Source: Candidatus Jorgensenbacteria bacterium (lineage in GTDB: Bacteria; Patescibacteriota; Minisyncoccia; UBA6257; GWB1-50-10). From it: a DNA stretch of 64,000 bases. Positions 1-64,000 of this stretch are shown piece by piece. Made by a program: the position numbers and the translations under genes. Where the stretch lies: positions 25,581 through 89,580 of the forward strand of contig JAZDFV010000002.1 in NCBI GenBank assembly GCA_043807585.1, in the 5' to 3' direction. The notes under the pieces were generated by a model. That model ran no database searches. It had not been told where the DNA came from and worked only from the letters and a program-made list of their open reading frames with translations. Each line of letters starts with the position of its first letter. Position 1 is the first letter of the stretch.

Positions 1-2583
1 GCGGACCTCTTGAAGGGGAAACAGGGCCGGTTCCGGCAGAATCTCCTCGGGAAGCGGGTGGACTATTCCGGCCGCTCCGTGATCGTGGTGGGTCCCGAGC
101 TTGCCCTGAACGAATGCGGGCTCCCCAAGACGCTCGCGCTCGAGCTCTTCCGCCACTTCGTTATCAATAAGATCATCGAGCGGGGCTTCGCCTACAACAT
201 CAAACAGGCGAACCGCTTCATCGAGCAGGGATCGCCCGAGGTGCTCGCCATCTTGGAGGAGGTGATCCAAGACAAGATGGTGCTCCTGAACCGCGCCCCG
301 ACACTCCACCGGCTCGGCATCCAGGCGTTCAGGCCCGTGCTGATCGAGGACCTCGCTATCCGGATTCCGCCACTGGTTTGCGCCGCTTTCAACGCAGATT
401 TTGACGGCGACCAGATGGCGGTACACCTGCCCCTCACCCTAGAGGCGCAATACGAGGCGAGCACTCTCATGGATGCGAGCAAGAACCTACTGAAGCCCGC
501 GAACGGTGACCCTATCGTCTCACCCTCGAATGATGTGGTGCTCGGTTGCTACTTCTTGACGCGGGAGATGCCTGGCGCGAAGGGAGAGGGGAAGATATTC
601 GGGTGCCACGCGGAGGTGGAGTTTGCCTACGAGTTGGGCGCTATCGACATCAACGCAAAGATAACGCTCTGCGAAGGAAGGGAGCGTCTCGAGACCACCT
701 GCGGGCGCCTCATCTTCAACCGCGTGCTTCCCGAAGGGTTCGGGTTCGTGAATGAGCAGTTGGGGAAGAAGCTTCTCTCAAGGCTCGTGGCACGGCTCAT
801 TGACCAGTGCGGCATTGAATCCACCTACCGATACCTCGACCGCATCAAGAACCTTGGATTTGAATACGCGACTGTTTCCTCCGTCACGTGGGGGATGGCC
901 GACACCTTGACCCCAACTGATAAACCAAAGGTCATTGCCGAGGGTGAAGCGCGGGTGGCGCTTATCGAGTCGCAGTACGGCGAGGGGCTTTTGACCGACG
1001 AAGAACGCCGAGAGAAGGTGATCGGGGCGTGGACCGAGGTGCGTGATGAGATTGCGAAACTCGTGCCTAAGGTGCTCGACCCCAAGAACCCCATCTACTC
1101 GATCATTGATTCCGGCGCCCGCGGGAGCTGGGCACAATCACTCCAAATGATGGGTATGAAGGGGATGGTGATGGATACGAAGGGGGAGATCATCGAGCTC
1201 CCAGTTAAGTCCTCCTACAAGGATGGGCTCTCGGTCCTCGAGTACTTCATTTCCACCCACGGTGCCCGCAAGGGTTCCACTGACACGGCGCTCAAAACCG
1301 CGCAGGCGGGTTACCTCACGCGGCGGCTCGTGGATGTGGCGCAGGACCTCGTGATCCAAGAGGCGGACTGTAAATCGAACGAGGGCATTGAAGTGGTACG
1401 GAAGGAGGGCGAGGAGTTCAGCTATGCGTTCGGTGATCGGCTCTACTCACGCGCGAGCGTGGAGGATATCCGCATTGACCGAAAGCTCATCGTGCGGGCA
1501 GGAGAGGTCATCACCCGCGCCGCCGCAAAGGCGATCCAGGACTCCAAACTTGAGTCGGTGAATGTGCGCTCGCCCATCACCTGTAAGACGGTGGGTGGTA
1601 TCTGTGCCGCCTGCTACGGGTTTGATTTGAGCAAGAATCGTGTGGTGGAGGTAGGGGAGGCGGTGGGGATCGTGGCAGCGCAGTCCATCGGCGAGCCGGG
1701 TACCCAGCTCACGCTCCGCACATTCCACACGGGAGGTGTCGCCGGAGTGGACATCACGCATGGTTTGCCACGCGTTGAGGAAATTTTCGAGGCCCGTCCG
1801 CCGCGCGGGAAAGCCCCCCTCATCAAAGCCGATGGAGTGGTTGGGAGCATTGAGGAACGCGGACTTGTGCGGATAGTTAAGGTGAAACTCGCGGCCCCCC
1901 AGGGCAAGAAGACGAAGAAAACACTGGATGAGTATATGCTCCCAGCCGGCGCCACGCTCTACATGAAGGAAGGAGACAAGGTGAAGAAAGGAGACATGCT
2001 CTCGGAGGGCTCCCTCGATCTCCGTGAGCTTCTCGTGTACCGCGGTCTCCAGGCACTCCAGCACTACATTATCAACGAGATCCAGCGCATCTATATCTCG
2101 CAGGGTGCCGGCATCAACGATAAGCACATTGAGGTCATCGTGCGCCAAATGCTCTCGCGCGTGGTGGTGCGGGAGGCGGGCGACACGGAGTTTATGCCCG
2201 GTGACGTGGTGAACCGGTGGGAGTTCGTGCGGGTGAATCGGGAAATGCGCCGTCTGAAAAAACAGGGCGCGAAGGCGGTCCTGAAGGTCATGGGTATTAC
2301 CCGCGTGGCGCTTGATTCCTCAAGCTTTCTCTCCGCGGCGTCCTTCCAGGAGACGAGCCGGGTGCTCGTGGGGGCTGCGGTGGAAGGCCGCGTGGATCCG
2401 CTCCGTGGTTTGAAGGAGAACGTCATCATTGGGAAGCTCATCCCCGCCGGTACCGGCTTCCGCGGGATACCGCCTGAGGCAATCGAGGCGATGCGGCCGA
2501 AGCGCGAGGAAATTCCTCCCGCGGAAGAAGCTTTGCCGACTGGGGAAGCCCCGAAGATTATTGACGCATCCCCGAGTGCGTGA
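1..2583 (+). CDS. rpoC: DNA-directed RNA polymerase subunit beta' (C-terminal part; 5' end lies outside the window)
   Basis: The ORF translation carries the conserved beta' motifs NADFDGDQM and trigger-loop-like regions. The ORF continues upstream of base 1. Confidence 0.95.
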
Positions 2584-2758
2584 TACGGTTACGATTGCTA
2601 CGAATTACGAATTTGGTACGAATATACGAAACGCTCCGCTTCTCTACGAATTACTAATTTCTTACGAATATACGAAAACGACTTCACATCTTATTAACAA
2701 TTTCGTATATTCGTATACTTTTCGTATTTCGTAGCCCTTTGGTACTTTCGTATGTTTT
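2584..2758. repeat. TACGAA/TTCGTA word-palindrome element (tandem TACGAA words followed by tandem TTCGTA words)
   Basis: Repeated tacgaa units occur on the left and ttcgta units on the right. The element is near-identical to 4126-4236. Confidence 0.8.
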
Positions 2759-3190
2759 ATGAATATTGAGACAGAAACAGAGAATGGTACGCACTTCGAG
2801 GTATCCTACCTCGAGCGGAGTGAAGGTGCCGCCGGTCTCAAGGCCGCGATTGAGCGGCACCGCGGCCGCGTGATTGCGGAAAAACCGCTGGAGAAGGTGC
2901 GCCTTTCTTATCCGATAAAGAAGCAATCTTATGCGTTCTTGGGATGCGTGGAATTCACTATGGAACCAGCGGAGCTCACTGAATTCCAAGCGGAGCTTCG
3001 TCTGAACGGCGAGATGCTCCGGATGCTCCTGCACCGTGCGGAACATCCGGATGTAGGTTCCGCTAGGGAAACCCCAACGCCCGCTGCGGCGCCGAGAGTT
3101 CAGCCCACGCGCCCCGCGCGGCAAAAGGAAGAACCTCCCATTCTCACTAACGAGGCGCTTGAAAAGAAGATAGAAGAGATACTGCAGTAG
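2759..3190 (+). CDS. rpsF: 30S ribosomal protein S6
   Basis: The 143-aa ORF has an S6-like sequence. It sits in the conserved rpsF-ssb-rpsR arrangement. Confidence 0.8.
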   Translation: MNIETETENGTHFEVSYLERSEGAAGLKAAIERHRGRVIAEKPLEKVRLSYPIKKQSYAFLGCVEFTMEPAELTEFQAELRLNGEMLRMLLHRAEHPDVGSARETPTPAAAPRVQPTRPARQKEEPPILTNEALEKKIEEILQ

Positions 3191-3262
3191 GTTTACGATG
3201 ACTATGACTATAACTATGACTGGAATTCGTGGTCATCGTCATTGTCATTAGTCATTGTTTTT
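3191..3262. repeat. ATGAC/GTCAT word-palindrome upstream of ssb
   Basis: Words gactatgac x3 are followed by gtcatcgtcattgtcattagtcatt. Confidence 0.7.
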
Positions 3263-3300
3263 TGTTACTATTTACCTACAGGAAACAATAGACAAAATAT

Positions 3301-3828
3301 ATGAATCTAAATAAAGTTTTTTTAATTGGGCGTCTCACTGCCGATCCCCAGCTCCGAACCACTACGGCTGGCCAGTCGGTGGCAAGTTTTTCCGTGGCGA
3401 CGAACCGCACATGGACCAACAAGCAGGGAGAACGGCAGGAGGACGTGCAGTTCCACAATGTGGTGCTGTGGGGGCGGCAGGCGGAGATCGCGAACCAGTT
3501 CCTCCGGAAGGGGAGCATGGTGATGGTGGAGGGGCGCCTCCAGAACCGCAGCTGGCAGGATAAGCAGGGGCAGAACCGCACTACGACCGAGGTTGTTGGC
3601 GAGCGCATCCAGCTCGGACCCCGCGGCGCGGGTGTGGGTGGCCCTTCGACGGGTTCGACAGGCACTTCGGCCGTGAGCTCAGTGCCGAACGGCTCACCGC
3701 AGGCAAGTTCAGGATTTGGAAACAAACAGGGTTCTCCTGTAGAGGGCACTGATGAGGCAAAGGAGGAGCCGCTCCCCGAGATCAACGTGGATGATGGTGA
3801 AGTAAAACCAGAGAACATCCCGTTTTAA
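3301..3828 (+). CDS. ssb: single-stranded DNA-binding protein
   Basis: An OB-fold SSB sequence is followed by a Gly/Ser-rich linker and an acidic C-terminal tip (DDGEVKPENIPF). Confidence 0.9.
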   Translation: MNLNKVFLIGRLTADPQLRTTTAGQSVASFSVATNRTWTNKQGERQEDVQFHNVVLWGRQAEIANQFLRKGSMVMVEGRLQNRSWQDKQGQNRTTTEVVGERIQLGPRGAGVGGPSTGSTGTSAVSSVPNGSPQASSGFGNKQGSPVEGTDEAKEEPLPEINVDDGEVKPENIPF

Positions 3829-3924
3829 ACCACCATGACCATGACAATAACAATGACAGGGGAAGGGAAGGAAAGAAATTATTTTCCTGCTCGTCATAGT
3901 CATCGGTCATCGTTATCGTAATTT
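3829..3924. repeat. ATGAC/GTCAT word-palindrome downstream of ssb
   Basis: catgaccatgacaataacaatgaca ... tcgtcatagtcatcggtcatcg form an inverted word array. Confidence 0.7.
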
Positions 3925-4125
3925 ATGCGACAGTGCGTTTTTTGTTCCCAGAACGCGAAGACCATTGATTACCGGAGCGTGGACGTGCTCCGCCGTTTTG
4001 TTTCCGGCCAGGCAAAGATCATAGATCCGCGCCACACGGGGGTCTGCGCCAAGCACCAGCGGCGTCTCGCACGCGCGGTGAAGCGCGCGCGCATCATGGG
4101 GCTACTACCCTTCGTGCGCAGATAG
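3925..4125 (+). CDS. rpsR: 30S ribosomal protein S18
   Basis: The 66-aa S18 sequence includes [13 protein letters not shown]...[11 protein letters not shown]. Confidence 0.9.
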
Positions 4126-4236
4126 CTACGAAATACGAATTTTTTACGAATTTACGAAAACGATTTATAACAGTTTCGTATATTCGTATTATTTCGTATT
4201 TCGTAGCCCTTAGGTATTTTCATATTTCGTAGCGCT
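4126..4236. repeat. TACGAA/TTCGTA word-palindrome element (second copy)
   Basis: About 100 nt are near-identical to 2620-2750 (acgaat.tacgaaaacga...tttcgtatattcgtat..tttcgtatttcgtagccctt.ggta). Confidence 0.8.
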
Positions 4237-4758
4237 ATGGACCTCATACTTTTCAACTTTATTCATTCGTTTGCGGAGAAGTGGTCACTCGTTGACTGGG
4301 GTAGCGTGCTCGTCGCCCAGTACCTCCCCTACGCGATGGGAATCGCCGCTGTCGTGTTTCTCTTTCGTATGGAGCCGTGGAAGGTGCGGGTAGAGGCCTT
4401 TTTAGCAACCGCGCTTTCTCTTCTCCTCGCGCGCGGGTTGCTCACGGAGCTCATCCGTTTCCTTTATGACCGCCCGCGGCCGTTTGTGGAACTCGGGTTC
4501 ACGCCGCTCATCTCGGAGAACAGTGCTTCGTTCCCCTCGGGGCACGCGGCGTTTTTCTTTGCCCTCTCCGCTGTGATTTTCTCCGTGAACCGCACGTGGG
4601 GGTGGTGGTTCCTCGGTCTCTCGCTCTTGAACGGCATTGCGCGCGTCTACGCTGGCGTGCATTGGCCGAGCGACATCCTCGCGGGCGCGGCGGTAGGTGT
4701 CTTCTCGTTCCTCGCGGTGCAGAAGCTTCTCAAACGGGCGCCGGAGCGCGCTTCTTAA
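4237..4758 (+). CDS. PAP2-family membrane phosphatase
   Basis: PAP2 motifs PSGH and SR...H...D are present (RVYAGVHWPSDIL), along with several TM segments. Confidence 0.75.
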   Translation: MDLILFNFIHSFAEKWSLVDWGSVLVAQYLPYAMGIAAVVFLFRMEPWKVRVEAFLATALSLLLARGLLTELIRFLYDRPRPFVELGFTPLISENSASFPSGHAAFFFALSAVIFSVNRTWGWWFLGLSLLNGIARVYAGVHWPSDILAGAAVGVFSFLAVQKLLKRAPERAS

Positions 4759-4768
4759 CCCCAGCTGT

Positions 4769-4803
4769 CCGGAGGCCTCACCTCCTCAGGAGGTGAGGCC
4801 TCC
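4769..4803 (+). terminator. GC-rich hairpin (ggaggcctcacctcc / ggaggtgaggcctcc) after the PAP2 gene
   Basis: It is a perfect 15-bp inverted repeat that belongs to the recurring CCTCC-loop-GGAGG hairpin family. Confidence 0.6.
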
Positions 4804-4822
4804 CCAAATTGAACCAAATAGA

Positions 4823-5101
4823 TTACACAAAAAACGACAGTAGCTTGAGTTTTATTTTTTCTACCTCGCTCGCGTCCAAATTGTCCGAAGCGTTGAGTTT
4901 CAGATCGCGGATGGCCCGCGCGGCCTCTTCTTTTGAAATACCCTCGGAGAGATAGCGGCCGAAAACCGCCTTCACATACTCCTGCTCCTCTGGGGAGAGC
5001 GCCGAAATCTGCCGGAGGAGCATATCAAGCTTCTCTCTTGAGAGGTGTTTCCCGCCGGAAGGCGAGAGAAAGTCAAAGATACCCATATCAATAAATATCA
5101 A
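4823..5101 (-). CDS. hypothetical small protein (92 aa), AT-rich
   Basis: It is an ORF in the AT-rich islet with no recognised domain. Confidence 0.4.
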   Translation of the reverse strand: MIFIDMGIFDFLSPSGGKHLSREKLDMLLRQISALSPEEQEYVKAVFGRYLSEGISKEEAARAIRDLKLNASDNLDASEVEKIKLKLLSFFV

Positions 5102-5141
5102 GTATTAAGAATCAAATGTCAAATATGTTGTAGGCATACTT

Positions 5142-5165
5142 TCTTATTCGCGCGAATAAGAAAGT
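5142..5165. promoter_or_regulatory. 24-bp perfect palindrome tttcttattcgcgcgaataagaaa (core ATTCGCGCGAAT)
   Basis: The palindrome is perfect, and the same core recurs at 19558 and 32978 upstream of genes. Confidence 0.5.
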
Positions 5166-5234
5166 ACGAGATTTTGAGAGATTGAGAAGCATAAAATAGG
5201 TAAATGCCGAACCACAAGTTTTTTCTTTGGATCG

Positions 5235-6281
5235 CTAAGCGTTCCTTTTATCCCGCTTAGCGGGAATGGCGGCAAATTCTTTCAAATATTTTTTGACCTT
5301 TCCAATAAATAAATCAATTAATAGTATAAAAATTATTAAAAGCAAAATTACCAATAGTTTATGCGTTACCCAAAAGGCATTGATATATATCCAAATATCA
5401 TAGAAAAATCTGTCAAACCAATTGTAATCAGGCGAGGGGAATCTTATTACTTCTTTATTAGCTTTATCGCCATTAACATCTACTTTGATATAGTGATAAA
5501 AATAATGGTCGGGGTCCGTTCCCATTAGTTCAGAACCAGCGCCGCCGGTAATAATATAATTTATTCCATTTTTTGTTTCATCGAAATAAGCATGAATATG
5601 GGAAGCAAAAACAGTATCAACTTTATACTTTTCCATTAAATTAATAAATTCTTGAGCATTCTGTTTGTCGGATAGGGAATGATTGGTGTTGGGACGGGGG
5701 TCAAAAGCTGGCACATGTAAAAAGACAAATTTATGTTGATAGTTTCTCTGCAATTGTTCCTCCAGCCATTTCATCTGCACCGCATCAATTCTTGTTTCAT
5801 TAGCATCGTCTAAGACAACGAATAAAGAATTGCCATAATCAAATGAATAATAAAATTTGCCAAAAATATCAAAATAGTTTTCTGCCCCGCCCTCTCGGAT
5901 ATCGTGATTGCCAACCGCGACCAAAAACGGTGTCTGCTCGTTTTTTATCATATTGTAAAAGATCCGGTATTTTGCTTTTTCACCGTCATACACCAAATCC
6001 CCAACATCAATGGCAAAAGTATAGTGGTTGTTGTCAATATCTTTCAGAATTTTACTAAATATTTTGAAGCTATTTTTATTATCGCCCATCACGGCAAAGC
6101 TGAAGTTGTCTGAAGGCGCGGAAGAATGAATTTTATCAATTTGTTTTTGATTATAATTGCCCGGGCCAACCGGCAAATAATCGTTTAGGCCAATGGTTAT
6201 TAGCAAAATAGCAATGACAACAACGGCAGCAATATGACGCTTTTTAGAGAAATATTTTTTAAAATTATCTTTTAATGACAT
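5235..6281 (-). CDS. membrane-anchored calcineurin-like metallophosphoesterase
   Basis: Phosphoesterase motifs GD, GDLVYDG, GNHD and ASHIH are present, with N- and C-terminal hydrophobic segments. The start was chosen at the internal Met (MSLKDN) because the longer ORF runs into the tRNA-like fragment. Confidence 0.7.
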   Translation of the reverse strand: MSLKDNFKKYFSKKRHIAAVVVIAILLITIGLNDYLPVGPGNYNQKQIDKIHSSAPSDNFSFAVMGDNKNSFKIFSKILKDIDNNHYTFAIDVGDLVYDGEKAKYRIFYNMIKNEQTPFLVAVGNHDIREGGAENYFDIFGKFYYSFDYGNSLFVVLDDANETRIDAVQMKWLEEQLQRNYQHKFVFLHVPAFDPRPNTNHSLSDKQNAQEFINLMEKYKVDTVFASHIHAYFDETKNGINYIITGGAGSELMGTDPDHYFYHYIKVDVNGDKANKEVIRFPSPDYNWFDRFFYDIWIYINAFWVTHKLLVILLLIIFILLIDLFIGKVKKYLKEFAAIPAKRDKRNA

Positions 6282-6317
6282 ATGTTTGTGGGACGCTGAG
6301 CGTCCCGATAACAACGC

Positions 6318-6354
6318 TAAGCGTTGTGCCCGGGGTGGGGGTCGAACCCACACG
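6318..6354 (-). other. degenerate tRNA 3'-half-like fragment (T-arm plus acceptor 3' strand)
   Basis: The minus-strand sequence GTGGG-TTCGACC-CCCAC-CCCGGGC-A looks like a tRNA 3' half. It shares gaacccacacgg with the fragment at 9046-9115. Confidence 0.5.
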
Positions 6355-6363
6355 GCCTTGCGA

Positions 6364-6630
6364 TCACAGGAGTTCTTCAAGCCGTTCGCGTTCCTCGTTG
6401 ATCAGTTCTTGCCATGTGAACGTGCTTTTCCCGCACAGAAATTCCCGCTTCATTTTTTGGTTGTTGTAGAAGAAATTTATCCACGCCCTGCCTTCGGTCG
6501 CGAGATTCACAAAATTTGCTAGCTCTTGGTCGTTCGCCCTGCTGAACAATCTCATCAATTCGCCTCGCTCGATCCCTCCAAGGGTCGAATTTCTTACAAT
6601 GGTTTCAAGTTTGTATAAGTTCGATTCCAT
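6364..6630 (-). CDS. hypothetical protein (88 aa), translationally coupled to the upstream large gene
   Basis: The ORF lies 5 nt after the stop of the 6636..9044 gene, and the region is AT-rich. Confidence 0.4.
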   Translation of the reverse strand: MESNLYKLETIVRNSTLGGIERGELMRLFSRANDQELANFVNLATEGRAWINFFYNNQKMKREFLCGKSTFTWQELINEERERLEELL

Positions 6631-6635
6631 GTTGG

Positions 6636-9044
6636 TTATTTTTCCGGCGATAGGATTTTGTTGTAGGCCTTGAGGAAAAGCACGCCAAGGTTTTTGTCCG
6701 GAGCGACGTAATTTTTGAAATCCTTGTTATTTTTGAAGAGGTTGCCCGCTTTAGCCCAAAGTTCCTGCCATTTTATATTCTTGCCGCTTCGTATCTCATT
6801 GTTGAGCATCTTGAGAAGCTGGTCATTCACCAATTTTACCCCAGTTCCTTTTGTCGAGATGATGTGAGCGTTCGGCGCGCGTTCGAGAACCGCTGCCATG
6901 TTGTTATACCCGCCGCACGAGCCGAGCGATACTATTTTTGCGATTGGAGGTATTCTCTCGATTGTTTTATGGGCGTGATAGCTGTGCCCGCGATGAACTA
7001 CCACGATTGTTTCTATATGTTTCTGCGCGAGAATCTCGTCTATCTTTTTTGGACCCTCGTCCTCATAACTTGGACGGTTCGCATATATTTCGACTTTCTT
7101 TCCGATTCCTTGGGAAACGATCCGCACGTATTCTTTTTTTGCTTCTATGCGCCATTCCGGACTGCCGGCATATTGTGAAAGAAAATTTTTGAACGACCCA
7201 TCGCCGTCTTTGTCGTTATAGAAAAAATATTGCTGGATGTTCGTTCCGTCTTTGTTGAAGAGGTCTTTTGAGGGGATTTCAGTTAGGTTCTGAAGTTTAT
7301 ATTTCTCCGACATTTCGTGTATCCATTCCTTGTTTGCTATAGCTTTCTCGCCAAACATGCCGCTCAAAAGTCCGTAGAGCGTTTTTCCCTCTTCGCTGTT
7401 TTCATTTTTTGCGCGTTCGTATTCGTCTTTGATTTTATCCTGAAACACTTCCAATATTTTTTTGTCTTTCACTATACCAAAGATTTCAGCGACGGTTGTG
7501 GCTTGCATGAGCTTATCTCCCTCTTTCTCTATATTAGAAATAGATCTTTCGAGGACGGTTTTACGCGCGGTTTCGTCCATAGTGTTCAAAAAATCATCCA
7601 ATCTGTTAAAACTAGCGCAGAGTTTTATCAATGTTCTGAATTTATTGTAGCCGTTTTGCTCAAGCAATTGATCGCCGGAGACGTGTTCACTTTTCATTTT
7701 CTCCACAAATCTATTGAACAAACCATTGAACGATGAGGTAAACAACTCCTCATCCCCATAGGTCATGAGAAGGTAGAGTTTCTGTGAAGAATGGTTTTCA
7801 ACCGATTTGAAACGCACGGGGTCCGTTGCTTCATGCAGGTCATTTATTTGCCTTACTTCTTTCAGCACCATCGTCTTTAGATATTTATCAGCTATTTCAC
7901 TTCCAAGGTGGTCCGGACGACTTTTAATCTCCATTAGTTTTTCTAGGAATTTTCCATCGTTTTTTGCGATATTGGCCGTTTCCTCAAGGCTCGTATTTTT
8001 TCTTACGATTTCATCGGTTAGTGCACACATTTTTTCTTGAATGTCGGGCGCGTATGTTGATTTTTTAATTTTTGACAATGTCTGTATGAACGGATCTTTG
8101 CTTTCGTTAAGTATTTTATTCACTTCTCTCTCAATGCCTTTTTCATTATCGATTGTATTGTACGGATCTATAATACCTTCTGGAAATTGCTTGATTGCAT
8201 GCTCAATCATTTCCCTTGCATCGGTAGCAGACGCAAGATTATCTGCGTGTCTTAAAACTGCCCACGGTTCAGTGAAAGCCACTCTCTCAACTATTTTCTT
8301 TCCCCACGGTGTGTTTACAAAATTCTCTGCATGGAAAATTATTGTTGGTGCAGTATTTATTTGCGTTGCCGCTTTTTCTAGAATTTTTTGCGCGTATGGT
8401 TGTGTAATAAAACGGTCTGCAAATTCAAAGGCACCCCAAGGGTCGAAATCTGCCGCTTTTTCTATTATTTTTTCTGCGTAGGGCTCATCTATAAAACGGT
8501 CGGCGAACTCAAGTACTAAGGAATGATTTGTTTTGATAGCTTGCTCTACAACTCGTTTGAGAATATCTTTTCCATTTGGGATGTTTTTATAGTTTTCCGC
8601 ATAACGGAGTGCGCCATAACATCTAGAATAGGGAGGGGGTTGGAATCGCTGCGGATCTAGCATCCCTGCACTCTCATTAACAGCTCCCTCAATGATTTTG
8701 TATGCCCATGGTTTGTACTCGTAGCTATCCGCGACCTCAAGCGCATCAATTGGTTGAAGTCTTGCTAATTCTGCGTACGCTTGTTCATCCAATGAACGTT
8801 TTCCTTCAATCTCCTGTTCGTGGAATCTTGTATATTTGCTGTGCGCAGATTCTGGCCGATCCCTCATCTCCACGATCGAGAGGGTGGTAATGAGGGTAAG
8901 CGCTTTAATGACCAAGCCGCTTTTTTCACGGATTCGCCCGAGTATCGTTTTCTCTTCGGTCTCCAACTTCTCAACGCCCTTTTCCGCGGCGTTTTCTTGA
9001 ATTTCGTTCCCTTCCGGTGAATCGTTTTGTTTTTCGAAATCCAT
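6636..9044 (-). CDS. large helical-repeat (HEAT/TPR-like) protein with a C-terminal putative CHAT (caspase-like) peptidase domain
   Basis: About 38-aa repeats (ADRFI..PYA.KI.EKAA.FDPWGAFE) are followed by a His/Cys dyad-like VVVHRGHSYH ... IVSLGSCGGYN. The start was chosen at MDFEKQN because the longer ORF overlaps tRNA-Leu. Confidence 0.6.
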   Translation of the reverse strand: MDFEKQNDSPEGNEIQENAAEKGVEKLETEEKTILGRIREKSGLVIKALTLITTLSIVEMRDRPESAHSKYTRFHEQEIEGKRSLDEQAYAELARLQPIDALEVADSYEYKPWAYKIIEGAVNESAGMLDPQRFQPPPYSRCYGALRYAENYKNIPNGKDILKRVVEQAIKTNHSLVLEFADRFIDEPYAEKIIEKAADFDPWGAFEFADRFITQPYAQKILEKAATQINTAPTIIFHAENFVNTPWGKKIVERVAFTEPWAVLRHADNLASATDAREMIEHAIKQFPEGIIDPYNTIDNEKGIEREVNKILNESKDPFIQTLSKIKKSTYAPDIQEKMCALTDEIVRKNTSLEETANIAKNDGKFLEKLMEIKSRPDHLGSEIADKYLKTMVLKEVRQINDLHEATDPVRFKSVENHSSQKLYLLMTYGDEELFTSSFNGLFNRFVEKMKSEHVSGDQLLEQNGYNKFRTLIKLCASFNRLDDFLNTMDETARKTVLERSISNIEKEGDKLMQATTVAEIFGIVKDKKILEVFQDKIKDEYERAKNENSEEGKTLYGLLSGMFGEKAIANKEWIHEMSEKYKLQNLTEIPSKDLFNKDGTNIQQYFFYNDKDGDGSFKNFLSQYAGSPEWRIEAKKEYVRIVSQGIGKKVEIYANRPSYEDEGPKKIDEILAQKHIETIVVVHRGHSYHAHKTIERIPPIAKIVSLGSCGGYNNMAAVLERAPNAHIISTKGTGVKLVNDQLLKMLNNEIRSGKNIKWQELWAKAGNLFKNNKDFKNYVAPDKNLGVLFLKAYNKILSPEK

Positions 9045-9045
9045 A

Positions 9046-9115
9046 TTTTGTGTGGTGCCCGAGGTGGGAATCCCAGCCTTCGCCTGACTACGGACGGGCA
9101 GGGAACCCACACGGT
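9046..9115 (-). other. tRNA-like 3'-end fragment abutting tRNA-Leu
   Basis: The minus-strand sequence ends ...GATTCCCACCTCGGGCACCA, which resembles the tRNA-Leu 3' end GATTCCCTCCTCGCCCA. It shares ccgtgtgggttc with the 6318-6354 fragment. Confidence 0.45.
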
Positions 9116-9197
9116 GTGGGCGAGGAGGGAATCGAACCCTCATGGGTTGCCCCACACGATTTTGAGTCGTGCGCGTATACCGTTCCGCCACTCGCCC
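9116..9197 (-). tRNA. tRNA-Leu (anticodon CAA)
   Basis: Manual fold: acceptor GGGCGAG/CTCGCCC, anticodon stem CACGA/TCGTG with loop CTCAAAA, a long variable arm and T-arm GAGGG-TTCGATT-CCCTC. Confidence 0.85.
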
Positions 9198-9343
9198 TCT
9201 CCTTTCGCGTTGATATTACCACAAAAATTCGGTACAGTAAATTAAACTATGGCTCGCGTAACCCTTCGACAGGCTCAGGGTTTCCAATCACAGAATCAAG
9301 TTTGTTCGGTATTTATGTGGAGAATCCAAATTTTATACAAAAC

Positions 9344-10201
9344 ATGGCAAGAGTAATCGCCATCTTCAACCAGAAGGGGGGCGTGGGGAAAACTACGACC
9401 TCCATGAACCTCTCCGCGTACCTCGCGATGCGCGGCAAGAAAACGCTCCTCATTGATTTTGATCCGCAGTTCAACGCGACCATCGGCCTCGGGGTCACGC
9501 ATGCGCCGGACGAGACCGTCTACCACGCGCTCCTCGCGGGGCAGGACGTGGAGCGGGTGGTGAAACCCACCTATCTCACCCACTTCCACTTGGCGCCCTC
9601 CTCTGCGGACCTCGCGGGAGCACTTATAGAACTCGTTTATCTCCCGGACCGCGAGCAGTATCTCCAACACTTTGTGGAGAAGGTACGCGACCGCTACGAT
9701 TTCATTTTTATCGATCTTGGGCCCAACCTAAACCTCCTCACGGTGAACGGTCTTGTGGCGGCCGACGAGGTCATCGCTCCCATCCAGTGCGAGTATTTCA
9801 GCTTGGAGGGATTGAGCCAGCTCCTCCAAACCATCACCCTCGTGAGGGAGAATCTGGAGCATCCGCTTAAAGTCACGGGAGCGCTCCTCACTATGTACGA
9901 CAAACGGGAACGCCACTCCCGTGAGATCGCGCGCGAGGTGCGGCGGCGTTTCCCGCACAAAGTATTTGATGTGGAAATCCCGCGCTCGGTGGCGCTCGCG
10001 GAGGCACCCCACTACAAGAAACCAATCATGCTCTATGCGCCGCTCTCGCCCGGCGCCTTGGCCTATGAGGCGCTTGCCGATGAGGTGTTGCGGGAGGCGT
10101 ACGGTGTTCCCACGGCGGGGAGCGTACCGCCCGCGCCACCCATGCCAGCGGATTATCCACAATATCCCCGACTTGACCCCGTTAGAGACAGCCCGCCCTA
10201 A
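9344..10201 (+). CDS. parA: ParA/Soj chromosome-partitioning ATPase
   Basis: The ORF carries a deviant Walker A (NQKGGVGKTTT) and ParA-family sequence. The start was taken at MARVIAIF. Confidence 0.85.
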   Translation: MARVIAIFNQKGGVGKTTTSMNLSAYLAMRGKKTLLIDFDPQFNATIGLGVTHAPDETVYHALLAGQDVERVVKPTYLTHFHLAPSSADLAGALIELVYLPDREQYLQHFVEKVRDRYDFIFIDLGPNLNLLTVNGLVAADEVIAPIQCEYFSLEGLSQLLQTITLVRENLEHPLKVTGALLTMYDKRERHSREIAREVRRRFPHKVFDVEIPRSVALAEAPHYKKPIMLYAPLSPGALAYEALADEVLREAYGVPTAGSVPPAPPMPADYPQYPRLDPVRDSPP

Positions 10202-10247
10202 GGGTCCTTTGGACCGCGCTTGCGCGCGGGCGCGGTCTCTAACGGGG
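10177..10247. repeat. CCGTTAG-TIR element copy A
   Basis: ccccgttagagac ... gtctctaacgggg is a perfect 13-bp TIR enclosing a GC-rich palindromic core. Confidence 0.8.
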
Positions 10248-10780
10248 TTGACCCCACATACAACTTGATTAGGTGAGGGGTTGACCACTTTTTCTAATCA
10301 TTTATTATTGTATTCGGCTCGCGTTGATGTGGGTGCTTTTGCAGGGGGCGGCGCATCCGGCCGGTGCGTAGTTCACTGCGGGGCGTTCAATAAAACGCGG
10401 ACCCGCGTGTATACACGTGCGCTAAGACAGAGGAAAGTTGGCGGCACGCGCGCGGGGCACTACTTCACATTCCGAGTTGCTCTTTATATTTCTTTTATTT
10501 TAGAACCTCGGAATGATAAACGAAGGAACGCACCGTGCACGGGCGGCTATACGCCTCTGTTTTAGTTTCCGTTGCTGGACCAAAAATCCCCATGGTGTGG
10601 GGATTTTTGCTGTCAGCAACAGGACCCAGCACCAATTTCGCCGTAGCCCCCGGTAAATTGTGTTTTATGAATTGATTGCGGGTCGCGCTCGCGGCGCGCG
10701 CGTGCCGTATAGGCACACCCCGTTGTGGGCGAAGCGCGTCGCTGCTACGCACTCCGCGAAATTGGTGCTGTGGTGCAGAC

Positions 10781-10796
10781 GGGATATAATAAACTC
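10781..10796 (+). promoter_or_regulatory. putative -10 element (tataat) 7 nt upstream of the parB start
   Basis: The sequence reads gggatataataaactcATG. Confidence 0.4.
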
Positions 10797-11816
10797 ATGT
10801 CCGGCCTCGGTATTTTTTCACTCATTCCAAAAAAAGGAACCGATAAGAAAGAGCAGCTGCCTCCGGGCGGCGTGACCGCTCCCCCGGAGCGGGCATGGGA
10901 AACACGCGTTCCGGCCCACTCCGAGCGGGATCGGCAGGGCGGCGCGCTCCGCAACGGTTCGGCGGTTCTATCCTCAGCGCCGAAGGAGGGCGAACGGAGG
11001 CCCGGTTCCGAACGAAAGATATCAGATGGAAACGAAGCTATTTTCCACATTGAAGTCCACCTAATCAAGCCGAATCCGTTCCAGCCGCGGAGGGAGTTCA
11101 GCGAGATAAACATTGAGGAACTCGCCAGGTCCATCCGCGATTTCGGAATTCTCCAGCCCCTCGTGGTTTCCAAAGTGGTACGCGAGACGGAGGGAGGAAC
11201 CGCGGTGGAATACGAACTCATCGCCGGGGAGCGGCGCCTCCTCGCGGCAAGGAAACTCGGCTTGGAGCGTGTGCCAGTGGTGGTGAAGAGGGTGGATGAG
11301 AACCGGGCGAAGCTCGAGATGTCCTTGATCGAAAACCTCCAGCGGAGCGACCTCTCCGCGCTCGAAATGGCCCGCGCCTACGCGCGTCTCCAAGATGAGT
11401 TCGGGCTCTCCCAGCGTGAGGTGGCGGCGCGGGTGGGGAAGAGCCGCGAGGTGGTGGCGAATGCTCTCCGGCTTCTCGGTCTCCCCCAGGAGATACAGAT
11501 GGCGCTCGGGGCCGGCAGAATCAACGAATCGCAGGCGCGGGCACTCCTTGCCATCGGGAACGCGCCGGAGCAGGAGCGCGTTTTCCAGGAATTTCTCTCG
11601 CGGGGAGGTGCCGTACGCGCGCGACGCGAGAAAACGCCCACGCCGCCGGCGGATCCGGAGGGTGCGTTTTGGGAACGGCGTCTTGAAGAAAAGTTCGGGG
11701 CGCCGGTGAAGGTGGTAAAGAAAGGGAACCGCGGGAAAATCGAGATGCGCTTCCACTCCGAAGAAGAGTGGCACGGGCTGGTAGAAAAACTGGTGGGAGA
11801 AGGTTTGGCAGAATGA
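10797..11816 (+). CDS. parB: ParB/Spo0J partition protein
   Basis: ParB N-terminal box (LQPLVV...ELIAGERR) and an HTH are present. Confidence 0.85.
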   Translation: MSGLGIFSLIPKKGTDKKEQLPPGGVTAPPERAWETRVPAHSERDRQGGALRNGSAVLSSAPKEGERRPGSERKISDGNEAIFHIEVHLIKPNPFQPRREFSEINIEELARSIRDFGILQPLVVSKVVRETEGGTAVEYELIAGERRLLAARKLGLERVPVVVKRVDENRAKLEMSLIENLQRSDLSALEMARAYARLQDEFGLSQREVAARVGKSREVVANALRLLGLPQEIQMALGAGRINESQARALLAIGNAPEQERVFQEFLSRGGAVRARREKTPTPPADPEGAFWERRLEEKFGAPVKVVKKGNRGKIEMRFHSEEEWHGLVEKLVGEGLAE

Positions 11817-13156
11817 CCTCTCGCGCATCATTCACCCTCACCTGCCCGCTTCGCCTTGCGAAGCAAGGCGGGCGGGTTGAGCCCCGCAAAGGTTTTACCT
11901 TGATAGAGCTCCTCGTGGTCATCGCCATTCTTGGCACCATCGCCGTGGCCGTGGTTTTAGTCATCAACCCCGCCGAGCTTATCAAGCAGGCGCGGGACTC
12001 GACCCGCCTCGAGGACCTTGGAACCATCAATCGTATCCTCGGTCTCTTCCAGGCCGACCAAGTGGATGCCTTCATGGGCACCTCCTCAATCGTATACGTC
12101 TCGGTCCCCGATACCTCCGCCACCTGCGTGAACCTCGGCCTCCCGACGCTTCCCAGTGGTTGGAGCTACGCCTGTGCCCCCACGAGCACCCTTCAGAAGG
12201 CGGACGGCACGGGCTGGATTCCTGTGAATCTCACCGCCTTCTCCGCTGGTTCCCCCCTCTCCAAGTTCCCCGTGGACCCCGTGAACGCTACCTCCACGGG
12301 CGAATACTATGCCTACGTCACTGGCTCATCTTGGGAACTGACGGCTTTTCTCAAGTCCGACAAATACAAAATGGGCGGTGGGAGTGATAAAGCCAGCAAA
12401 GACAGTGGCCAACACCCCGAGCTCTATGAACTTGGCTCCACTCTCAAACTCACCCCGGTCACAAGAGACCCTTCTTTGGTCGGGTACTGGAAGCTTGATG
12501 AAACGAGCGGTACCCTCTATGACACATCTGGCCACGGGAACAACGGCACGCAATCGGGGGGTGTAACCTACGGCGCGACCGGCAAGGTGGGGAACGCTTT
12601 GAGTTTTGATGGGGTGGATGATTATGTTTCTACGATCCTCTCGCCGCCATCAACAGTTCCTGTGTCGGTTCTTCTCTGGATTTACCCCACTGACAATACT
12701 GTGTCTCATTGTGTTGTTTCTCGTCCCCCCGCTGGTTGGTTTCCCCTCTATGGGGTTTGTCCATATTTATCAACAAATGAAGTATATAACTATACTAACG
12801 GATTATACGGTCTATATCTACAGACGACGGAATCCTACGGCGCTGCTATGCGTGTTACTTCAAACGTTTCACCGCCCAACAACACTTGGAGTCAGGTGGG
12901 ATTTACCTATGACGGGAGTAGTTTCACCTTGTTTTACAACGGTCAAGCTACTGGGAAAACGCTTTGGTGCAAGACAGGGGGATGCAATGAGAATCAAAAC
13001 TATTTGAGTATCTCAGGTTCTCAGACACATTCTTTGGGTAAAGCAAATGATGCCTGGAAGTCAAACCTTTTCCAAGGCAGTATCGACGACATCCGTATCT
13101 ATAATCGTGCCCTCTCCGCGGCTGAAATTAGTGCTATTTACAGTGCCACGCAATAG
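11813..13156 (+). CDS. type IV pilin-like protein with C-terminal LamG/ConA-like lectin domain (copy 1)
   Basis: It has a prepilin leader (RKGFTLIELLVVIAIL) and a C-terminal LamG-like region (FDGVDDYV...IDDIRIYNRALSAAEISAIY). ATGA overlaps the parB stop. Confidence 0.75.
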   Translation: MTSRASFTLTCPLRLAKQGGRVEPRKGFTLIELLVVIAILGTIAVAVVLVINPAELIKQARDSTRLEDLGTINRILGLFQADQVDAFMGTSSIVYVSVPDTSATCVNLGLPTLPSGWSYACAPTSTLQKADGTGWIPVNLTAFSAGSPLSKFPVDPVNATSTGEYYAYVTGSSWELTAFLKSDKYKMGGGSDKASKDSGQHPELYELGSTLKLTPVTRDPSLVGYWKLDETSGTLYDTSGHGNNGTQSGGVTYGATGKVGNALSFDGVDDYVSTILSPPSTVPVSVLLWIYPTDNTVSHCVVSRPPAGWFPLYGVCPYLSTNEVYNYTNGLYGLYLQTTESYGAAMRVTSNVSPPNNTWSQVGFTYDGSSFTLFYNGQATGKTLWCKTGGCNENQNYLSISGSQTHSLGKANDAWKSNLFQGSIDDIRIYNRALSAAEISAIYSATQ

Positions 13157-13178
13157 CAAATTAATGACATCGTAAAGA

Positions 13179-14384
13179 ATGACCTCTTGCGCATCATTCA
13201 CCCTCATAGAGCTCCTCGTCGTGATAGCGATCCTGGGGGTCTTGGCCACAGTCGTCATCCTCGTCATCAACCCCGCCGAGCTCATCAAGCAGGCGCGGGA
13301 CTCGACCCGCCTCGAGGACCTTGGAACCATCAATCGTATCCTCGGTCTCTTCCAGGCCGACCAAGTGGATGCCTTCATGGGCACCTCCTCAATCGTATAC
13401 GCCTCGGTCCCCGATACCTCCGCCACCTGCGTGAACCTCGGCCTCCCGACGCTTCCCAGTGGTTGGAGCTACGCCTGTGCCCCCACGAGCACCCTTCAGA
13501 AGGCGGACGGCACGGGCTGGATTCCTGTGAATCTTACCGCCTTCTCCGCTGGTTCCCCCCTCTCCAAGTTCCCCGTGGACCCCGTGAACACCACCTCCAC
13601 GAGCCAGTACTACACCTATGTAACGGGGGGGAGTTGGGAGCTGACCGCAGTCACCGAATCCTCAAAGTATGCTTCCAAATCCTCATCTGATGGCGGGGTA
13701 GACCCCGCCATGCTTGAGGTAGGGTCCGATCCTGGACTCGATCTCTCGCCCTTCGCCCATGGGATGGTGGGGTATTGGATGTTTGATGAGACGGGCACGA
13801 CCGCCAATGACAGCTCGGGTTATGCAAACACTGGCACCATGTATTCATCTTCAACTATCTCCGACTTACATACTTCTTCTAATTGTAAAGCTGGAAGTTG
13901 TGTGAGTCTTGATGGGACAGATGATTATGTGAGAATTCCAACGCTAGGGCCTTATGGTAGCTTCACATACCTTGCATGGATAAAATCAACAAATATTAAC
14001 AGTCCTTCTACACAACCTATTATTCATGGTCCCTCTGAAGGATGGAATAGTTTTAATATTAACTCCTCGAAATTAAGATATGGTAGTTATGGTGGTGTTG
14101 GGTGCGGCGGTGCAAACTCATTCAGCAATACCTCTCTTGCATCTAATACATCTTATTTTGTCGCAATGACCTATAACAGGAACGGACAATGGCAATCCTT
14201 TATTAATGGAGCTCTTGACAGTAGTACCAACCATAATTGTTCTCCAGGGTCAGGAGTATACGATATCGGCTCTGCAAGTAGCTACTCAGCACAAAAGTTT
14301 TATGGGATCATCGACGACGTCCGCATCTACAACAGGGCACTATCGGCATCAGAAATTAGCGCTATTTACAATGCAACGCAATAA
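13179..14384 (+). CDS. type IV pilin-like protein with divergent C-terminal LamG-like domain (copy 2)
   Basis: The N-terminal roughly 140 codons are near-identical to copy 1 at nucleotide level, and the C-terminal half is different. Confidence 0.75.
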   Translation: MTSCASFTLIELLVVIAILGVLATVVILVINPAELIKQARDSTRLEDLGTINRILGLFQADQVDAFMGTSSIVYASVPDTSATCVNLGLPTLPSGWSYACAPTSTLQKADGTGWIPVNLTAFSAGSPLSKFPVDPVNTTSTSQYYTYVTGGSWELTAVTESSKYASKSSSDGGVDPAMLEVGSDPGLDLSPFAHGMVGYWMFDETGTTANDSSGYANTGTMYSSSTISDLHTSSNCKAGSCVSLDGTDDYVRIPTLGPYGSFTYLAWIKSTNINSPSTQPIIHGPSEGWNSFNINSSKLRYGSYGGVGCGGANSFSNTSLASNTSYFVAMTYNRNGQWQSFINGALDSSTNHNCSPGSGVYDIGSASSYSAQKFYGIIDDVRIYNRALSASEISAIYNATQ

Positions 14385-14427
14385 AGCATATCCGCATCTA
14401 CCAAAGCCCTATCTGGCACCACGAAAT

Positions 14428-14466
14428 AAACCCCCACACCCATGCATAGGTGTGGGGGTAAAATTT
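14428..14466 (+). terminator. rho-independent terminator-like hairpin
   Basis: The stem-loop is cccccacaccc-atgcata-gggtgtggggg followed by aaaatttt. Confidence 0.7.
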
Positions 14467-14510
14467 TCAATATTGATTTGATGAAACCGCCCTCAGTCAC
14501 CGGTGAGAGT

Positions 14511-14528
14511 GCTATGCTGTAGCATAGC
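14511..14528. promoter_or_regulatory. palindromic operator-like site GCTATGCTgTAGCATAGC (copy 1 of 3)
   Basis: It is an 18-bp palindrome with one mismatch, and the same palindrome occurs at 14611 and 15111. Confidence 0.55.
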
Positions 14529-14610
14529 GCCTGACTTGACCTTCATCTTCTTTCCATCCCGTTTCTTCTTTCCATCCCGCCTCCTCTTTTTCCATCCTGC
14601 CTTCCTGCCC

Positions 14611-14628
14611 GCTATGCTATAGCATAGC
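14611..14628. promoter_or_regulatory. palindromic operator-like site GCTATGCTATAGCATAGC (copy 2)
   Basis: It is a perfect 18-bp palindrome about 30 nt upstream of the TrpR-like gene. Confidence 0.55.
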
Positions 14629-14655
14629 AGCATGCTATACTAGTTTTGTGAATTT

Positions 14656-15108
14656 ATGAACAAAAAAGTCGCCGACAAGACGAACGAGATGAAGAAGGAA
14701 AAAAACGGGGTGATGCCGCTCGTCAGCGATTATTCTTCCCGGACAGAGTGGGAAACCGCTTGCTGGCGGAAGCTCCTCCAATCCAAAGAATTACTCCGAT
14801 TACTCGTTACTTCTCACGAACGTCATAACTTGGTAATGCGGGCCGCGGCTTTAGACCGACTTATTGCCGGTAAAAGCTACAAGCAAATTGGTAGAGAACT
14901 ATGGCTTTCGCCCCAAACCATCAGCGGTATCAAAAAAGCTCTAAAGGAAAAGAGCTATCAGAGCTATCAGAGCTATCAGAGCTATCTGGAGCGGAGTAAA
15001 AAAGAACGAAAAAAGAGAAAATACAGCTTCAATTCCCTCCCTGCCAAAGCAAGGTCTCGCGGCCGGCCTCACCGCACAAAGTACGGGACGATTTATCTGC
15101 CCTTCTAA
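14656..15108 (+). CDS. TrpR/YerC-YecD-like small DNA-binding protein
   Basis: An HTH region (SYKQIGRELWLSPQTISGIKKA) resembles the Trp-repressor/YerC family. It contains an SYQSYQSYQSY run encoded by a 9-nt tandem repeat. Confidence 0.6.
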   Translation: MNKKVADKTNEMKKEKNGVMPLVSDYSSRTEWETACWRKLLQSKELLRLLVTSHERHNLVMRAAALDRLIAGKSYKQIGRELWLSPQTISGIKKALKEKSYQSYQSYQSYLERSKKERKKRKYSFNSLPAKARSRGRPHRTKYGTIYLPF

Positions 15109-15110
15109 GT

Positions 15111-15128
15111 ACTATGCTATAGCATAGC
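15111..15128. promoter_or_regulatory. palindromic operator-like site (copy 3), immediately after the TrpR-like gene
   Basis: The sequence is actatgctatagcatagcgg. Confidence 0.5.
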
Positions 15129-15589
15129 GGGACAGATGAGTTTATTTATCAAGGAGGGATTTGCGGGCGAAACCGACTAAAACCGCATCCATCCTCCTTC
15201 GCTCCAACTTTTCGTCGGAGTTTCGGAAGGACAAGCAGCCGCGCCCTCCTTGCCTTCGCTCAATCCTCGGCAGGTGGGCCTGCCCGTCCGAAGCTGCAGC
15301 GGAGGAGGGTCCGCCGCAGAAATTCAGGCAATTTATAACCCCGCTCAATAGAGCCATCCCTGCCTGCCGCCCGCCCGTCGCCTGCCTGCCGGTAGGCAGG
15401 GTCGGCAGGACAGGCAGGTACAACGCAGGCCAATAATTAATCAAGGCGTACTTGTGCACCGCTCATCTTTTGGAGGATTGCCCCAAGGGTGAGGAGGATC
15501 GGTTCCGACCTCGCCTCTTGACAAGTCAAGGTTCCTCCCTATACTTATCAATTGTGATTAGCAACAAAAGGTCGTTGGTGCTAACAACC

Positions 15590-15696
15590 GATCCGAAACC
15601 ACGAATCCATCCGAATGCTCCGAATGAATCCGAATGTTTCGTAGCAATTTGTAGATTCGGATGTGTTCGTAGATTAGGATCGCGAAAGCGAAGCGC
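15590..15696. repeat. CCGAATG/CATTCGG word-palindrome upstream of groES
   Basis: ccgaatgctccgaatgaatccgaatg is followed by ttcggatg..ttcgtagattagg. Confidence 0.6.
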
Positions 15697-15990
15697 ATGT
15701 TCAAACCACTCTCAAATAAAGTATTCATAGAGGCGGCGGAGGATGAGCAGCAGAAGACCAAGTCTGGTATCGTGCTCCCCGAGACCGCCGAGAAGGAGAA
15801 ATTTGTGAAAGGTTCCGTGGTCGCGGTGGGGCCGGGTAAGATGAACGACAAAGGTGAGCGCCTACCCATGGCGGTGAAGGTTGGCGACCGCGTCCTTTTC
15901 AAGAAACCCTGGTCGGGGGATGAGCTTGAGGCGGACGGGAAGAAGCTCTTGGTGGTGGATGAGGAGGATATACTCGCGATCGTAGAATGA
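15697..15990 (+). CDS. groES: co-chaperonin GroES
   Basis: The 97-aa ORF has a GroES sequence. Confidence 0.95.
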   Translation: MFKPLSNKVFIEAAEDEQQKTKSGIVLPETAEKEKFVKGSVVAVGPGKMNDKGERLPMAVKVGDRVLFKKPWSGDELEADGKKLLVVDEEDILAIVE

Positions 15991-16000
15991 TCGCGACAAG

Positions 16001-16127
16001 CACCAAATCCCAAGCACCAAATCCCAAATAAACTCCAATCGCTGAAATCTTGGTACAATAATTGAGACGGTTTTGAATTTGGAATTTGAGATTTATTTGT
16101 AATTTGGAATTTGTGGTTTGGAATTTC
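16001..16127. repeat. CCAAAT/ATTTGG word-palindrome element (copy upstream of groEL)
   Basis: caccaaatcccaagcaccaaatcccaaat ... ttggaatttgagatttatttgtaatttggaatttgtggtttggaatttc; the same family occurs at 50641 and 56311. Confidence 0.75.
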
Positions 16128-16135
16128 AACTAATT

Positions 16136-17761
16136 ATGGCCAAAGAAATTAAATTCAACGAAGAGGCCCGCGTGGCCTTGAAGAAAGGCATTGATAAGCT
16201 TGCCGAGGCGGTCCGGATGACCCTGGGTCCGCGCGGCCGCGCGGTGGTCATAGAGAAGGGCTATGGCGCCCCGCAGGTGACCTTTGACGGTGTTACGGTG
16301 GCGAAGGAGATAGAGCTTGAAGGGAAGTACGAGAACCTCGGCGCAGAGTTCATCAAGCAGGCTGCCGAGAAAACGAACGACACGGTGGGAGATGGCACCT
16401 CGACGGCGGTGGTGTTGGCCCACGCGATGATAGAGGAGGGAGAAAAAGCCATCCGCGAGAAGGGGTTCAACGTCATCCACCTTGCGGAGGAGATCCGGAG
16501 GGCGAGCGAGAAGATCGTGAAATACCTCAACGAGCATAAAGAACCGATCAACGACAATAAGAAGGTGGAGGAGGTAGCGACCCTCTCCGCGAAGGATGCG
16601 GAGATAGGGAAGCTCATCGCCGAGGTGATGGCGAAGGTCGGCAAGGAGGGCGTGGTCTCGGTGGAGGATTCCAACACCATCGGGAATTCTTACGATATGG
16701 TGGAGGGACTCCAATTCGACCGCGGCTACATTTCACCCTACATGATCACCAACCAGGAGCGCATGGAGGCGGTCTTGGAAGACCCCTACATTCTCCTCAC
16801 GGATAAGAAAATTTCTTCCATCAACGATCTTCTGCCACTCCTGGAGAAGATCGTGACGAGCGGCAAGAAAGAGCTCCTCATCATCGCCGACGAGGTGGAG
16901 GGTGAAGCGCTCGCCACGCTCGTGGTGAACAAACTCCGCGGCGTCTTCAGCGTTTTGGCGGTGAAGGCACCCGGTTTCGGCGACCGGAAGAAAGAAATGC
17001 TTCAGGATATCGCCATTGTGACCGGTGCGACGTTCGTTTCGGAAGATCTCGGGAAGAAACTTGAGAATGTGAGCGTGGCGGAACTCGGCCACGCGCACCG
17101 CGTGGCGGCGACCAAGGACAATACCACCATCGTGGGCGGCAAAGGCGACAAAAAGCAAATCGAGGACCGCATCGCTCAGATCAAGACGCAGGTGAAGAAG
17201 ACCGACTCCGAGTTTGACAAGGAGAAATTGCAGGAGCGGCTGGGGAAGCTCGCGGGAGGTGTCGCGGTCATCAAGGTGGGTGCGCCTACGGAATCCGCCC
17301 AGAAAGAATTGAAGCAGAGGGTTGAGGACGCGGTAGCGGCGACCCGCGCGGCGATGGAGGAAGGTATTGTGCCGGGCGGCGGAATCGCGCTTTTCAACGC
17401 CACGAGTGCCCTGGCGGCCGGTTCTGGGGAGGCTCCGTCGGTTGAGGCGGAACTCATCCTCCGGAGGACATTGGAGGCGCCGCTCAAGGCGATTATCGCT
17501 AACAGCGGAGAATCACCGGATGGTATGATCCTGGAAATCAGGAAGCAGAATCCGAAGAACCCCTGGGTTGGCTTCAACGCGATGACGAACGCGATCGGAG
17601 ACCTCAAGGAGGCCGGTATCATTGATCCCCTGAAGGTGGTGAAGACAGCATTCGTAAACGCCGTTTCAGTTGCCGCGAACTACCTTACTATCGGCGCCGC
17701 TATCACCGAGATTCCGAAGAGGGAACCGCCCCCGCCGCCCGGCGGAATGGGGGAGTACTGA
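16136..17761 (+). CDS. groEL: chaperonin GroEL
   Basis: It is a full-length GroEL whose C-terminus is PPPPPGGMGEY. Confidence 0.95.
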   Translation: MAKEIKFNEEARVALKKGIDKLAEAVRMTLGPRGRAVVIEKGYGAPQVTFDGVTVAKEIELEGKYENLGAEFIKQAAEKTNDTVGDGTSTAVVLAHAMIEEGEKAIREKGFNVIHLAEEIRRASEKIVKYLNEHKEPINDNKKVEEVATLSAKDAEIGKLIAEVMAKVGKEGVVSVEDSNTIGNSYDMVEGLQFDRGYISPYMITNQERMEAVLEDPYILLTDKKISSINDLLPLLEKIVTSGKKELLIIADEVEGEALATLVVNKLRGVFSVLAVKAPGFGDRKKEMLQDIAIVTGATFVSEDLGKKLENVSVAELGHAHRVAATKDNTTIVGGKGDKKQIEDRIAQIKTQVKKTDSEFDKEKLQERLGKLAGGVAVIKVGAPTESAQKELKQRVEDAVAATRAAMEEGIVPGGGIALFNATSALAAGSGEAPSVEAELILRRTLEAPLKAIIANSGESPDGMILEIRKQNPKNPWVGFNAMTNAIGDLKEAGIIDPLKVVKTAFVNAVSVAANYLTIGAAITEIPKREPPPPPGGMGEY

Positions 17762-17904
17762 TGAGCAGTTGATAGAAAGTAGATAGTATTTAAGGAAGAA
17801 CGATTGACTACGAAAACGAAGCCGCTCTTGCTCTAAGGGCGGCTTTTGGTTTAGGGTGGGGGCAGTTCACTTCAGTCAAACAATTTCATATAGGAGGATT
17901 TGCC

Positions 17905-18813
17905 ATGACTACGACAAAGGAACGGCTGGAGCTCGAAACGCACGGGACAAAACGGCTGATAAGCGAGGGCGCCGAAAAATGGCTTGGGGTGCCGATTAAA
18001 TGTCTGGATCAGGGTTTTGTCTATCTCGTCGATTATATGGGAAATGATTATGCGATCGTGCGAGCGGCACGTGTGTCATATGGGCAGGGCACGAAAAACG
18101 TGCAGGATGACCGGGGATTGATCCGGTATCTGATGCGCCACAATCACACCACGCCGTTTGAAATGGCCGAGCTGGGGTTCCACGTGCGCGTGCCGATGGA
18201 CTGCTGGCGGCAGTGGATCAGACATCGTACTGCGAACGTGAACGAATATTCAACCCGTTATTCGATTGCGGTCGATGCAACGCAAAAGACGCCGCCAGAC
18301 GGATGGCGCAGGCAGTCAAAGGGCAACAAGCAGGGGAGTGAAGGCCTTCTGGAAATAGAACTGGGAAAGGACATTTCGGAAGAAGAGGAGGCGTTTCATG
18401 AGCACGCCCGCAGTGTTTACAAAGGACGTATCGTTGCTGGAGTCGCCCGCGAGCAGGCACGGAAAGACCTCCCGCTTTCCACATACACGGAAGCATATTG
18501 GAAAATGGATCTCCATAACCTGCTCCATTTCTTGGGGCTTCGTCTCGACGTACACGCACAGGAGGAAATCAGGATATACGCGACGGCAATGGCGTGTATC
18601 GTAAAAGATGCTTTCCCTCTCACCTTCGAGGCCTTCGAGGATTACCGGCTTCATGCGCTCACGCTTTCACGGCTTGAAACGGAATTCGTGAAAGGTCACG
18701 CGTGGCCTCAGGGGGAAATTACCGTCCGTCCGCTCCTCGAGAGTGCATTCAAGAACAAGCGGGAAATCGAGGAATGTCTCGAGAAGCTCAAGTTGTTCGG
18801 GTTCGTGGTGTAG
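17905..18813 (+). CDS. thyX: FAD-dependent thymidylate synthase ThyX
   Basis: The ThyX motif RHRTANVNEYSTRYS is present. Confidence 0.9.
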   Translation: MTTTKERLELETHGTKRLISEGAEKWLGVPIKCLDQGFVYLVDYMGNDYAIVRAARVSYGQGTKNVQDDRGLIRYLMRHNHTTPFEMAELGFHVRVPMDCWRQWIRHRTANVNEYSTRYSIAVDATQKTPPDGWRRQSKGNKQGSEGLLEIELGKDISEEEEAFHEHARSVYKGRIVAGVAREQARKDLPLSTYTEAYWKMDLHNLLHFLGLRLDVHAQEEIRIYATAMACIVKDAFPLTFEAFEDYRLHALTLSRLETEFVKGHAWPQGEITVRPLLESAFKNKREIEECLEKLKLFGFVV

Positions 18814-18916
18814 TGTTAATGGAGGTTTGCCCAAAAGCCGTTCCGGATTCATCGGGGCGGCTTTTTAGTTTGTTTTCTGCTACGATATAGGAAAGGTCAA
18901 AGCACGCAAAAATACT

Positions 18917-19471
18917 ATGAAAAAAGTTTGGTGGATCATTCTGGCGGTAGTGGTCGTGGTGCTCCTCTACGGGTGGAGCGCATACAACGGGTTTGTCGGG
19001 AAGAACGAGGCGGTCGACAATCAGTGGGCGCAGGTGGAGAGCCAGTACCAGCGCCGGCTGGACCTCATCCCGAACCTCGTGGAATCGGTGAAGGGGATGA
19101 TGAAGCAGGAGCAGGCCATTTTTGATACCTTAGCCGAGGCGCGGACGAAGTATGCGGGGGCGGCGACAGTGGACGCAAAAGCCGCCGCGGCGGGGGCTGT
19201 GGAAACCGCACTCGGGCGTTTGCTCGCGGTCGTGGAGAACTACCCGACGCTCAAATCGTCCGAGAACGTGCAGACGCTCATGGCGCAGCTTGAGGGCACC
19301 GAGAACCGGGTTTCGGTGGAACGCCAGCGCTTCAACGATACTGTGCGTGTGCTGAACGTAGCGGTGAAAACGTTTCCCTCGAACGTGATTGCCGGCATTT
19401 TCGGGTTCGGCGAGCGCACCTACTTTGAGGCGGCGGCAGGCGCCGAGAATGCTCCCGCGGTTCAGTTTTAA
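18917..19471 (+). CDS. lemA: LemA family protein
   Basis: It has an N-terminal TM segment and a LemA-like sequence. Confidence 0.85.
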   Translation: MKKVWWIILAVVVVVLLYGWSAYNGFVGKNEAVDNQWAQVESQYQRRLDLIPNLVESVKGMMKQEQAIFDTLAEARTKYAGAATVDAKAAAAGAVETALGRLLAVVENYPTLKSSENVQTLMAQLEGTENRVSVERQRFNDTVRVLNVAVKTFPSNVIAGIFGFGERTYFEAAAGAENAPAVQF

Positions 19472-19476
19472 TGTTT

Positions 19477-19508
19477 TGAGGTTCGACCTCCCCAAGGAGG
19501 TCGAACCT
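19477..19508 (+). terminator. hairpin gaggttcgacctcc/ggaggtcgaacctc after lemA
   Basis: It is a 14-bp perfect inverted repeat of the CCTCC/GGAGG hairpin family. Confidence 0.6.
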
Positions 19509-19557
19509 CCCAAAATTGGGATAGAAGAGAATCCCTTATGCTGTGTTTATCTTCTCT

Positions 19558-19581
19558 AATTCGCGCGAATAAGCGAATAGT
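19558..19581. promoter_or_regulatory. TAATTCGCGCGAATAAGCGAATAG motif upstream of the TPM-domain gene
   Basis: The ATTCGCGCGAAT palindrome is shared with 5142 and 32978. The copy at 32978 shares a longer motif: taattcgcgcgaata..gaatagtt. Confidence 0.5.
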
Positions 19582-19591
19582 TGTCGGCGCG

Positions 19592-20470
19592 ATGGCGGTT
19601 GCAATATTGGTGCCGCTCACCGCTTTTACGTACACAAGTCCAGGAAAGCCCGCGGGGTTTGTGAACGATTTTGCTGGAATGCTCGCCCCGAACGAAGTCG
19701 AAGTGCTTGAGGCGAAACTCACGGCGTTCGAGAAAAGCACCGGCAATGAAATTTCCATTGTCACTACACCGTCGCTTGGAGGCGATACGATAGAGAATTT
19801 TGCGGTGCAACTGTTTCAAGAGTGGGGCATTGGCAAGAAAGACAAAGACAACGGCGCGCTCGTTTTAGTTTCGCGCGATGACCATAAAATACGCATTGAG
19901 GTGGGGTATGGTTTGGAACCGGTGTTGACCGACGCGCAGAGTTACTGGCTCATCCAGGACATCATCACGCCGGCGTTCCGCGACGGAAATTACTATGCGG
20001 GATTGGATGGCGCGGCTGACAAGATCATCGCGGCGGTGGGAGGCCTGCCTGCGCAGGCAGGAGAAGTCATTCCCTCGGCGGAAGTGTCCGCGGGAGACCA
20101 AGGTGGTCGGATAAACATTGATTGGTTCTGGCTCGTCTTTTTCCTGCCCCTCTGGCTCGGGAGCGTTTTGGCGCGCTCCAAATCATGGTGGGCGGGCGGG
20201 GTTATCGGGGGCATTGCCGGTGTCGTGATCGGGCTCTTTCAGGGGTTTCTCTACACGGGCGTGATTGCGGTGGGGCTGCTCATTCCGATTGGTTTGTTTT
20301 TTGACTACGTCGTTTCCAAAAATTACGGAAAGTTCAAATCGAAGGGCAAAATGCCTCCGTGGTGGATCGGCGGTGCTGGCTTCGGCGGCGGCGGCTCTTC
20401 GTCTAGCTCGGGATTCGGCGGCTTCGGCGGCGGCAGTTCGGGTGGGGGCGGTTCCAGCGGGAGTTGGTGA
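19592..20470 (+). CDS. TPM-domain (YgcG/TLP18.3-like) protein with C-terminal TM and Gly/Ser-rich tail
   Basis: It has a TPM domain sequence and is paired with lemA. The start is placed at the signal-peptide-like Met, and an alternative start lies at 19538. Confidence 0.8.
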   Translation: MAVAILVPLTAFTYTSPGKPAGFVNDFAGMLAPNEVEVLEAKLTAFEKSTGNEISIVTTPSLGGDTIENFAVQLFQEWGIGKKDKDNGALVLVSRDDHKIRIEVGYGLEPVLTDAQSYWLIQDIITPAFRDGNYYAGLDGAADKIIAAVGGLPAQAGEVIPSAEVSAGDQGGRINIDWFWLVFFLPLWLGSVLARSKSWWAGGVIGGIAGVVIGLFQGFLYTGVIAVGLLIPIGLFFDYVVSKNYGKFKSKGKMPPWWIGGAGFGGGGSSSSSGFGGFGGGSSGGGGSSGSW

Positions 20471-20508
20471 TTTCTAGTTTTAGGATTCAGCGTTGTAGTG
20501 GTATATCG

Positions 20509-20546
20509 TTATCACATTAAATCGCGACCGCGATTTAATGTGATAA
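20509..20546. repeat. 38-bp near-perfect palindrome ttatcacattaaatcgcgaccgcgatttaatgtgataa
   Basis: It is palindromic and has a near-identical copy at 21153-21190, on the other side of the PaaX-like gene. Confidence 0.8.
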
Positions 20547-20570
20547 ATGCCGAGCGACTAGATCTTATTT

Positions 20571-21152
20571 TTAGAGGTGGAAATGGTGTTTTAACTTCTC
20601 CGCACCTTCGAAATTGCCGACCTCTAAAATGAGAACATTATTCCGATCAATCTCAAAAACACTGCAGATAAAATCTATTTCATTCTCACACTCATAAGGG
20701 GTAATAAACACGCTCTTTTGGAGCGGATAAAATCCCAAATCTTTTACTTTAGCTCGTAATGCATTTCTCGCATTCTTTTGGTAGTCGGGTATATCGAATG
20801 TGACAAGTCGCCATTTCCCGTCCCATGACCGCTCTTCCAATTTCATTTGGTCGAGATCGTAGGTGAGTATCTTATTCTTTCCCAGTTTGGTGAGCGTGAT
20901 TTTTATCTTTCCGTCCGGCAATTGAACATAGTCAATGAGTTCCCTGTCCTGGAGCCTTTTGAGGTCCTGAAGAAACCTTTCTTTCCGTATTTTCTTGTTC
21001 TTGAGATATTGTTTTATCAGTTTCCTTACTATAAGTGCGCCGCTTGTCGGTGAAATGGTGCCGATGAGGAGAACGCCGCCGGCCGCGAGAACGGTTTTTA
21101 GAACGTGATAGGGTTTGGAATTTTTCCTCATCTTTGCGACCATAGCTTTCAT
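20571..21152 (-). CDS. membrane-anchored PaaX-like protein (C-terminal Cas2-fold PaaX_C-like region), AT-rich
   Basis: The C-terminal region WDGKWRLVTFDIPDYQK..R..LR..VKDLGFYPLQKSVFITP resembles a PaaX C-domain. One N-terminal TM segment is predicted. Confidence 0.5.
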   Translation of the reverse strand: MKAMVAKMRKNSKPYHVLKTVLAAGGVLLIGTISPTSGALIVRKLIKQYLKNKKIRKERFLQDLKRLQDRELIDYVQLPDGKIKITLTKLGKNKILTYDLDQMKLEERSWDGKWRLVTFDIPDYQKNARNALRAKVKDLGFYPLQKSVFITPYECENEIDFICSVFEIDRNNVLILEVGNFEGAEKLKHHFHL

Positions 21153-21190
21153 TATATCACATTAACTCTCGGTCGCGATTTAATGTGATA
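21153..21190. repeat. second copy of the 38-bp palindrome (tatatcacattaactctcggtcgcgatttaatgtgata)
   Basis: See 20509-20546. Confidence 0.8.
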
Positions 21191-21257
21191 CAACAGGATT
21201 TGAAGAGGGGTTGAGGAACCGGTGAGGTTTGCGCTACAATGACGTTTGTGCGAACAA

Positions 21258-21342
21258 GGAGGGGTGCGCGAGTGGTTTAAACGGCAGTCCTGGAAAGACT
21301 GTGTACCGCAAGGTACCGCGAGTTCGAATCTCGCCCCCTCCG
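21258..21342 (+). tRNA. tRNA-Ser (anticodon GGA)
   Basis: Manual fold: acceptor GGAGGGG/CCCCTCC, anticodon stem CAGTC/GACTG with loop CTGGAAA, a long variable arm and a T-arm around GTTCGAATC. Confidence 0.8.
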
Positions 21343-21465
21343 CTTTGTGCGGGAGAAAGCGAAAAAAGTTGTAGGAGAATCCCTCCCCCTCCGCTACAAC
21401 AATGCAGTGCCTCTTTGCGTGGCGCCGCGCTGGCGCTATGATAGAGAGGATTTTCTGAATCACGC

Positions 21466-21813
21466 ATGCCCCATAAATTTCTCCATTGGGCGCCGCGCAT
21501 CCTCTCCATCCTTTTTGTCGCGTTCCTTTCTCTCTTTGCGCTGGATACCTTTGACACATATTCGGGGTGGGCTGCCGTTCTGCCTCTCCTTATGCACCTT
21601 ATTCCATCCTTCGTTTTGCTTGTGGTAATCATCATTGCCTGGAAATACGATTTGGTTGGCGCCATTCTTTTTCTCGTTTTCGCCGCGCTTTATGTGGGTA
21701 TGGCAGGATTGGACCGTCCCTGGAGTTGGTACTTGTTAATATCGGGTCCGGCTGCCCTCGTCGGCATTTTCTTCCTTTTGAACTGGTTTTATAAAAGAAA
21801 GAACCAACCGTGA
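21466..21813 (+). CDS. small hydrophobic membrane protein (115 aa)
   Basis: It contains multiple predicted TM helices. Confidence 0.5.
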   Translation: MPHKFLHWAPRILSILFVAFLSLFALDTFDTYSGWAAVLPLLMHLIPSFVLLVVIIIAWKYDLVGAILFLVFAALYVGMAGLDRPWSWYLLISGPAALVGIFFLLNWFYKRKNQP

Positions 21814-22307
21814 ATTTGCCGCCAAAGAAAAATAGTATAATCCTTAAAGGTCGATGTACTTCATTAACCTCATTATAAAAATATGGTAAAAGGAAACTTT
21901 CTTGGTGCCGCGATTGTTGCAATAATCTACACGATCTATATTTTAATGAACCCCCTTCCAACAAAATGGCAGATGGTGCTAGCGTTGGTGGTTCTTAATG
22001 CTTTGACTATCGTGTTGATGGCTTTTGCATTCAAAGAGTAAAAAAGAGTAATAAGAATTTACCGCCAAAGAAAAACTTGACCCATTCGATAAACTCAGGG
22101 TCAATGCTGAGCAAAGTTGAAGCATTGAAATCAATAAGTAATTTATAGCAATATGCGAAATATGCGGAAAAATTGGCCCTTGGGATTTTTAGGGTTCCTA
22201 TTTTTGCTCGGTATCCCGGGAATATTAACTCAAGATTGGCTTGATGTGGTCTGGCTCGTATGGGTTGTTTGGTTTATTTATTTTATTCCGGAGAAAAAAT
22301 AATTAGC

Positions 22308-22766
22308 ATGGACAACAAAACAATCATTCTCGCGGTTGTTGCGGTTGTGGTTATCGTCGGTGTATATTTTCTCTTTGGGAACAATAATAAAAATATGACA
22401 CAAGATAACTCACTTCAGGCAAGCGAATTCACATTACTGGACGGATTGAAGATAAACGACCTCGTGGTAGGTGCCGGCGCCGAGGCGAAAGTTGGGCAAA
22501 CGGTTACCGTGAACTACGTGGGTACCCTCGTGGACGGCACAAAGTTTGACAGCTCCTACGACCGCGGCCAGCCGTTCTCGTTCTCCTTGGGCGCGGGGCA
22601 GGTCATTAAGGGATGGGATGAGGGTGTGGCTGGGATGAAGGTGGGCGGCAAGCGGCAACTCACCATTCCGCCGGAACTTGGATACGGGAGCGCGGGTGCC
22701 GGAGGTGGCCTAATCCCCCAGAACGCCACTTTAATTTTTGAGGTGGAGCTTTTGGGGGTTCAGTAA
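22308..22766 (+). CDS. FKBP-type peptidyl-prolyl cis-trans isomerase with N-terminal membrane anchor
   Basis: An FKBP domain is present ([51 protein letters not shown]). Confidence 0.85.
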
Positions 22767-22768
22767 GT

Positions 22769-23032
22769 TTGGTAAAACACGGCAATCCTATGGAACATAA
22801 AGATTTTGATTACACAAATAGCCGGGGAGAAAAAGAGCACATTTCTTTTCCGCCTGAGGATATTGATGAGCAAGTGCAAGAACAGCGAAAGAAGGAATTT
22901 GAACTTGCAGAAAAATTATTACAGGGCCCAGAACCTGACACGACAGAAGAAGGCAAGGAAAAGAAAGGTGAGGAGTTGGTAGAAAAACCCCCAGAAAAGG
23001 AAGTGCCCTTTCCGTGGCAAAAAGCGGCGTAA
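22769..23032 (+). CDS. hypothetical acidic small protein
   Basis: It is an 87-aa ORF rich in E/K residues. Confidence 0.35.
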   Translation: MVKHGNPMEHKDFDYTNSRGEKEHISFPPEDIDEQVQEQRKKEFELAEKLLQGPEPDTTEEGKEKKGEELVEKPPEKEVPFPWQKAA

Positions 23033-23059
23033 TGGGTGTGGAAATAAAATATCCAACCT

Positions 23060-23707
23060 ATGAAATTGCACAGAAGTGAGATAGTGGCGTTTGTGATGAT
23101 ACTCCTCTCGTTCGTGGTCGGGTGGTATTTCTATCCGATGTTGCCGGAGCGGGTGGCTTCGCACTGGAACGCGCAAGGAGATGTGAATGGCACTATGCCG
23201 CGGTTCTGGGGCGCGTTCCTCATGCCGCTCATTGTGCTCATAATTCTCGCGATTTTTATGGTCGTTCCGCGGATAGACCCTAAGCGCGAGAACATAGAGA
23301 AATTCAGGAAGTATCTTGACGCGTTCATTATCGTCATTTCTCTCTTCTTCATCTATGTATACGGACTCACGCTTGCATTGAATCTTGGGTACCACTTTTC
23401 CCTCATCCCGCATCTCCTGCCGGCGCTCGCCGTTCTCCTCTATTCCGCGGGTCTCCTCATTTCTAAATCTGAACAGAACTGGACCATCGGCATCCGGACG
23501 CCGTGGGCGCTCTCGAGCGAGACGGTGTGGCGGAAGACGCACAAATTGGGAGGGATGTTGTTCAAGATCGCGGCGGTCGTCGTACTCGTAGGCACGGCGT
23601 TTCCCGGTGCGGAGCTGTGGTTCATACTTTTCCCAATTCTCATGGCCGCGCTCGTGCCTACGGTGTATTCATACTTCTGGTATCGCGACGAAAAGCGGCA
23701 GAACTGA
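23060..23707 (+). CDS. SdpI/YhfL-family membrane protein
   Basis: The sequence resembles the SdpI/YhfL family (HWNAQGDVNG..). Confidence 0.65.
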   Translation: MKLHRSEIVAFVMILLSFVVGWYFYPMLPERVASHWNAQGDVNGTMPRFWGAFLMPLIVLIILAIFMVVPRIDPKRENIEKFRKYLDAFIIVISLFFIYVYGLTLALNLGYHFSLIPHLLPALAVLLYSAGLLISKSEQNWTIGIRTPWALSSETVWRKTHKLGGMLFKIAAVVVLVGTAFPGAELWFILFPILMAALVPTVYSYFWYRDEKRQN

Positions 23708-23713
23708 TTTTCT

Positions 23714-24349
23714 ATGACTCTTACCAAGTTTGGCCATTGTTGCATGCTTATAGAAGAGCAGGGACTTCGGATTTTAACTGACCCTGGGAATTATACGACC
23801 GCGCAGAATGAGGTGAAGAATATTGATGTGGTGCTTATCACCCACGAGCATGCGGATCACCTTCACATCGAGTCGCTGAAAGAGGTGCTTGCGAATAATC
23901 CACAGGCGAAGGTAATTACAAACCGTGGCGTGGGTGCCATTCTCGATAAGGAGGGAATACCCTACACCGTGGTTGATGATGGAAAACGAACCACCGAGAA
24001 GGGCGTGCTTATTGAAGGTTTAGGGAAAGACCACGCGGAAATCTACAAGACGTGGAAGACGGTGGAGAATACTTCCTACTTCATTGGGCCACGATTATTT
24101 TACCCCGGCGATGCGTTCTATAATCCCCACCGCGCCGTGGAAATTCTCGCCCTGCCGGTCGCGGGTCCGTGGTGTAAGATCTCGGAATGCGTGGACTACG
24201 GGCTACTCGTAAAACCGAAGAAATGTTTTCCGGTCCACGACGGCAACCTTAATGTGTACGGCACCTACCATCGGATCCCGGCGACGGTACTCGCCGAGAA
24301 CGGCATCGAGTTTTTCGTGCCCGAGCTTGGGAAAGCACTCGAGTTATGA
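23714..24349 (+). CDS. MBL-fold metallo-hydrolase
   Basis: The HxHxDH motif is present (THEHADHL). Confidence 0.85.
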   Translation: MTLTKFGHCCMLIEEQGLRILTDPGNYTTAQNEVKNIDVVLITHEHADHLHIESLKEVLANNPQAKVITNRGVGAILDKEGIPYTVVDDGKRTTEKGVLIEGLGKDHAEIYKTWKTVENTSYFIGPRLFYPGDAFYNPHRAVEILALPVAGPWCKISECVDYGLLVKPKKCFPVHDGNLNVYGTYHRIPATVLAENGIEFFVPELGKALEL

Positions 24350-24930
24350 AGAAACGCGTTTTCGTCGTCCACGGGTGGGACGGACACCCTGGGGAAGGGT
24401 GGTTCCCATGGCTGAAGCGCGAGCTCGAGGCGCGCGGATTCGAGGTCCATGTGCCGCAATTGCCCGACGCTTCGCTTCCGCGCATTGAAAAATGGGTTCC
24501 CGTGCTCGCACAAGCGGTGGGTGTAGCCGATGAGCAGACATATTTTGTGGGGCACAGTATGGGAGTTCAAACCATCGCGCGATACCTCGAATCTCTCCCC
24601 GTGGAGGTGAGGGTAGGCGGTGCTGTGTTCGTGGCAGGATTTTTTAAACATCTTTCAGGGTTGGAAGACGACCCCGATGTTCGAGAAACCGATCGTTTGT
24701 GGCTTGGTGCTCCTATTGACCTTGCGAAAGTGAGTTCTCATTTTCCCGCAAGCGTCGCGATTTTTTCTGATGACGACCCCTACGTGCCGCTCGATAATCA
24801 GGATGATTTCCGCGACAAGCTCGGCTCAAAGATCGTGGTGCTTCACGCCCGCAGCCACTTCAGCGGCTCTACAGGGGCCACCGAGCTTCCCGAGGCCCGC
24901 GACGCGGTTCTTGAGATGGCGGGGGAGTGA
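24346..24930 (+). CDS. alpha/beta hydrolase (RBBP9/YdeN-like serine hydrolase)
   Basis: It has the GHSMG nucleophile elbow and a family-like N-terminus (VFVVHGW). Confidence 0.75.
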   Translation: MKKRVFVVHGWDGHPGEGWFPWLKRELEARGFEVHVPQLPDASLPRIEKWVPVLAQAVGVADEQTYFVGHSMGVQTIARYLESLPVEVRVGGAVFVAGFFKHLSGLEDDPDVRETDRLWLGAPIDLAKVSSHFPASVAIFSDDDPYVPLDNQDDFRDKLGSKIVVLHARSHFSGSTGATELPEARDAVLEMAGE

Positions 24931-25009
24931 TTTTGACTTCCCGGGCCTTTCGGGGGTATGGTGAGGGCAGATTCACTTTTACTTTTTCTAGGAAAGGAGG
25001 ATAGGAACT

Positions 25010-25378
25010 ATGGAGCGGAATGATAGTGATTGCCGGTGGTTTATCCAACCGCGCACGTCGGACGTGAATGCGAACGTTGCCGAATTTTTGAGCCGCCACG
25101 GCGTTACCCTCGAGGAGGGCTTCGGCACTGCGGAGGGGGCGTGCGACAAGCGAGCCATCCCGCGGAGTGCGTATGAATTCCCGGGAGTGCTTTTGAGCAT
25201 CATCCTCGATCACGTGTGGGGTGACTCCAACTTCAAGGTGCGCATCTTCCGCCAGCGGCCGAACGAGCCGCTCGAGGAGTGTGCGTTCCTTCTGAAGCGC
25301 ACGAGGCAAAAGGTTAACCTGGTGAGCTTGGGAGGCAAAGCGTTTGCGGAGCGAGCGGCGGCGATGCAGCGGGAGTGA
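25010..25378 (+). CDS. hypothetical protein (122 aa)
   Basis: A strong SD (aaggaggat) precedes the start. Confidence 0.5.
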   Translation: MERNDSDCRWFIQPRTSDVNANVAEFLSRHGVTLEEGFGTAEGACDKRAIPRSAYEFPGVLLSIILDHVWGDSNFKVRIFRQRPNEPLEECAFLLKRTRQKVNLVSLGGKAFAERAAAMQRE

Positions 25379-25440
25379 ACGATAAGACAAGAACGAGGGG
25401 CACCAAAACGGTGCCCCTTGTGCTTTTTTGTTCGGGAGGG

Positions 25441-25518
25441 GTACACCCCGTTAGAGACAAGCCGCCCCTTGGCGGCTGTAGCCCCGCCTTTGGCATGGCG
25501 GTCTCTAACGGGGTACAC
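25441..25518. repeat. CCGTTAG-TIR element copy B
   Basis: gtacaccccgttagagac ... gtctctaacggggtacac is a perfect 18-bp TIR. Confidence 0.8.
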
Positions 25519-25529
25519 TGGGAAGTGCC

Positions 25530-27281
25530 ATGGCCACTTCCACCGACGTTGACCGCATCAAGGAAAAACTGAATATCGTTGATTTCATCCGCGGTTACCT
25601 CACCCTCCTGCCGGCGGGGAAGAATTTCAAGGCGCTCTGTCCGTTCCACCCCGAGAAGACCCCCTCGTTCATCGTCTCGCCGGACCGGCAGCGGTTCCAC
25701 TGCTTCGGGTGCGCCGCGGACGGGGACCTCGTCACGTTCCTCATGCGTTACGAGAATCTGGAGTTCCCGGAGGCGCTCCGCGTCCTCGCCGAGAAGGCCG
25801 GCGTTCCGCTCCAGACGCTCTCGCCGCGGGAGCAGCGCGAGTTCGGGGTGCTCTACGACATCCACGAGAAGGCGAAGGAATTTTTTCAACAGACGCTCCG
25901 CGAGCACGGGGCGGCGCAGGCGTATCTCAAAAACCGTGGCTTGAAGGGAGAAACCGCGGCGGCGTTCGAGCTGGGATTCGCGCCTGGCGGTGAATCGCTC
26001 ACCGTGCACCTCATCAACCAGGGGTTTGACGTGGGCGATATCGTGCGCGCGGGGCTCTCGCACAAGAACACCGCGGGGCTCTACCGCGACCGGTTCATTA
26101 ATCGCATCATCTTTCCCATCATGAATAGTGTGGGGAAGACAGTGGCGTTCACGGGGCGGTTATTGCCGTTGTCCTCCGAAGCTTTAGCGAAGGATGGAGA
26201 GGGTGCTGCGGGGGAGGGTACGGACGCGCCAAAGTATTTAAATAGTCCCGAGACGCCAATTTTCAACAAATCAAAGATCCTCTATGGGTTCCACCTGACC
26301 AAGAACGACATCGCGAAGGCGCGGAATGCCCTCTTCGTAGAGGGGCAGATGGATCTCTTGATGGCGTGGCAGGCCGGTGTGAAGAACGTGGTCGCGGTCT
26401 CGGGCACGGCGCTTACCCCGTTCCATTTGGAGAAGCTCCGGCGGCTCGCCGAAACGATGATCTTGAGCTTTGACAGCGACGAGGCGGGCATACATGCGCT
26501 TGAGCGGAGTTTGGACCTTTTGAACAACTTTGATTTTCACGTGAAGGTGGTGGATTTGGGCGGGTTCAAGGACCCGGCCGAGGCGGCGGAGAAGGATCCG
26601 GGGTTCCTCGCGGGCGCGGTGGCCTCCGCCACGTCGGCATTCTCGCACCTCTTTGCACATTACTTTCCGCGCGACAATGCGGGAGCCCGCGAGCTCACGG
26701 AGACGAAGCGCATCGTCCGGAATATTTTGCAGAGGATAAGGCGCTTGAAGAGCGCCACCGAGCAAACCGCATGGATCAAGGACCTCGCAAAATACTCCGG
26801 AATCTCGGAGGTGATGCTTCTCCAGGAACTCTCGTCGCTCCCCGCGCCATCTGCCGGGAGCACGGGCGCACCCGAGGAAGCTGTCGGCGAAAAACCGAAA
26901 CTCACGGACCGCGCTGACGTTCTCGCGGAGCGCCTCCTCGGGCTCGCCTTTACAAACGGCGATTTTTTGGCTACACTGCGGGAAAAGGGGTCGTGGTTAC
27001 CGGCACGCTACCAGACGGTGCTCGGCGAACCCGATGGAGAAGCGGGAGCCGCGTTGCAGATGCAGGCGAGTTATCTCTCGGCCCAGCTTTCCCCCGACCG
27101 TATTGCAAAGGAGTTCAGCGATCTGATCCGCCAGCTCGAGATCTCGGTGCTCGAGCGGGAACAGCGGGAACTCAAAGGAACCATTCAGAAGGCGGAGGGA
27201 GCCGGTGACGAAAAAACGCTTACCCGCGCCGCAGAACGTTTTCATTCACTTGCGAAGAGGATCGACGAATTGAAGCTGTAG
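25530..27281 (+). CDS. dnaG: DNA primase
   Basis: A zinc ribbon ([11 protein letters not shown]...HCFGC) and TOPRIM (EGQMDLL) are present. Confidence 0.9.
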
Positions 27282-27327
27282 TGCCCGCATCCTTCCCGGG
27301 TTGCGCCGTGTCCCAACTCCAACCTAC

Positions 27328-28596
27328 ATGAAAAAGAAATCACAAAAGAAGGGCCGCTTGCCTCCTGCCAGCGCAGGCGGGGAGCAGGCAGGCCTCCGCG
27401 GAAAAGCGAAGCGGCGGTTTCGCATTTCCAAGCGGCGCCCCGCGAAGGGGAAGGCGAAGGGAAAAACGAAGGCCGCGCGGAAAGCCGCGCCGAAACAGAA
27501 AGCCATTCCGCCGGAGCTCCTTGAGGAGTACCGGAAGTCCCTCGCGGAACTCGTACACCGGGGGCGCGGGCGCGGTTTTGTGACGGATGCGGAGGTTCTG
27601 AACTACTTCCCCAATATTGAGCGCAATCTCGGGTTCCTGGAGGAGGTCTATGCGCGTTTGGAGAAGGATGGGATCAAAGTGCAGGAGCCGAGCCCGCTCG
27701 GCGGCAAATCAACCCGGGACGAGGTGACGGCGGAGGAGCTCCGAAACGCCACGCGCGTTGAGGGCGACCTCCCCGACGCCGTGCAGATGTACCTGAAGGA
27801 GATCGGGAGGACCGCGCTCCTCACCTCCAAGGAGGAAAAAGAGCTCGCGCGGCGCATTGAGGAGGGAGACGAATCGGCGCGCCAGAAACTTATCCAGGCG
27901 AATCTCCGGCTTGTGGTCTCCATAGCCAAGCGCTACGTGAACCGCTCGCCGCACCTCTCAATTTTAGACCTCATCCAGGAGGGGAACATCGGCCTTTCGC
28001 GCGCCGTCGACAAATTTGACTACCACAAGGGATTCAAGTTCTCCACCTACGCCACGTGGTGGATCCGCCAGGCGGTGACGCGGGCGTTGGCCGACTACTC
28101 CCGCACCATCCGCATCCCGGTCCACATGGTGGAGACCATCACGAAATACATGCAGACGAAGCGGCGCCTCATGCAGGAGCTTGGCCGCGAGCCGCTCCCC
28201 GATGAGATTGCCGTGGAGCTTGGCGTGGACGTGGAGAAGGTCCACTACATCCAGAAGATATCGCAGGAGGTGATCTCACTCGAAACTCCCATCGGCGGCG
28301 ACGACGAGGACTCGGTGCTCTCCGATTTCATCAAGGATGAGCAGAGCTTGAGCCCGGACCAGCTCGCGAGCGCGGCGCTCCTCCGCGACCAGATCAAGGA
28401 GATTCTCATAGACCTGAACGAGCGCGAGCGGAAGATCCTCTCCATGCGGTTCGGCCTGGAGGACAACATCCCACACACCCTGGAAGAGGTGGGGAAGATC
28501 TTCGGGGTCACCCGAGAGCGCATCCGGCAGATAGAGGCGAAGGCGTTGGATAAAATCCGCGGCCACGCGAAAGTGAAAAAGTTGGAGGGGTACTAA
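27328..28596 (+). CDS. rpoD: RNA polymerase sigma factor RpoD (K/R-rich N-terminus)
   Basis: Regions 2-4 carry motifs YATWWIRQA and LTLEEVG. The start could alternatively be at 27301. Confidence 0.9.
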
Positions 28597-28733
28597 CTTT
28601 TCTGTTTCATTTTGATGAACCGCGGTTCGCTTGCTCCGGCGGCAAGCGACCGCTACGCTCTCGCCGCGACGTCCGCCTTGGGCGGAACCAAGCCGTCGCG
28701 GCTCCGAGAGTTTCCTTAAAATGAAACAGAAAA
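28597..28733. repeat. 137-nt element with perfect 17-bp terminal inverted repeats (cttttctgtttcatttt / aaaatgaaacagaaaag) and a GC-rich structured core
   Basis: The perfect TIRs are read directly. The interior contains several short hairpins. Confidence 0.75.
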
Positions 28734-28874
28734 GCTTTTACGGGGTGAGATTGTGTGGGAAACCCTGTTTTGTGAGGCACCACGTCTGTCCTGTCTCCGA
28801 GACATTTTTCTTAAAGGCAAAGTTCCGCCTTTGGAGCTGAATCAAAAGGCGTGCTACAATCAGAAATGTTCACC

Positions 28875-30629
28875 ATGACTTCGCAGGAAATTCGCAAGGC
28901 ATTCCTGAATTTTTTTACAGAGCGTGGGCACACCGTGGTGCCCTCCGCCTCGCTCGTACCCGACGACCCCTCGGTGCTCTTCACGACCGCGGGGATGCAG
29001 CAGTTCAAGCGGTACTACGCCGAACTTGACCCCACAAAGACGGCGCACCCCTCCTTGGGGAAGCCCGTCGGGAAGAACGCCGTCTCGATTCAGAAATGTT
29101 TCCGTACCTCCGACATTGACGAGGTTGGGGACTCCTCGCACCTTACGTTTTTCGAGATGCTCGGAAACTTCTCCTTCGGCGGCTACTTCAAGGAGAAAGC
29201 CATTCACTATGGCCATGAGTTCATCACGGAGGTGATGAAACTTCCCATCGACAAGGTGAGCGTGTTTGAAGGTGACCGTGAGGTTCCGGCCGACGGCGAA
29301 TCCGAGAAAATTTGGCGTTCGCTCGGCGTCACGAACATTGAGAAAGCGGGACGCGAAGATAATTTTTGGGGTCCCACGGGCACCGAAGGCCCCTGCGGCC
29401 CCACGTCCGAGGTCTATGTGAACACTGCCCTTCGACAAGCTCAGGGCAAACCTCCTTTGGAGGTTTGGAATCTCGTTTTCAACGAGTTTTACTCCGACAA
29501 GAGCAAAAAGCTCACAAAGCTCAAAGCTCCGGGTGTTGATACGGGGATGGGGCTCGAGCGCCTCACGATGGTGTCGCAGGGCGTTCACACAATTTTCGAA
29601 ACAGATCTCTTTACGCCACTTATGCGGCTCCTCCCTGCGGGGATGGAGACAAGGACAAAGCGCATTCTCGCCGACCACGTGCGCGGCATCGCCTTCCTCA
29701 TCTCGGACGGTTTCCGCCCGTCGAACAAGGACGCTGGCTACGTGCTCCGCCGTCTCATTCGCCGCGTCGTGACCCACATCCACCTCGCGGGCGATCCAGT
29801 CGACCCCGCGCATCTTTTCGCGGAGGTGAACGAGCATTACGAAAAATTCTATCCGGAACTGAATGCCGAGGCGGTGCTCGAGGTGTTCGGCGAGGAGCGG
29901 GAGCGGTTCACGAAAACGCTCGAGAACGGTCTCCGTGAGCTCAAGAAGATCCCAAAGCTCGACGCGAAGTCGGCATTCACCCTCTACGAGAGCTACGGTC
30001 TCCCCTATGAGGTGGTGAAGGAATTGGGCGGTGCGCAGGCGCGGGACCTGCGGCGTGAGGATTTTGACCGCGAGTTCTCGCGCCATCAGGAAATTTCGCG
30101 CGCGGGCGCGGAGAAGAAGTTCGGGGGTCACGGACTCGTCTTGAACACAGGCGAGCTCAAAGCGGGGAGCGAGGAAGAACTCCAGCGGGTCACGCGTCTC
30201 CACACGGCGACCCACCTCCTCCAGCGCGCGCTCCGCGAGGTGCTGGGCGCGGAAGTGGAGCAGCGCGGGTCCGACATCACGCCCGAGCGCACTCGGTTCG
30301 ACCTTTCGTTTCCCCGAAAGATTGAGAAGGAAGAGATTTGGCGTGTGGAGGAGATAGTGAATGAAAAGATCAAAGAGGACCTCCCTGTGGGGTTCGTTGA
30401 ACTCCCCAAGGAGGAAGCGGTGAAGACCGGCGCGCTCTTTTTCTTCCGCGAGAAGTACCCTGATCGCGTGAAGGTATATTACGTGGGATGCTCGCTCGAT
30501 GGTGCGTGGAGTAAGGAGTTCTGCGGCGGGCCCCACGTTGCGCGCACGGGGGAGATCGGTCACTTCAGGATCATCAAAGAGGAAGCGGTCGGCGCCGGCG
30601 TCCGCCGCATCCGCGCGACAGTGATTTAA
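28875..30629 (+). CDS. alaS: alanine--tRNA ligase, short form (catalytic plus editing domains, no C-Ala domain)
   Basis: Class II AlaRS motifs and an editing site (TATHLL ... CGGPHV) are present. Confidence 0.9.
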   Translation: MTSQEIRKAFLNFFTERGHTVVPSASLVPDDPSVLFTTAGMQQFKRYYAELDPTKTAHPSLGKPVGKNAVSIQKCFRTSDIDEVGDSSHLTFFEMLGNFSFGGYFKEKAIHYGHEFITEVMKLPIDKVSVFEGDREVPADGESEKIWRSLGVTNIEKAGREDNFWGPTGTEGPCGPTSEVYVNTALRQAQGKPPLEVWNLVFNEFYSDKSKKLTKLKAPGVDTGMGLERLTMVSQGVHTIFETDLFTPLMRLLPAGMETRTKRILADHVRGIAFLISDGFRPSNKDAGYVLRRLIRRVVTHIHLAGDPVDPAHLFAEVNEHYEKFYPELNAEAVLEVFGEERERFTKTLENGLRELKKIPKLDAKSAFTLYESYGLPYEVVKELGGAQARDLRREDFDREFSRHQEISRAGAEKKFGGHGLVLNTGELKAGSEEELQRVTRLHTATHLLQRALREVLGAEVEQRGSDITPERTRFDLSFPRKIEKEEIWRVEEIVNEKIKEDLPVGFVELPKEEAVKTGALFFFREKYPDRVKVYYVGCSLDGAWSKEFCGGPHVARTGEIGHFRIIKEEAVGAGVRRIRATVI

Positions 30630-30739
30630 CGGCGAATAGCAAGGAGCAGACAATGAACATTGGAACTAAAGTAAAAGATTGGAAGGGTGGGTACTACACG
30701 ATAGCGTAGTACCCTGCCATCAGAACAAAAACCGTGACC

Positions 30740-30866
30740 GAACCACAAACCAAGGTTTGCCAAAATTGTCCCGATTTTGTATGAGCAAAGCGAATGGACA
30801 AAATCGAGTCCCGATTTGTCCTGCGCGAAGTGCAGATGACAAATCGAGGATTCTCGATACAATCGG
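30740..30866. promoter_or_regulatory. array of three related palindromic sites (ACAAAATCGAG..CTCGATTTTGT-like) upstream of the Cys-rich gene
   Basis: The three sites are ccaaaattgtcccgattttg, ggacaaaatcgagtcccgatttgtcc and acaaatcgaggattctcgatacaat. Confidence 0.45.
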
Positions 30867-31090
30867 AAGATCCCGCGCAGCGGGATAAAGAATTATGAAC
30901 AAAGAGATCATCTACTGTGAGCAGTGCTATCAAAGCGAGGTGACTTAAATAAAACGCTATGACATGTCATAGCGCCATACCATGGTTATAGCACCGAGAG
31001 AATCTAAGAAAAGTTAGGATATGACACAAGAGACCAGAACCTACCAGAACTGTCCCGCTACGCGGGATCTCGCGAAGCGAGACAAACACT

Positions 31091-32890
31091 ATGTCTGAAT
31101 CAGAAACAATAGTTTGTCAGAATTGTCATAGTTCCTTCGTCATTGAATCGGAGGATTTTACGTTCTACGAGAAAATAAAAGTCCCGCCGCCGACGTGGTG
31201 CCCGGAGTGCGACAGTGCAAAGAGAATGACTTGGAGAAACGAGAGATCTTTGTATTGGCGCGATTGCGGTTTGTGCGGTAAGAAAACACTCTCGATGTAT
31301 TCAAAAGAAAATCCTTTTACTGTTTATTGTCATAAATGTTGGATATCGGATAAGTGGGACTCATTAGTATTCGGGAGAGATTATGATTTTCAGAAAGATT
31401 TTTTCACGCAATTTTCAGAACTCCAAAAAAGCGTACCCCGCGCCTCGGTTCTCCAATATGGGACCAGTGTAAATTGCGAATTTACAAACTACACCAGAAA
31501 CACAAAAAATGTCCTCCTAGCCTATTCGGTTTCTACCGGTGAAAATATATATTATTCATTCACTGTAGATTGGTCTAAAGACGCGTTGGATTCTTTAATG
31601 TTGAAGAATTCCGAATTGATATTTGAAGGATTTAATTCGGATCATTGTTATAATTCTCAATTTCTCGTAGATTGCCGCGATTGCACCGAATCATCGTATT
31701 TGTATGATTGTGTGAACTGCCAGAATTGTTTTATGTCGGTGAACCTTAGAAACAAACAGTTCGTTTTTTATGGAAGACAGCTTTCGAAAGAAGAATATAG
31801 CAAAGCAATTTTAGAAATTGATATCGGAAGTTTTGAGACGAGGGGAAGATTAAAAGAAGAATTTCATAATGTTATTTTGCAAACAATTCATAAGTATGGA
31901 GATGTAGTTAAGGTTGTTAACTGCACCGGCAACTATCTTTCGAATTGCAAAAACGTGAAAAATTCATATAGCGTGTATGATTCCGAGAACGTAAGAAACA
32001 CCATTCGCGCCTTGAAAGCGAGAGACATCAGGAGTGTTTTTAGCTGCGGAGAAGGGAGCGAACTTATTTATAGCGGGATTGTCGGTGGCAAAACCAGTTC
32101 TAATATAAAATTTTTTGCAAGTGCGGATGTGCTACGCGAATCGCAATACACCGATTGGTGTTTAAGTTCATCAAATCTCTTCGGCTGCATCGGCCTTCGC
32201 AACAAGCAGTACTGCATCCTTAACAAGCAATACACGAAGGAGGAATATGAAGCCCTTGTACCCCGCATCATCGACCACATGAACACCATGCCCTATGTAG
32301 ATACCAAGGGCAGGATATACAAATATGGCGAGTTCTTCCCCCCGGAATTGTCTCCCTTCGCCTACAACGAAACCATCGCACAGGAGTATTTCCCCCTGAC
32401 CAAGGATAAAGCTATTCAACAGGGCTACCGCTGGAGGGACGCGGATACGAGAGATTACAAAATAACCAAGAGACCGGAGGATCTCCCCGACCACATCAAA
32501 GATGTAGAGGATGCAATATTGAAAGAAACCATCCAATGCATGCACCACCCTTCGGCAGGCTCAGGGCAGGCCGCCTGCAATCACCAATGCACCACCGCCT
32601 TCAAGGTTATCCCAGAAGAACTTGCCTTCTACCGCAGAATGAACCTCCCGCTCCCACGTCTTTGCCCCAACTGCCGGCACTACGAACGCCTAAAGCAGCG
32701 GAATCCCCTGAAGCTCTGGCACCGCACCTGCCAGTGTGCGGGAGGAAAAAGCGAGAACGGTGTCTACGAGAACACCATAACCCACCCACACGGCACCGGC
32801 CACTGCCTAAACGAATTCGAGACCAGTTACGCTCCAGAGAGAAAGGAAATCGTGTACTGCGAGAGTTGTTATAATACTGAAGTGGTATGA
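31091..32890 (+). CDS. Cys-rich protein (599 aa) with homologous N- and C-terminal double zinc-ribbon modules flanking internal Cys/Asn-rich repeats
   Basis: Multiple CxxC pairs are present. The termini are related (F.I..E..FY......P..CP.C ... LW.R.C), and there is an internal repeat (CFMSVNLRNKQFVFYGRQLSKEEYSKA / CIGLRNKQYCILNKQYTKEEYEAL). Confidence 0.7.
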   Translation: MSESETIVCQNCHSSFVIESEDFTFYEKIKVPPPTWCPECDSAKRMTWRNERSLYWRDCGLCGKKTLSMYSKENPFTVYCHKCWISDKWDSLVFGRDYDFQKDFFTQFSELQKSVPRASVLQYGTSVNCEFTNYTRNTKNVLLAYSVSTGENIYYSFTVDWSKDALDSLMLKNSELIFEGFNSDHCYNSQFLVDCRDCTESSYLYDCVNCQNCFMSVNLRNKQFVFYGRQLSKEEYSKAILEIDIGSFETRGRLKEEFHNVILQTIHKYGDVVKVVNCTGNYLSNCKNVKNSYSVYDSENVRNTIRALKARDIRSVFSCGEGSELIYSGIVGGKTSSNIKFFASADVLRESQYTDWCLSSSNLFGCIGLRNKQYCILNKQYTKEEYEALVPRIIDHMNTMPYVDTKGRIYKYGEFFPPELSPFAYNETIAQEYFPLTKDKAIQQGYRWRDADTRDYKITKRPEDLPDHIKDVEDAILKETIQCMHHPSAGSGQAACNHQCTTAFKVIPEELAFYRRMNLPLPRLCPNCRHYERLKQRNPLKLWHRTCQCAGGKSENGVYENTITHPHGTGHCLNEFETSYAPERKEIVYCESCYNTEVV

Positions 32891-32893
32891 AGT

Positions 32894-32942
32894 GCTCCGA
32901 CGCCGCGGAGCGGGTCGGAGCCCCGACTGTAAACGTCGGGGC
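32894..32942. repeat. double-hairpin element gctccgacgc..gggtcggag-ccccgactgtaaacgtcgggg
   Basis: A second copy lies at 54358-54398, immediately after tuf. Confidence 0.7.
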
Positions 32943-32977
32943 TACAACGCGGAAGTCGTGTAATCCCACCCGGCCCT

Positions 32978-33000
32978 AATTCGCGCGAATAGTAGAATAG
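32978..33000. promoter_or_regulatory. TAATTCGCGCGAATAGTAGAATAG motif immediately upstream of tsaC
   Basis: It shares a motif of about 24 nt with 19558-19581. Confidence 0.5.
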
Positions 33001-33003
33001 TTC

Positions 33004-33522
33004 ATGATCGATAAAAAACTCATCGCGGTAATAAAGAAAGGCGGCGTGGGGGTGATGCCGACAGATACCATCTATGGCCTCGTGGGTTCCGCGCTTCTCC
33101 CAAAGACCGTGGAGCGCATCTACCGCCTCCGCAAGCGCAATCCAAAGAAGCCGGTTATTGTGCTCATTGCGGACCTTCGCGACCTCGTGCGTTTTGGCAT
33201 AAAGCTCGAGCCGCGCGTGAAGACCTTTCTTTGGAAGATCTGGCCGGGGCCTTACAGCGTCGTGTTGCCGTGCCCGAGCAAAAAATTTGCCTACCTCCAT
33301 CGCGGCACGGAAACGCTCGCGGTGCGGTTGCCCAAACCCCAATGGCTTCGAACGCTCCTCAAGGCCACGGGATCCCTCGTGGCGCCGAGTGCGAACCCCC
33401 AAGGGAAACTGCCCGCGCGCACCGTTGCGGAGGCCAAGAAATATTTTGGTGAAAGGGTGGATTTCTATGTTCACGGCGCCGCGCACGACACACCTTCCAC
33501 TCTCCTAGAAGTGAAACGTTAG
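33004..33522 (+). CDS. tsaC: L-threonylcarbamoyladenylate synthase (YrdC/TsaC family)
   Basis: The YrdC-domain sequence is present. Confidence 0.85.
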   Translation: MIDKKLIAVIKKGGVGVMPTDTIYGLVGSALLPKTVERIYRLRKRNPKKPVIVLIADLRDLVRFGIKLEPRVKTFLWKIWPGPYSVVLPCPSKKFAYLHRGTETLAVRLPKPQWLRTLLKATGSLVAPSANPQGKLPARTVAEAKKYFGERVDFYVHGAAHDTPSTLLEVKR

Positions 33523-33546
33523 TGAAAAAAGATTATACTGAAAGCA

Positions 33547-35454
33547 ATGGCCGAAGAGAACGAGCATAACGTAGCGTATTTCGGGCGGGTGGATTTCAGG
33601 AGCTCCGAGCGCCTTTTTGGCATCCGGCGGCAGGACCGCCGGCAGCACATGTACGTCATCGGGAAGAGCGGTACCGGGAAGAGCGCGATGCTCCACAACC
33701 TCATCGTGCAGGACATCGCGAATGGTGAAGGTCTCTGCGTTGTGGACCCCCACGGCGATCTCGTGGAGAGCATCCTGCCGAAGATCCCGAAAGAGCGCAT
33801 AAACGATGTCATCTATTTCAACCCCGCGGACTCCGACTTCAACATCGGGTTCAACGTGCTGGAGCTTCCGGACCCAAAGTACAAGCACCTTGTGGCCTCC
33901 GGGCTCATGGGGATTTTCACCAAAATTTGGTCCAACGTCTGGTCCGCGCGGATGGAGTACATTCTGAACAACGCCATCCTCGCGCTCTTGGATACGCCCG
34001 GCACGACGCTCCTCGGGGTGAGCCGCATCCTCGTGGACAAGGAGTTCCGCCAGAAGATCCTTGCGAACGTGAAGGACCCCGTGGTGCGCTCGTTCTGGTT
34101 GAACGAGTTCGAGGAGTGGCGTGACCAGTTCAGGAACGAGGCCATCGCGCCGATCCAGAACAAGGTGGGGCAGTTCCTCTCCACCGCAATGGTGCGGAAC
34201 ATCGTGGGGCAGGCGAAGAGCACCATTGACATCTTCAGCATCATGAACGAGGGGAAGATCTTCCTCGTGAACGTTTCCAAGGGGCGCATCGGCGAGGACA
34301 ACTCGGCGCTCTTGGGTGCGATGCTCATCACCAAGATCCAGCTCGCGGCCATGGAACGGGTGCGGGTGTCGGAGGAGGAACGGGTGGATTTCTACCTCTA
34401 CGTGGATGAGTTTCAGAACTTTGCAACCGATTCGTTCGCGGGCATCCTCTCCGAGGCGCGGAAGTACCGCCTGAACCTTATCCTCGCCCACCAGTATGTG
34501 GGCCAGCTCGTCACGATGGGGGCGGGCGCGATCTCGACCAAGGTGCGGGACGCGGTCTTCGGGAACGTCGGCACCATGGTGGTGTTCCGCGTGGGGGCCG
34601 CCGATGCCGAATATTTGGAGACCGAATTTACACCCGAGTTCCTCCCAGAGGACATTGTGAACCTCCCGAACTACTCGGTGTATCTGAAGCTCATGGTGGA
34701 TGGGGTCACGAGCCGCCCCTTTTCCGCGCACACCCTCCCACCATTCAAGGTGCAGGCCTCGGAAACCATCAGCGAAGAAATCATCAACAATTCACGCAAG
34801 CGGTACGCGCGCCCCCGCTACGCGGTGGAGGAGGAAATAGCCATCTGGAGCGGCATGGCGCCGGGAGCAGGCCCGGGGGAGTTCGTGCCGCGCCCTGGCG
34901 TGGGGGGGAAGTATCAGGCAGTCTGCTCTTCCTGCGGTAAGGAGACCACTGTTCCCTTCGAGCCCCAGCAGGGCCGCCCGGTGTACTGCAAAGAATGTTT
35001 GGAGAAAATAAAGGCGGGAGAATTGGAGCCGGTGCGGGTGATGCCGGCTTTTGAGAGGCGGGGAACGGAGCAGACGGCGGACATGTCGGCGCTCGCGGGT
35101 TTGGGGATCGAGTTCAGCGGGAAGGGTTCGGCAGGGGCACCGCGGGAGGGGGGTGGTCCGTCGCGGCGCGAGGAGCGTGGGGGGTTCCACCCGAGGCCGC
35201 AGGACGAGCGCGCACCCTCCCACCGGCCAGCCGGTCCCTCTAGGCCCTCCTTCGAGCCTCGCCCCTCCATTTTGCGTGGTACGAGAACCGAGAGTGCCTT
35301 GACTTCGTCGGAAGAGGAAGAGCATGAACTTCGGTTGAGCGAGCTCACGCCGACAGAGAAAAAGGATGCCCACCCGCCGCAGGGCGGCAGGGAACCGGAT
35401 ATCACCGGTCTCCGCGAGGCGCTCCGGGATGCGCTGGGGAAATTGAAGGAGTAA
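33547..35454 (+). CDS. TraD/VirD4-like type IV coupling-protein-family ATPase with C-terminal C4 zinc ribbon and R/G/P-rich disordered tail
   Basis: It has Walker A (GKSGTGKS), Walker B (YVDEFQNF), a T4CP-like RKYRLNLILAHQ, a zinc ribbon (CSSCGKE...CKEC) and a low-complexity tail. Confidence 0.75.
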   Translation: MAEENEHNVAYFGRVDFRSSERLFGIRRQDRRQHMYVIGKSGTGKSAMLHNLIVQDIANGEGLCVVDPHGDLVESILPKIPKERINDVIYFNPADSDFNIGFNVLELPDPKYKHLVASGLMGIFTKIWSNVWSARMEYILNNAILALLDTPGTTLLGVSRILVDKEFRQKILANVKDPVVRSFWLNEFEEWRDQFRNEAIAPIQNKVGQFLSTAMVRNIVGQAKSTIDIFSIMNEGKIFLVNVSKGRIGEDNSALLGAMLITKIQLAAMERVRVSEEERVDFYLYVDEFQNFATDSFAGILSEARKYRLNLILAHQYVGQLVTMGAGAISTKVRDAVFGNVGTMVVFRVGAADAEYLETEFTPEFLPEDIVNLPNYSVYLKLMVDGVTSRPFSAHTLPPFKVQASETISEEIINNSRKRYARPRYAVEEEIAIWSGMAPGAGPGEFVPRPGVGGKYQAVCSSCGKETTVPFEPQQGRPVYCKECLEKIKAGELEPVRVMPAFERRGTEQTADMSALAGLGIEFSGKGSAGAPREGGGPSRREERGGFHPRPQDERAPSHRPAGPSRPSFEPRPSILRGTRTESALTSSEEEEHELRLSELTPTEKKDAHPPQGGREPDITGLREALRDALGKLKE

Positions 35455-35456
35455 TT

Positions 35457-35495
35457 AAAAAACCGTCCTGAGTTTACCGAAGGGCGGTTTTTTTG
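35457..35495. terminator. bidirectional terminator hairpin between the convergent T4CP-like gene and efp
   Basis: aaaaaccgtcctgagtttaccgaagggcggttttttt forms the hairpin. Confidence 0.7.
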
Positions 35496-36110
35496 TTATG
35501 CTTTCTCTACCCGCTCAACATACTCTCCAGTCACGGTATTCACGCGCACCACGTCGCCTTCGTTGATGAAGAGGGGGACGTTCGCTTTCGCGCCGGTCTC
35601 GAGCGTGACCGATTTTGTGCCGCCCTGCGCGGTGTCACCGCGGATGGCCGGTGGCGCCTCCGTAACTTTCAGATCCACCTTCACGGGGAGCTCAATGTTG
35701 ATGATCTTTTCGCCGAATTTGAACGCGGTAACCTCCGCATTTGCTTTGAGATATTGACCGGCGTCGCCCATCGCCTCGTCGGCGAGGGAAAACCGGTTGC
35801 CGGGCTTGCCAACCTCATGGAACCAGTATTCACCTCCCGCCTCGCCTTCGCGAGCTTGGCGAGTCGAGGCTGGGTTATTGCGGTAAATGAAATTCACTTT
35901 TTGCCTTTCTATCTCAACCTCATAGAAGCTCTCGTTCTGATGAGCTGCGTAGTCCTGCACCTTGCCGGTGAGGAGGTTCTTGATCTTGAGCTGGGTGACC
36001 GGCTTCCGCTGCTGCATGCGGATGAAGGCGTACTCCAGGACCTCATAGGGATCCGGGTCCTCGTTCTTAGTGAAGATGGTGCCGGCTTTGAGTTCGTTGT
36101 AGGAAAGCAT
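35496..36110 (-). CDS. efp: elongation factor P (with an internal insertion of about 15 aa)
   Basis: It is an EF-P sequence with an extra NPASTRQAREGEAGG segment. Confidence 0.9.
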   Translation of the reverse strand: MLSYNELKAGTIFTKNEDPDPYEVLEYAFIRMQQRKPVTQLKIKNLLTGKVQDYAAHQNESFYEVEIERQKVNFIYRNNPASTRQAREGEAGGEYWFHEVGKPGNRFSLADEAMGDAGQYLKANAEVTAFKFGEKIINIELPVKVDLKVTEAPPAIRGDTAQGGTKSVTLETGAKANVPLFINEGDVVRVNTVTGEYVERVEKA

Positions 36111-36307
36111 CGCCCGGTAGTAGAAACTCGATAATTATTATCTTTGGTACGACGTTTTTTGATAACTTTGCGTTAGATTGCCTAGTGTGAAAACTGGTTG
36201 AATTTCTTTTGCCGCTCCGCGGCCAATCGAGTTTTCACTACCGGGCATCGCGGGGCTATTTTACACGATAGTTTCCATATACGCAAGATTTTTGATACGC
36301 TGGGACA

Positions 36308-37594
36308 ATGAGTATTGATCTGAACAAGGTTCGAATGGTGCACTGCGTCGGAATCGGCGGCATCGGAGTCTCCGCCATCGCGCGGATGCTCCACCTGCAG
36401 GGTAAACGGGTTACAGGTTCTGATACCGCGCGCTCGCCCGTAACAGCGATGCTCCGAAAGCTCGGTATCAAAATTATCATCGGGCACCGCGCCAGCAATG
36501 TGGACGGTGCCGGGCTCGTTGTGTACACGAAAGCGGTGGGAAGCGGCAATCCCGAGCTCCGTGCCGCCCGCCGCCGAGGCATTCCGTGTTTCTCCTACGC
36601 CGAGATGCTGGGGCTTATCTCCCGCCACCGCTACACCATCGCGGTCGCCGGCGCGCACGGAAAAACGACCACGACGGCCATGGTCGGGCACATACTTCAC
36701 AAAGCGAAGTTCAACCCCACCATCATCGTTGGGGGCGTCATGGCGGATACGGGGACTAACTTTGTTGCAGGGCGCGGACGGTACTTCGTCGTGGAAGCAT
36801 GCGAGTATAAGAAGTCATTTTTGGATATCAACCCGCGCATCATAGTTATCACGAACATCGATAACGACCACCTGGACTACTACAAGAATCTCACAAACAT
36901 CAAACGTGCCTTCGGCGAGTTTGCGGCGAAATTAGGGAATGGCGGTTTTCTTGTGTGCGACCCCAATGACCCAAATGTGCGCGGGGTGGCGCGCAAGACA
37001 TCGGCTCGCGTGGTGAACTATCGCCGGATGCCGCTCCGCGTGAAACTCCACGTGTTAGGTGCGCACCACAGGAGGAACGCGCAGGCGGCGCTCGCTGTGG
37101 CGCGCGTGCTCGGGGTGCCGATGGAAACCGCGGAGCGTGCCTTGAAAACGTTCCACGGCGTGGGGCGTCGGTTTGAGTACAAGGGTACGTGGCGCGGAGT
37201 GAAGTTCTACGATGATTACGCGCACCACCCGACGGAGATTCGTGCGACACTCAAGGCGGCGCGGGAGCACTTCGGGAAAAAGAGGCGGATTTGGTGCGTA
37301 TTCCAACCGCACCTCTACAGCCGCACGCGCCTCCTCATGAAAGATTTTGCCAGGAGCTTTGGCGATGCGGATCAGGTGCTCCTCGCCGATATCTATGCGG
37401 CGCGGGAAAAGGATGACGGAAAAACGAACTCGCGGGTTTTAGCCGAAAAGATAAACATAAACACGCCAGCACTTTATTTGGGCACGTTCCCACGCATCGC
37501 GGCGTTCTTAAGAATGCACTCAAAAGGGGGAGATGTTGTGATAACGATGGGAGCAGGGGAGGCGTATAAAGTATGGGAGTTAGTTAGAAAATAA
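36308..37594 (+). CDS. murC: UDP-N-acetylmuramate--L-alanine ligase
   Basis: The Mur ligase sequence is present (GTNGKTTTT-like GAHGKTTTT). Confidence 0.9.
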   Translation: MSIDLNKVRMVHCVGIGGIGVSAIARMLHLQGKRVTGSDTARSPVTAMLRKLGIKIIIGHRASNVDGAGLVVYTKAVGSGNPELRAARRRGIPCFSYAEMLGLISRHRYTIAVAGAHGKTTTTAMVGHILHKAKFNPTIIVGGVMADTGTNFVAGRGRYFVVEACEYKKSFLDINPRIIVITNIDNDHLDYYKNLTNIKRAFGEFAAKLGNGGFLVCDPNDPNVRGVARKTSARVVNYRRMPLRVKLHVLGAHHRRNAQAALAVARVLGVPMETAERALKTFHGVGRRFEYKGTWRGVKFYDDYAHHPTEIRATLKAAREHFGKKRRIWCVFQPHLYSRTRLLMKDFARSFGDADQVLLADIYAAREKDDGKTNSRVLAEKININTPALYLGTFPRIAAFLRMHSKGGDVVITMGAGEAYKVWELVRK

Positions 37595-37641
37595 AAGGCG
37601 TACCGAAGCACGCCTTATGATGTTACGCACGCAAGCGAAAC

Positions 37642-37839
37642 TTACGGTTTCGGGATTCTGAAGCCAGTATCGTTCCGATACCGTCGGATAACCTCTCTTG
37701 AAACCCCGAACGATGATATTAGAACGCCGCCAAAGAAAACTGCGTTATTCACGGTTCCGCCGAGCGGGAATTGTTGGGTGGCAACGACAATCGCTGCCAT
37801 AATGAAGCCGATAACGATAAGAGCAAGGTTGAGTTTCAT
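37642..37839 (-). CDS. small hydrophobic peptide (65 aa)
   Basis: A TM-like ORF with a weak call. Confidence 0.3.
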   Translation of the reverse strand: MKLNLALIVIGFIMAAIVVATQQFPLGGTVNNAVFFGGVLISSFGVSREVIRRYRNDTGFRIPKP

Positions 37840-37918
37840 GAAATATCTCCATAATATAGTGCAAGGAATGTGTGTTATTTACAGTTACTGTTTCAATTTT
37901 AGCATATATTAGAAGTAT

Positions 37919-39403
37919 ATGTCAAGTACTAAGAAAAGGGTATTCATTGCGATGTCCCCGAAGCAATCCCTTCGGGATGCTACGGGGCAGGCCGGCGGCG
38001 TGAAGCGGCCGAGGGTTTTTGTTGCGATGAGTGGGGGCGTGGATTCCTCCGTCGCGGCATTGCTGTTGAAAAAAGCCGGCTACGATTGCGTGGGCGTTTT
38101 TATGAAATGCTGGAGTGGAAACGGCCCCTCGGCATCGCTCGGGGCAAGTTGCGCGGAGCGGGATGCGGAGGATGCGCGGCGGGTCGCGGAACATATCGGC
38201 ATACCGTTCTACGTCTTTGATTTTGAGGAGGAATACAAAAAGCGGGTGGTGGAATATATGGTGGAGGGCTACCGCGCTGGTATTACGCCCAACCCTGACG
38301 TGATGTGCAACCGGGAGATAAAGTTCGGGCTGTTCTTGAAACGGGCGCTCGCGCTCGGGGCGGATTATGTGGCGACGGGGCACTACGTCCGTCTGCGGCG
38401 GAATGATGAATTTAGAATTTCTAATTTTGAATCAATTTCTAATTCCAGAATTAACAATTCAAACATTCAATCAAAATTCAAAATTGAGAATTCAAAATTT
38501 GGTCTTTTTCAGGCGAAGGACTTGAATAAAGACCAAAGTTATTTTTTATGGACATTGACCCAGAAGCAACTAAAATACTGCCTTTTCCCCATCGGTGATT
38601 ATCTGAAGTCCGAGGTGCGCGAAATTGCACGGAAGGCGGGGCTCCCCACCGCGGAGAAAAAGGACTCGCAGGGCATCTGTTTCCTGGGCGATGTCCCACT
38701 CAAGGACTTTTTGAAGCAGTATTTGCCGGAGCGGGAGGGGCCAGTGGTGCTTGCCCTGAGCGGAGCCGAAGGGACGGTGTATAAGAAAATAGGGGAGCAT
38801 GAGGGGGCGCATTTCTACACTATCGGTCAGCGCCACGGATTTTTGGTGCAAATGGCAAAGGGCTCCGATGGCAGAGCCATCGCGAGTCCACGACAAAGTC
38901 GGGACAAAGGGCAAAGCAAGGGAGAAACTAAGCCGCACTACATAGCGGCGAAGGATGTCGCAACAAATACGCTTATAGTTGCCGAAGGGAGTGATCACCC
39001 GTCGCTCTTTCAAAGAGAGGTCTCATTAACCGACATCAATTTCATCAATCCACATTCATTAGAAATTGGAAATTGTCTCGCTACGCGAGATCCCGCGAAG
39101 CGGGAGAAATTGGAAATTCCCGTGCTCGCACGGGTGCGGTACCGCCAGCCGCTCTTTGAAGCGACGCTGATTTACTCTGATGGGGAGCGGATAAATGCTG
39201 ATGGAAATCCGTATAAATCAGTTTCAAAATCCGCATCAATCCGCATAGTTTTCAAAAACCCTCAAAAATTCGTCGCTCCCGGCCAGTCCGCGGTGTTTTA
39301 TTTACCCGCCCGTAGCGGTGCGAAGGCGGGCTTGCCCGTCCGAAGCTCGGCGAAGGAGGGTCGCGAGGAGCTTGAAATGTTGGGTGGCGGAATGATTTTG
39401 TAA
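37919..39403 (+). CDS. mnmA: tRNA 2-thiouridine synthase MnmA carrying three in-frame repeat-derived insertions
   Basis: A PP-loop (SGGVDSS) is present, and the ORF is about 130 aa longer than typical MnmA. Insertions sit at 38401-38505 (AT word-palindrome), about 38870-38945, and 39073-39106 (palindromic repeat), and a repeat-derived C-terminal tail follows from about 39325. Confidence 0.85.
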   Translation: MSSTKKRVFIAMSPKQSLRDATGQAGGVKRPRVFVAMSGGVDSSVAALLLKKAGYDCVGVFMKCWSGNGPSASLGASCAERDAEDARRVAEHIGIPFYVFDFEEEYKKRVVEYMVEGYRAGITPNPDVMCNREIKFGLFLKRALALGADYVATGHYVRLRRNDEFRISNFESISNSRINNSNIQSKFKIENSKFGLFQAKDLNKDQSYFLWTLTQKQLKYCLFPIGDYLKSEVREIARKAGLPTAEKKDSQGICFLGDVPLKDFLKQYLPEREGPVVLALSGAEGTVYKKIGEHEGAHFYTIGQRHGFLVQMAKGSDGRAIASPRQSRDKGQSKGETKPHYIAAKDVATNTLIVAEGSDHPSLFQREVSLTDINFINPHSLEIGNCLATRDPAKREKLEIPVLARVRYRQPLFEATLIYSDGERINADGNPYKSVSKSASIRIVFKNPQKFVAPGQSAVFYLPARSGAKAGLPVRSSAKEGREELEMLGGGMIL

Positions 39404-39489
39404 TGGCTTCAATTTGTACGTATATGCGTACAAATTGAAGCATCGCGGTTTTGTGAGGTGCGGTGGTATAATTGCTGAAAGTCGTTAGT

Positions 39490-39600
39490 TATTGGTCGTA
39501 AGTTATTTGTTAGACGCTGATAAACGCTGATTTGCAGAACGCTGATTTACGCCGATGTTATCAGTCATAAGTTATCAGTCATAAGTTATAAGTTACTCCC
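39490..39600. repeat. CGCTGAT/ATCAG word-palindrome upstream of comEC
   Basis: acgctgat x3 is followed by atcagtcataagtt x2. Confidence 0.6.
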
Positions 39601-41076
39601 ATGCGCTCCTACGATGTTTTCTTCTTTGGGGCGCTCTTCTTTCTCCTTGGAGTGCTCCTCGCGAGCATGGGTGTGAAGGCCGGGACACTGTGGATATTCC
39701 TCGCCCTGGAGGTGGGTTGCCTCGCGGCGTGGGCGTTTTTTGAGCGCATCCCAAGCCGCTTCCGGTGGCGCATTGCGCGGAAAGGATGGCTCGCGCTAAT
39801 CGCCCTTTTATTTTTGCTCCCCGTGGGGGCGCTCTACTACACATGGGATGATAGGGACTTCCGCGCGGCGCGGTTTCCGAGCGGGGAGGTAGGGTTTTCC
39901 GGCGTCGTGGTCGGCGACCCCAAGGGGAGCGGCACGACGCAGGAGGCAGTGGTGGAACTCTCCACTCCCCACGCCGGAAAGGTTCTCGTGAAGCTCCGCT
40001 CCTTCCCGCGCGTGGCCTACGGCGACACGCTCGCGCTCACGGGCACCGTTGAACCCCCATCGCCCGCTTCTTACGCGCGCTACCTCGCCAAGGAGCGCGT
40101 GGGCTGCATCGTGGCGTTCCCTGTATTTTCCGTCGTGGCGAGCGGAAACGGCTCTCCTGTGCGGGCGTTTCTCTACGAGGTGAAGCATCGCGTCATCGGC
40201 GCGTTCCAGAGGGCGCTCCCCGTGGAAGAGGCCGCGTTCCTCGGAGGCCTCACTGTGGGTGAGCGGAGCGAGTTCAGCAGGGAGTTCAGGGATGCGATGC
40301 AGAGGAGCGGTACCACGCACCTCGTCGCGCTCTCGGGGTACAACATTTCCATCGTGGCGTGGGTGGCGATGGGGTTCTTCATCACGTTCCTCCGGAGGCG
40401 GTGGGCGTTCGCGGCGACCGTTCTCGTCATCCTCGGGTTCGTGCTCATGACGGGCGGCGAGGCCTCGGTGGTGCGGGCGGCGATCATGGGGGTGCTCCTG
40501 CTCATCGCCCGCGAGGTGGGGCGTGTCTACAGCATCCGTAACGCGGTTCTCTTCGCGGCGCTCGCGATGGTGCTCGTGAACCCCAAGGTGCTCGCGTTCG
40601 ACGTGGGGTTCCAGCTCTCATTCCTCGCTTTCCTCGGCATCGCGTACCTGCGGCCCGCCATCGTTTCACTGCTGAGGTTCCCCGAGGAGCCGGGGTTCCT
40701 CTCGTGGCGCGACAACCTCACGGCTACCGCCTCGGCCCAGCTCGCCGTGGTGCCGCTTCTCATCTCCTCCTTTGGCGGGTTCTCGGTGTTTTCCCTCGTC
40801 GCGAACGTCATTGTCCTGGAGCTCGTCCCGGTCACCATGGGGCTTGGGTTCCTCATGGCGTTCCTCACGGCGGCGGGGGAGTACGCCGCACTCGCCTTCG
40901 GGTGGCTCACCTGGGTGCTTTTGCGGTTCGAGGTTGCGGTGATAAAGTTCTTCGGGGTGCTCTACATTCCGCTCGCGCCGGAACTGAACTGGTTCCTCAT
41001 CACTTTCTACTACGCGGCCCTTGTGGGTTTCATCATCTATGTTCGAAGGCATACGCTCGCTCGTCGCACGGCATAA
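39601..41076 (+). CDS. comEC: ComEC/Rec2 competence channel, membrane domain portion
   Basis: It is a polytopic ComEC-like sequence. Confidence 0.8.
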   Translation: MRSYDVFFFGALFFLLGVLLASMGVKAGTLWIFLALEVGCLAAWAFFERIPSRFRWRIARKGWLALIALLFLLPVGALYYTWDDRDFRAARFPSGEVGFSGVVVGDPKGSGTTQEAVVELSTPHAGKVLVKLRSFPRVAYGDTLALTGTVEPPSPASYARYLAKERVGCIVAFPVFSVVASGNGSPVRAFLYEVKHRVIGAFQRALPVEEAAFLGGLTVGERSEFSREFRDAMQRSGTTHLVALSGYNISIVAWVAMGFFITFLRRRWAFAATVLVILGFVLMTGGEASVVRAAIMGVLLLIAREVGRVYSIRNAVLFAALAMVLVNPKVLAFDVGFQLSFLAFLGIAYLRPAIVSLLRFPEEPGFLSWRDNLTATASAQLAVVPLLISSFGGFSVFSLVANVIVLELVPVTMGLGFLMAFLTAAGEYAALAFGWLTWVLLRFEVAVIKFFGVLYIPLAPELNWFLITFYYAALVGFIIYVRRHTLARRTA

Positions 41077-41914
41077 AAACAAAGCGCTCATCCTCCTCGC
41101 GGCGCTCGCGGTTCTGGACGCGCTCATTTTCGCGCAGATCGGCGCATCACGCTCTGGCTATAAGCCATTTGCTATTAGCTTTCTCAACGTGGGGCAGGGG
41201 GACGCATCGCTCCTCATCTTTCCCACCGGAGTGAAGATGCTCATTGACGGCGGTCCGCCGAACGGCAGGGTGCTCGCCGAGCTCGAGGAGATCCTCCCGC
41301 ACACCGACCGCTACCTTGACCTTGTGATGATGAGCCACCCGCAGGTGGACCACTTCGGGGGTTTGATCGAGGTGGTGCGGCGTTACTCGGTGGGTGCATT
41401 CCTCATGTCGGTCCGGAATGGGGAAGGTGAGGCCCTCACTGAACTGCAGAAGGTGATCGCGGAGCGCGGCATTCGCACCGTCACTCTCGGGAGGGGCGAT
41501 GCGGTGAGAAACGGCGCCACCGTCGCCTCCGTGCTCTCTCCCACCCCGGCGCTCCTCATGAGCAAAGAGGCGAACGATGCGAGTATGGTGGTGGAAGTTT
41601 TGAGTGCGGGGGTGACGTCGCTTTTCACCGGGGATATGGGGAGCAAAGCGGAAGCGGCACTCCTGCCGCTTCTCCCAGGGCGCATTGATATCCTCAAGGT
41701 GCCGCACCACGGTTCCAAGTTCGCTTCTGGTGCGGCGTTCCTGAAGGCGGTCCACCCCGTGCTCGCGGTGATTGAAGTGGGGAAGAACAGCTACGGCCAC
41801 CCTACGCCAGAGGTGCTCGCGCGTCTCGCCGAGGTGGGTGCAAAGATATTCCGCACCGATGAGGGTGGGGTGACGGTCACGGCCGACGGTGAATCGCTGC
41901 GGATTTTCCGGTAG
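41039..41914 (+). CDS. ComEC C-terminal MBL-fold domain encoded as a separate overlapping ORF
   Basis: The MBL sequence is present (ISFLNVGQGDASLL). It lies in a different frame that overlaps the end of the previous ORF. Confidence 0.7.
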   Translation: MFEGIRSLVARHKNKALILLAALAVLDALIFAQIGASRSGYKPFAISFLNVGQGDASLLIFPTGVKMLIDGGPPNGRVLAELEEILPHTDRYLDLVMMSHPQVDHFGGLIEVVRRYSVGAFLMSVRNGEGEALTELQKVIAERGIRTVTLGRGDAVRNGATVASVLSPTPALLMSKEANDASMVVEVLSAGVTSLFTGDMGSKAEAALLPLLPGRIDILKVPHHGSKFASGAAFLKAVHPVLAVIEVGKNSYGHPTPEVLARLAEVGAKIFRTDEGGVTVTADGESLRIFR

Positions 41915-41957
41915 TGTTCCATGTTCCATTAACGACTTACGATGTCGTTAATTTGAT

Positions 41958-41988
41958 TTGACAATAATGTAGTTGGAGTGCTATAATC
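41958..41988 (+). promoter_or_regulatory. sigma70-like promoter TTGACA-N19-TATAAT upstream of the 42072 gene
   Basis: Both hexamers are read directly, and a good SD (ggagga) precedes the ATG at 42072. Confidence 0.55.
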
Positions 41989-42071
41989 CAAACCAGCTTG
42001 TTTAACAGTGGCGCGTCTAGGGCCTGCCAGGGTGGCGGGTGAAGGGTGGCCACAAAAATGCGGAGGATACA

Positions 42072-42770
42072 ATGAGCAAGAAGCAAACGACCCCACTTGA
42101 ACAGTACGCCGGGCACCTGCAATCGGTGATGAGTTACCTTTCCAAAGGATTCACCGAGCGTGGCATCAATACCGTTGAGTTGCTCGCGAAAGCCGCGCAA
42201 CCGGAGAGCGAGCCAGCACTGGATGAAATTATTGAGGTGTGCGCGGGATTAATGGTCGGGGCGAGAGAACTCGCTTTGAAACACCCCGCCCTCATAGAAC
42301 CCCGCATCATCATCGCCACCCCCGCCTTCTCCAAGGCCCAATTCTTCGGCTCCCAGATGGGCGTGGGTATCTCCATGGGAACCAATTTTGAAAATTGGGT
42401 TTTGAGTGAGGTATCCGATGAGGTGCCCGCGTCGCAAGGCCTCGTGCTCGCATCCCTGGATCTCTCGCAACAAATGAGAGACACGGAGATCAGGGGTGAG
42501 ATTGGCGCGGATAATCCCCTCACCCCCGACCAGTGGGCACAAGCGCTCTACTTCAACCTCACCCGCCAACCCAATGGAGAGAAGGGATATTTCAAAACCA
42601 ACGATTTCTTCAGCAACCTCTCTTACCTGAAGTTGAGGGGCGGAGAAATTGTTGCGGCGGGCGCGTACTGGGACCCCGACGATCGCGTGTGGGGCCTGGG
42701 CGCCGATCGCCTTGATGCTGATCCGTGGGGTGTCGGCGATCGCGTTTTCCCCGCAGCTCCGACGGTTTAG
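42072..42770 (+). CDS. hypothetical protein (232 aa)
   Basis: It has a promoter and SD. Its last 100 nt or so are duplicated downstream at 43108-43200. Confidence 0.55.
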   Translation: MSKKQTTPLEQYAGHLQSVMSYLSKGFTERGINTVELLAKAAQPESEPALDEIIEVCAGLMVGARELALKHPALIEPRIIIATPAFSKAQFFGSQMGVGISMGTNFENWVLSEVSDEVPASQGLVLASLDLSQQMRDTEIRGEIGADNPLTPDQWAQALYFNLTRQPNGEKGYFKTNDFFSNLSYLKLRGGEIVAAGAYWDPDDRVWGLGADRLDADPWGVGDRVFPAAPTV

Positions 42771-43107
42771 TCGGAGCGGGCTGGCCCTTCGTTCTTGAAT
42801 CCTTAGTCCCTTGGATTCTTGAACTTAATCTTCAGCCCTTTTCGCACTACGCGAAAAGGGCTGTATATTTTTGTATAATGAAAGCGGAGTTCCCGAATCT
42901 GCCGCGGCCAATACTGTTTGCTGGCGAAGCAGGGTTTCGGCGGGGGATTCCAAGTTTATAACGAAGGGCCAGCTGGTGCCGGGCGCTAGCGAGCTCACGG
43001 CTCGGAATAAAATTCAGCATTGAGAATTCGCCAAAGACGCCAGTCGCGATTCAAAATGCGGTGACACGGGAGGCGCGCGGCAATGGTTAACGGCGGTTGC
43101 GGCGAAC

Positions 43108-43200
43108 GCGTACTGGAACCCCGACGATCGCGTGTGGAACCTGAACGCCAATCGCCTTGATGATGATCCGTGGAATGTCGGCAATCGCGTTTTCCCCGCA
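43108..43200 (+). pseudogene. decayed duplicate of the 3' end of the 42072..42770 gene
   Basis: About 95 nt are alignable with 42661-42756, and nearly all differences are G to A. Confidence 0.6.
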
Positions 43201-43294
43201 GGTTGCCCTTCTCTTGCTCTCCGGTTCAATACCGGAGAGTTTTATTCTTGACGCATCTGGTATTTCGCGGGATTTTCGGCTATACTTTTTCCAC

Positions 43295-44713
43295 ATGAGA
43301 ATTCTTTCCTCGGAGATTACAGCGCATGAGGGCAAGGAGGTGGAGCTCGCCGGGTGGGTGGATACCCGCCGTGATCACGGCAAGCTCATTTTTATTGACC
43401 TGCGCGACCGGGGCGGAATTGCCCAAGTGGTGTTCCCGGCGGCCGACAAAACGCTCCTTGAAAAGGCGGAGCGGCTGCGCCCCGAGTGGGTTGTGCGGGT
43501 GAGGGGGATGGTGCAGAAACGTCCCAAGGGGATGGAGAATGAGAAACTCCAGAACGGCTCCCACGAGGTGGCGGCGAGCGTGCTCGAAATATTCACCGAA
43601 GCGAAGACCCCGCCGTTCGACATCGCGGGTAGCGGACTCGAGGTGAACGAGGAAGTGCGAATGAAGTACCGCTACCTCGACCTCCGCCGGCCCCGGCTCC
43701 AGAAAAACATCCGCATTCGGTCGAAGATACTCGGTTTCATCAGGGAGTTCCTCGGCGCGCGTGACTTTGTGGAGGTGGAAACGCCCATCCTCGGCAAATC
43801 CACTCCCGAGGGCGCGCGGGATTACCTTGTGCCTTCGCGGCTCCAGCCGGGAGCTTTCTACGCATTGCCGCAGTCGCCCCAGCAGTACAAGCAGCTCCTC
43901 ATGGTGGCGGGGATGGAACGGTATTTCCAGGTGGCCCGCTGCTTTCGCGACGAGGATACCCGCGGCGACCGCCAGCCGGAGTTCACCCAACTTGACCTTG
44001 AGATGAGCTTCACGAGCGAGGAAGAGGTGCTCGCCATCACGGAGGAATTCTATGTGGCGCTCGTGAAACGGTTTTACCCCGGGAAGAAGATCGCGCAGGT
44101 GCCCTTTCCCCGCCTCACCCATAAGGAAGTGATGGAGAGGTACGGTTCCGACAAGCCGGACCTCCGGACGGACAAGGACAACGGTAATGAGCTTGCCTTC
44201 GCGTTCGTGACCGATTTCCCCATGTTCGAGTGGAAGGGTGGGGAGAAACGCTGGGATGCGGTGCACCATCCCTTCACCATGCCGCGTGTGATGGATGTGA
44301 ACGATTTCAACATCAAGTTCAAGGAAGGTCCCAGCAAGATGCTCGCGCGGCAGTACGACGCGGTGCTGAACGGTTTTGAGATCGGGGGCGGCTCCATCCG
44401 CATCCACGAGCCCAAGCTCCTCGCGGCGGTCTTTGAGGCTATGGGCAACGAACCGGAAGAGGTGCGGGAGAAATTTGGGCACATGCTCGAGGCCTTTGAT
44501 TACGGCGTGCCGCCGCACGGCGGCATCGCGCTGGGGTTGGATCGCCTCTTTGCGATTTTGGAGGGTGAGCCGAACATCCGCGAGGTCATCGCGTTCCCGA
44601 AGACCGGCGACGGGCGCGATCTCCTGATGGGAGCGCCCTCGCCTGTGGACGCGAAACAGTTGAAGGAACTGCACATCGCGGTCGAGGAGGAAAAGAAGAA
44701 CGGGAAGAAATAA
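43295..44713 (+). CDS. aspS: aspartate--tRNA ligase
   Basis: Class IIb motifs (FRDEDTR, GGGSIRIH) and an N-terminal OB fold are present. Confidence 0.9.
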   Translation: MRILSSEITAHEGKEVELAGWVDTRRDHGKLIFIDLRDRGGIAQVVFPAADKTLLEKAERLRPEWVVRVRGMVQKRPKGMENEKLQNGSHEVAASVLEIFTEAKTPPFDIAGSGLEVNEEVRMKYRYLDLRRPRLQKNIRIRSKILGFIREFLGARDFVEVETPILGKSTPEGARDYLVPSRLQPGAFYALPQSPQQYKQLLMVAGMERYFQVARCFRDEDTRGDRQPEFTQLDLEMSFTSEEEVLAITEEFYVALVKRFYPGKKIAQVPFPRLTHKEVMERYGSDKPDLRTDKDNGNELAFAFVTDFPMFEWKGGEKRWDAVHHPFTMPRVMDVNDFNIKFKEGPSKMLARQYDAVLNGFEIGGGSIRIHEPKLLAAVFEAMGNEPEEVREKFGHMLEAFDYGVPPHGGIALGLDRLFAILEGEPNIREVIAFPKTGDGRDLLMGAPSPVDAKQLKELHIAVEEEKKNGKK

Positions 44714-44715
44714 TT

Positions 44716-45306
44716 GTGTACAGATTCAAAGAAGAAAAAACACTGGTGCTCATCAAACCCGATGGCGTGAAGCGGGGACTCGTGGGAGAGATCATCCGCC
44801 GCGTGGAACAGCGCGGTCTGAAGATTGTCGCTTTGAAGATGTTCCAGGCCGCACCCGATGAGCTTGAAAAGCACTATCCGAAAACCAAAGAATATTTTGC
44901 GAGTTTGGGAGGCAAAACGCTTGCCACCTACGCGAAGTACGGGATGGATCCCGTGAAGGAGATGGGAACGTCGGACCCGGAAAAGATCGGGGAACAGGTG
45001 CACCAGTGGGTTGTGGACTTTATGACCTCGGGGCCGCTTGTCAAGATGGTGGTGCAGGGTCTCCATGCGGTGGAAATGGTGCGGAAACTGGTAGGGCCTA
45101 CCATGCCGGCCCAGGCGGAGATGGGGACCGTGAGGGGCGACTTTTCGGTTGATTCCGCGGCGCTTGCGAATACGCAAAAACGGGCCGTCCACAACCTCGT
45201 GCACGCCTCCGGGTCCGTTGAAGAGGCGGAAAAAGAGATAGCGCTGTGGCTCACCCCGTTAGAAATCCACGAATACAAGCGGGCGGAGGAGGACATCATG
45301 TTTTAG
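44716..45306 (+). CDS. ndk: nucleoside diphosphate kinase (long form with insertions)
   Basis: The NDK sequence is present (LVLIKPDGV...NLVHAS). Confidence 0.8.
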   Translation: MYRFKEEKTLVLIKPDGVKRGLVGEIIRRVEQRGLKIVALKMFQAAPDELEKHYPKTKEYFASLGGKTLATYAKYGMDPVKEMGTSDPEKIGEQVHQWVVDFMTSGPLVKMVVQGLHAVEMVRKLVGPTMPAQAEMGTVRGDFSVDSAALANTQKRAVHNLVHASGSVEEAEKEIALWLTPLEIHEYKRAEEDIMF

Positions 45307-45330
45307 CACCTTCGCAGGAGTATCAATATT

Positions 45331-46266
45331 ATGACGCGTGAGAACGCACCGCGCTTCGGAGTCGCAGGGAATCCGCCGAACTTTTGGAAGTCAAAATATA
45401 AATCTGACCGGCTAAATGCGGTAGAGTGGCTTCAAGGGATTGGTCTCAATGCCCTGGAATTACAGGCAACCTATGGCATCAAGATGCCGAGAGAGCGGGC
45501 GCTTCAATTCAGAGAGAAAGCGGAGAAGTGTGGGATATCTCTATCGTTGCATGCACCATATTTTGTTAATTTAGCGAGCAAAGATGCAGGTGTGGTTAAT
45601 CGTTCCATCCATCGGGTTCTTGATGCATTTCAGCTTGCAAGATGGTTGGGGACAGACCGAATCGTTTTTCACCCCGGTGGATTCGCCGGTGACCGAAATA
45701 GAGCTGTAGAGCAATTAATTTCGGGTGTCAAAATAATACAGAATCAGTTACCCGACGATGGCATCTTTTTAAGGGCTGAAGTGGGGGGTAAGATTAATCA
45801 GTTGGGCTCGCTGGACGAGATTATCACCATCTGCAAGGAAACGAGCATCGTAAAACCATGCATTGATTTCGCCCATCTTCATGCGCGTGAACATGGCTCT
45901 TTGATAAGTACGGAGGATTTTCGAAGAGTCTTCAGAAGGATTGAGGGTGATCTGGGTTCTGAGGTCTTAGAATTTTTACACTGCCACGTCTATCCTGTTG
46001 ACTTCAATAATTCGGGTGAGAAGTCCCACAAAAAATTCACCGATCGGAGACACACCGAACCACAACTTACTTTCTTCAGTAAATCTAACCCCCCAATTCA
46101 GGACAGGTACTATCCGCGCTTCGAACCATTTCTTGATGCCGTCATTGAATTTAACATGCAACCCACGATTATCTGCGAGGCAAAGGATTCTCAAGATGAG
46201 GGTGCCTTATTGATGAAAGCTTACTATACTAAAAAGACCAGTCAGATGGCACAATCTCTTTCATAG
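45331..46266 (+). CDS. xylose-isomerase-like TIM-barrel protein (AP endonuclease family 2/Nfo-like)
   Basis: The pattern GVAGNPP...LSLHAPYFVNLAS...VFHPG resembles the endonuclease IV fold. Confidence 0.55.
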   Translation: MTRENAPRFGVAGNPPNFWKSKYKSDRLNAVEWLQGIGLNALELQATYGIKMPRERALQFREKAEKCGISLSLHAPYFVNLASKDAGVVNRSIHRVLDAFQLARWLGTDRIVFHPGGFAGDRNRAVEQLISGVKIIQNQLPDDGIFLRAEVGGKINQLGSLDEIITICKETSIVKPCIDFAHLHAREHGSLISTEDFRRVFRRIEGDLGSEVLEFLHCHVYPVDFNNSGEKSHKKFTDRRHTEPQLTFFSKSNPPIQDRYYPRFEPFLDAVIEFNMQPTIICEAKDSQDEGALLMKAYYTKKTSQMAQSLS

Positions 46267-46277
46267 GTGTAATAACC

Positions 46278-55878: not shown

Positions 55879-56310
55879 AAAATCACGTGCAAAAAAGTGA
55901 AGATGACCCAGGTCTGGAAAACAGACCGCGTGGTGCCGGTCACGGTACTCAAGGTGGAACCATCCGCAAGCGAAGGGATATTCGACGCGCTCAAAGAAGG
56001 GGCGCGTGTTCGTGTTTCCGGCGTGAGCAAAGGAAAGGGATTCCAAGGCGTGGTGAAGCGGCACGGGTTCCACGGCGGCCCCAAGTCCCACGGCCAGAAG
56101 GATCGTCTCCGCGCACCGGGCTCGATCGGTCCCACCGCCCCGCAGCGGGTGCTCCCCGGGCGGAAGATGGCAGGCCACATGGGGGCGCGGAAAGTCACGG
56201 TGCGGAATCTTGTGGTGGCGGAGGTGCACCCCGAGGAACGGTTGGTGTTCGTGCGTGGAGCGGTGCCGGGGGCGCGCGGTACTAAAGTAGAAATGAGAAC
56301 CGCAGAGTAG
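55876..56310 (+). CDS. rplC: 50S ribosomal protein L3 (short form)
   Basis: It is an L3 sequence shortened to 144 aa (KKVKMTQVW...[14 protein letters not shown]). Confidence 0.9.
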
Positions 56311-56462
56311 AAAATTGAAATTTGAGTCCAACCCATAAAAATTCCAAATGACAAATTCCAAATCTCAAATAATATCCAATAGCCTAAATTCCAAACTTTT
56401 CGGAGGTTGGTATTTGAGATTTGGTATTTATTTGTTATTTGGTGCTTGGAATTTGAGATTTC
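56311..56462. repeat. CCAAAT/ATTTGG word-palindrome element (copy upstream of rplD)
   Basis: aaattccaaatgacaaattccaaatctcaaat ... ggtatttgagatttggtatttatttgttatttggtgcttggaatttgagatttc. Confidence 0.75.
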
Positions 56463-56469
56463 TAAACTT

Positions 56470-57093
56470 ATGATCGTTGATGTTTTCAATCAAGAGAATA
56501 AAAAGGTGGGCACCGTGGAGCTCCCAAACACTGTGTTTGGCGTGAAGTGGAATCCGACGCTGGTTCAGCAAGTGACGGTCTCCCAGCTTGCGAACCGACG
56601 GAAGCCTATGGCGCACACGAAAACGCGCGGCGAGGTCCGCGGCGGCGGCAAGAAACCCTGGCGCCAGAAGCATACGGGGCGGGCCCGCCACGGTTCCACG
56701 CGTTCGCCGCTCTGGGCAGGCGGCGGCGTGACATTTGGTCCACGCAAGGACCGCATATTTGAAAAGCGTATCCCCATCGCTATGCGGCGCGCGGCGCTCC
56801 ACGCGGTGCTCTCCAAAAAACTTGCCGAAGATGAGGTGAGGGTCGTGGATACCTTCACGCTCACCGCGCCCAAGACCAAGCACGTGGCGGCGCTCGTGAG
56901 GTCCTTTTTCGGAAAACCTGCGAGCGTTCTTTTTGTGCCCGGGAAAGGCGAAGGAGATTTTTTCCGTGCGGGGCGTAACCTCCCCAAAACCAAAATTCTG
57001 CATGCTCGCTCCTTGAACGTGTATGATTGCCTTTCCCATCACTACCTGTTACTGGAACGGAACGCCATTGGCGAGCTCCGGGGCGCGAAGTAA
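56470..57093 (+). CDS. rplD: 50S ribosomal protein L4
   Basis: The L4 sequence is present. Confidence 0.9.
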   Translation: MIVDVFNQENKKVGTVELPNTVFGVKWNPTLVQQVTVSQLANRRKPMAHTKTRGEVRGGGKKPWRQKHTGRARHGSTRSPLWAGGGVTFGPRKDRIFEKRIPIAMRRAALHAVLSKKLAEDEVRVVDTFTLTAPKTKHVAALVRSFFGKPASVLFVPGKGEGDFFRAGRNLPKTKILHARSLNVYDCLSHHYLLLERNAIGELRGAK

Positions 57094-57124
57094 TTTTTCA
57101 TGATCATGAATCCCGTTAGAGACA

Positions 57125-57235
57125 ACTAAGATACCTACCTATGCAACTCCATATTTATAAACACAAAACATTAATTAGCAGCGAAAGGGCCGTGGCTATT
57201 ACGGTCGCCTATGGCGACCTGTCTCTAACGGGATG
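57125..57235. repeat. CCGTTAG-TIR element copy E whose right TIR contains the rplW start codon
   Basis: catgaatcccgttagagaca ... tgtctctaacgggATGaaa. Confidence 0.8.
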
Positions 57236-57604
57236 AAACTCTTCTCCCGAACCAAAAAAGAGGAAAAGAAGCCGGCGGTGACTGCGGCGCCCGCGGCACC
57301 GGCATTGCGCGGCGAGCACGCCCAGCCGCTCGAAGGGTTTTCCCCGGTCCAGCGCCCCTATGTGAGTGAGAAGACGCACGGGCTCGAGCGACACCGCGCG
57401 TACGCGTTCCTGATAAACCCTTCAGCGAACAAGGAGATGATTAAGCGGTATGTGGAGGAGCGTTATAAAGTGAACGTGGAACACGTGAACATCACCAGCA
57501 TTGCCTCAAAGGCAAAGCAGTTCCGGGGGCGCGTCCATCACGTCGGCAAGCGGAAAAAGGCCATCGTGCGGGTCCGCGAGGGACAGCGTATAGAAATTTC
57601 GTAA
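57233..57604 (+). CDS. rplW: 50S ribosomal protein L23 (N-terminally extended)
   Basis: An L23 core follows an Ala/Pro-rich N-terminal stretch of about 30 aa. Confidence 0.9.
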   Translation: MKLFSRTKKEEKKPAVTAAPAAPALRGEHAQPLEGFSPVQRPYVSEKTHGLERHRAYAFLINPSANKEMIKRYVEERYKVNVEHVNITSIASKAKQFRGRVHHVGKRKKAIVRVREGQRIEIS

Positions 57605-57650
57605 TGGCTTTGTCTAAAATTACAAGACAAAATCGCAGGAATTTTAGGTC
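57605..57650 (+). terminator. conserved post-stop hairpin gggctttgtctaaaatt-loop-aattttag (copy after rplW; others lie after rpsS, rplV, rplP and rpsN)
   Basis: The same 45-nt motif follows five r-protein stop codons (57605, 59031, 59821, 61299, 63949). Confidence 0.6.
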
Positions 57651-57687
57651 CTCGACTGAGCTCGGCCGAACGTCCCACAAAACCTTA

Positions 57688-57790
57688 CCCAGCACATAAA
57701 AGTATGAAAACATCAACCAATCTTAAAGTAATTACTTCTCGATTGAACGATTTGTACCAAGAAAGTCGCTTGGTTACTTTTATGTGCTGG
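57688..57790. repeat. CAGCACATAAA-TIR element R1 (about 103 nt, TIR cccagcacataaaagta / tacttttatgtgctggg)
   Basis: There are six copies in the r-protein operon spacers (57688, 59087, 60742, 61355, 62013 and 63592). R1, R2 and R4 are near-identical. Confidence 0.85.
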
Positions 57791-57852
57791 GTGCTCAAAT
57801 TTTCAGCAAAATTTAGCATCGCCTTCGGCTCGCAAATTTTGGTAAATTTGGC

Positions 57853-58674
57853 ATGAAACAGCACCGTCCATACACGCCTTCCCGTCGCCACATGACCGTG
57901 GTGGACTATTCGTCCATTACCGCGAAGGAACCCTTGAAGTCGCTCACGCGCCGCTTCCCCAAGCGGGGCGGGAGGAATTCCCAGGGGCGCATCACCATGC
58001 GCCACCAGGGCGGCGGCAATAAAGCGCTCTACCGCATGGTGGATTTCCGTATGAACAAAGCGGGTGTTCCAGCCAGGGTGGAAGCGATCGAATACGATCC
58101 ATACCGCACCGCTTTCATTGCGCGGCTCCTCTATCGGGACGGCGAGCGGCGCTACGCGCTTGCCTCCCATGGACTCGCGGTAGGCGATGTGGTGACAACG
58201 GGTGAAGAGGCGCCGGCAAAGCCGGGCAACCGAACGTCCCTTCAGCGCATTCCGGTAGGCACTTTTGTGTATAATATAGAGCTCTCGCCTGGCCGCGGCG
58301 GCCAGATCGCCCGTTCCGCCGGCTCAACGGTGCAGGTGCTCGCGAACGAGGACGGCTACACGCATCTTAAAATGCCGTCGGGGGAGGTTCGAAAGGTGCC
58401 ATGGAACGGCTGCGCCTCCATCGGTCAGGTATCGAATCCGGAACATAAATTCGTGACCATAGGGAAAGCGGGCCGCTCGCGGTGGCTCGGGGTGCGCCCG
58501 ACGGTGCGCGCAAAGGCGATGAACCCGCGTGACCACAAGTACGGCGGCGGCGAGGGGAGTACCCAGCGCGGCACCAAGCGTCCCAAGGACAAGTGGGGGA
58601 ATATCACCGGAGGCCGGAGGACCCGCAATAAGAAAAAGTGGTCGAGCGTGCTCATCATGAAGCGAAGATCTTAA
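57853..58674 (+). CDS. rplB: 50S ribosomal protein L2
   Basis: The L2 sequence is present. Confidence 0.95.
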   Translation: MKQHRPYTPSRRHMTVVDYSSITAKEPLKSLTRRFPKRGGRNSQGRITMRHQGGGNKALYRMVDFRMNKAGVPARVEAIEYDPYRTAFIARLLYRDGERRYALASHGLAVGDVVTTGEEAPAKPGNRTSLQRIPVGTFVYNIELSPGRGGQIARSAGSTVQVLANEDGYTHLKMPSGEVRKVPWNGCASIGQVSNPEHKFVTIGKAGRSRWLGVRPTVRAKAMNPRDHKYGGGEGSTQRGTKRPKDKWGNITGGRRTRNKKKWSSVLIMKRRS

Positions 58675-58700
58675 CCCCAACAAGCGATCCCTATAACTCT

Positions 58701-59030
58701 ATGTCCAGAAGCATTCGCAAAGGTCCGTGGGTTGACCCCAAGCTCTTGAAGAAGGTGAGCCGGCTCAAGCTTGGCGATCGCACGGTCATCAAAACGTGGT
58801 CGCGCGATTCTGAGATTGCGCCCGAGATGGTAGGGTTTGTCTTCGACATCCATAACGGCAGGCAGTTCATCGAGGTGACGATTTCGGAAGATATGGTGGG
58901 ACATCGTTTGGGTGAGTTCTCGCTGACCCGGAAGTTCGTGAAGCATGGAGGGAAAATGCAGCGTGACATCGAGAAAAGTGCCGAAGCGACCGCCGCCACC
59001 CCCAAGCCGCCCGCGCCTGCCGGTAAGTAA
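58701..59030 (+). CDS. rpsS: 30S ribosomal protein S19 (C-terminally extended)
   Basis: The S19 sequence is followed by an extended C-terminal tail. Confidence 0.9.
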   Translation: MSRSIRKGPWVDPKLLKKVSRLKLGDRTVIKTWSRDSEIAPEMVGFVFDIHNGRQFIEVTISEDMVGHRLGEFSLTRKFVKHGGKMQRDIEKSAEATAATPKPPAPAGK

Positions 59031-59086
59031 GGGCTTTGTCTAAAATTACAAGACGAAATCGCAGGAATTTTAGCAACAAAACCTTA

Positions 59087-59190
59087 CCCAGCACATAAAA
59101 GTATGAAAACATCAACCAATCTTAAAGTAATTACTTCTCGATTGAACGATTTGTACCAAGAAAGTCGCTTGGTTACTTTTATGTGCCGGG
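59087..59190. repeat. CAGCACATAAA-TIR element R2
   Basis: It is near-identical to R1. Its right flank, gtggacattcggctgagctcagtcgaagccctcg, is shared with R6 and, in inverse orientation, with the R1 left flank. Confidence 0.85.
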
Positions 59191-59262
59191 TGGACATTCG
59201 GCTGAGCTCAGTCGAAGCCCTCGGTTTTATAATCGCTCGTAAAACTCGCGAATAAAAACGGC

Positions 59263-59820
59263 ATGCCCGAAACCACCACCGCAAAACTCAAATATCTTCA
59301 CATCACGCCGCGCAAAACGCGTGCGGTGGCGGACCTCATCCGCGGGCTCTCCGTGAATGAGGCGGAGGCGCAACTTTCCCTCACCGCACGGCGCGCGGGA
59401 GTACCCCTCCTGAAGCTCCTACGTTCGGCGGTAGCGAACGCAAAGCAAGTGTTGAAGAAAGAGCCAGCCGAACTCTTCGTAAAGGAGATACGGGTGGATT
59501 TGGGTCCCCGGTTCAAACGGTGGAACCCCCGAGCCCGCGGAGCGGTGAACCTTGTGGAGAAAAAGATGAGCCATGTGACAGTGGTCCTCGGCGTCATGGA
59601 GCATCCGCGCCCGGCGCGCTTCGTGTTCCCCGAAAAACCGAAAAAGGAGAAAAAGGAGAAAAAGGAGAAACGCGGGCACAAGCACGAACATGAAGCCAAA
59701 GAGAAACCCGCTGGTGAGGCGCCCCGCGGGGAGGAGAAAAAGAAAGCGAAGGAGGAACCGTGGCGCGGCGGCGGGCGCAAAGGGTTTCTCGGGCGCTTGT
59801 TCCGGCGCAAGGCCGTCTAG
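59263..59820 (+). CDS. rplV: 50S ribosomal protein L22 with K/E-rich C-terminal extension
   Basis: An L22 core is followed by an extension containing KKEKKEKKEK. Confidence 0.9.
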   Translation: MPETTTAKLKYLHITPRKTRAVADLIRGLSVNEAEAQLSLTARRAGVPLLKLLRSAVANAKQVLKKEPAELFVKEIRVDLGPRFKRWNPRARGAVNLVEKKMSHVTVVLGVMEHPRPARFVFPEKPKKEKKEKKEKRGHKHEHEAKEKPAGEAPRGEEKKKAKEEPWRGGGRKGFLGRLFRRKAV

Positions 59821-59871
59821 GTTTGTCTGAAATTTGAAGATGAAATCGCACAAATTTCAGCAACAAACCGT

Positions 59872-59980
59872 GACCCCGTTAGATAGCGGTAATAATATGA
59901 AATTTCAATACAAAAATGGAGTATTAGGGATAACAATCGTCGAACCACTCCGAGCGGGTCCGTCCGCATCTAACGGGGTG
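59872..59980. repeat. CCGTTAG-TIR element copy G (between rplV and rpsC)
   Basis: gaccccgttagatagcggtaa ... ccgcatctaacggggtg. Confidence 0.8.
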
Positions 59981-60039
59981 CTCAAATTTATGGCGGAATA
60001 TGACTTCGCCTTCGGCTCGTAAATTTCGATAAATTTGGC

Positions 60040-60720
60040 ATGGCACAAAAAATAAATCCAACAACTTTCCGATTAGGCATTACCATCCCGTGGCGGAGCC
60101 GCTGGTTCTTCAAGCGGAGCCTCCGGTTTTTCCTTGAGGAGGATTACCTTATCCGCGAACTGATCCGCGAGAAGATTCTCGAGGCCGGTATCGCGGGGAT
60201 CGAGATTGAGCGGACCGCCGACGCCATCCGCGTGAGCATCCGCGCGAGCCGCCCCGGCCTCATCATCGGGCGCGGCGGCAAGGGCATTGACGAAATTCGC
60301 AAACTCCTGGAAAAAGAGATCCGCGCGCTCCGACAAAAAAACCGTATGACGCGCCCCTTCGCGCTCCACTTGAACGTGGAGGAGCTGAAGCGCACCGAGA
60401 TATCCGCCCCGGTGGTAGCCCAGCAGATCGCTTTCGATCTTGAGAAACGGCTCCCATACCGCCGCGTGATGAAGCGGCATCTCGAGCTCATGATGCAGAA
60501 CCGCGAGGTGAAGGGGGCAAAGATTAAGTTGAGCGGACGGCTGAATGGAGCCGAGATTTCGAGGACTGACTGGCTTGCCAAAGGCAAAATGCCTCTCCAA
60601 ACCCTCCGCGCGAACGTGGATTACGGCGAGGCGACCGCGTTCAACTCCTACGGGACCGTGGGTGTAAAGACGTGGATCTATAAGGGAGACATATTCTCAG
60701 AAAAACCCCACGAGCGGTAG
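60040..60720 (+). CDS. rpsC: 30S ribosomal protein S3
   Basis: The S3 sequence is present. Confidence 0.95.
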   Translation: MAQKINPTTFRLGITIPWRSRWFFKRSLRFFLEEDYLIRELIREKILEAGIAGIEIERTADAIRVSIRASRPGLIIGRGGKGIDEIRKLLEKEIRALRQKNRMTRPFALHLNVEELKRTEISAPVVAQQIAFDLEKRLPYRRVMKRHLELMMQNREVKGAKIKLSGRLNGAEISRTDWLAKGKMPLQTLRANVDYGEATAFNSYGTVGVKTWIYKGDIFSEKPHER

Positions 60721-60741
60721 TGAGCGTCGGTTTTTCGAGAA

Positions 60742-60845
60742 CCCAGCACATAAAAGTATGAAAATATCAACTGATTTTAAATTAATTATTTCTGTGTCAA
60801 ATGGCTTGTACCAAGAAGGTCGCTTGGTTACTTTTACGTGCTGGG
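60742..60845. repeat. CAGCACATAAA-TIR element R3
   Basis: It is a family copy with a diverged interior. Confidence 0.8.
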
Positions 60846-60887
60846 TGCGCAATTTTATGATTTCGCTGCCGCTCAAATAAAATTGGC

Positions 60888-61298
60888 ATGCTCCAACCCA
60901 AGAAACAAAGATTTCGCAAGCAGCAGAAGGGGCGCTCCCGGAGCCGCCTCGTGGAGACCCGCGGCACGACGCTCGCATTCGGCCACTTTGGTTTGCAGGC
61001 CCTTGAGGCCGCGTGGGTGACGGCCCAACAGATCGAGGCGGCGCGGAAGGCCATCAGCCACGGCATGGAACGCGAAGGGAAAATGTGGATTCGCGTGTTC
61101 CCCGATAAACCGGTAACCAAGCTGCCGCCCGAGGTGACGCTGGGGGGAGGCAAGGGCGAGGTGGACCATTACGTATTTCCCGTGAAGCCGGGTCGCATCC
61201 TCTTTGAGGTTGATGGGGTGCCGGAGAGTGTCGCATTTCCCGCGCTCCGCAACGCCGGTCATAAGCTGCCGGTGAAGACGAAGATTGTAACAAAGTAA
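60888..61298 (+). CDS. rplP: 50S ribosomal protein L16
   Basis: The L16 sequence is present. Confidence 0.95.
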   Translation: MLQPKKQRFRKQQKGRSRSRLVETRGTTLAFGHFGLQALEAAWVTAQQIEAARKAISHGMEREGKMWIRVFPDKPVTKLPPEVTLGGGKGEVDHYVFPVKPGRILFEVDGVPESVAFPALRNAGHKLPVKTKIVTK

Positions 61299-61354
61299 GG
61301 GCTTGGTATGGATTTTCAAGCCGCAGGCGCAGAAAATACATGAACCAAACCTTA

Positions 61355-61458
61355 CCCAGCACATAAAAGTATGAAAACATCAACCAATCTTAAAGCAATT
61401 ACTTCTCGATTGAACGATTTGTACCAAGGAGGTCGCTTGGTTACTTCTATGTGCTGGG
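61355..61458. repeat. CAGCACATAAA-TIR element R4
   Basis: It is near-identical to R1 and R2. Confidence 0.85.
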
Positions 61459-61519
61459 TGCTCGGTTTTATAGCTAAATTTCCGTCGCGTGCTCGCTTGG
61501 AAATTTAGATAAAAACAGC

Positions 61520-61735
61520 ATGAAAAAGAAAGAACTTCACACCTATCGTGAGAAGCCCATGCCGGAAATCGAGAAGGAGATCCGGGAAGCTCGGGCGCGC
61601 CTTGAAGCGCTCAAGTTTGACTTGGTGAGGGGCAAAGTGAAGAATATACGCGAAGTGCGGGCGGTGAAGAAGACCATCGCGCAGCTCCTCACGCTTCGGG
61701 AGGCCAGGGTGCGCGAGGGAACGCACGTTTCATAA
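61520..61735 (+). CDS. rpmC: 50S ribosomal protein L29
   Basis: The L29 sequence is present. Confidence 0.9.
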   Translation: MKKKELHTYREKPMPEIEKEIREARARLEALKFDLVRGKVKNIREVRAVKKTIAQLLTLREARVREGTHVS

Positions 61736-61739
61736 AACC

Positions 61740-61991
61740 ATGCGAAAGCTTAAAGGCACCATCGTGTCCGATAAAATGACCCGCACCCGGGTGGTGGAGA
61801 TTGCGCGAACGAAGAAGCACCCCCGCTATGAGCGCTACGTTACAGTGACGAAGCGCGTGAAGGCGGACGATCCAAAGAACGAATACAAAACGGGAGAGAT
61901 GGTGGTGATCGAGGAAACCCGGCCGCTCTCCAAGGAAAAGCGGTGGAGAATCGTTGGCTTGGTCCAAAAATCGGAGCCGAAGGCGAAATGA
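61740..61991 (+). CDS. rpsQ: 30S ribosomal protein S17
   Basis: The S17 sequence is present. Confidence 0.9.
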   Translation: MRKLKGTIVSDKMTRTRVVEIARTKKHPRYERYVTVTKRVKADDPKNEYKTGEMVVIEETRPLSKEKRWRIVGLVQKSEPKAK

Positions 61992-62012
61992 TTTTTGGCT
62001 ACCAAACAACAA

Positions 62013-62116
62013 CCCTGCACATAAATTTATGAACACGGTTTTCAACCAAAAAATGAATAAGATATCGGTCAATCGCTCTGGTTATCGAAAGCGTACGGTT
62101 AAATTTATGTGCGGGG
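62013..62116. repeat. CAGCACATAAA-TIR element R5 (diverged: ccctgcacataaatttatg ... aaatttatgtgcgggg)
   Basis: The TIRs are related and the interior differs. Confidence 0.7.
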
Positions 62117-62186
62117 TGCTCATTGTGGTAGCTGAATATTCTTCGCTACGCAGTGAGCTTCGCTTGAATATTCAGACCACAATGGC

Positions 62187-62552
62187 ATGATCCAAGAACG
62201 TTCCATCATTAAAGTGGCCGACAACAGCGGAGCGAAAACCGTCCGTTGTTTTCGCATCCCTGGGGGAACCCGGAGGCGGTACGCGCGGATTGGCGACATT
62301 CTCGTGGCCTCGGTGCAGGTCGCCGAACCCCGGAAACAGGTAAAGAAGAAGGACATCATCCGCGCCCTCGTGGTGCGTACGCGAAACCCCCTCAGGCGTC
62401 CCGACGGCTCCGTGGTGCGGTTCGATGAAAATGCCGTGGTGCTTGTGGATAAGAAAGAACCTCGCGGGACCCGCGTATTCGGTCCAATCCCGCGGGAAAT
62501 AAAAGAAAAGGGATATGACGCCATCGCGTCGTTGGCGGAGGAACTCGTGTAA
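62187..62552 (+). CDS. rplN: 50S ribosomal protein L14
   Basis: The L14 sequence is present. Confidence 0.95.
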   Translation: MIQERSIIKVADNSGAKTVRCFRIPGGTRRRYARIGDILVASVQVAEPRKQVKKKDIIRALVVRTRNPLRRPDGSVVRFDENAVVLVDKKEPRGTRVFGPIPREIKEKGYDAIASLAEELV

Positions 62553-62559
62553 CGCGATG

Positions 62560-62700
62560 CAAAACTATAAATTCATGCGAATCTACAAATATGATACGAA
62601 TATATCCGCATAAATCCGTTTCAATCCGCATAAATCCGTGTTTAGTAAATCAGCGTAAATCAGCGTCCAATAAATCAGCATCAATCCGCGTGTTTAGTAA
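62560..62700. repeat. direct-repeat word array upstream of rplX (ccgcataaatccg x2, aaatcagcgt x2, gtgtttagtaaa x2)
   Basis: Direct repeats of several words are present rather than an inverted arrangement. Confidence 0.6.
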
Positions 62701-62706
62701 AACAAT

Positions 62707-63012
62707 ATGAAAATAAAAAAAGGAGATACCGTAAAAGTGCAAAAAGGAAAAGACCGCGGGAAGAGCGGGAAGGTGGTGCATGTTAACCCGGTCACCGGTC
62801 GTGTCATGGTGGAGGGGTTGAATCTCGTGAAGAAGCACGTGCGCCCGCGCCGGCAGGGCGAGAAAGGCGAGGTAGTGCAGGTGCCGCGTTCCGTCCCCGT
62901 AGCGAACGTGGCGCTCGTCTGCCCGCACTGCAGCGCCGCGACCCGCGTCGGTTTTCGCGCCGAGGAGACCCGAAAGGTGCGGTACTGCAAAAAGTGCCGC
63001 GCGGCGATCTGA
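62707..63012 (+). CDS. rplX: 50S ribosomal protein L24 with C-terminal C4 zinc-ribbon-like extension
   Basis: An L24 KOW region is followed by CPHCS...CKKC. Confidence 0.9.
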   Translation: MKIKKGDTVKVQKGKDRGKSGKVVHVNPVTGRVMVEGLNLVKKHVRPRRQGEKGEVVQVPRSVPVANVALVCPHCSAATRVGFRAEETRKVRYCKKCRAAI

Positions 63013-63014
63013 AT

Positions 63015-63548
63015 ATGGCACACCGAACGGCAGGCAAACCAATAGAGAAAGTGGTGGTGAATGTGGGGGTTGGGAAGCTCCGTAGCCAACCGCAGTTTGA
63101 CGAGAAAGTGCTCCCCGAGGTGGCGCAGGAACTCGCGCTCCTCACGGGCCAAAAGCCGGCGCCACGGCAGGCCGCAAAAGCGGTGGCGAGTTTCAAGACC
63201 CGTGAGGGTGATATCGTAGGGTTGCAGGTGACGCTCCGCGGGAAGCGCGCACAGGCGTTCCTCGAAAAACTGGTGCGCCTCATACTCCCGCGCGTGAAGG
63301 ATTTCCGCGGCGTGGATATGAAGAATGTGGACGAAGGGGGCAATCTGAACCTTGGGTTCCGCGAGCAATACGTGTTCCCGGAGATCAACATGGAGAAATC
63401 ACGCACTCACTTTGGCTTGCAGGTGACGGTGGTCCCCGTGGTGCGGGATCGCGTCCGCGCGCTCGAACTCTATCGGTCGCTAGGGGTTCCGCTGAAGGGC
63501 TTGGTTGAAAAATACAAGCCGCAGGCGCCGCGCCCGACTTCGCATTGA
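63015..63548 (+). CDS. rplE: 50S ribosomal protein L5
   Basis: The L5 sequence is present, and its start overlaps the rplX stop. Confidence 0.9.
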   Translation: MAHRTAGKPIEKVVVNVGVGKLRSQPQFDEKVLPEVAQELALLTGQKPAPRQAAKAVASFKTREGDIVGLQVTLRGKRAQAFLEKLVRLILPRVKDFRGVDMKNVDEGGNLNLGFREQYVFPEINMEKSRTHFGLQVTVVPVVRDRVRALELYRSLGVPLKGLVEKYKPQAPRPTSH

Positions 63549-63591
63549 CGAAGTCAAGGCGGGCGGGTAGGATTTTTCAACACCAAACCTT

Positions 63592-63676
63592 CACCGAGCA
63601 CATAAAGCATTATGTTATGAATATGAAGAACAAACACCACGAGGTTGCGCAACCAAGTTCCTTTATGTGCTCGGTG
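63592..63676. repeat. CAGCACATAAA-TIR element R6 (diverged)
   Basis: caccgagcacataaagcat ... ctttatgtgctcggtg is followed by the shared flank gacattcggctgagctcagtcgaagccctcg. Confidence 0.7.
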
Positions 63677-63762
63677 GACATTCGGCTGAGCTCAGTCGAA
63701 GCCCTCGATTCCGTAGATAAATTTTCATCGTCCGCTAACTCGAAAATTTATACATAATCGGC

Positions 63763-63948
63763 ATGGCCAAAACATCCGTCATTGCACGATCCAAAAAGCA
63801 GCCGAAGTTTTCCACCCGCGTGGTTCGGCGGTGCTTCCGCTGCGGGCGGAAGCGCGGCTATATGCGCGATTTCAATCTCTGTCGCATTTGCTTCCGCGAG
63901 TTCGCGAGCCGCGGTGAAATTCCCGGGGTGAAAAAAGCGTCATGGTAA
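63763..63948 (+). CDS. rpsN: 30S ribosomal protein S14 (type Z, zinc-binding)
   Basis: It is a 61-aa ORF with the type-Z cysteine pattern CFRCGRKRG...CRICFRE. Confidence 0.9.
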
Positions 63949-64000
63949 GGGCTTTGTTCGAAATTGCGAGCCACAGGCGAAGAAATTTCGATGACAAAAC

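Follow-up and report, generated by a model that had tools for sequence, protein, structure and literature searches.

Repeat-related in-frame insertions in the mnmA gene of a Candidatus Jorgensenbacteria bacterium

An intact mnmA gene with lengthened loops

The gene under study lies within a 64-kb (64,000-nucleotide) stretch of DNA, here called the window, that comes from one MAG assembly; the organism, a Candidatus Jorgensenbacteria bacterium, is an uncultured inhabitant of groundwater. All positions are those of the window. It is an open reading frame on the forward strand (37919 to 39403) that encodes 494 amino acids without a stop or frameshift, is flanked by murC and a ComEC-like gene, and was identified as mnmA by Pfam, NCBIfam, and PDB matches and by an AF2 model. 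The product was a 100% match to an NCBI Candidatus Jorgensenbacteria protein, and it scored 370.5 bits against the NCBIfam equivalog NF001138 (cutoff, 284) and 331.9 bits against TIGR00420 (cutoff, 236.95). All three Pfam domains were present (PF03054, PF20259, and PF20258), and both Pfam and the AF2 model gave the three-domain MnmA fold of a HUP domain, a PRC barrel, and a C-terminal barrel. The top PDB matches were 9hlv, 2hma, and 2der, and the AF2 model, in which 291 residues had a pLDDT of at least 90, gave target-normalized TM scores of 0.87 to 0.88 against 2hma, 2det, 2deu, and 2der. The PP-loop (SGGxDS motif; S38-G-G-V-D-S43) and the catalytic residues D127, C130, and C254, which correspond to D99, C102, and C199 of the Escherichia coli enzyme (residue roles from PMC11784392), occupy invariant columns of a 120-homologue alignment, and all other invariant columns were retained as well. 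With its frame open over 494 codons and its invariant residues kept, the gene is not broken, and an active MnmA protein is predicted. The initial annotation called the enzyme essential, which is too strong because E. coli can do without MnmA (PMC11784392). Directly 3' of the stop codon lies a perfect 18+18-nt palindrome (39406 to 39441, forward strand) that is probably a terminator hairpin; L001, the closest orthologue, carries another palindrome at the equivalent position.

The solved MnmA chains have 364 to 380 amino acids, and the 494-residue product is the second longest among 120 homologues, whose lengths range from 366 to 521 amino acids. Comparison with the other 119 revealed eight expanded segments, encoded by inserts of 21 to 105 nt, and the AF2 model placed all eight in low-confidence loops; the stretches of low pLDDT (residues 1 to 30, 66 to 78, 161 to 190, 301 to 335, 381 to 398, 421 to 440, and 461 to 482) lie between core strands. 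The insertions reported in the initial annotation are real, but there are about eight of them, not four. The segments that it lacked are the N-terminal insert (37955 to 38011), H4 (39179 to 39232), and two short ones, all on the forward strand. One of the latter, Ha (38126 to 38149), adds 8 residues (PSASLGAS) between the strand at 56 to 63 and the helix at 78 to 93, and its long version was found in 38 of the 120 homologues; the other, Hb (38753 to 38773), adds 7 residues (ALSGAEG) at a beta-hairpin tip. The most frequent loop lengths in homologues, taken as basal, were 7 residues for Ha, 10 for Hb, and 6 for H5 (described below), and the loop that holds insertion 1 (hot spot 1), measured from the TGHY motif to the KDQSYFL motif, had a basal length of 15 residues (23 loci). 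Since such short basal loops occur in many homologues and in solved structures, the alignment supports the view that the extra segments are lineage-variable insertions and not ancestral domains. Scans of genome and metagenome contigs gave no relative above 65% identity, and therefore no empty-site allele was obtained.

It might be argued that the locus is a pseudogene or an assembly artefact, in that the source is a single MAG assembly, insertion 3 and the exact insertion-1 sequence were found in one assembly only, and two relatives (L081 and L089) have deletions adjoining the hot-spot-1 insert. This explanation is very improbable: apart from the open frame and the full set of invariant residues, the N-terminal, H4, and H5 inserts were present in independent assemblies (L122, L001, L042, and L043), and analogous inserts were found at over 100 loci, which come from many studies. 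An intron or intein was also rejected: in every readable locus, the inserts keep the frame and contain no stop, and they are much too short.

Repeat families and the origin of the inserts

Repeat origin was shown for three inserts, namely, insertion 3, H4, and H5, each of which had a significant best local match elsewhere in the 64-kb window (0/60 dinucleotide shuffles in each case). Insertion 3 (39074 to 39106, forward strand; 11 codons, CLATRDPAKRE) is a 33-nt double hairpin whose two units (39076 to 39090 and 39091 to 39105) are of the type TCYCGC-NNN-GCGRGA, and the same double hairpin recurs in intergenic DNA at 31051 to 31085 (33 nt, 94%). Six hairpins of this type were found in the window versus 1.3 expected. 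The palindrome, described earlier as 34 nt long, is thus real. A perfect 14-nt direct repeat (39061 to 39074 and 39105 to 39118) surrounds it. Translational bypass of the T4 gene 60 type was rejected, given that these repeats have a spacing of 44 nt, a number not divisible by 3; because the reading frame runs on through the palindrome, with homologous sequence to either side, bypass would destroy it. The decamer-word insert H4 (INADGNPYKSVSKS, also given as DGERINADGNPYKSVSKS) lies inside a word palindrome (39167 to 39244), the right arm of which matches an intergenic decamer array at 62604 to 62638. H5 (39302 to 39361, forward strand) consists of two GC-rich 30-nt units (LPARSGAKAG and LPVRSSAKEG) between the strand at 457 to 463 and the final strand at 485 to 493, with copies at 15272-15311 and 9077-9100 (-), the latter intergenic; the GC-rich unit also occurs, in frame and in the opposite orientation, within trmD of the sister genome L001. 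A longer unit, CCCGYCCGWAG-N4-GCGAAGG, had 3 matches in the window versus 0.04 expected. Downstream of H5, the protein ends in the conserved C-terminal strand ELEMLGGGMIL; what had been taken for a repeat-derived C-terminal tail of 25 amino acids is actually an internal 60-nt insertion upstream of that strand. The candidate GCCCGTCCGAAGCT was rejected as a repeat: there were just two exact copies, and a search tolerating 3 mismatches gave 9 matches versus 9.0 expected.

Insertion 1 (38405 to 38500, forward strand; 32 codons) is located at the tip of the beta-hairpin formed by residues 157 to 161 and 194 to 198 and is composed of inverted arrays of degenerate heptamers. Its GC content is 0.20 versus about 0.57 for the gene, its inverted arms (38409 to 38432 and 38476 to 38499) are 83% complementary, its hairpin energy was not significant (z of -0.6 to -1.3), and only two of the six frames across it are open. 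As claimed previously for 38401 to 38505, it is real, AT-rich, and similar in style to the intergenic elements, but it is a copy of none of those in the window. Its origin from a repeat is supported indirectly, because of what occupies the same loop in relatives. In L001, the hot-spot-1 insert aligns over its full length with the intergenic ACGAA palindromes of the window at 2597 to 2735 and 4122 to 4207 (36 nt at 97%; E = 3e-12). Among orthologues, 47 distinct hot-spot-1 inserts had a mean fold z of -3.59 versus -0.33 in adjacent coding DNA (P = 2e-10). Moreover, most of 112 loci had more than the 15 basal residues at hot spot 1, such that the insertion load, regarded as unusual in the initial annotation, turns out to be common in the clade. 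Both anchor motifs were found in 114 loci, with one frame that was stop-free in 114/114; the remaining nine comprised seven open loci (variant motifs, two with deletions), one N-masked, and one uninformative. An exhaustive HMMER search of protein collections with the 43-amino-acid insertion-1 region returned nothing at an E value of ≤0.001, as did a word-index search with a 41-amino-acid composite of insert peptides, which gave no candidate; both queries are short and of low complexity, and these nulls are uninformative.

Insertion 2 contributes about 25 extra residues and lies at about 38849 to 38925 (forward strand), not 38870 to 38945; it is real, but its best match elsewhere in the 64-kb window was not significant and establishes no repeat origin, and the same holds for insertion 1 and Ha. 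It contains a 13-bp hairpin (38860 to 38889) that had been overlooked. Second copies were marginal for the N-terminal insert and for Hb, the DNA of which (CCCTGAGCGGAGCCGAAGGG) has its marginal copy at 51015 to 51042. For several inserts, the repeat families reach intergenic DNA of the same genome or other genes of the sister genome.

Some of these features would also fit a local origin, in which slippage, tandem duplication, or hairpin-templated repair expanded low-complexity DNA in place. H5 is made of two tandem 30-nt units, and the AT-rich hot-spot-1 inserts of four relatives (L019, L044, L057, and L071) are plain tandem heptamers that could grow where they stand. Direct repeats of 12, 13, 14, and 18 nt, at spacings of 56, 34, 44, and 75 nt, flank insertion 2 (38849 to 38860 and 38905 to 38916; 11/12 identical), Hb (11/13), insertion 3 (14/14), and the N-terminal insert (15/18), and for insertion 1, insertion 2, and Ha other copies are lacking. 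Nevertheless, a local origin appears unlikely. Unrelated loci carry copies of the insertion 3 palindrome, of H4, and of H5 in its full two-unit form; the L001 insert aligns end to end with the intergenic palindromes of another species; and one element family occupies two different MnmA loops in different lineages (five lineages have it at hot spot 1, and L058 and P0118 have it at hot spot 3). The density of direct-repeat pairs was 1.35 per kb in mnmA versus 0.61 per kb in the window, an enrichment that is not convincing. We infer that the inserts arrived as mobile or recombining repeats and not by local expansion. A Pfam scan of 10 window ORFs turned up no transposase, and classical short target-site duplications were likewise not seen at the inserts.

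Apparent hairpin constraint, turnover, and interpretation

The N-terminal insert (SPKQSLRDATGQAGGVKRP) differs from the others in the evidence for its hairpin (37953 to 37989), which is closed by CCCCG/CGGGG. Upstream of it lies a decoy copy (37937 to 37954, forward strand) of the coding sequence for the beta-1 strand (R-V-F-I-A-M), a direct repeat of 38012 to 38029. Candidate start codons in this region are ATG at 37919, ATG at 37952, and GTG at 37999. The hairpin occurs at the same position, with compensatory changes, in at least eight MnmA lineages, and roughly 10% of MnmA genes have it. In alignments of 6 sequences each, 93% of positions paired versus 80% in shuffles, 7 compensatory pairs were counted versus 2.4 (0/500 shuffles), and slid controls gave 29 to 48%. 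The insert and its flanks (80 nt, 37955 to 38034) are 95% identical in L122 at a protein identity of 55%, and the apical loop is UUC in four lineages. Judged by this covariation, the conserved feature is base pairing and not the peptide, and the N-terminal hairpin appears to be constrained as a nucleic-acid structure. An element of relatives that encodes QGVSGATPKSY behaved similarly, with an invariant 38-nt core and 11/25 compensatory pairs; this core was missing from the 64-kb window and from viral contigs. The fold z values versus shuffles were -2.85 for the N-terminal insert, -3.47 for insertion 2, and -2.08 for insertion 3, and hairpin stability was not above that of shuffles for insertion 1, H4, H5, Ha, or Hb.

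These results raise the possibility that some of the inserts are functional nucleic-acid elements, whereby a hairpin is kept for a role of its own, with the peptide as a by-product; such a role might be cis control of mnmA translation or mRNA stability, or a recognition structure for element mobility. In addition to the conservation of the N-terminal and QGVSGATPKSY hairpins, an 87-nt stretch spanning H4 (39170 to 39256) was 90% identical to that of L001, and 21 of 23 third codon positions in the block of amino acids 418 to 447 were identical versus 189 of 314 (60%) gene-wide. We consider this explanation somewhat doubtful. Rfam at the gathering threshold identified one tRNA in the window and otherwise no family, with chance-level matches only in mnmA, in the region from 15000 to 15700, and in the element of L008; H2, H4, and H5 showed no hairpin excess across orthologues; and the covariation, derived from 6 sequences per alignment, could have arisen where one family member replaced another.

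A further alternative is that the segments are adaptive protein extensions, i.e., basic, Ser/Lys-rich loops that contact, e.g., tRNA or the sulfur donor. Several insert peptides (SPKQSLRD..GQAGG at the N terminus, LP..SAKEG, LALSGVEG, and WSGNGPDASVGVNC) recur across lineages, and many of them are rich in Lys and Arg. Conservation of the inserts as amino acid sequence across distant lineages had been proposed as evidence against insertion; the recurrence of these peptides touches on that point, but it is patchy on the tree. Insert presence was scattered on the core tree (observed/random parsimony of 0.83 to 1.0 versus 0.74 for ordinary columns), both sequence and length are hypervariable at each loop, with peptides unconserved at most loops, and pLDDT is low at the inserts. 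At the N-terminal hairpin, base pairing and not residues is conserved. We regard adaptive extension as quite improbable.

We therefore favor, and consider likely, the interpretation that this is a working mnmA in which short repeat DNA of several families entered the surface loops in frame and made them longer. The sources would be hairpins rich in GC, a GC-rich element of two units, and inverted word arrays (7 or 10 nt per word), families that also populate the intergenic DNA of the Jorgensenbacteria genome. Once inserted, they would be transcribed and translated as protein segments and tolerated at the N terminus and at beta-hairpin tips wherever they are open in the frame of the gene; presumably, they survive because the sites are permissive and the inserts happen to be open in frame. 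Related Parcubacteria have repeatedly been hit at the same loops, and each loop would therefore be a hot spot of high turnover. Most inserts are best regarded as probable neutral passengers, but constraint as a nucleic-acid structure appears to act as well on at least the N-terminal hairpin and, in relatives, on one element family. Separately, we observed nucleotide conservation above the synonymous background, together with covariation, which speaks against purely neutral passengers.

A more speculative proposal, which we regard as rather unlikely, is that structure-constrained hairpin families of CPR bacteria repeatedly build loop peptides in mnmA and trmD and that the N-terminal hairpin is a cis-acting RNA or DNA structure. 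Lying between the decoy and real beta-1 copies, this hairpin could be an operator by which translation of mnmA is tuned. It could do so by mimicry of the substrate anticodon arm (compare the UUC apical loop) or, alternatively, by sensing the decoding of adjacent Lys, Gln, and Glu codons.

Proteins of CPR/Patescibacteria are known for unexplained extra segments, and the mnmA case offers an instance in which the origin of such segments may be read directly in the DNA. Intergenic hairpin and word-array repeats would also land in frame at the loops of conserved enzymes, with clade-wide reuse of the same sites, and the positions of the inserts would chart where MnmA naturally tolerates insertion. 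For annotation, low-complexity peptides in CPR proteins may be repeat derived. The covarying intragenic hairpins raise the question of whether selection acts on nucleic-acid structure rather than on the peptide.

Comparison with known systems

Several classes of small repeats share features with the mnmA inserts. MITEs and other small repeats found in ORFs (ERIC, QMITE1 of Coxiella, and pneumococcal BOX; PMC10969869, PMC5896051) are likewise small, nonautonomous inverted-repeat DNA with occasional in-frame gene fusion. The mnmA inserts have inverted arms, but terminal inverted repeats accompanied by a short target duplication of fixed length were not seen, no parent insertion sequence was identified for them in the Pfam scan of 10 window ORFs, and their flanking direct repeats are 12 to 18 nt long, at spacings that do not keep to multiples of three. 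The GTAG/CGTC-tagged REP palindromes (PMC3733652) are similar in size and arrangement to the 15-nt TCYCGC-NNN-GCGRGA hairpins, which occur singly or paired as BIME-like doublets, but REPs are extragenic by definition (PMC3733652). TIGR arrays (bioRxiv 10.64898/2026.09.09.750476) also place hairpin units within coding sequence without breaking the frame, and these map to disordered loops in CPR genomes. In those arrays, box C (RUGAUGA) and box D (CUGA) flank two spacers beside a Nop-domain tas gene (bioRxiv 10.64898/2026.09.09.750476). The gene that hosts the inserts studied here is mnmA, and none of the ORFs scanned had a Nop domain; insertion 1 contains ATGATGA at 38403, with CTGA absent. The TIGR array reading was rejected because box D and the tas gene are missing.

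The closest likeness is to the RPEs of Rickettsia (Ogata et al. 2000, 2002, as summarized in PMC10969869), and the parallel drawn in the initial annotation proved apt. According to that summary, RPEs are palindromic repeats that occur both in intergenic DNA and in frame within unrelated housekeeping genes, are translated as extra, fold-compatible peptide segments, and belong to several coexisting families in a reduced-genome, host-dependent bacterium. Here, too, the host is a reduced-genome, host-dependent bacterium, and several families coexist. Likewise, the same families occurred here in intergenic DNA and in frame inside unrelated genes: the double hairpin at 31051 and in mnmA; the GC-rich unit at 9077, in mnmA, and in trmD of L001; and the ACGAA palindrome in intergenic DNA of the window and in mnmA of L001. 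The two systems also differ. The RPE is summarized in PMC10969869 as about 100 to 150 bp long with a conserved peptide of 35 to 50 amino acids, whereas the mnmA inserts, at 21 to 105 nt, have neither that length nor such a peptide; some are arrays of 7- or 10-nt words without a unique consensus. The elements are thus shorter and the load per gene is much higher, with up to eight inserts in one gene and loops reused across many lineages. The mnmA host belongs to Patescibacteria/CPR, an unrelated phylum, and the likeness is drawn from features and not from consensus sequences. A literature search of partial coverage returned no prior description in CPR/Patescibacteria, and an RPE-like situation has apparently been undescribed in this bacterial group. 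On our best reading, the mnmA inserts would be translated, tolerated RPE-like insertions in a phylum new for such elements.

Integrity of mnmA and its expanded segments

The mnmA ORF (37919..39403, + strand) ran for 494 codons without interruption, and Pfam placed a HUP domain at aa 32-257 of its product, a PRC barrel at aa 262-355, and a C-terminal barrel at aa 435-461. The NCBIfam equivalog NF001138 was matched at 370 bits (cut-off, 284) in two separate stretches. Alignments to the nearest solved structures, the MnmA proteins of B. subtilis, S. pneumoniae, and E. coli (364-380 residues), were likewise split in two, with the gaps on the PDB side; the protein exceeded characterised MnmA in length by about 120 residues. 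An identical protein in NCBI was the MnmA of a Candidatus Jorgensenbacteria MAG, and the next relative showed only 65% identity; the genome accordingly belongs to the CPR/Patescibacteria. All columns invariant in the homologue alignment were retained, including the PP-loop S38-GGVDS and D127, C130, and C254, the counterparts of the E. coli catalytic residues D99, C102, and C199 (PMC11784392). The ORF contained no internal stop and no frameshift.

A promoter-like site (TTTACA-16-TAGCAT, 37878-37905) ended 13 nt 5' of the ATG at 37919, with no Shine-Dalgarno sequence between the two; the mRNA may be nearly leaderless. In five relatives (L036, L049, L092, L116, and P0004) the mnmA frame extended upstream into about 60 conserved residues (..IPGTFNAGATLGPVNETNMARIWNKHK..), which points to a fusion with the preceding gene or to read-through from it. 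The intergenic DNA 3' of mnmA (39480-39595) was built from word arrays, in which CGCTGAT recurred about every 12 nt and was followed by AGTCATAAGTTATC recurring every 14 nt; the arrays extended to the start of a ComEC-like gene at 39601.

When MnmA was aligned with 119 homologues (366-521 aa; median, 411), it was the second longest, and eight of its segments exceeded the common homologue length. The N-terminus had 36 residues before the first strand (homologue modes, 0 and 13). The others were Ha (aa 64-80; 15 residues versus commonly 7), H1 (aa 156-201; 44 versus a minimum of 11), Hb (aa 274-292; 17 versus commonly 10), H2 (aa 306-339; 32 versus a minimum of 7), H3 (aa 374-405; 30 versus about 20), H4 (aa 412-445; 32 versus commonly 15), and H5 (aa 461-488; 26 versus commonly 6). 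The three insertions of the initial annotation thus stand as H1, H2, and H3, but its count of four was too low. Moreover, its C-terminal tail proved to be internal, since in H5 LPARSGAKAGLPVRSSAKEG is followed by REELEMLGGGMIL, the conserved last strand of MnmA. The AlphaFold2 model (pLDDT, 80.5; pTM, 0.83) had a confident core, and Foldseek superimposed it on 2hma, 2det, 2deu, and 2der with TM scores of 0.87-0.88 normalised to the target. The pLDDT fell below 70 at residues 1-30, 66-78, 161-190, 301-335, 381-398, 421-440, and 461-482, and H1, Hb, H4, and H5 lay at beta-hairpin tips; the expected location of the inserts in loops was borne out.

Repeat copies in the window and in relatives

For every segment, the best local alignment elsewhere in the window, with mnmA masked, was compared with those of 60 dinucleotide shuffles. 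Copies of H3, H5, and H4 were clearly significant: the H3 palindrome scored 56 (shuffles, 24.7 ± 1.7), H5 scored 52 (26.6 ± 2.2), and H4 scored 47 (25.3 ± 2.6), each reached by 0/60. Hb (30 against 23.8 ± 2.0; 0/60) and the N insert (31 against a mean of 25.5; 1/60) were marginal. By the same test no significant copy was found for H1 (32 against a mean of 28.4; 4/60), Ha, H2, or four control pieces of mnmA.

The H3 double hairpin, GTCYCGC-TAC-GCGRGAT-CYCGC-GAA-GCGRGAC, recurred at 31051-31085, immediately 5' of an ATG, in agreement with the earlier reading of this palindrome as a repeat, and the single hairpin TCYCGC-NNN-GCGRGA had six perfect occurrences in the window versus 1.3 expected. The H4 partner was an intergenic decamer array, ATCCGCATAA-ATCCGTTTCA-ATCCGCATAA, at 62604-62638. 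H5 had a two-unit copy at 15272-15311 (35/40 identical) and a single-unit copy at 9077-9100 (- strand) in the gap that separates tRNA-Leu from the gene after it; its GC-rich unit, CCCGYCCGWAG-N4-GCGAAGG, gave 3 matches versus 0.04 expected. The proposed repeat derivation of H5 held, but the 14-mer on which it had been based was not significant in the window by itself once mismatches were allowed. The same GC-rich unit occurred, in opposite orientation, within about 28 residues inserted in frame in trmD of the sister genome (L001:5985-6746), whose identity as TrmD was confirmed by NCBIfam and PDB alignment. The DNA around the two-unit copy (15140-15560) was GC-rich with further CCTGCC/GGCAGG hairpins, and it lacked both a credible ORF and a match in Rfam.

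Insertion 1, the DNA of H1 (38405-38500), had a GC content of 0.20 versus about 0.57 for mnmA and ranked fourth in length among the inverted repeats of the entire window. Its arms (38409-38432 and 38476-38499) were 83% complementary arrays of degenerate heptamers, in the style that had been likened to the intergenic elements, but it was a copy of no intergenic element in the window, and its fold energy was no better than that of shuffles (z, -0.6 to -1.3). Indirect support for its repeat origin comes from relatives rather than from window copies. Hot spot 1, the H1 loop between the motifs TGHY and KDQSYFL, was 15 residues long (its basal length) in 23 loci and up to 63 elsewhere, and held many insert families unrelated to one another; this corrects the claim that such insertions are unusual. 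The query's own family (RRNDEF..SNFE..NSKFKI.NSKF) recurred there in L022, L044, L053, and other loci. In the closest orthologue (L001/L042/L043) the site held an 87-nt palindrome, GCTACGAAATACGAA...TTCGTATTTCGTAGC, that aligned end to end with window intergenic palindromes at 2597-2735 and 4122-4207 (36 nt, 97%, E 3e-12). Among 47 distinct orthologues, hot-spot-1 inserts had a mean fold z of -3.59 (66% below -2) versus -0.33 (2% below -2) for adjacent coding DNA of equal length (Wilcoxon p 2e-10). Some AT-rich inserts of relatives simply repeated a heptamer in tandem: (TTTTCAA)n, (AAATTCA)n, or (TTTCCAA)n.

Other repeats were present in the window. AT-rich palindromes of TACGAA/TTCGTA words, with the ends GCTACGAAATACGAA...TTCGTATTTCGTAGC, lay at 2597-2735, 4122-4207, and 53031-53141. 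Heptamer arrays resembling GGAATTT immediately preceded three start codons: that of groEL at 16118 (array, 16003-16121), that of an EF-G-like gene at 50779 (50647-50781), and that of ORF 56407 (56311-56480). These arrays were mirrored by complementary ones for divergent neighbour ORFs, such that the intergenic regions resembled long "word palindromes." Nearly identical copies of a repeat (CAGCACATAAAAGTATGAAAACATCAAC..., about 58 nt) occurred at 57690-57747, 59089-59146, 60744-60818, and 61357-61407 (four copies versus 0 expected), and also at 62012-62117 and 63583-63685, within palindromes about 106 nt long between consecutive ORFs that, judged from their translations only, resemble ribosomal-protein genes.

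Reading frame and hairpin conservation

Both hot-spot-1 anchors were found in 114 loci, and in 114/114 they shared a frame and no stop codon intervened; insertion 1 was open in only 2/6 frames. A single open frame would not be required if the inserts were removed from the RNA, and this pattern is evidence that the inserts are translated. The other nine loci comprised five variant motifs, two in-frame deletions, one N-masked locus, and one uninformative locus. The deletions, in the related metagenome loci L081 and L089, started right after the AT-rich insert and removed the conserved KDQSYFLW motif; they may represent palindrome-associated deletion or misassembly.

Some hairpins also appeared to be constrained as nucleic acid. 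At the N-terminus, the first strand was present as a decoy copy (K-K-R-V-F-I-A-M-S, insert, G-G-V-K-R-P), which a hairpin interrupted at S|GG, and then as the intact copy (R-V-F-V-A-M-S-G-G-V-D-S-S), a layout shared with L122, L025, L080, and the loci of P0020, P0090, P0111, and P0086; in the last of these (L126:601-820) the unit (VFVxMS, hairpin, GQGSG) stood twice in tandem 5' of the real PP-loop strand. The closing stem CCCCG/CGGGG and the subsequent CAGGCNGGCGG were conserved, and the inner helices varied with compensation: in a six-sequence alignment, 93.3% of cells were paired versus 79.6% in shuffles (slid controls, 29-48%), and 7/15 pairs carried double changes versus 2.4 (0/500). The N insert with its flanks (80 nt) was 95% identical in L122, whose protein was only 55% identical. 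Similarly, between the query and L001, third positions of identical residues agreed at 21/23 in the block containing H4 (aa 418-447) versus 189/314 gene-wide and 7/17 in the conserved strand beside it. A further element of relatives (..QGVSGATPKSY..), translated inside MnmA, had an invariant 38-nt core, CAGRGTGTCTCCGGGGCGACGCCCAAGTCTTACYCTTC, and variable outer stems with 11/25 pairs compensatory. It occupied hot spot 1 in five lineages (L008:3436-3537, L015, L018, L056, and L063) and hot spot 3, the H3 loop, in L058:2491-2592 and P0118; it had no Rfam match and was absent from the 64-kb window. These comparisons fit hairpins that are required either for a function in cis or for the elements themselves to spread, and do not fit purely decaying junk. 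Covarying hairpins inside an ORF add a further, testable layer to the finding.

Turnover, proposed route of entry, and known systems

On a neighbour-joining tree from 338 core columns of MnmA, the ratio of changes needed to random labelling for long-version presence was 0.83-1.0, and that for ordinary variable columns was 0.74. The reading of frequent gain and loss is only indicative because the tree was not bootstrapped.

What was seen is the outcome, namely, repeat families common to intergenic DNA and ORFs that are in frame, in loops, and recurrent; from this we infer the route into mnmA. We favour a route in which dispersed repeats would enter by insertion or recombination, and selection would then retain those that lay in frame and in loops; for the word arrays, local slippage is a probable contributor. 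Direct repeats flanked four inserts (18 nt, 15/18 matching, 75 nt apart; 13 nt, 11/13, 34 nt; 12 nt, 11/12, 56 nt; and 14 nt, 14/14, 44 nt); most of the spacings were not divisible by three, and mnmA was not clearly enriched in pairs of this kind. Bypassing of the H3 palindrome was excluded because its flanking 14-nt repeats are those 44 nt apart. Ten other window ORFs (ParB, ThyX, DnaG, sigma-70, a class II aminoacyl-tRNA synthetase, and others) included no transposase and no split alignment comparable to that of mnmA.

Together, these results confirm and enlarge the observation made in the initial annotation and partly support its interpretation, with corrections as to the tail, the count, the rarity, and the description of the enzyme as essential. 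The features that define REPs, MITEs, TIGR arrays, and translational bypass were each checked against the inserts, and a full-text literature search of incomplete coverage found no description of such inserts in CPR/Patescibacteria. The parallel drawn with the Rickettsia palindromic elements (RPE) holds as the closest known (PMC10969869); the mnmA inserts do not match RPE in element length or peptide conservation, and we liken them to RPE without claiming membership.

Follow-up and report, generated by a model that had tools for sequence, protein, structure and literature searches.

Heptad-armed hairpins in three operon gaps of a Candidatus Jorgensenbacteria genome are probable ORF-less members of a palindromic element family of the IVS/STRR type

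The window analyzed here is a stretch of 64,000 nucleotides from a Candidatus Jorgensenbacteria genome. It contains three AT-rich imperfect hairpins of 125–140 nt with CCAAAT/ATTTGG arms, each located where a preliminary description of this DNA had placed it. All three lie in gaps between plus-strand genes whose identities are confirmed by Pfam, and none is assigned a strand of its own. Element 1 (16003–16128; left arm approximately 16003–16039, right arm approximately 16071–16128) separates groES (15697–15990, Cpn10) from groEL (16136–17761, Cpn60_TCP1), starting 12 nt past the groES stop codon and ending 7 nt short of the groEL ATG. Element 2 (50640–50772) fills the gap between rpsG, encoding S7 (50174–50641), and fusA, encoding EF-G (50779–52914); its left arm starts within the rpsG stop codon TGA (50639–50641) and its right arm ends 6 nt short of the fusA ATG at 50779. 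Element 3 (56324–56463; core arms 56339–56394 and 56407–56463) is positioned between rplC, encoding L3 in a short 144-aa form (55876–56310), and rplD, encoding L4 (56470–57093), with the core left arm starting 28 nt past the rplC stop and the element ending 6 nt short of the rplD ATG at 56470. Taking the hairpin start as folded, all three hairpins begin 0–12 nt past the upstream stop and end 6–7 nt short of the downstream ATG. The elements are thus intercistronic, and their placement upstream of groEL, fusA, and rplD in the preliminary description holds in that sense only. The possibility that rplC had been split by the insert was rejected, as the 144-aa L3 is complete.

The GC content of the three elements is 29–35%, compared with approximately 55% for the window. 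Both arms of every element show a period of 7/14 nt (TRF) and consist of 7-nt units that are degenerate versions of CCAAATN in the left arm and of NATTTGG in the right, enclosing a less repetitive inner stem (..CAATGACCAAAA / TTTTGGTCATTG..). The inverted-repeat arms are 74–78% complementary, and each element forms one long interrupted hairpin in which short helical blocks are separated by symmetric internal loops of 1–3 nt. The predicted RNA hairpins have folding energies of -30.9 kcal/mol for element 1 (16003–16121, z -1.8), -37.6 kcal/mol for element 2 (50640–50771, z -4.7), and -41.5 kcal/mol for element 3 (56324–56461, z -5.0). The transcript should therefore fold at these places, and the structured 5′ UTR that had been offered as one reading is correct in that trivial sense only. 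The loops of the three elements contain no ORF, and no four-helix-bundle gene is found anywhere in the window.

The homology of the three elements, as first described, is confirmed. The right-arm pattern TTTGTWATTTGGNNNTTGNNNTTTG matches exactly in all three, and their alignment has a mean column identity of 70%. When up to 3 mismatches are allowed the pattern has 10 matches in the window, all of them within the three elements, compared with 0.01 expected, indicating that the observation is real and not a product of chance. Scanning Rfam at the gathering score returned only tRNA and LSU rRNA matches, with no family for the element, and an E-value scan of Rfam returned only chance microRNA-like matches.

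The positions of promoter-like sites place the elements inside operons. A sigma-70-like promoter (TTGACA-16-TATACT, 11/12) is located upstream of groES at 15518–15545 on the plus strand, and a second (TTGACT-16-TGnTATACT, 10/12) upstream of rpsL at 49490–49517 on the plus strand; both are consensus matches only, and they make groEL and fusA internal cistrons. The expression-enhancing upstream element of the preliminary description, taken as a promoter or UP-like AT-rich tract serving highly expressed genes, would agree with the position of all three window copies before genes for abundant proteins, with the AT-richness of the elements in a 55% GC genome, and with weak sigma-70-like matches within element 3. 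However, these matches reach 9/12, which is the chance level for AT-rich DNA, a sigma-70 consensus scan shows no promoter-like site in elements 1 and 2, and the better promoter-like sites lie further upstream in the operons. An intrinsic terminator or attenuator, tuning how strongly the downstream cistron is expressed relative to the upstream one, could be imagined from the long hairpin directly past a stop codon and from the TTTTT that follows element 2. It is scarcely credible, as none of the three elements has a terminator-like site in a terminator scan, the stems are rich in AU and interrupted by internal loops, and stopping transcription before groEL, fusA, or rplD would harm the cell. 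A Shine-Dalgarno-like motif is present in only 4 of 39 genes of this genome, and the missing Shine-Dalgarno sequence before groEL, fusA, and rplD is typical of it. AATTTGG near start codons was considered as a genome-wide ribosome-binding motif and rejected, being confined to the repeat cassettes.

Metagenome contigs were scanned with the right-arm pattern, giving at least 120 loci, and the complementary left partner arm is present in approximately 77 of the loci listed. The copies agree outside the pattern as well, with ...GTTTTGGTCATTGRATATTGGAATTTGAGATTT before it and GGAATTT after it, on host contigs of 26–67% GC. A covariance model, R1, was built from 26 copies (alignment A2). The three window elements are part of the seed alignment and match R1 by construction (105 bits for element 1, 117–121 bits for element 2, and 123 bits for element 3), so that their independent support comes from the alignment to metagenome copies beyond the pattern. 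In the window only the three elements score, the next matches being other hairpins and an insert in mnmA at E values of 0.07–0.2. In 713 kb of fetched loci R1 has 198 matches counted over both strands, which corresponds to approximately 100 elements, and family scores are 100–148 bits. Copies outside the R1 seed are also found in labeled genomes: three more in a Candidatus Jorgensenbacteria MAG (L001), which is the nearest labeled genome, two in a Colwellbacteria MAG, others in further Patescibacteria, and additional copies in five Nitrospirota MAGs. Four of the Nitrospirota MAGs carry a copy at about the same locus position; the junction read in one of them (L054) is rplO–secY, where the copy starts 5 nt past the rplO stop and the secY ATG lies 7 nt beyond the hairpin. 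An N-run adjoins the copy in L054. A few family copies are carried by viral contigs. The elements in the window are 74% identical to each other and up to 81% identical to copies in unrelated contigs, which points to either transfer or a strongly constrained consensus and fits both equally.

Of 46 gene pairs that flank family copies, 37 are co-directional, 6 convergent, and 3 divergent. Downstream of the copies, 45 genes form a mixed set that includes sigma-54 activators, dehydrogenases, DNA polymerases, and transporters, and no ribosomal or chaperonin family is found among the 25 most frequent of the 75 families that they match. Across the family, an association of copies with promoters or highly expressed genes is therefore largely missing, given the heterogeneous downstream genes and the few divergent contexts. 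The palindromes score with R1 on both strands and have no fixed orientation relative to transcription, and other members of the family interrupt 23S rRNA genes or enclose a four-helix-bundle ORF. Together with the close relatives that have no copy between groES and groEL and carry other elements between rpsG and fusA, these observations make an expression-enhancing upstream element very improbable. In this lineage the local association of copies with highly transcribed operons is nevertheless real: an element is present at three of approximately 20 translation or chaperone junctions in the window and at none of approximately 45 others (roughly p ~ 0.03, a post hoc value).

Element sizes in the family are bimodal, with copies of approximately 100–300 nt that have no ORF and copies of 445–560 nt that carry an ORF in the loop. 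In at least 10 long copies the loop encodes a protein of approximately 120 aa that belongs to TIGR02436 ("four helix bundle protein") and PF05635 ("23S rRNA-intervening sequence protein"), and the ORF-bearing copies have arms in common with the ORF-less ones. In one copy (L147) the loop holds a truncated 76-aa remnant of the four-helix-bundle gene, which looks like an intermediate toward the ORF-less forms. R1 also has six matches within bacterial LSU rRNA genes on three contigs, with one on L184, three on L138, and two on L196; as L138 and L196 are near-identical mirror images, these represent four non-redundant rRNA copies. Family matches inside 23S rRNA genes are classical intervening sequences (IVSs). 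The copy on L184 is located approximately 145 nt from the 5′ end of the gene, and its flanks pair with each other like a helix stem, which places that copy on a helix tip. Approximately 10% of copies only are found at the apex of another hairpin, and the window copies are not among these.

Similar arrangements are found on plasmids. A tblastn search with the loop protein identified seven four-helix-bundle genes on named cyanobacterial and Bacteroidota plasmids, in Nostoc, Planktothrix, Euhalothece, Anabaena, Pseudanabaena, Bernardetia, and Chondrinema. Most are bracketed by heptad inverted arms of differing units, with repeats only upstream of the gene in Pseudanabaena, and in five of the seven cases the flanking genes are co-directional, for example an RND adaptor and permease or cas2 and cas1. 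The Planktothrix arms contain ATTTACG mixed with CCCAAAT units. Cyanobacterial STRR repeats have this same architecture. A blastn search of one ORF-bearing element against plasmids gave no match. The loop-encoded four-helix-bundle protein is the obvious candidate for a helper in the movement of copies.

Comparison with close relatives shows that the elements turn over. The earlier statement that such sequences also spread is supported. An exact search with the window GroES matched no recorded sequence. Three relatives with GroES identities of 90, 83, and 82% have groES–groEL spacers of 36, 4, and 85 nt, respectively, that contain no such element. At the same junctions in 23 Patescibacteria loci the spacers are usually 0–15 nt, with sporadic expansions of 100–2000 nt. 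In L001, L4 is 81% identical and gene DNA approximately 78–96% identical (most 78–88%). Its 17-kb locus contains four family copies. Those at rpsL–rpsG, tuf–rpsJ, and rpsC–rplP occupy junctions that are filled by other elements in the window, and its rpsG–fusA junction has a different element where the window has element 2, with TACGAAT arms that bracket an ORF for a GxxExxY PD-(D/E)XK nuclease. The additional R1 matches in L001 keep the family inner stem, and both of their arms are built of CGAAAT or TCTAAT units. At rplC–rplD the two genomes have a copy in common, and the L001 orthologue of element 3 (8553–8682) also ends 6 nt short of the ATG. Its inner stem has decayed, with 11 pairs broken and 11 lost to gaps, corresponding to -28.6 kcal/mol compared with -44.1 kcal/mol. 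No target-site duplication and no alignable or exactly matching empty site was recovered at the element ends or at groES–groEL, where the spacers of relatives are too diverged, and transposition is thus putative. The rplC–rplD and Nitrospirota copies indicate that some copies are long-lived, which a purely neutral parasite need not be.

The sequence TCACCAATTACGCGAATGGTGA in the 36-nt groES–groEL spacer of one relative (L216) is a mini-hairpin whose arms have one CACCAAT-like unit each. Growth in situ, whereby both arms of a small hairpin already in place were lengthened from a short heptad seed by slippage and expansion, with no transposition, would account for such a mini-hairpin, for arms that are tandem 7-nt arrays, and for heptad units that vary by lineage while the arms stay complementary. 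It is unlikely, however, because copies in unrelated hosts have the non-repetitive inner segments and the order of heptad variants in common, R1 scores reach 100–148 bits, and ORF-bearing versions exist with the same arms.

The pairing of the arms is kept across the family. In an alignment fitted to R1, which leans to the model and includes each palindrome in both strands, the share of paired cells is 90%, compared with at most 58% in slid controls, and none of 500 shuffles is as high; changes on both sides are seen in 17 of 25 pairs of the family stem. RNAalifold of the 26 copies gives a stem that is backed by conservation, with one compensatory pair only. The sense strand shows no advantage in folding, being favored in 21 compared with 17 of 38 oriented copies (p = 0.31), and with no strand bias in fold stability, selection at the RNA level is not separable from upkeep of a DNA palindrome. 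A search for an RNase III signature motif found none in the window, such a search being uninformative over 64 kb.

These results bear on a host-beneficial intercistronic RNA element, which would act on the stability of mRNA segments, on polycistronic processing, or by bridging stop and start codons for reinitiation in a genome where Shine-Dalgarno sequences are barely used (4 of 39 genes). The tight stop and start spacing of all three window copies, with similar spacing in L001 and Nitrospirota L054, is consistent with such a role, as are the copy retained at rplC–rplD in L001, the similarly positioned copy in four Nitrospirota MAGs, and the clustering of copies in translation and chaperone operons of this lineage. 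Like roles have been proposed for the STRR hairpins between cyanobacterial hupS and hupL (PMC2670836). On the other hand, the spacing follows trivially from insertion into a spacer of 4–15 nt, close relatives manage without an element at groES–groEL, the L001 orthologue of element 3 has a decayed inner stem, the sense strand has no advantage, and the neighboring genes are unrelated across the family. A benefit to the host as the main reason for the elements is thus rather doubtful, if more plausible than growth in situ.

The three sequences are, in our judgment, likely to be non-autonomous ORF-less copies of a family of palindromic selfish elements of the IVS/STRR type that landed in once-short operon gaps. 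This reading brings together the observed homology of the family, its ORF-bearing and rRNA-borne relatives, the turnover between genomes, the kept complementarity of the arms, and the place of the elements inside operons. Copies would have inserted where stop and start codons in the groESL, str, and S10 operons were originally only a very short distance apart, and, judging from position and by analogy, each element would be co-transcribed with its operon. The RNA is expected to fold into an interrupted AU-rich stem of approximately 45–50 bp that would bring the upstream stop and the downstream start close together. The element may be tolerated because it is folded away, and it could also be trimmed by RNase III in the way that rRNA IVSs are. 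Any effect on expression would probably be neutral or modest, acting through segment stability or preserved translational coupling.

To our knowledge, IVSs and STRRs have been known since about 1990, with no agreed function or mode of spread. The window elements resemble the 23S rRNA IVSs of Leptospira and Coxiella (PF05635) in having complementary arms that form a long stem, in a sporadic distribution that suggests horizontal spread, in full-length family members with the same loop protein family, and in members that lie inside 23S rRNA genes. They differ in that the window copies are found in mRNA, in gaps between protein-coding cistrons, and have neither an rRNA location nor an ORF. The family arms differ as well, being heptad arrays whose consensus is kept across phyla; excision of the IVS kind may apply here by analogy. 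IVSs have been described as selfish elements with stem borders, located at helices 9, 25, and 45 and excised by RNase III, and some of them carry this ORF (PMC4990558). The rRNA genes of CPR bacteria contain many short ORF-less inserts at IVS sites, in addition to 23S_rRNA_IVP ORFs (PMC11270868), and protein-coding genes are mentioned nowhere in the text of that study. PF05635 resembles the retroelement accessory protein Avd (PMC10053308). The loop ORF, as a member of PF05635 and a candidate helper that handles nucleic acid, is likewise similar to Avd of diversity-generating retroelements, whereas no reverse transcriptase or template and variable repeats adjoin the elements, and such an ORF is absent from the window.

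The cyanobacterial STRR repeats fold into hairpins in the hupS–hupL gap; their function is unknown, and a role in transcript stability or translational coupling has been proposed (PMC2670836). The window elements have in common with them tandem 7-nt units that form hairpins and an intercistronic position, and heptad inverted arms bracket the four-helix-bundle genes on plasmids of Nostoc, Planktothrix, Euhalothece, and Anabaena. Unlike STRRs, the elements reside in a CPR (Patescibacteria) host and not in heterocyst-forming cyanobacteria, and their dominant unit is different. TTGGTCA, which we take to be a canonical STRR heptamer, has a single occurrence, in the inner stem of the family. An STRR insertion in RNase P RNA, in a structural RNA helix, was reportedly described by Vioque in 1997. 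No link between STRRs and the IVS protein was found in the literature, and the one paper found on TAACTGA heptamer repeats in Beggiatoaceae makes no mention of IVS proteins or of such hairpins.

The ERIC, Correia (nemis), and REP/BIME repeats are also imperfect palindromes of approximately 100–150 nt in transcribed intergenic regions, are multi-copy, and vary in presence or absence between strains, and some ERIC, Correia, and REP repeats are substrates of RNase III or RNase E that alter mRNA stability. The ORF-bearing "master" of REP (RAYT), flanked by repeats, parallels the ORF-bearing copies of the present family. In contrast to ERIC, Correia, and REP, the family has arms of heptad arrays and occurs in rRNA genes, and no sequence similarity, transposase, or TIR/TSD signature was found. 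As regards the terminal repeats and target-site duplication of a MITE, the whole element is an inverted repeat, and no direct duplication was seen at its ends. The family differs from a MITE in that the ORF-bearing relatives encode a four-helix-bundle protein and no known transposase.

With the family identified, a guess about regulation gives way to an identity that can be tested, one conserved hairpin family being found as rRNA IVSs, as carriers of an Avd-like gene, and as bare inserts in essential operons of ultra-small CPR bacteria. The ORF-bearing and ORF-less forms, the rRNA and mRNA sites, and the filled and empty junctions in relatives provide material on RNase III cleavage, on binding of the protein to the arms, and on translational coupling. 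AT-rich inserts of this kind can mislead the prediction of promoters and UTRs and can break assemblies, as the N-run in L054 illustrates. A tentative and more general proposal, which is possible without being the expected outcome, is that heptad-armed hairpins with a loop gene for an Avd-like four-helix-bundle protein (or a GxxExxY nuclease) constitute an unrecognized class of mobile element, present across phyla, that homes, within transcribed DNA, to the tips of hairpins and to short gaps between cistrons. One mechanism might then underlie the 23S rRNA IVSs, the cyanobacterial STRR arrays, and the unusually long hairpin-filled spacers in CPR ribosomal-protein operons, and ORF-less copies may have been co-opted as processing or coupling modules in genomes without Shine-Dalgarno sequences.

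The window contains further hairpins with heptad arms of other units. Those with TACGAAT arms are located at 2594–2738, 4122–4210, and 53030–53140, and one with TCCGAAT arms lies in the groES leader. The related array that the preliminary description had noted in mnmA is borne out in part, as an in-frame AT-rich heptad palindrome (approximately 38402–38503, plus strand, residues approximately 162–195), with arms that are 74% complementary and a 7-nt period of the unit TCAAAAT (TRF). The insert, one of four in MnmA that are specific to the lineage, adds approximately 22–25 residues relative to solved MnmA structures. It cannot be placed clearly in the CCAAAT family: R1 gives it 20 bits (E ~ 0.08; 0.077), similar to unrelated hairpins, and its best local alignment to family members scores 40, compared with 26 ± 3.4 for shuffles (z ~ 4). 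The insert belongs to the same architectural class as the three elements, and its sequence is only weakly related to the CCAAAT family, of which it is no established member. Its TCAAAAT heptad is the unit of the arms (TTCAAAA) around the four-helix-bundle gene on the Nostoc plasmid.

Most bacteria have compact ribosomal-protein operons, whereas the window shows the reverse. At 57093-64000, the ribosomal-protein operons have spacers of unusual length, in most cases 140-250 nt, and hairpin elements fill almost every one of them; in the rest of the window many co-directional spacers are shorter than 80 nt. The spacer between rpsJ and rplC (54860-55875) reaches 1016 nt and contains a GC-rich, terminator-like hairpin (54911-54930), near-perfect palindromes at 54951-55000 (96%) and 54998-55037 (100%), and an ORF for a Trp-rich protein of 161 aa (55061-55546) with a low GC content of 37%, for which no match was found in Pfam or NCBIfam. 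A second repeat family, with six copies in the window, is comprised of a ~110-nt hairpin of the form ACCCAGCACATAAAAG...CTTTTATGTGCTGGGTG, one of which is positioned in each of the S10/spc operon spacers (57681-57795, 59083-59190, 60740-60848, 61350-61460, 62012-62125, and 63583-63685). Every copy is housed in a recurring three-part cassette, in which GGGCTTTGT and a small hairpin lie 3' of the stop codon, the big hairpin forms the second part, and GCTC with another hairpin forms the third, the 3' end of which (..AAATTTGGC) is followed by ATG. The outer stem shows compensatory changes from CCCAG/CTGGG to CCGAG/CTCGG, and the family has no match in Rfam. Stems of the form CCCGTTAGA...TCTAACGGG characterize a third hairpin family, which is observed at 49998-50110, 55752-55878, 57106-57236, 59868-59982, and ~25500-25530. 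For two of these copies the start codon, that of rplC and that of rplW, is the exact 3' boundary of the hairpin (tctaacggg ATG). The copy between rplD and rplW is found one junction further along in L001, the nearest labelled genome, a Candidatus Jorgensenbacteria MAG. Similar stems are also seen between rplC and rplD in distant Patescibacteria, with loci upstream of rplD in L005 and L006.

Ribosomal protein L3 (55876-56310) has a length of just 144 aa but looks complete, as it retains the KKVKMTQVW motif at its N-terminus, which suggests a shortened L3 in the lineage of the window. Translation initiation in this organism seems to proceed largely without Shine-Dalgarno pairing; a GGAG, GAGG, AGGA, or AAGG motif is present in the 20 nt 5' of the start codon in only 4 of the 39 confident window genes.

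Hairpins with arms of TACGAAT units are located at 2594-2738, 4122-4210, and 53030-53140, with related loci outside the window in L001 (1402-1856) and L015 (4668-5084). Between rpsG and fusA of L001, arms identical to those of the window hairpins flank a 134-aa GxxExxY / PD-(D/E)XK nuclease ORF, a homologue of which is found in the str operon region of a Harrisonbacteria locus. The blocks at 5055-9200 and 31091-32000 have a GC content of 36-44%, compared with 55% elsewhere in the window, and may be acquired DNA; their long ORFs lie at 5235-6380 and 6636-9191 on the minus strand and at 31091-32890 on the plus strand.

Outside the window, the metagenome locus L138 carries three copies of the CCAAAT family of AT-rich heptad-unit hairpins in a single 23S rRNA gene (46-203, 1560-1713, and 2475-2628), with ~1 kb of extra sequence inside the first 1800 model positions; L196 is its near-identical mirror image. 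In the Nitrospirota MAG locus L054 (9170-9300), the CCAAAT-family element is immediately followed by an N run and a second copy of the secY start, and the element probably broke or confused the assembly. In L094, L103, L173, L198, and L083, the element occupies the apex of another hairpin, and the outer hairpins around nested metagenome copies use other heptad units (TACTCCA, GCATAGA, and AATTAGG). Overall, ~10% of the family's copies have complementary flanks, compared with 1% expected. A four-helix-bundle gene is flanked by cas2 and cas1 and surrounded by GTAAAAA heptad arrays on the Anabaena cylindrica plasmid pANACY.01 (L220), and adjoins cas1 on a Pseudanabaena plasmid (L224).

Comparison of MnmA (mnmA, 37919-39403) with solved structures showed four lineage-specific inserts, at residues ~162-195, 311-330, 376-392, and 420-436. 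The last of these (nt ~39191-39250) is built with AAATCCGCAT-like words, which are repeated in the spacer between rplN and rplX (62590-62700).

Follow-up and report, generated by a model that had tools for sequence, protein, structure and literature searches.

The long spacers between the genes of the S10/spc operon in the analysed stretch of Candidatus Jorgensenbacteria DNA (the window, 64,000 nucleotides) are copies of one three-hairpin composite repeat, which reaches exactly from the stop codon of one gene to the start codon of the next. This composite behaves like a mobile insertion rather than like conserved operon punctuation, and the spacers probably represent insertion elements of Patescibacteria that form an undescribed family: non-autonomous, MITE-like, palindromic, and kept only where their transcript is harmless. 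No Rfam family matches the element, even at E ≤ 5, and no earlier description of it was found in the literature searched.

The gene order in the window is the universal S10/spc order. From rplD to rpsN, 10 of the 13 junctions contain AT-rich spacers of 139-248 bp with a GC content of 0.36-0.45 vs 0.55-0.63 in the genes. A preceding sequence-only reading had every gene spaced by 100-300 bp, which holds for these ten junctions but not for rplB-rpsS (26 bp), rpmC-rpsQ (4 bp), and rplX-rplE (2 bp). It had also regarded the spacers as modular punctuation; the modules are indeed real, structured, and non-random, but they make up a single composite palindromic repeat instead of being independent signals. 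At least nine copies of the composite are located in the last 14 kb of the window (Table 1), while the HP1 and HP3 models detected none in the other 50 kb. The rplN-rplX spacer belongs to a different class that contains none of the modules of the composite, and its position and sequence are kept in L001, the closest relative (90% RpsC identity).

A full copy has a length of about 190-300 nt (median 230) and consists of the stop codon, the three abutting hairpins HP1, HP2, and HP3, and the ATG. HP1, mostly 48-50 nt long, begins 0-1 nt past the TAA stop codon. In a set of 127 non-redundant copies, 60 of 63 cases have 0 or 1 nt between the stop codon and the motif GGGC, and GGC and ATG are contiguous in 58 of 65. 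HP2 is a hairpin of about 105-125 nt (measured range 106-129 nt) with a near-perfect stem of about 15 bp, whose sequence is variable and swappable, and with an A-rich interior, in which no conserved motif was found. HP3 comprises either 35-41 or 54-66 nt and ends with ...UUGGC-AUG at the downstream start codon. On the minus strand, the HP1 model matches HP3 sites and the HP3 model HP1 sites (e.g. with 40.3 and 36 bits), which shows the two hairpins to be inverted copies of each other. The single-stranded joints GGGC, AAACCUUU, GCUC, and UUGGC are conserved across genomes down to 44% RpsC identity.

Several modules had been recognized correctly before. The five copies of a post-stop hairpin were recovered as direct-repeat family D3, and further copies of this hairpin, HP1, were found with the covariance model at 49954 and in the 3' end of rpsQ as well as by a direct-repeat match (family D13) in the 3' end of rplE. 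The conserved pre-start motif is also real and corresponds to HP3, for which the covariance model finds seven sites in the window. For the CAGCACATAAA-TIR element, described as six copies with three near-identical ones, six inverted pairs of arms were found (13 matches vs 0.59 by chance); three copies are 94-98% identical, a fourth reaches 83-85%, and the remaining two are more diverged. The CCGTTAG-TIR element occurs at 50001, 55758, 57112, and 59875, with short forms at 10178 and 25447. The minus-strand 'MMFSYFYVLGKV' ORFs suspected to be spurious exist and are by-products of the repeat. The lack of a Shine-Dalgarno sequence was noted correctly, but it is a trait of the lineage and not of the element, as in 80 related loci a Shine-Dalgarno core precedes just 51 of the 913 ribosomal-protein gene starts.

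Table 1. Composite elements, solo hairpins, and other spacer features in the window (".", strand unassigned)
Feature	Position	Strand	Structure and context	Basis
rpsL-rpsG composite element	49954..50176	+	HP1, CCGTTAG-type HP2 (50001-50103), HP3, rpsG ATG; outside the region of the sequence-only reading	R1 match 49954-50003; R2 match 50099-50176, 77.4 bits; CCGTTAG arms
Solo CCGTTAG hairpin MITE	55758..55875	.	Directly upstream of rplC; ...ggcATGAAT[CCCGTTAG..CTAACGGG]ATGAAAATC	ATGAA duplication at flanks
Solo CCGTTAG hairpin MITE	57112..57232	.	Fills rplD-rplW spacer; L001 site empty	Target-site duplication ATGAA; window ...gatcATGAAT[118 nt]ATGAAACTC vs L001 ...gattATGAAACTC
rplW-rplB composite element	57602..57855	+	TAA, HP1 (57605-57647), extra palindromic module in minus orientation (57652-57670), linker AAACCTTACCC (57680-57690), HP2 with CAGCACATAAA arms (57688-57791), HP3 (57792-57852), ATG	
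rpsS-rplV composite element	59027..59265	+	HP1 (59027-59091), HP2 (arms 59089, 59178), palindromic module TTCGGCTGAGCTCAGTCGA (59197-59215), divergent 3' hairpin, ATG	R1 74.6 bits
rplV-rpsC composite element	59816..60042	+	HP1, CCGTTAG-type HP2 (59875-59977), HP3, ATG	R1 53.9 bits; R2 68.8 bits
rpsC-rplP element without HP1	60721..60890	+	TTTTCGAGAA; HP2 (arms 60744, 60833), short-form HP3 (60840-60890), ATG	
rplP-rpmC composite element	61295..61522	+	HP1, HP2 (arms 61357, 61446), HP3, ATG	R1 73.9 bits; R2 69.1 bits
rpsQ-rplN composite element	61951..62189	+	HP1 (61951-62016) overlapping last 13 rpsQ codons, HP2 (arms 62015, 62104), HP3 (62111-62189), ATG next	R1 56.8 bits; R2 77.2 bits; C-terminal comparison
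rplN-rplX spacer	62553..62706	+	Different class; tandem short words AAATCCGC/AAATCAGC	Family D7
rplE-rpsN degenerate composite	63494..63765	+	HP1 with inserted GC hairpin, within rplE 3' end (63494-63580), short HP2 (arms 63596, 63662), palindromic module (63681-63699), HP3-like hairpin (63696-63765) before ATG	Families D13, D20; R2 42.1 bits; C-terminal comparison
HP1 of further element after rpsN	63946..64000	+	Cut by window end	R1 match 63950-64000, 49.7 bits

The distribution of the element among relatives shows that it comes and goes. It is present in 10 of 80 Patescibacteria species, patchily distributed over an RpsC identity range of 44-90%, and a metagenome scan matched at least 120 contigs. 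At about 70% RpsC identity the operons of relatives are mostly compact with junctions of 1-20 bp, and even in L001 the occupancy differs from that of the window at most junctions, with 211 vs 26 bp at rplB-rpsS and 9 vs 232 bp at rpsS-rplV. Contigs with 89-96% nucleotide identity differ in whether they carry a copy. L125, which is about 96% identical to L091 in nucleotide sequence, is filled at a site where L091 has a deletion remnant of about 185 nt, and the rplN-rplX junction is filled in L122 and empty in L193. The sequence-only reading had proposed to judge its functional interpretation by comparing the spacers with those of relatives. The outcome disfavours a conserved function, because most relatives are compact, L001 is occupied elsewhere, and near-identical contigs differ by the presence or absence of a copy. 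The relative's spacer has left no nucleotides at filled junctions, which simple insertion into an already existing spacer does not account for.

Within one genome, the modules have separate histories. Three copies in the window have HP2 sequences that are 94-98% identical, but their HP3 and HP1 sequences are only 54-67% and 64-96% identical, respectively. The extra palindromic module occurs in both orientations, and L097 and L179 carry nested hairpin insertions within HP3. The central hairpin in its CCGTTAG form inserts independently, producing target-site duplications of 4-6 bp at ATGAA and TTGAC: duplicated ATGAA, TTGAC, GTTTAC, GTACAC, or GTCAAC border more than 20 solo CCGTTAG hairpins, and the comparison of the window with L001 provides a filled and an empty site with an ATGAA duplication. 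ATGAA represents start codons, and TTGAC resembles the -35 promoter box. The composite as a whole shows no visible target-site duplication, nor does HP2 inside the composite, and an empty scaffold of HP1 and HP3 without HP2 was not found. A transposase was found neither in the window nor, across 1.7 Mb of related sequence, in the intervals that matching inverted repeats enclose.

Instead of being a mobile element, the composite could be a domesticated cis-acting RNA device, whose three-hairpin fold is selected for its action on the polycistronic transcript, either as RNase III-type sites that cut the operon into separate mRNAs or as an HP3 switch that hides or exposes the AUG and thereby adjusts the translation of each gene. 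The early region of phage T7 is processed into separate mRNAs by a double-stranded RNase of the RNase III type. This explanation is rather unlikely, although several observations agree with it. Compensatory covariation is strong in both outer hairpins: in HP1, 18 of 22 pairs show compensatory changes, with 96.2% of cells paired vs 75% in shuffles; in HP3, 17 of 22 pairs do so, with 94.3% vs 79.8%. Palindromic DNA elements also keep their arms complementary, and covariation alone is therefore no proof of RNA function. The CCUU(U)A linker pairs with the stop codon in the fold and follows its register, as TAA-A occurs with CCTTTA in 38 of 40 cases and TAA with CCTTA in 20 of 20. In the consensus fold, the A and U of the AUG lie within the basal helix GUGC/GCAU at the foot of HP3, but MFE folds of single sequences leave the AUG unpaired in 44 of 51 copies. 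The loop of the long-form HP3 carries X', a third copy of the 3' arm, which co-varies with the 5' arm (complementarity of 8.7 nt to its own arm vs 6.2 nt in cross-pairings), so that two mutually exclusive HP3 folds are possible. The elements are nearly always in sense orientation (about 108 sense vs 10 antisense flank calls, some of the latter being false). Among the matches listed, ribosomal-protein junctions hold more than half of the copies, and more than half of the flanking genes encode ribosomal proteins and others EF-G, NusG, RpoA, and pilus proteins. G.U mismatches exceed A.C mismatches in HP1 (29 vs 9) and HP2 (40 vs 22), and the variant without HP1 is kept at the rpsC-rplP junction in the window, L002, L007, and L125. 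Nevertheless, most relatives do without the element, and its gain or loss between close relatives is not accompanied by a compensating feature. The missing motif in the HP2 interior also speaks against such a device, as do the equally stable folds of both strands (sense more stable in 24 of 51, p=0.42), which would be expected of a DNA palindrome. A role at the RNA level, in processing or translational control, may still exist in view of the near-universal sense orientation, the exact stop-to-start placement, the stop pairing, the possible alternative pairing in HP3, and the excess of G.U over A.C in HP1.

It is improbable that the elements serve as upstream ORFs, in which translating ribosomes melt HP3 and re-initiate on the ribosomal-protein gene, a mechanism resembling the translational coupling proposed for mycobacterial MIRUs. 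Such an ORF would start at an ATG in the HP2 loop, run for 30-50 codons through GGG-GUG-CUC-AAU, and stop 0-15 nt before the AUG of the gene. The frame is open in all four CAGCACATAAA copies of the window despite differing HP3 sequences (57704-57856, ending with ATGA on the rplB start, 59103-59255, 60758-60880, and 61371-61508). Of 79 elements, 38 have an ORF in this frame vs 13 and 10 for the other frames; the ORF stops no more than 25 nt from the gene ATG in 29 elements vs 7 and 6, and the median open stretch of the frame upstream is 20 codons vs 11 and 10. These frame differences are weakened by the fact that the conserved sequence itself differs between frames and biases stop positions. 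Moreover, an ORF that begins with ATG occurs in no more than about half of the copies and in 16 of 51 complete ones, the peptide shows conservation only where the nucleotides do, and the frame is interrupted by an early stop in L016 and, in copy 1 of L025, at the first ATG. Signals at the level of DNA or transcription, i.e. a terminator and promoter for each gene or integron attC-type sites that define gene cassettes, are very unlikely, even though hairpins bracket every gene. Three HP2 copies contain a weak terminator-like hairpin with a U-rich tail, but the elements show no enrichment of terminator-like or promoter-like sites, and no U-tract follows HP1. The attC core is GTTRRRY and the inverse-core RYYYAAC, to which GTTAGAT...ATCTAAC in the CCGTTAG arms bears a superficial likeness; however, these core-like sites are in the reverse order of attC, other HP2 families do not have them, and the window encodes no integrase. 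The universal S10/spc gene order is likewise unexpected for an array assembled from cassettes.

Among known repeats, Correia elements of Neisseria and ERIC/IRU of enterobacteria are also small (100-250 bp), non-coding, multi-copy bacterial MITEs, which occupy strain-polymorphic intergenic sites in operons and are co-transcribed with their neighbours, their terminal inverted repeats forming long transcript hairpins. A review (PMC10969869) states that RNase III cleaves Correia transcripts at the inverted repeats and that an RNase E site is exposed by ERIC insertions. Inspection of the element consensus showed no resemblance to either. In contrast to them, the composite has no TA or other duplication, consists of three hairpins with a swappable centre, spans exactly from stop to start with a paired stop codon, is almost always in sense orientation, and extends over lineages at 44-90% RpsC identity, whereas Correia and ERIC/IRU are each limited to a genus. 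According to the account in PMC3184786 (citing Supply et al. 1997), MIRUs lie between operon genes in the same orientation, are transcribed in the polycistronic mRNA, contain small ORFs overlapping neighbouring genes, and show filled and empty sites between species. The element shares its intergenic position in operons, gene-sense orientation, transcription, small ORFs, and filled and empty sites with MIRUs. These are GC-rich, often tandem units of 40-100 bp (variable-number repeats) with tetranucleotide direct repeats, whereas the composite occurs as one copy of about 220 nt with three hairpins per junction, and only about half of the copies contain a small ORF. BOX (boxA-boxB-boxC) of Streptococcus pneumoniae and the BIMEs (REP mosaics) of E. 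coli are likewise modular mosaics of hairpins, which occur in transcribed intergenic regions and have a variable middle between conserved ends (PMC3049150; PMC3184786). BOX and REP differ in module sequences and are not fixed to stop and start codons, and REPs are GC-rich hairpins of 35-40 nt linked to RAYT transposases, none of which were seen here. The MITE Chunjie from Geobacter uraniireducens, as summarized in PMC10969869, is set apart by clear inverted and direct repeats and its restriction to a single species. Neisseria REP2 and the inverted-repeat sequences of Borrelia lie immediately upstream of genes, form internal stem-loops, and bring their own ATG start codon (PMC3184786). In this they resemble the element, but they carry a promoter and a ribosome-binding site and are not joined to an upstream stop codon, while the composite has neither a promoter-like nor a Shine-Dalgarno-like signal.

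For the mobile MITE-like element, the following scenario would account for its placement. Copies would persist almost only in sense orientation, exactly from stop to start, between co-transcribed and mostly highly expressed genes, because the transcript presumably folds compactly there: the stop codon is paired with the linker CCUU(U)A, and HP3 has the AUG at its foot. In a lineage without Shine-Dalgarno usage, this fold would leave termination, re-initiation, and expression of the operon tolerably intact, and antisense insertions or insertions elsewhere would be purged by selection. The points counted against mobility, i.e. the absence of a transposase, composite target-site duplication, empty scaffold, and spacer remnant together with the conserved joints, sense bias, stop-linker covariation, and excess of G.U over A.C, fit selection at the transcript level, and thus both a function and mere tolerance. 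Any influence on RNase processing, on the stability of the mRNA, or on translation would be secondary, as in the case of Correia, ERIC, and REP, and not the reason for the existence of the spacers, although the elements may have acquired a role in RNA processing or translation.

The RpsC protein encoded in the window is 90% identical to that of a metagenome-assembled 'Candidatus Jorgensenbacteria' genome (L001, the closest relative) and 65-71% identical to those of about a dozen other Paceibacteria-type genomes; the source of the window is a Candidate Phyla Radiation (CPR, Patescibacteria) bacterium. An exact-protein look-up for other strains returned no record of RpsC, RplN or RpsN. According to Pfam, the genes for EF-G and EF-Tu are followed by those for S10, L3, L4, L23, L2, S19 and L22, and the genes from S3 to S14 were recognised from their translations and by tblastn against relatives. 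Between rplD and rpsN, 10 of the 13 junctions are 139-248 bp long with a GC content of 0.36-0.45, compared with 0.55-0.63 in the genes. The sequence-only reading, in which every gene was set apart by a modular spacer, thus holds for most of this stretch but not for the tight junctions rplB-rpsS (26 bp), rpmC-rpsQ (4 bp) and rplX-rplE (2 bp), nor for rplN-rplX, whose spacer is made of unrelated tandem words. The modules it had described were borne out. The CAGCACATAAA arms, which belong to one sequence type of the central hairpin, form six inverted pairs (13 matches versus 0.59 expected), and both the post-stop hairpin and the pre-start motif are true repeats.

These spacer modules are parts of one element and not separate units. 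The element runs from a stop codon through an (A)GGGCUU-hairpin (HP1), AAACCUU(U), a long ACCC...GGGU-closed hairpin (HP2) and a GCUCAAU-hairpin (HP3) to ...UUGGC-AUG, and this order of parts is also found at junctions of relatives despite differing GC content and RpsC identities of 44-70%. In the window, covariance models detected at least nine copies of this composite within 14 kb, restricted to the str, S10 and spc operons. A metagenome scan with the pattern AAACCTT(N)ACCC-N85-115-GGGTGCTSAA matched at least 120 contigs, and the anatomy was counted in 127 non-redundant copies among the matches listed. Among these listed copies, the upstream long ORF ends 0 or 1 nt 5' of GGGC in 60 of 63 cases and the downstream ORF begins as GGC-ATG in 58 of 65. 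HP1 is mostly 48-50 nt long, HP2 spans 106-129 nt, and HP3 comes in two size classes, 35-41 and 54-66 nt. The whole composite measures 189-302 nt (median 230) and contains only short ORFs; the HP2 stems are about 15 bp long and approximately 95% Watson-Crick paired. Both in the window and in relatives, minus-strand matches are reciprocal: the HP1 covariance model hits HP3 sites and the HP3 model hits HP1 sites. This makes HP1 and HP3 inverted repeats of one another and the composite a palindrome of about 220 nt around HP2, of which the outermost ~10 nt (GGGCTT... versus ...TTGGCA) are not mutual inverted copies. Miniature composites with an HP2 of only 38 or 17 nt are present in the related locus L051 (positions 7668-7835 and 9037-9110 of that locus); HP1 can therefore be retained even when hardly anything is left of the central hairpin.

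The genes flanking the copies, whose identities were assigned by eye from N-terminal sequences, mostly encode ribosomal proteins (L2, S19, L22, S3, L14/L24, S14/S8, L6, L18/S5, L15, S4, L21, L33, L34, L36 and S13), in addition to EF-G, SecE/NusG, RpoA, HPF, RecR, SSB, tRNA synthetase, MurB, response regulators and type IV pilus genes. About 108 flanks were called sense and 10 antisense, some of the latter being artefacts of short genes, and a few copies lie upstream of the first gene in a unit. In rpsQ and rplE of the window, the native stop codon has been lost and the ORF continues into the repeat, so that HP1 encodes the C-terminal tails GLVQKSEPKAK of RpsQ and KGLVEKYKPQAPRPTSH of RplE; the proteins of relatives stop earlier, after ...RWIIVEKI and ...GVPLKKS, respectively.

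The S10/spc loci of 80 related species, in which most junctions are compact (1-20 bp), argue against a view of the spacers as a conserved feature of the operon. The models detect the element in 10 of the 80 species (L001, L002, L006, L007, L016, L017, L018, L023, L025 and L051), always in sense orientation and scattered across 44-90% RpsC identity; several copies per contig occur in L007, L025, L081 and L101. Between the window and L001, occupancy differs at most junctions: rplB-rpsS is empty in the window and filled in L001, rpsS-rplV is filled in the window and 9 bp long in L001, and several L001 junctions carry unrelated word-repeat spacers in place of the element. The termini of the flanking proteins are unchanged in this comparison. 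Presence/absence polymorphism at orthologous sites was also found between two loci of ~96% nucleotide identity, of which L125 is filled and L091 keeps only a 3' remnant of HP3, and at rplN-rplX between L122 (filled) and L193 (empty), which are ~88% identical. Among the copies in the window, three share HP2 sequences that are 94-98% identical, with HP3 sequences of only 54-67% identity; the HP3 at rplW-rplB is closest (79%) to that at rplV-rpsC, whose HP2 differs, and a 19-nt palindromic module is found in both orientations. By these identities, the modules of the window copies have separate histories.

One sequence type of HP2, the CCGTTAG hairpin, is also found solo, and in this form it behaves as a classical MITE. 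At rplD-rplW, a filled site in the window (...gatcATGAAT[CCCGTTAG...CTAACGGG]ATGAAACTC) corresponds to an empty site in L001 (...gattATGAAACTC). More than 20 solo copies lie between 4-6-bp duplications, namely ATGAA, TTGAC, GTTTAC, GTACAC or GTCAAC, and such hairpins are also present in L006, L007, L017, L073, L092, L108, L154, L157, L190, L198 and L199. Recurrent targets are ATGAA, comprising the start codon and two bases, and TTGAC, which is like a -35 box. As the start codon or TTGAC box is duplicated, insertion regenerates the signal beside the gene, with the functional copy directly after the insert. A mini-hairpin of 29 nt, adjoining half a CCGTTAG arm, is located between two TTGAC copies upstream of a promoter-like sequence. 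Furthermore, CCGTTAG hairpins with perfect stems of 9-13 bp occur in 12 stretches of viral-classed IMG/VR contigs (L201-L212), one of them (L210) with an ATGAA duplication; their carriers may be either hairpin-carrying CPR phages or mis-classified CPR DNA. The composite pattern had no match in viral contigs, and 13 matches to the 16-mer linker were unrelated sequences.

Coordinates of repeats, ORFs and other features in the window
Feature	Position	Strand	Remarks
Solo CCCGTTAG...CTAACGGG hairpins	10178-10246, 25447-25512, 55758-55875, 57112-57232		4-6-bp flanking duplications
Mini-hairpin CCCCACACATAACCCGGTTATGTGTGGGG	55596-55640		
Promoter-like TTGACT-17-TAGGAT	55636-55664		
Small ORFs MKTSTNLKVITSRLNDLYQE...	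57704-57856, 59103-59255, 60758-60880, 61371-61508	+	Start in HP2 loop
HP1-encoded 3' end of rpsQ	61951-61991		
HP1-encoded 3' end of rplE	63494-63548		
AT-rich spacers of second class	56311-56470, 2584-2760, 15990-16130, 50646-50775, 62553-62706		Last: rplN-rplX
rpsJ-rplC spacer	54860-55875		~1 kb
ORF in rpsJ-rplC spacer	55061-55546		161 codons, 36% GC, no Pfam match
rplC	55876-56310		144 aa
AT-rich island	5000-9200	-	GC 0.36-0.44
Metallophosphoesterase-like ORF	5235-6380		In island
851-codon ORF	6636-9191		In island; no clear domain
tRNA	9117-9197		Only tRNA of the window
300-nt direct repeat	11894-12193, 13197-13496		92% identical
ORF with 'homing endonuclease associated repeat'	47049-47843		PF18780

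A second, unrelated class of AT-rich spacers is also present in L001 at several S10/spc junctions. These spacers consist of short tandem words and their inverse (AAATTCCAAAT/ATTTGGAATTT; CTACGAAT/ATTCGTAG; AAATCCGC), most of them forming long imperfect palindromes; the rplN-rplX spacer has tandem words only, without an inverted repeat. The rpsJ-rplC spacer, which also holds several GC-rich hairpins, corresponds to 544 bp in L001 and 90-1500 bp in other relatives. The adjoining RplC is short, as is that of L007 (~142 aa). The typical bacterial L3 is longer, and about 60 mid-protein residues are missing here. Elsewhere in the window, the AT-rich island adjoins the tRNA gene and may be foreign DNA inserted beside it, the direct repeat lies within two adjacent long ORFs and is probably a tandem gene duplication, and the ORF with the homing endonuclease associated repeat is located just upstream of the str operon.

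The composite is most readily explained as a palindromic, MITE-like element that belongs to a new, non-autonomous family in Patescibacteria and survives only where its transcript is harmless, and this reading is considered likely. Copies would turn over fast and would persist only in sense orientation and exactly from stop to start, where the transcript does no harm. Like MITEs, the elements have terminal inverted repeats (HP1 and HP3 as inverted copies, as well as the HP2 stems), are small, lack a transposase gene and are present in many copies per genome. Target-site duplications are present at the solo CCGTTAG hairpins, with none seen for the whole composite or for HP2 within it. None of the window ORFs tested has a transposase domain, and no coding element between matching CCCGTTAG inverted repeats was found as an autonomous partner in 1.7 Mb of related sequence, which is a weak negative. 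An HP1/HP3 scaffold without HP2 was likewise not found. Affiliation to IS200/IS605-type elements (TTAC left, TCAA right) is not supported, as the flanks vary (TCAC, TAAC, TTAT) and neither an empty HP1/HP3 scaffold nor a Y1 transposase was found. REP/BIME sequences are GC-rich imperfect palindromes of 35-40 nt with a conserved 5' tetranucleotide and an associated RAYT (TnpA-REP) gene; the hairpins described here are 45-125 nt long and AT-rich (GC 0.36-0.45), and no Y1 transposase was found in the window. Integron attC sites have a 5' inverse core RYYYAAC and a 3' core GTTRRRY, a folded bottom strand with extrahelical bases and an integrase nearby. The CCGTTAG arms GTTAGAT...ATCTAAC are in the opposite order, other HP2 families have no such sites and no integrase was found in the window. 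A search of the literature on repeats, MITEs, REPs and structured RNAs in CPR, Patescibacteria and Parcubacteria found no description of the element.

A domesticated RNA role is the main rival and is regarded as unlikely. RNAalifold predicts 22 pairs for HP1, 18 of them with compensatory changes (64 modules), and 96.2% of the cells are paired compared with 75% after shuffling and at most 55% with partners slid. For the long form of HP3 (n=45), 17 of 22 pairs are compensatory and 94.3% of cells are paired, compared with 79.8%. In the basal helix of HP1, UAAAGG, comprising the stop codon and the following bases, pairs with CCUUUA of the linker, and the register covaries, TAA-A-GGGC being combined with CCTTTA in 38 of 40 copies and TAA-GGGC with CCTTA in all 20. 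At elements, TAA is the stop codon in 58 of 60 cases, versus 84% at compact ribosomal-protein junctions. In the consensus fold of HP3, GUGC pairs with GCAU, taking in the A and U of the start codon, and the AUG usually lies just outside the helix in single-sequence MFE folds. No linkers separate the three abutting helices, so that the stop codon is where the transcript enters the fold and the start codon is where it leaves. Folding energies of the sense and antisense strands are equal (sense more stable in 24 of 51, p=0.42), which agrees with palindromic symmetry; this test is hence unable to tell an RNA role from a palindrome in the DNA. The ratios of G.U to A.C mismatches favour the sense strand in HP1 (29:9) and HP2 (40:22) but not in HP3 (9:12), which hints at selection on the transcript and falls short of proof. 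X', a third copy of the HP3 3' arm in the loop of the long form, covaries with the 5' arm (8.7 versus 6.2 nt) and would allow two exclusive HP3 folds, one with the AUG region single-stranded. A pseudoknot between the AACCUUUA linker and 'AAAGGU' in the HP2 loop was rejected, the motif being present in 15 of 127 copies and the HP2 interior having no conserved motif, as was a tRNA-like or T-loop HP2, which was seen in few copies only and without a tRNA model match. At Rfam 15 gathering thresholds, the only match in the window was its tRNA, and at E<=5 positions 54800-64000 gave only spurious miRNA/IRES matches far below threshold; no curated covariance model for a riboswitch, ribosomal-protein leader, self-cleaving ribozyme or tRNA-like RNA matches. 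The proposed terminator function found no support in a scan, predicted promoter and terminator sites not being concentrated in the elements. An intrinsic terminator is a GC-rich hairpin directly followed by a U-tract. HP1 is AT-rich and followed by AAACCUU, and the terminator scan flagged neither HP1 nor HP3.

With respect to translation, 38 of 79 copies have a small ORF that begins in the HP2 loop, passes through GGG-GUG-CUC and terminates shortly before the AUG of the gene, versus 13 and 10 in the other frames. This frame is also preferred in other genomes, and each of the window's four CAGCACATAAA copies keeps the ORF, which is far from universal among other copies. In the window, the distance from the end of the small ORF to the following ATG is 0-12 nt, and the ORF listed first shares an ATGA with the next start. 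MIRUs carry an internal ORF that overlaps the stop codon of one flanking gene and the start codon of the other (PMC3184786); the small ORF ending at the gene start recalls this, but only in those 38 of 79 copies. The lack of an obvious Shine-Dalgarno sequence was confirmed at the elements but is a trait of the lineage and not specific to them: a core motif (GGAG, GAGG or AGGA at -18 to -4) precedes only 51 of 913 ribosomal-protein starts in 80 loci (L001-L080), and these lineages initiate translation without it. RNase III or RNase E cleaves the transcripts of Correia and ERIC elements (PMC10969869) and, by analogy, the ~20-bp helices of the composite are plausible RNase substrates. In its boldest form, the RNA role would make the composite a self-contained 'stop-start cassette' recruited by Patescibacteria that do without Shine-Dalgarno sequences, a mobile element turned operon punctuation, which is thought improbable. 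The three abutting helices would set the upstream stop codon beside the downstream AUG at an open three-way junction, HP3 would toggle between AUG-hiding and AUG-freeing folds, and in the operons with the highest expression the element would govern re-initiation, RNase cleavage or both for each gene individually.

In practical terms, the elements cause false ORF calls and lengthen ribosomal proteins, here RpsQ and RplE, by tails that they encode; at the marker genes of CPR phylogeny, they can also break metagenome assemblies or join them wrongly. The genomes of CPR bacteria are regarded as streamlined and poor in repeats. In the window, one repeat family adds about 2 kb to what is the most conserved operon in biology, and the family is found across lineages sharing only 44-90% RpsC identity. 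By exact stop-to-start placement, a paired stop codon and duplicated start codons or TTGAC boxes, a selfish element can inhabit essential operons and leave them intact. Should processing or ribosomes also act on the element, it would offer a way to study the linked translation of neighbouring genes without Shine-Dalgarno sequences.
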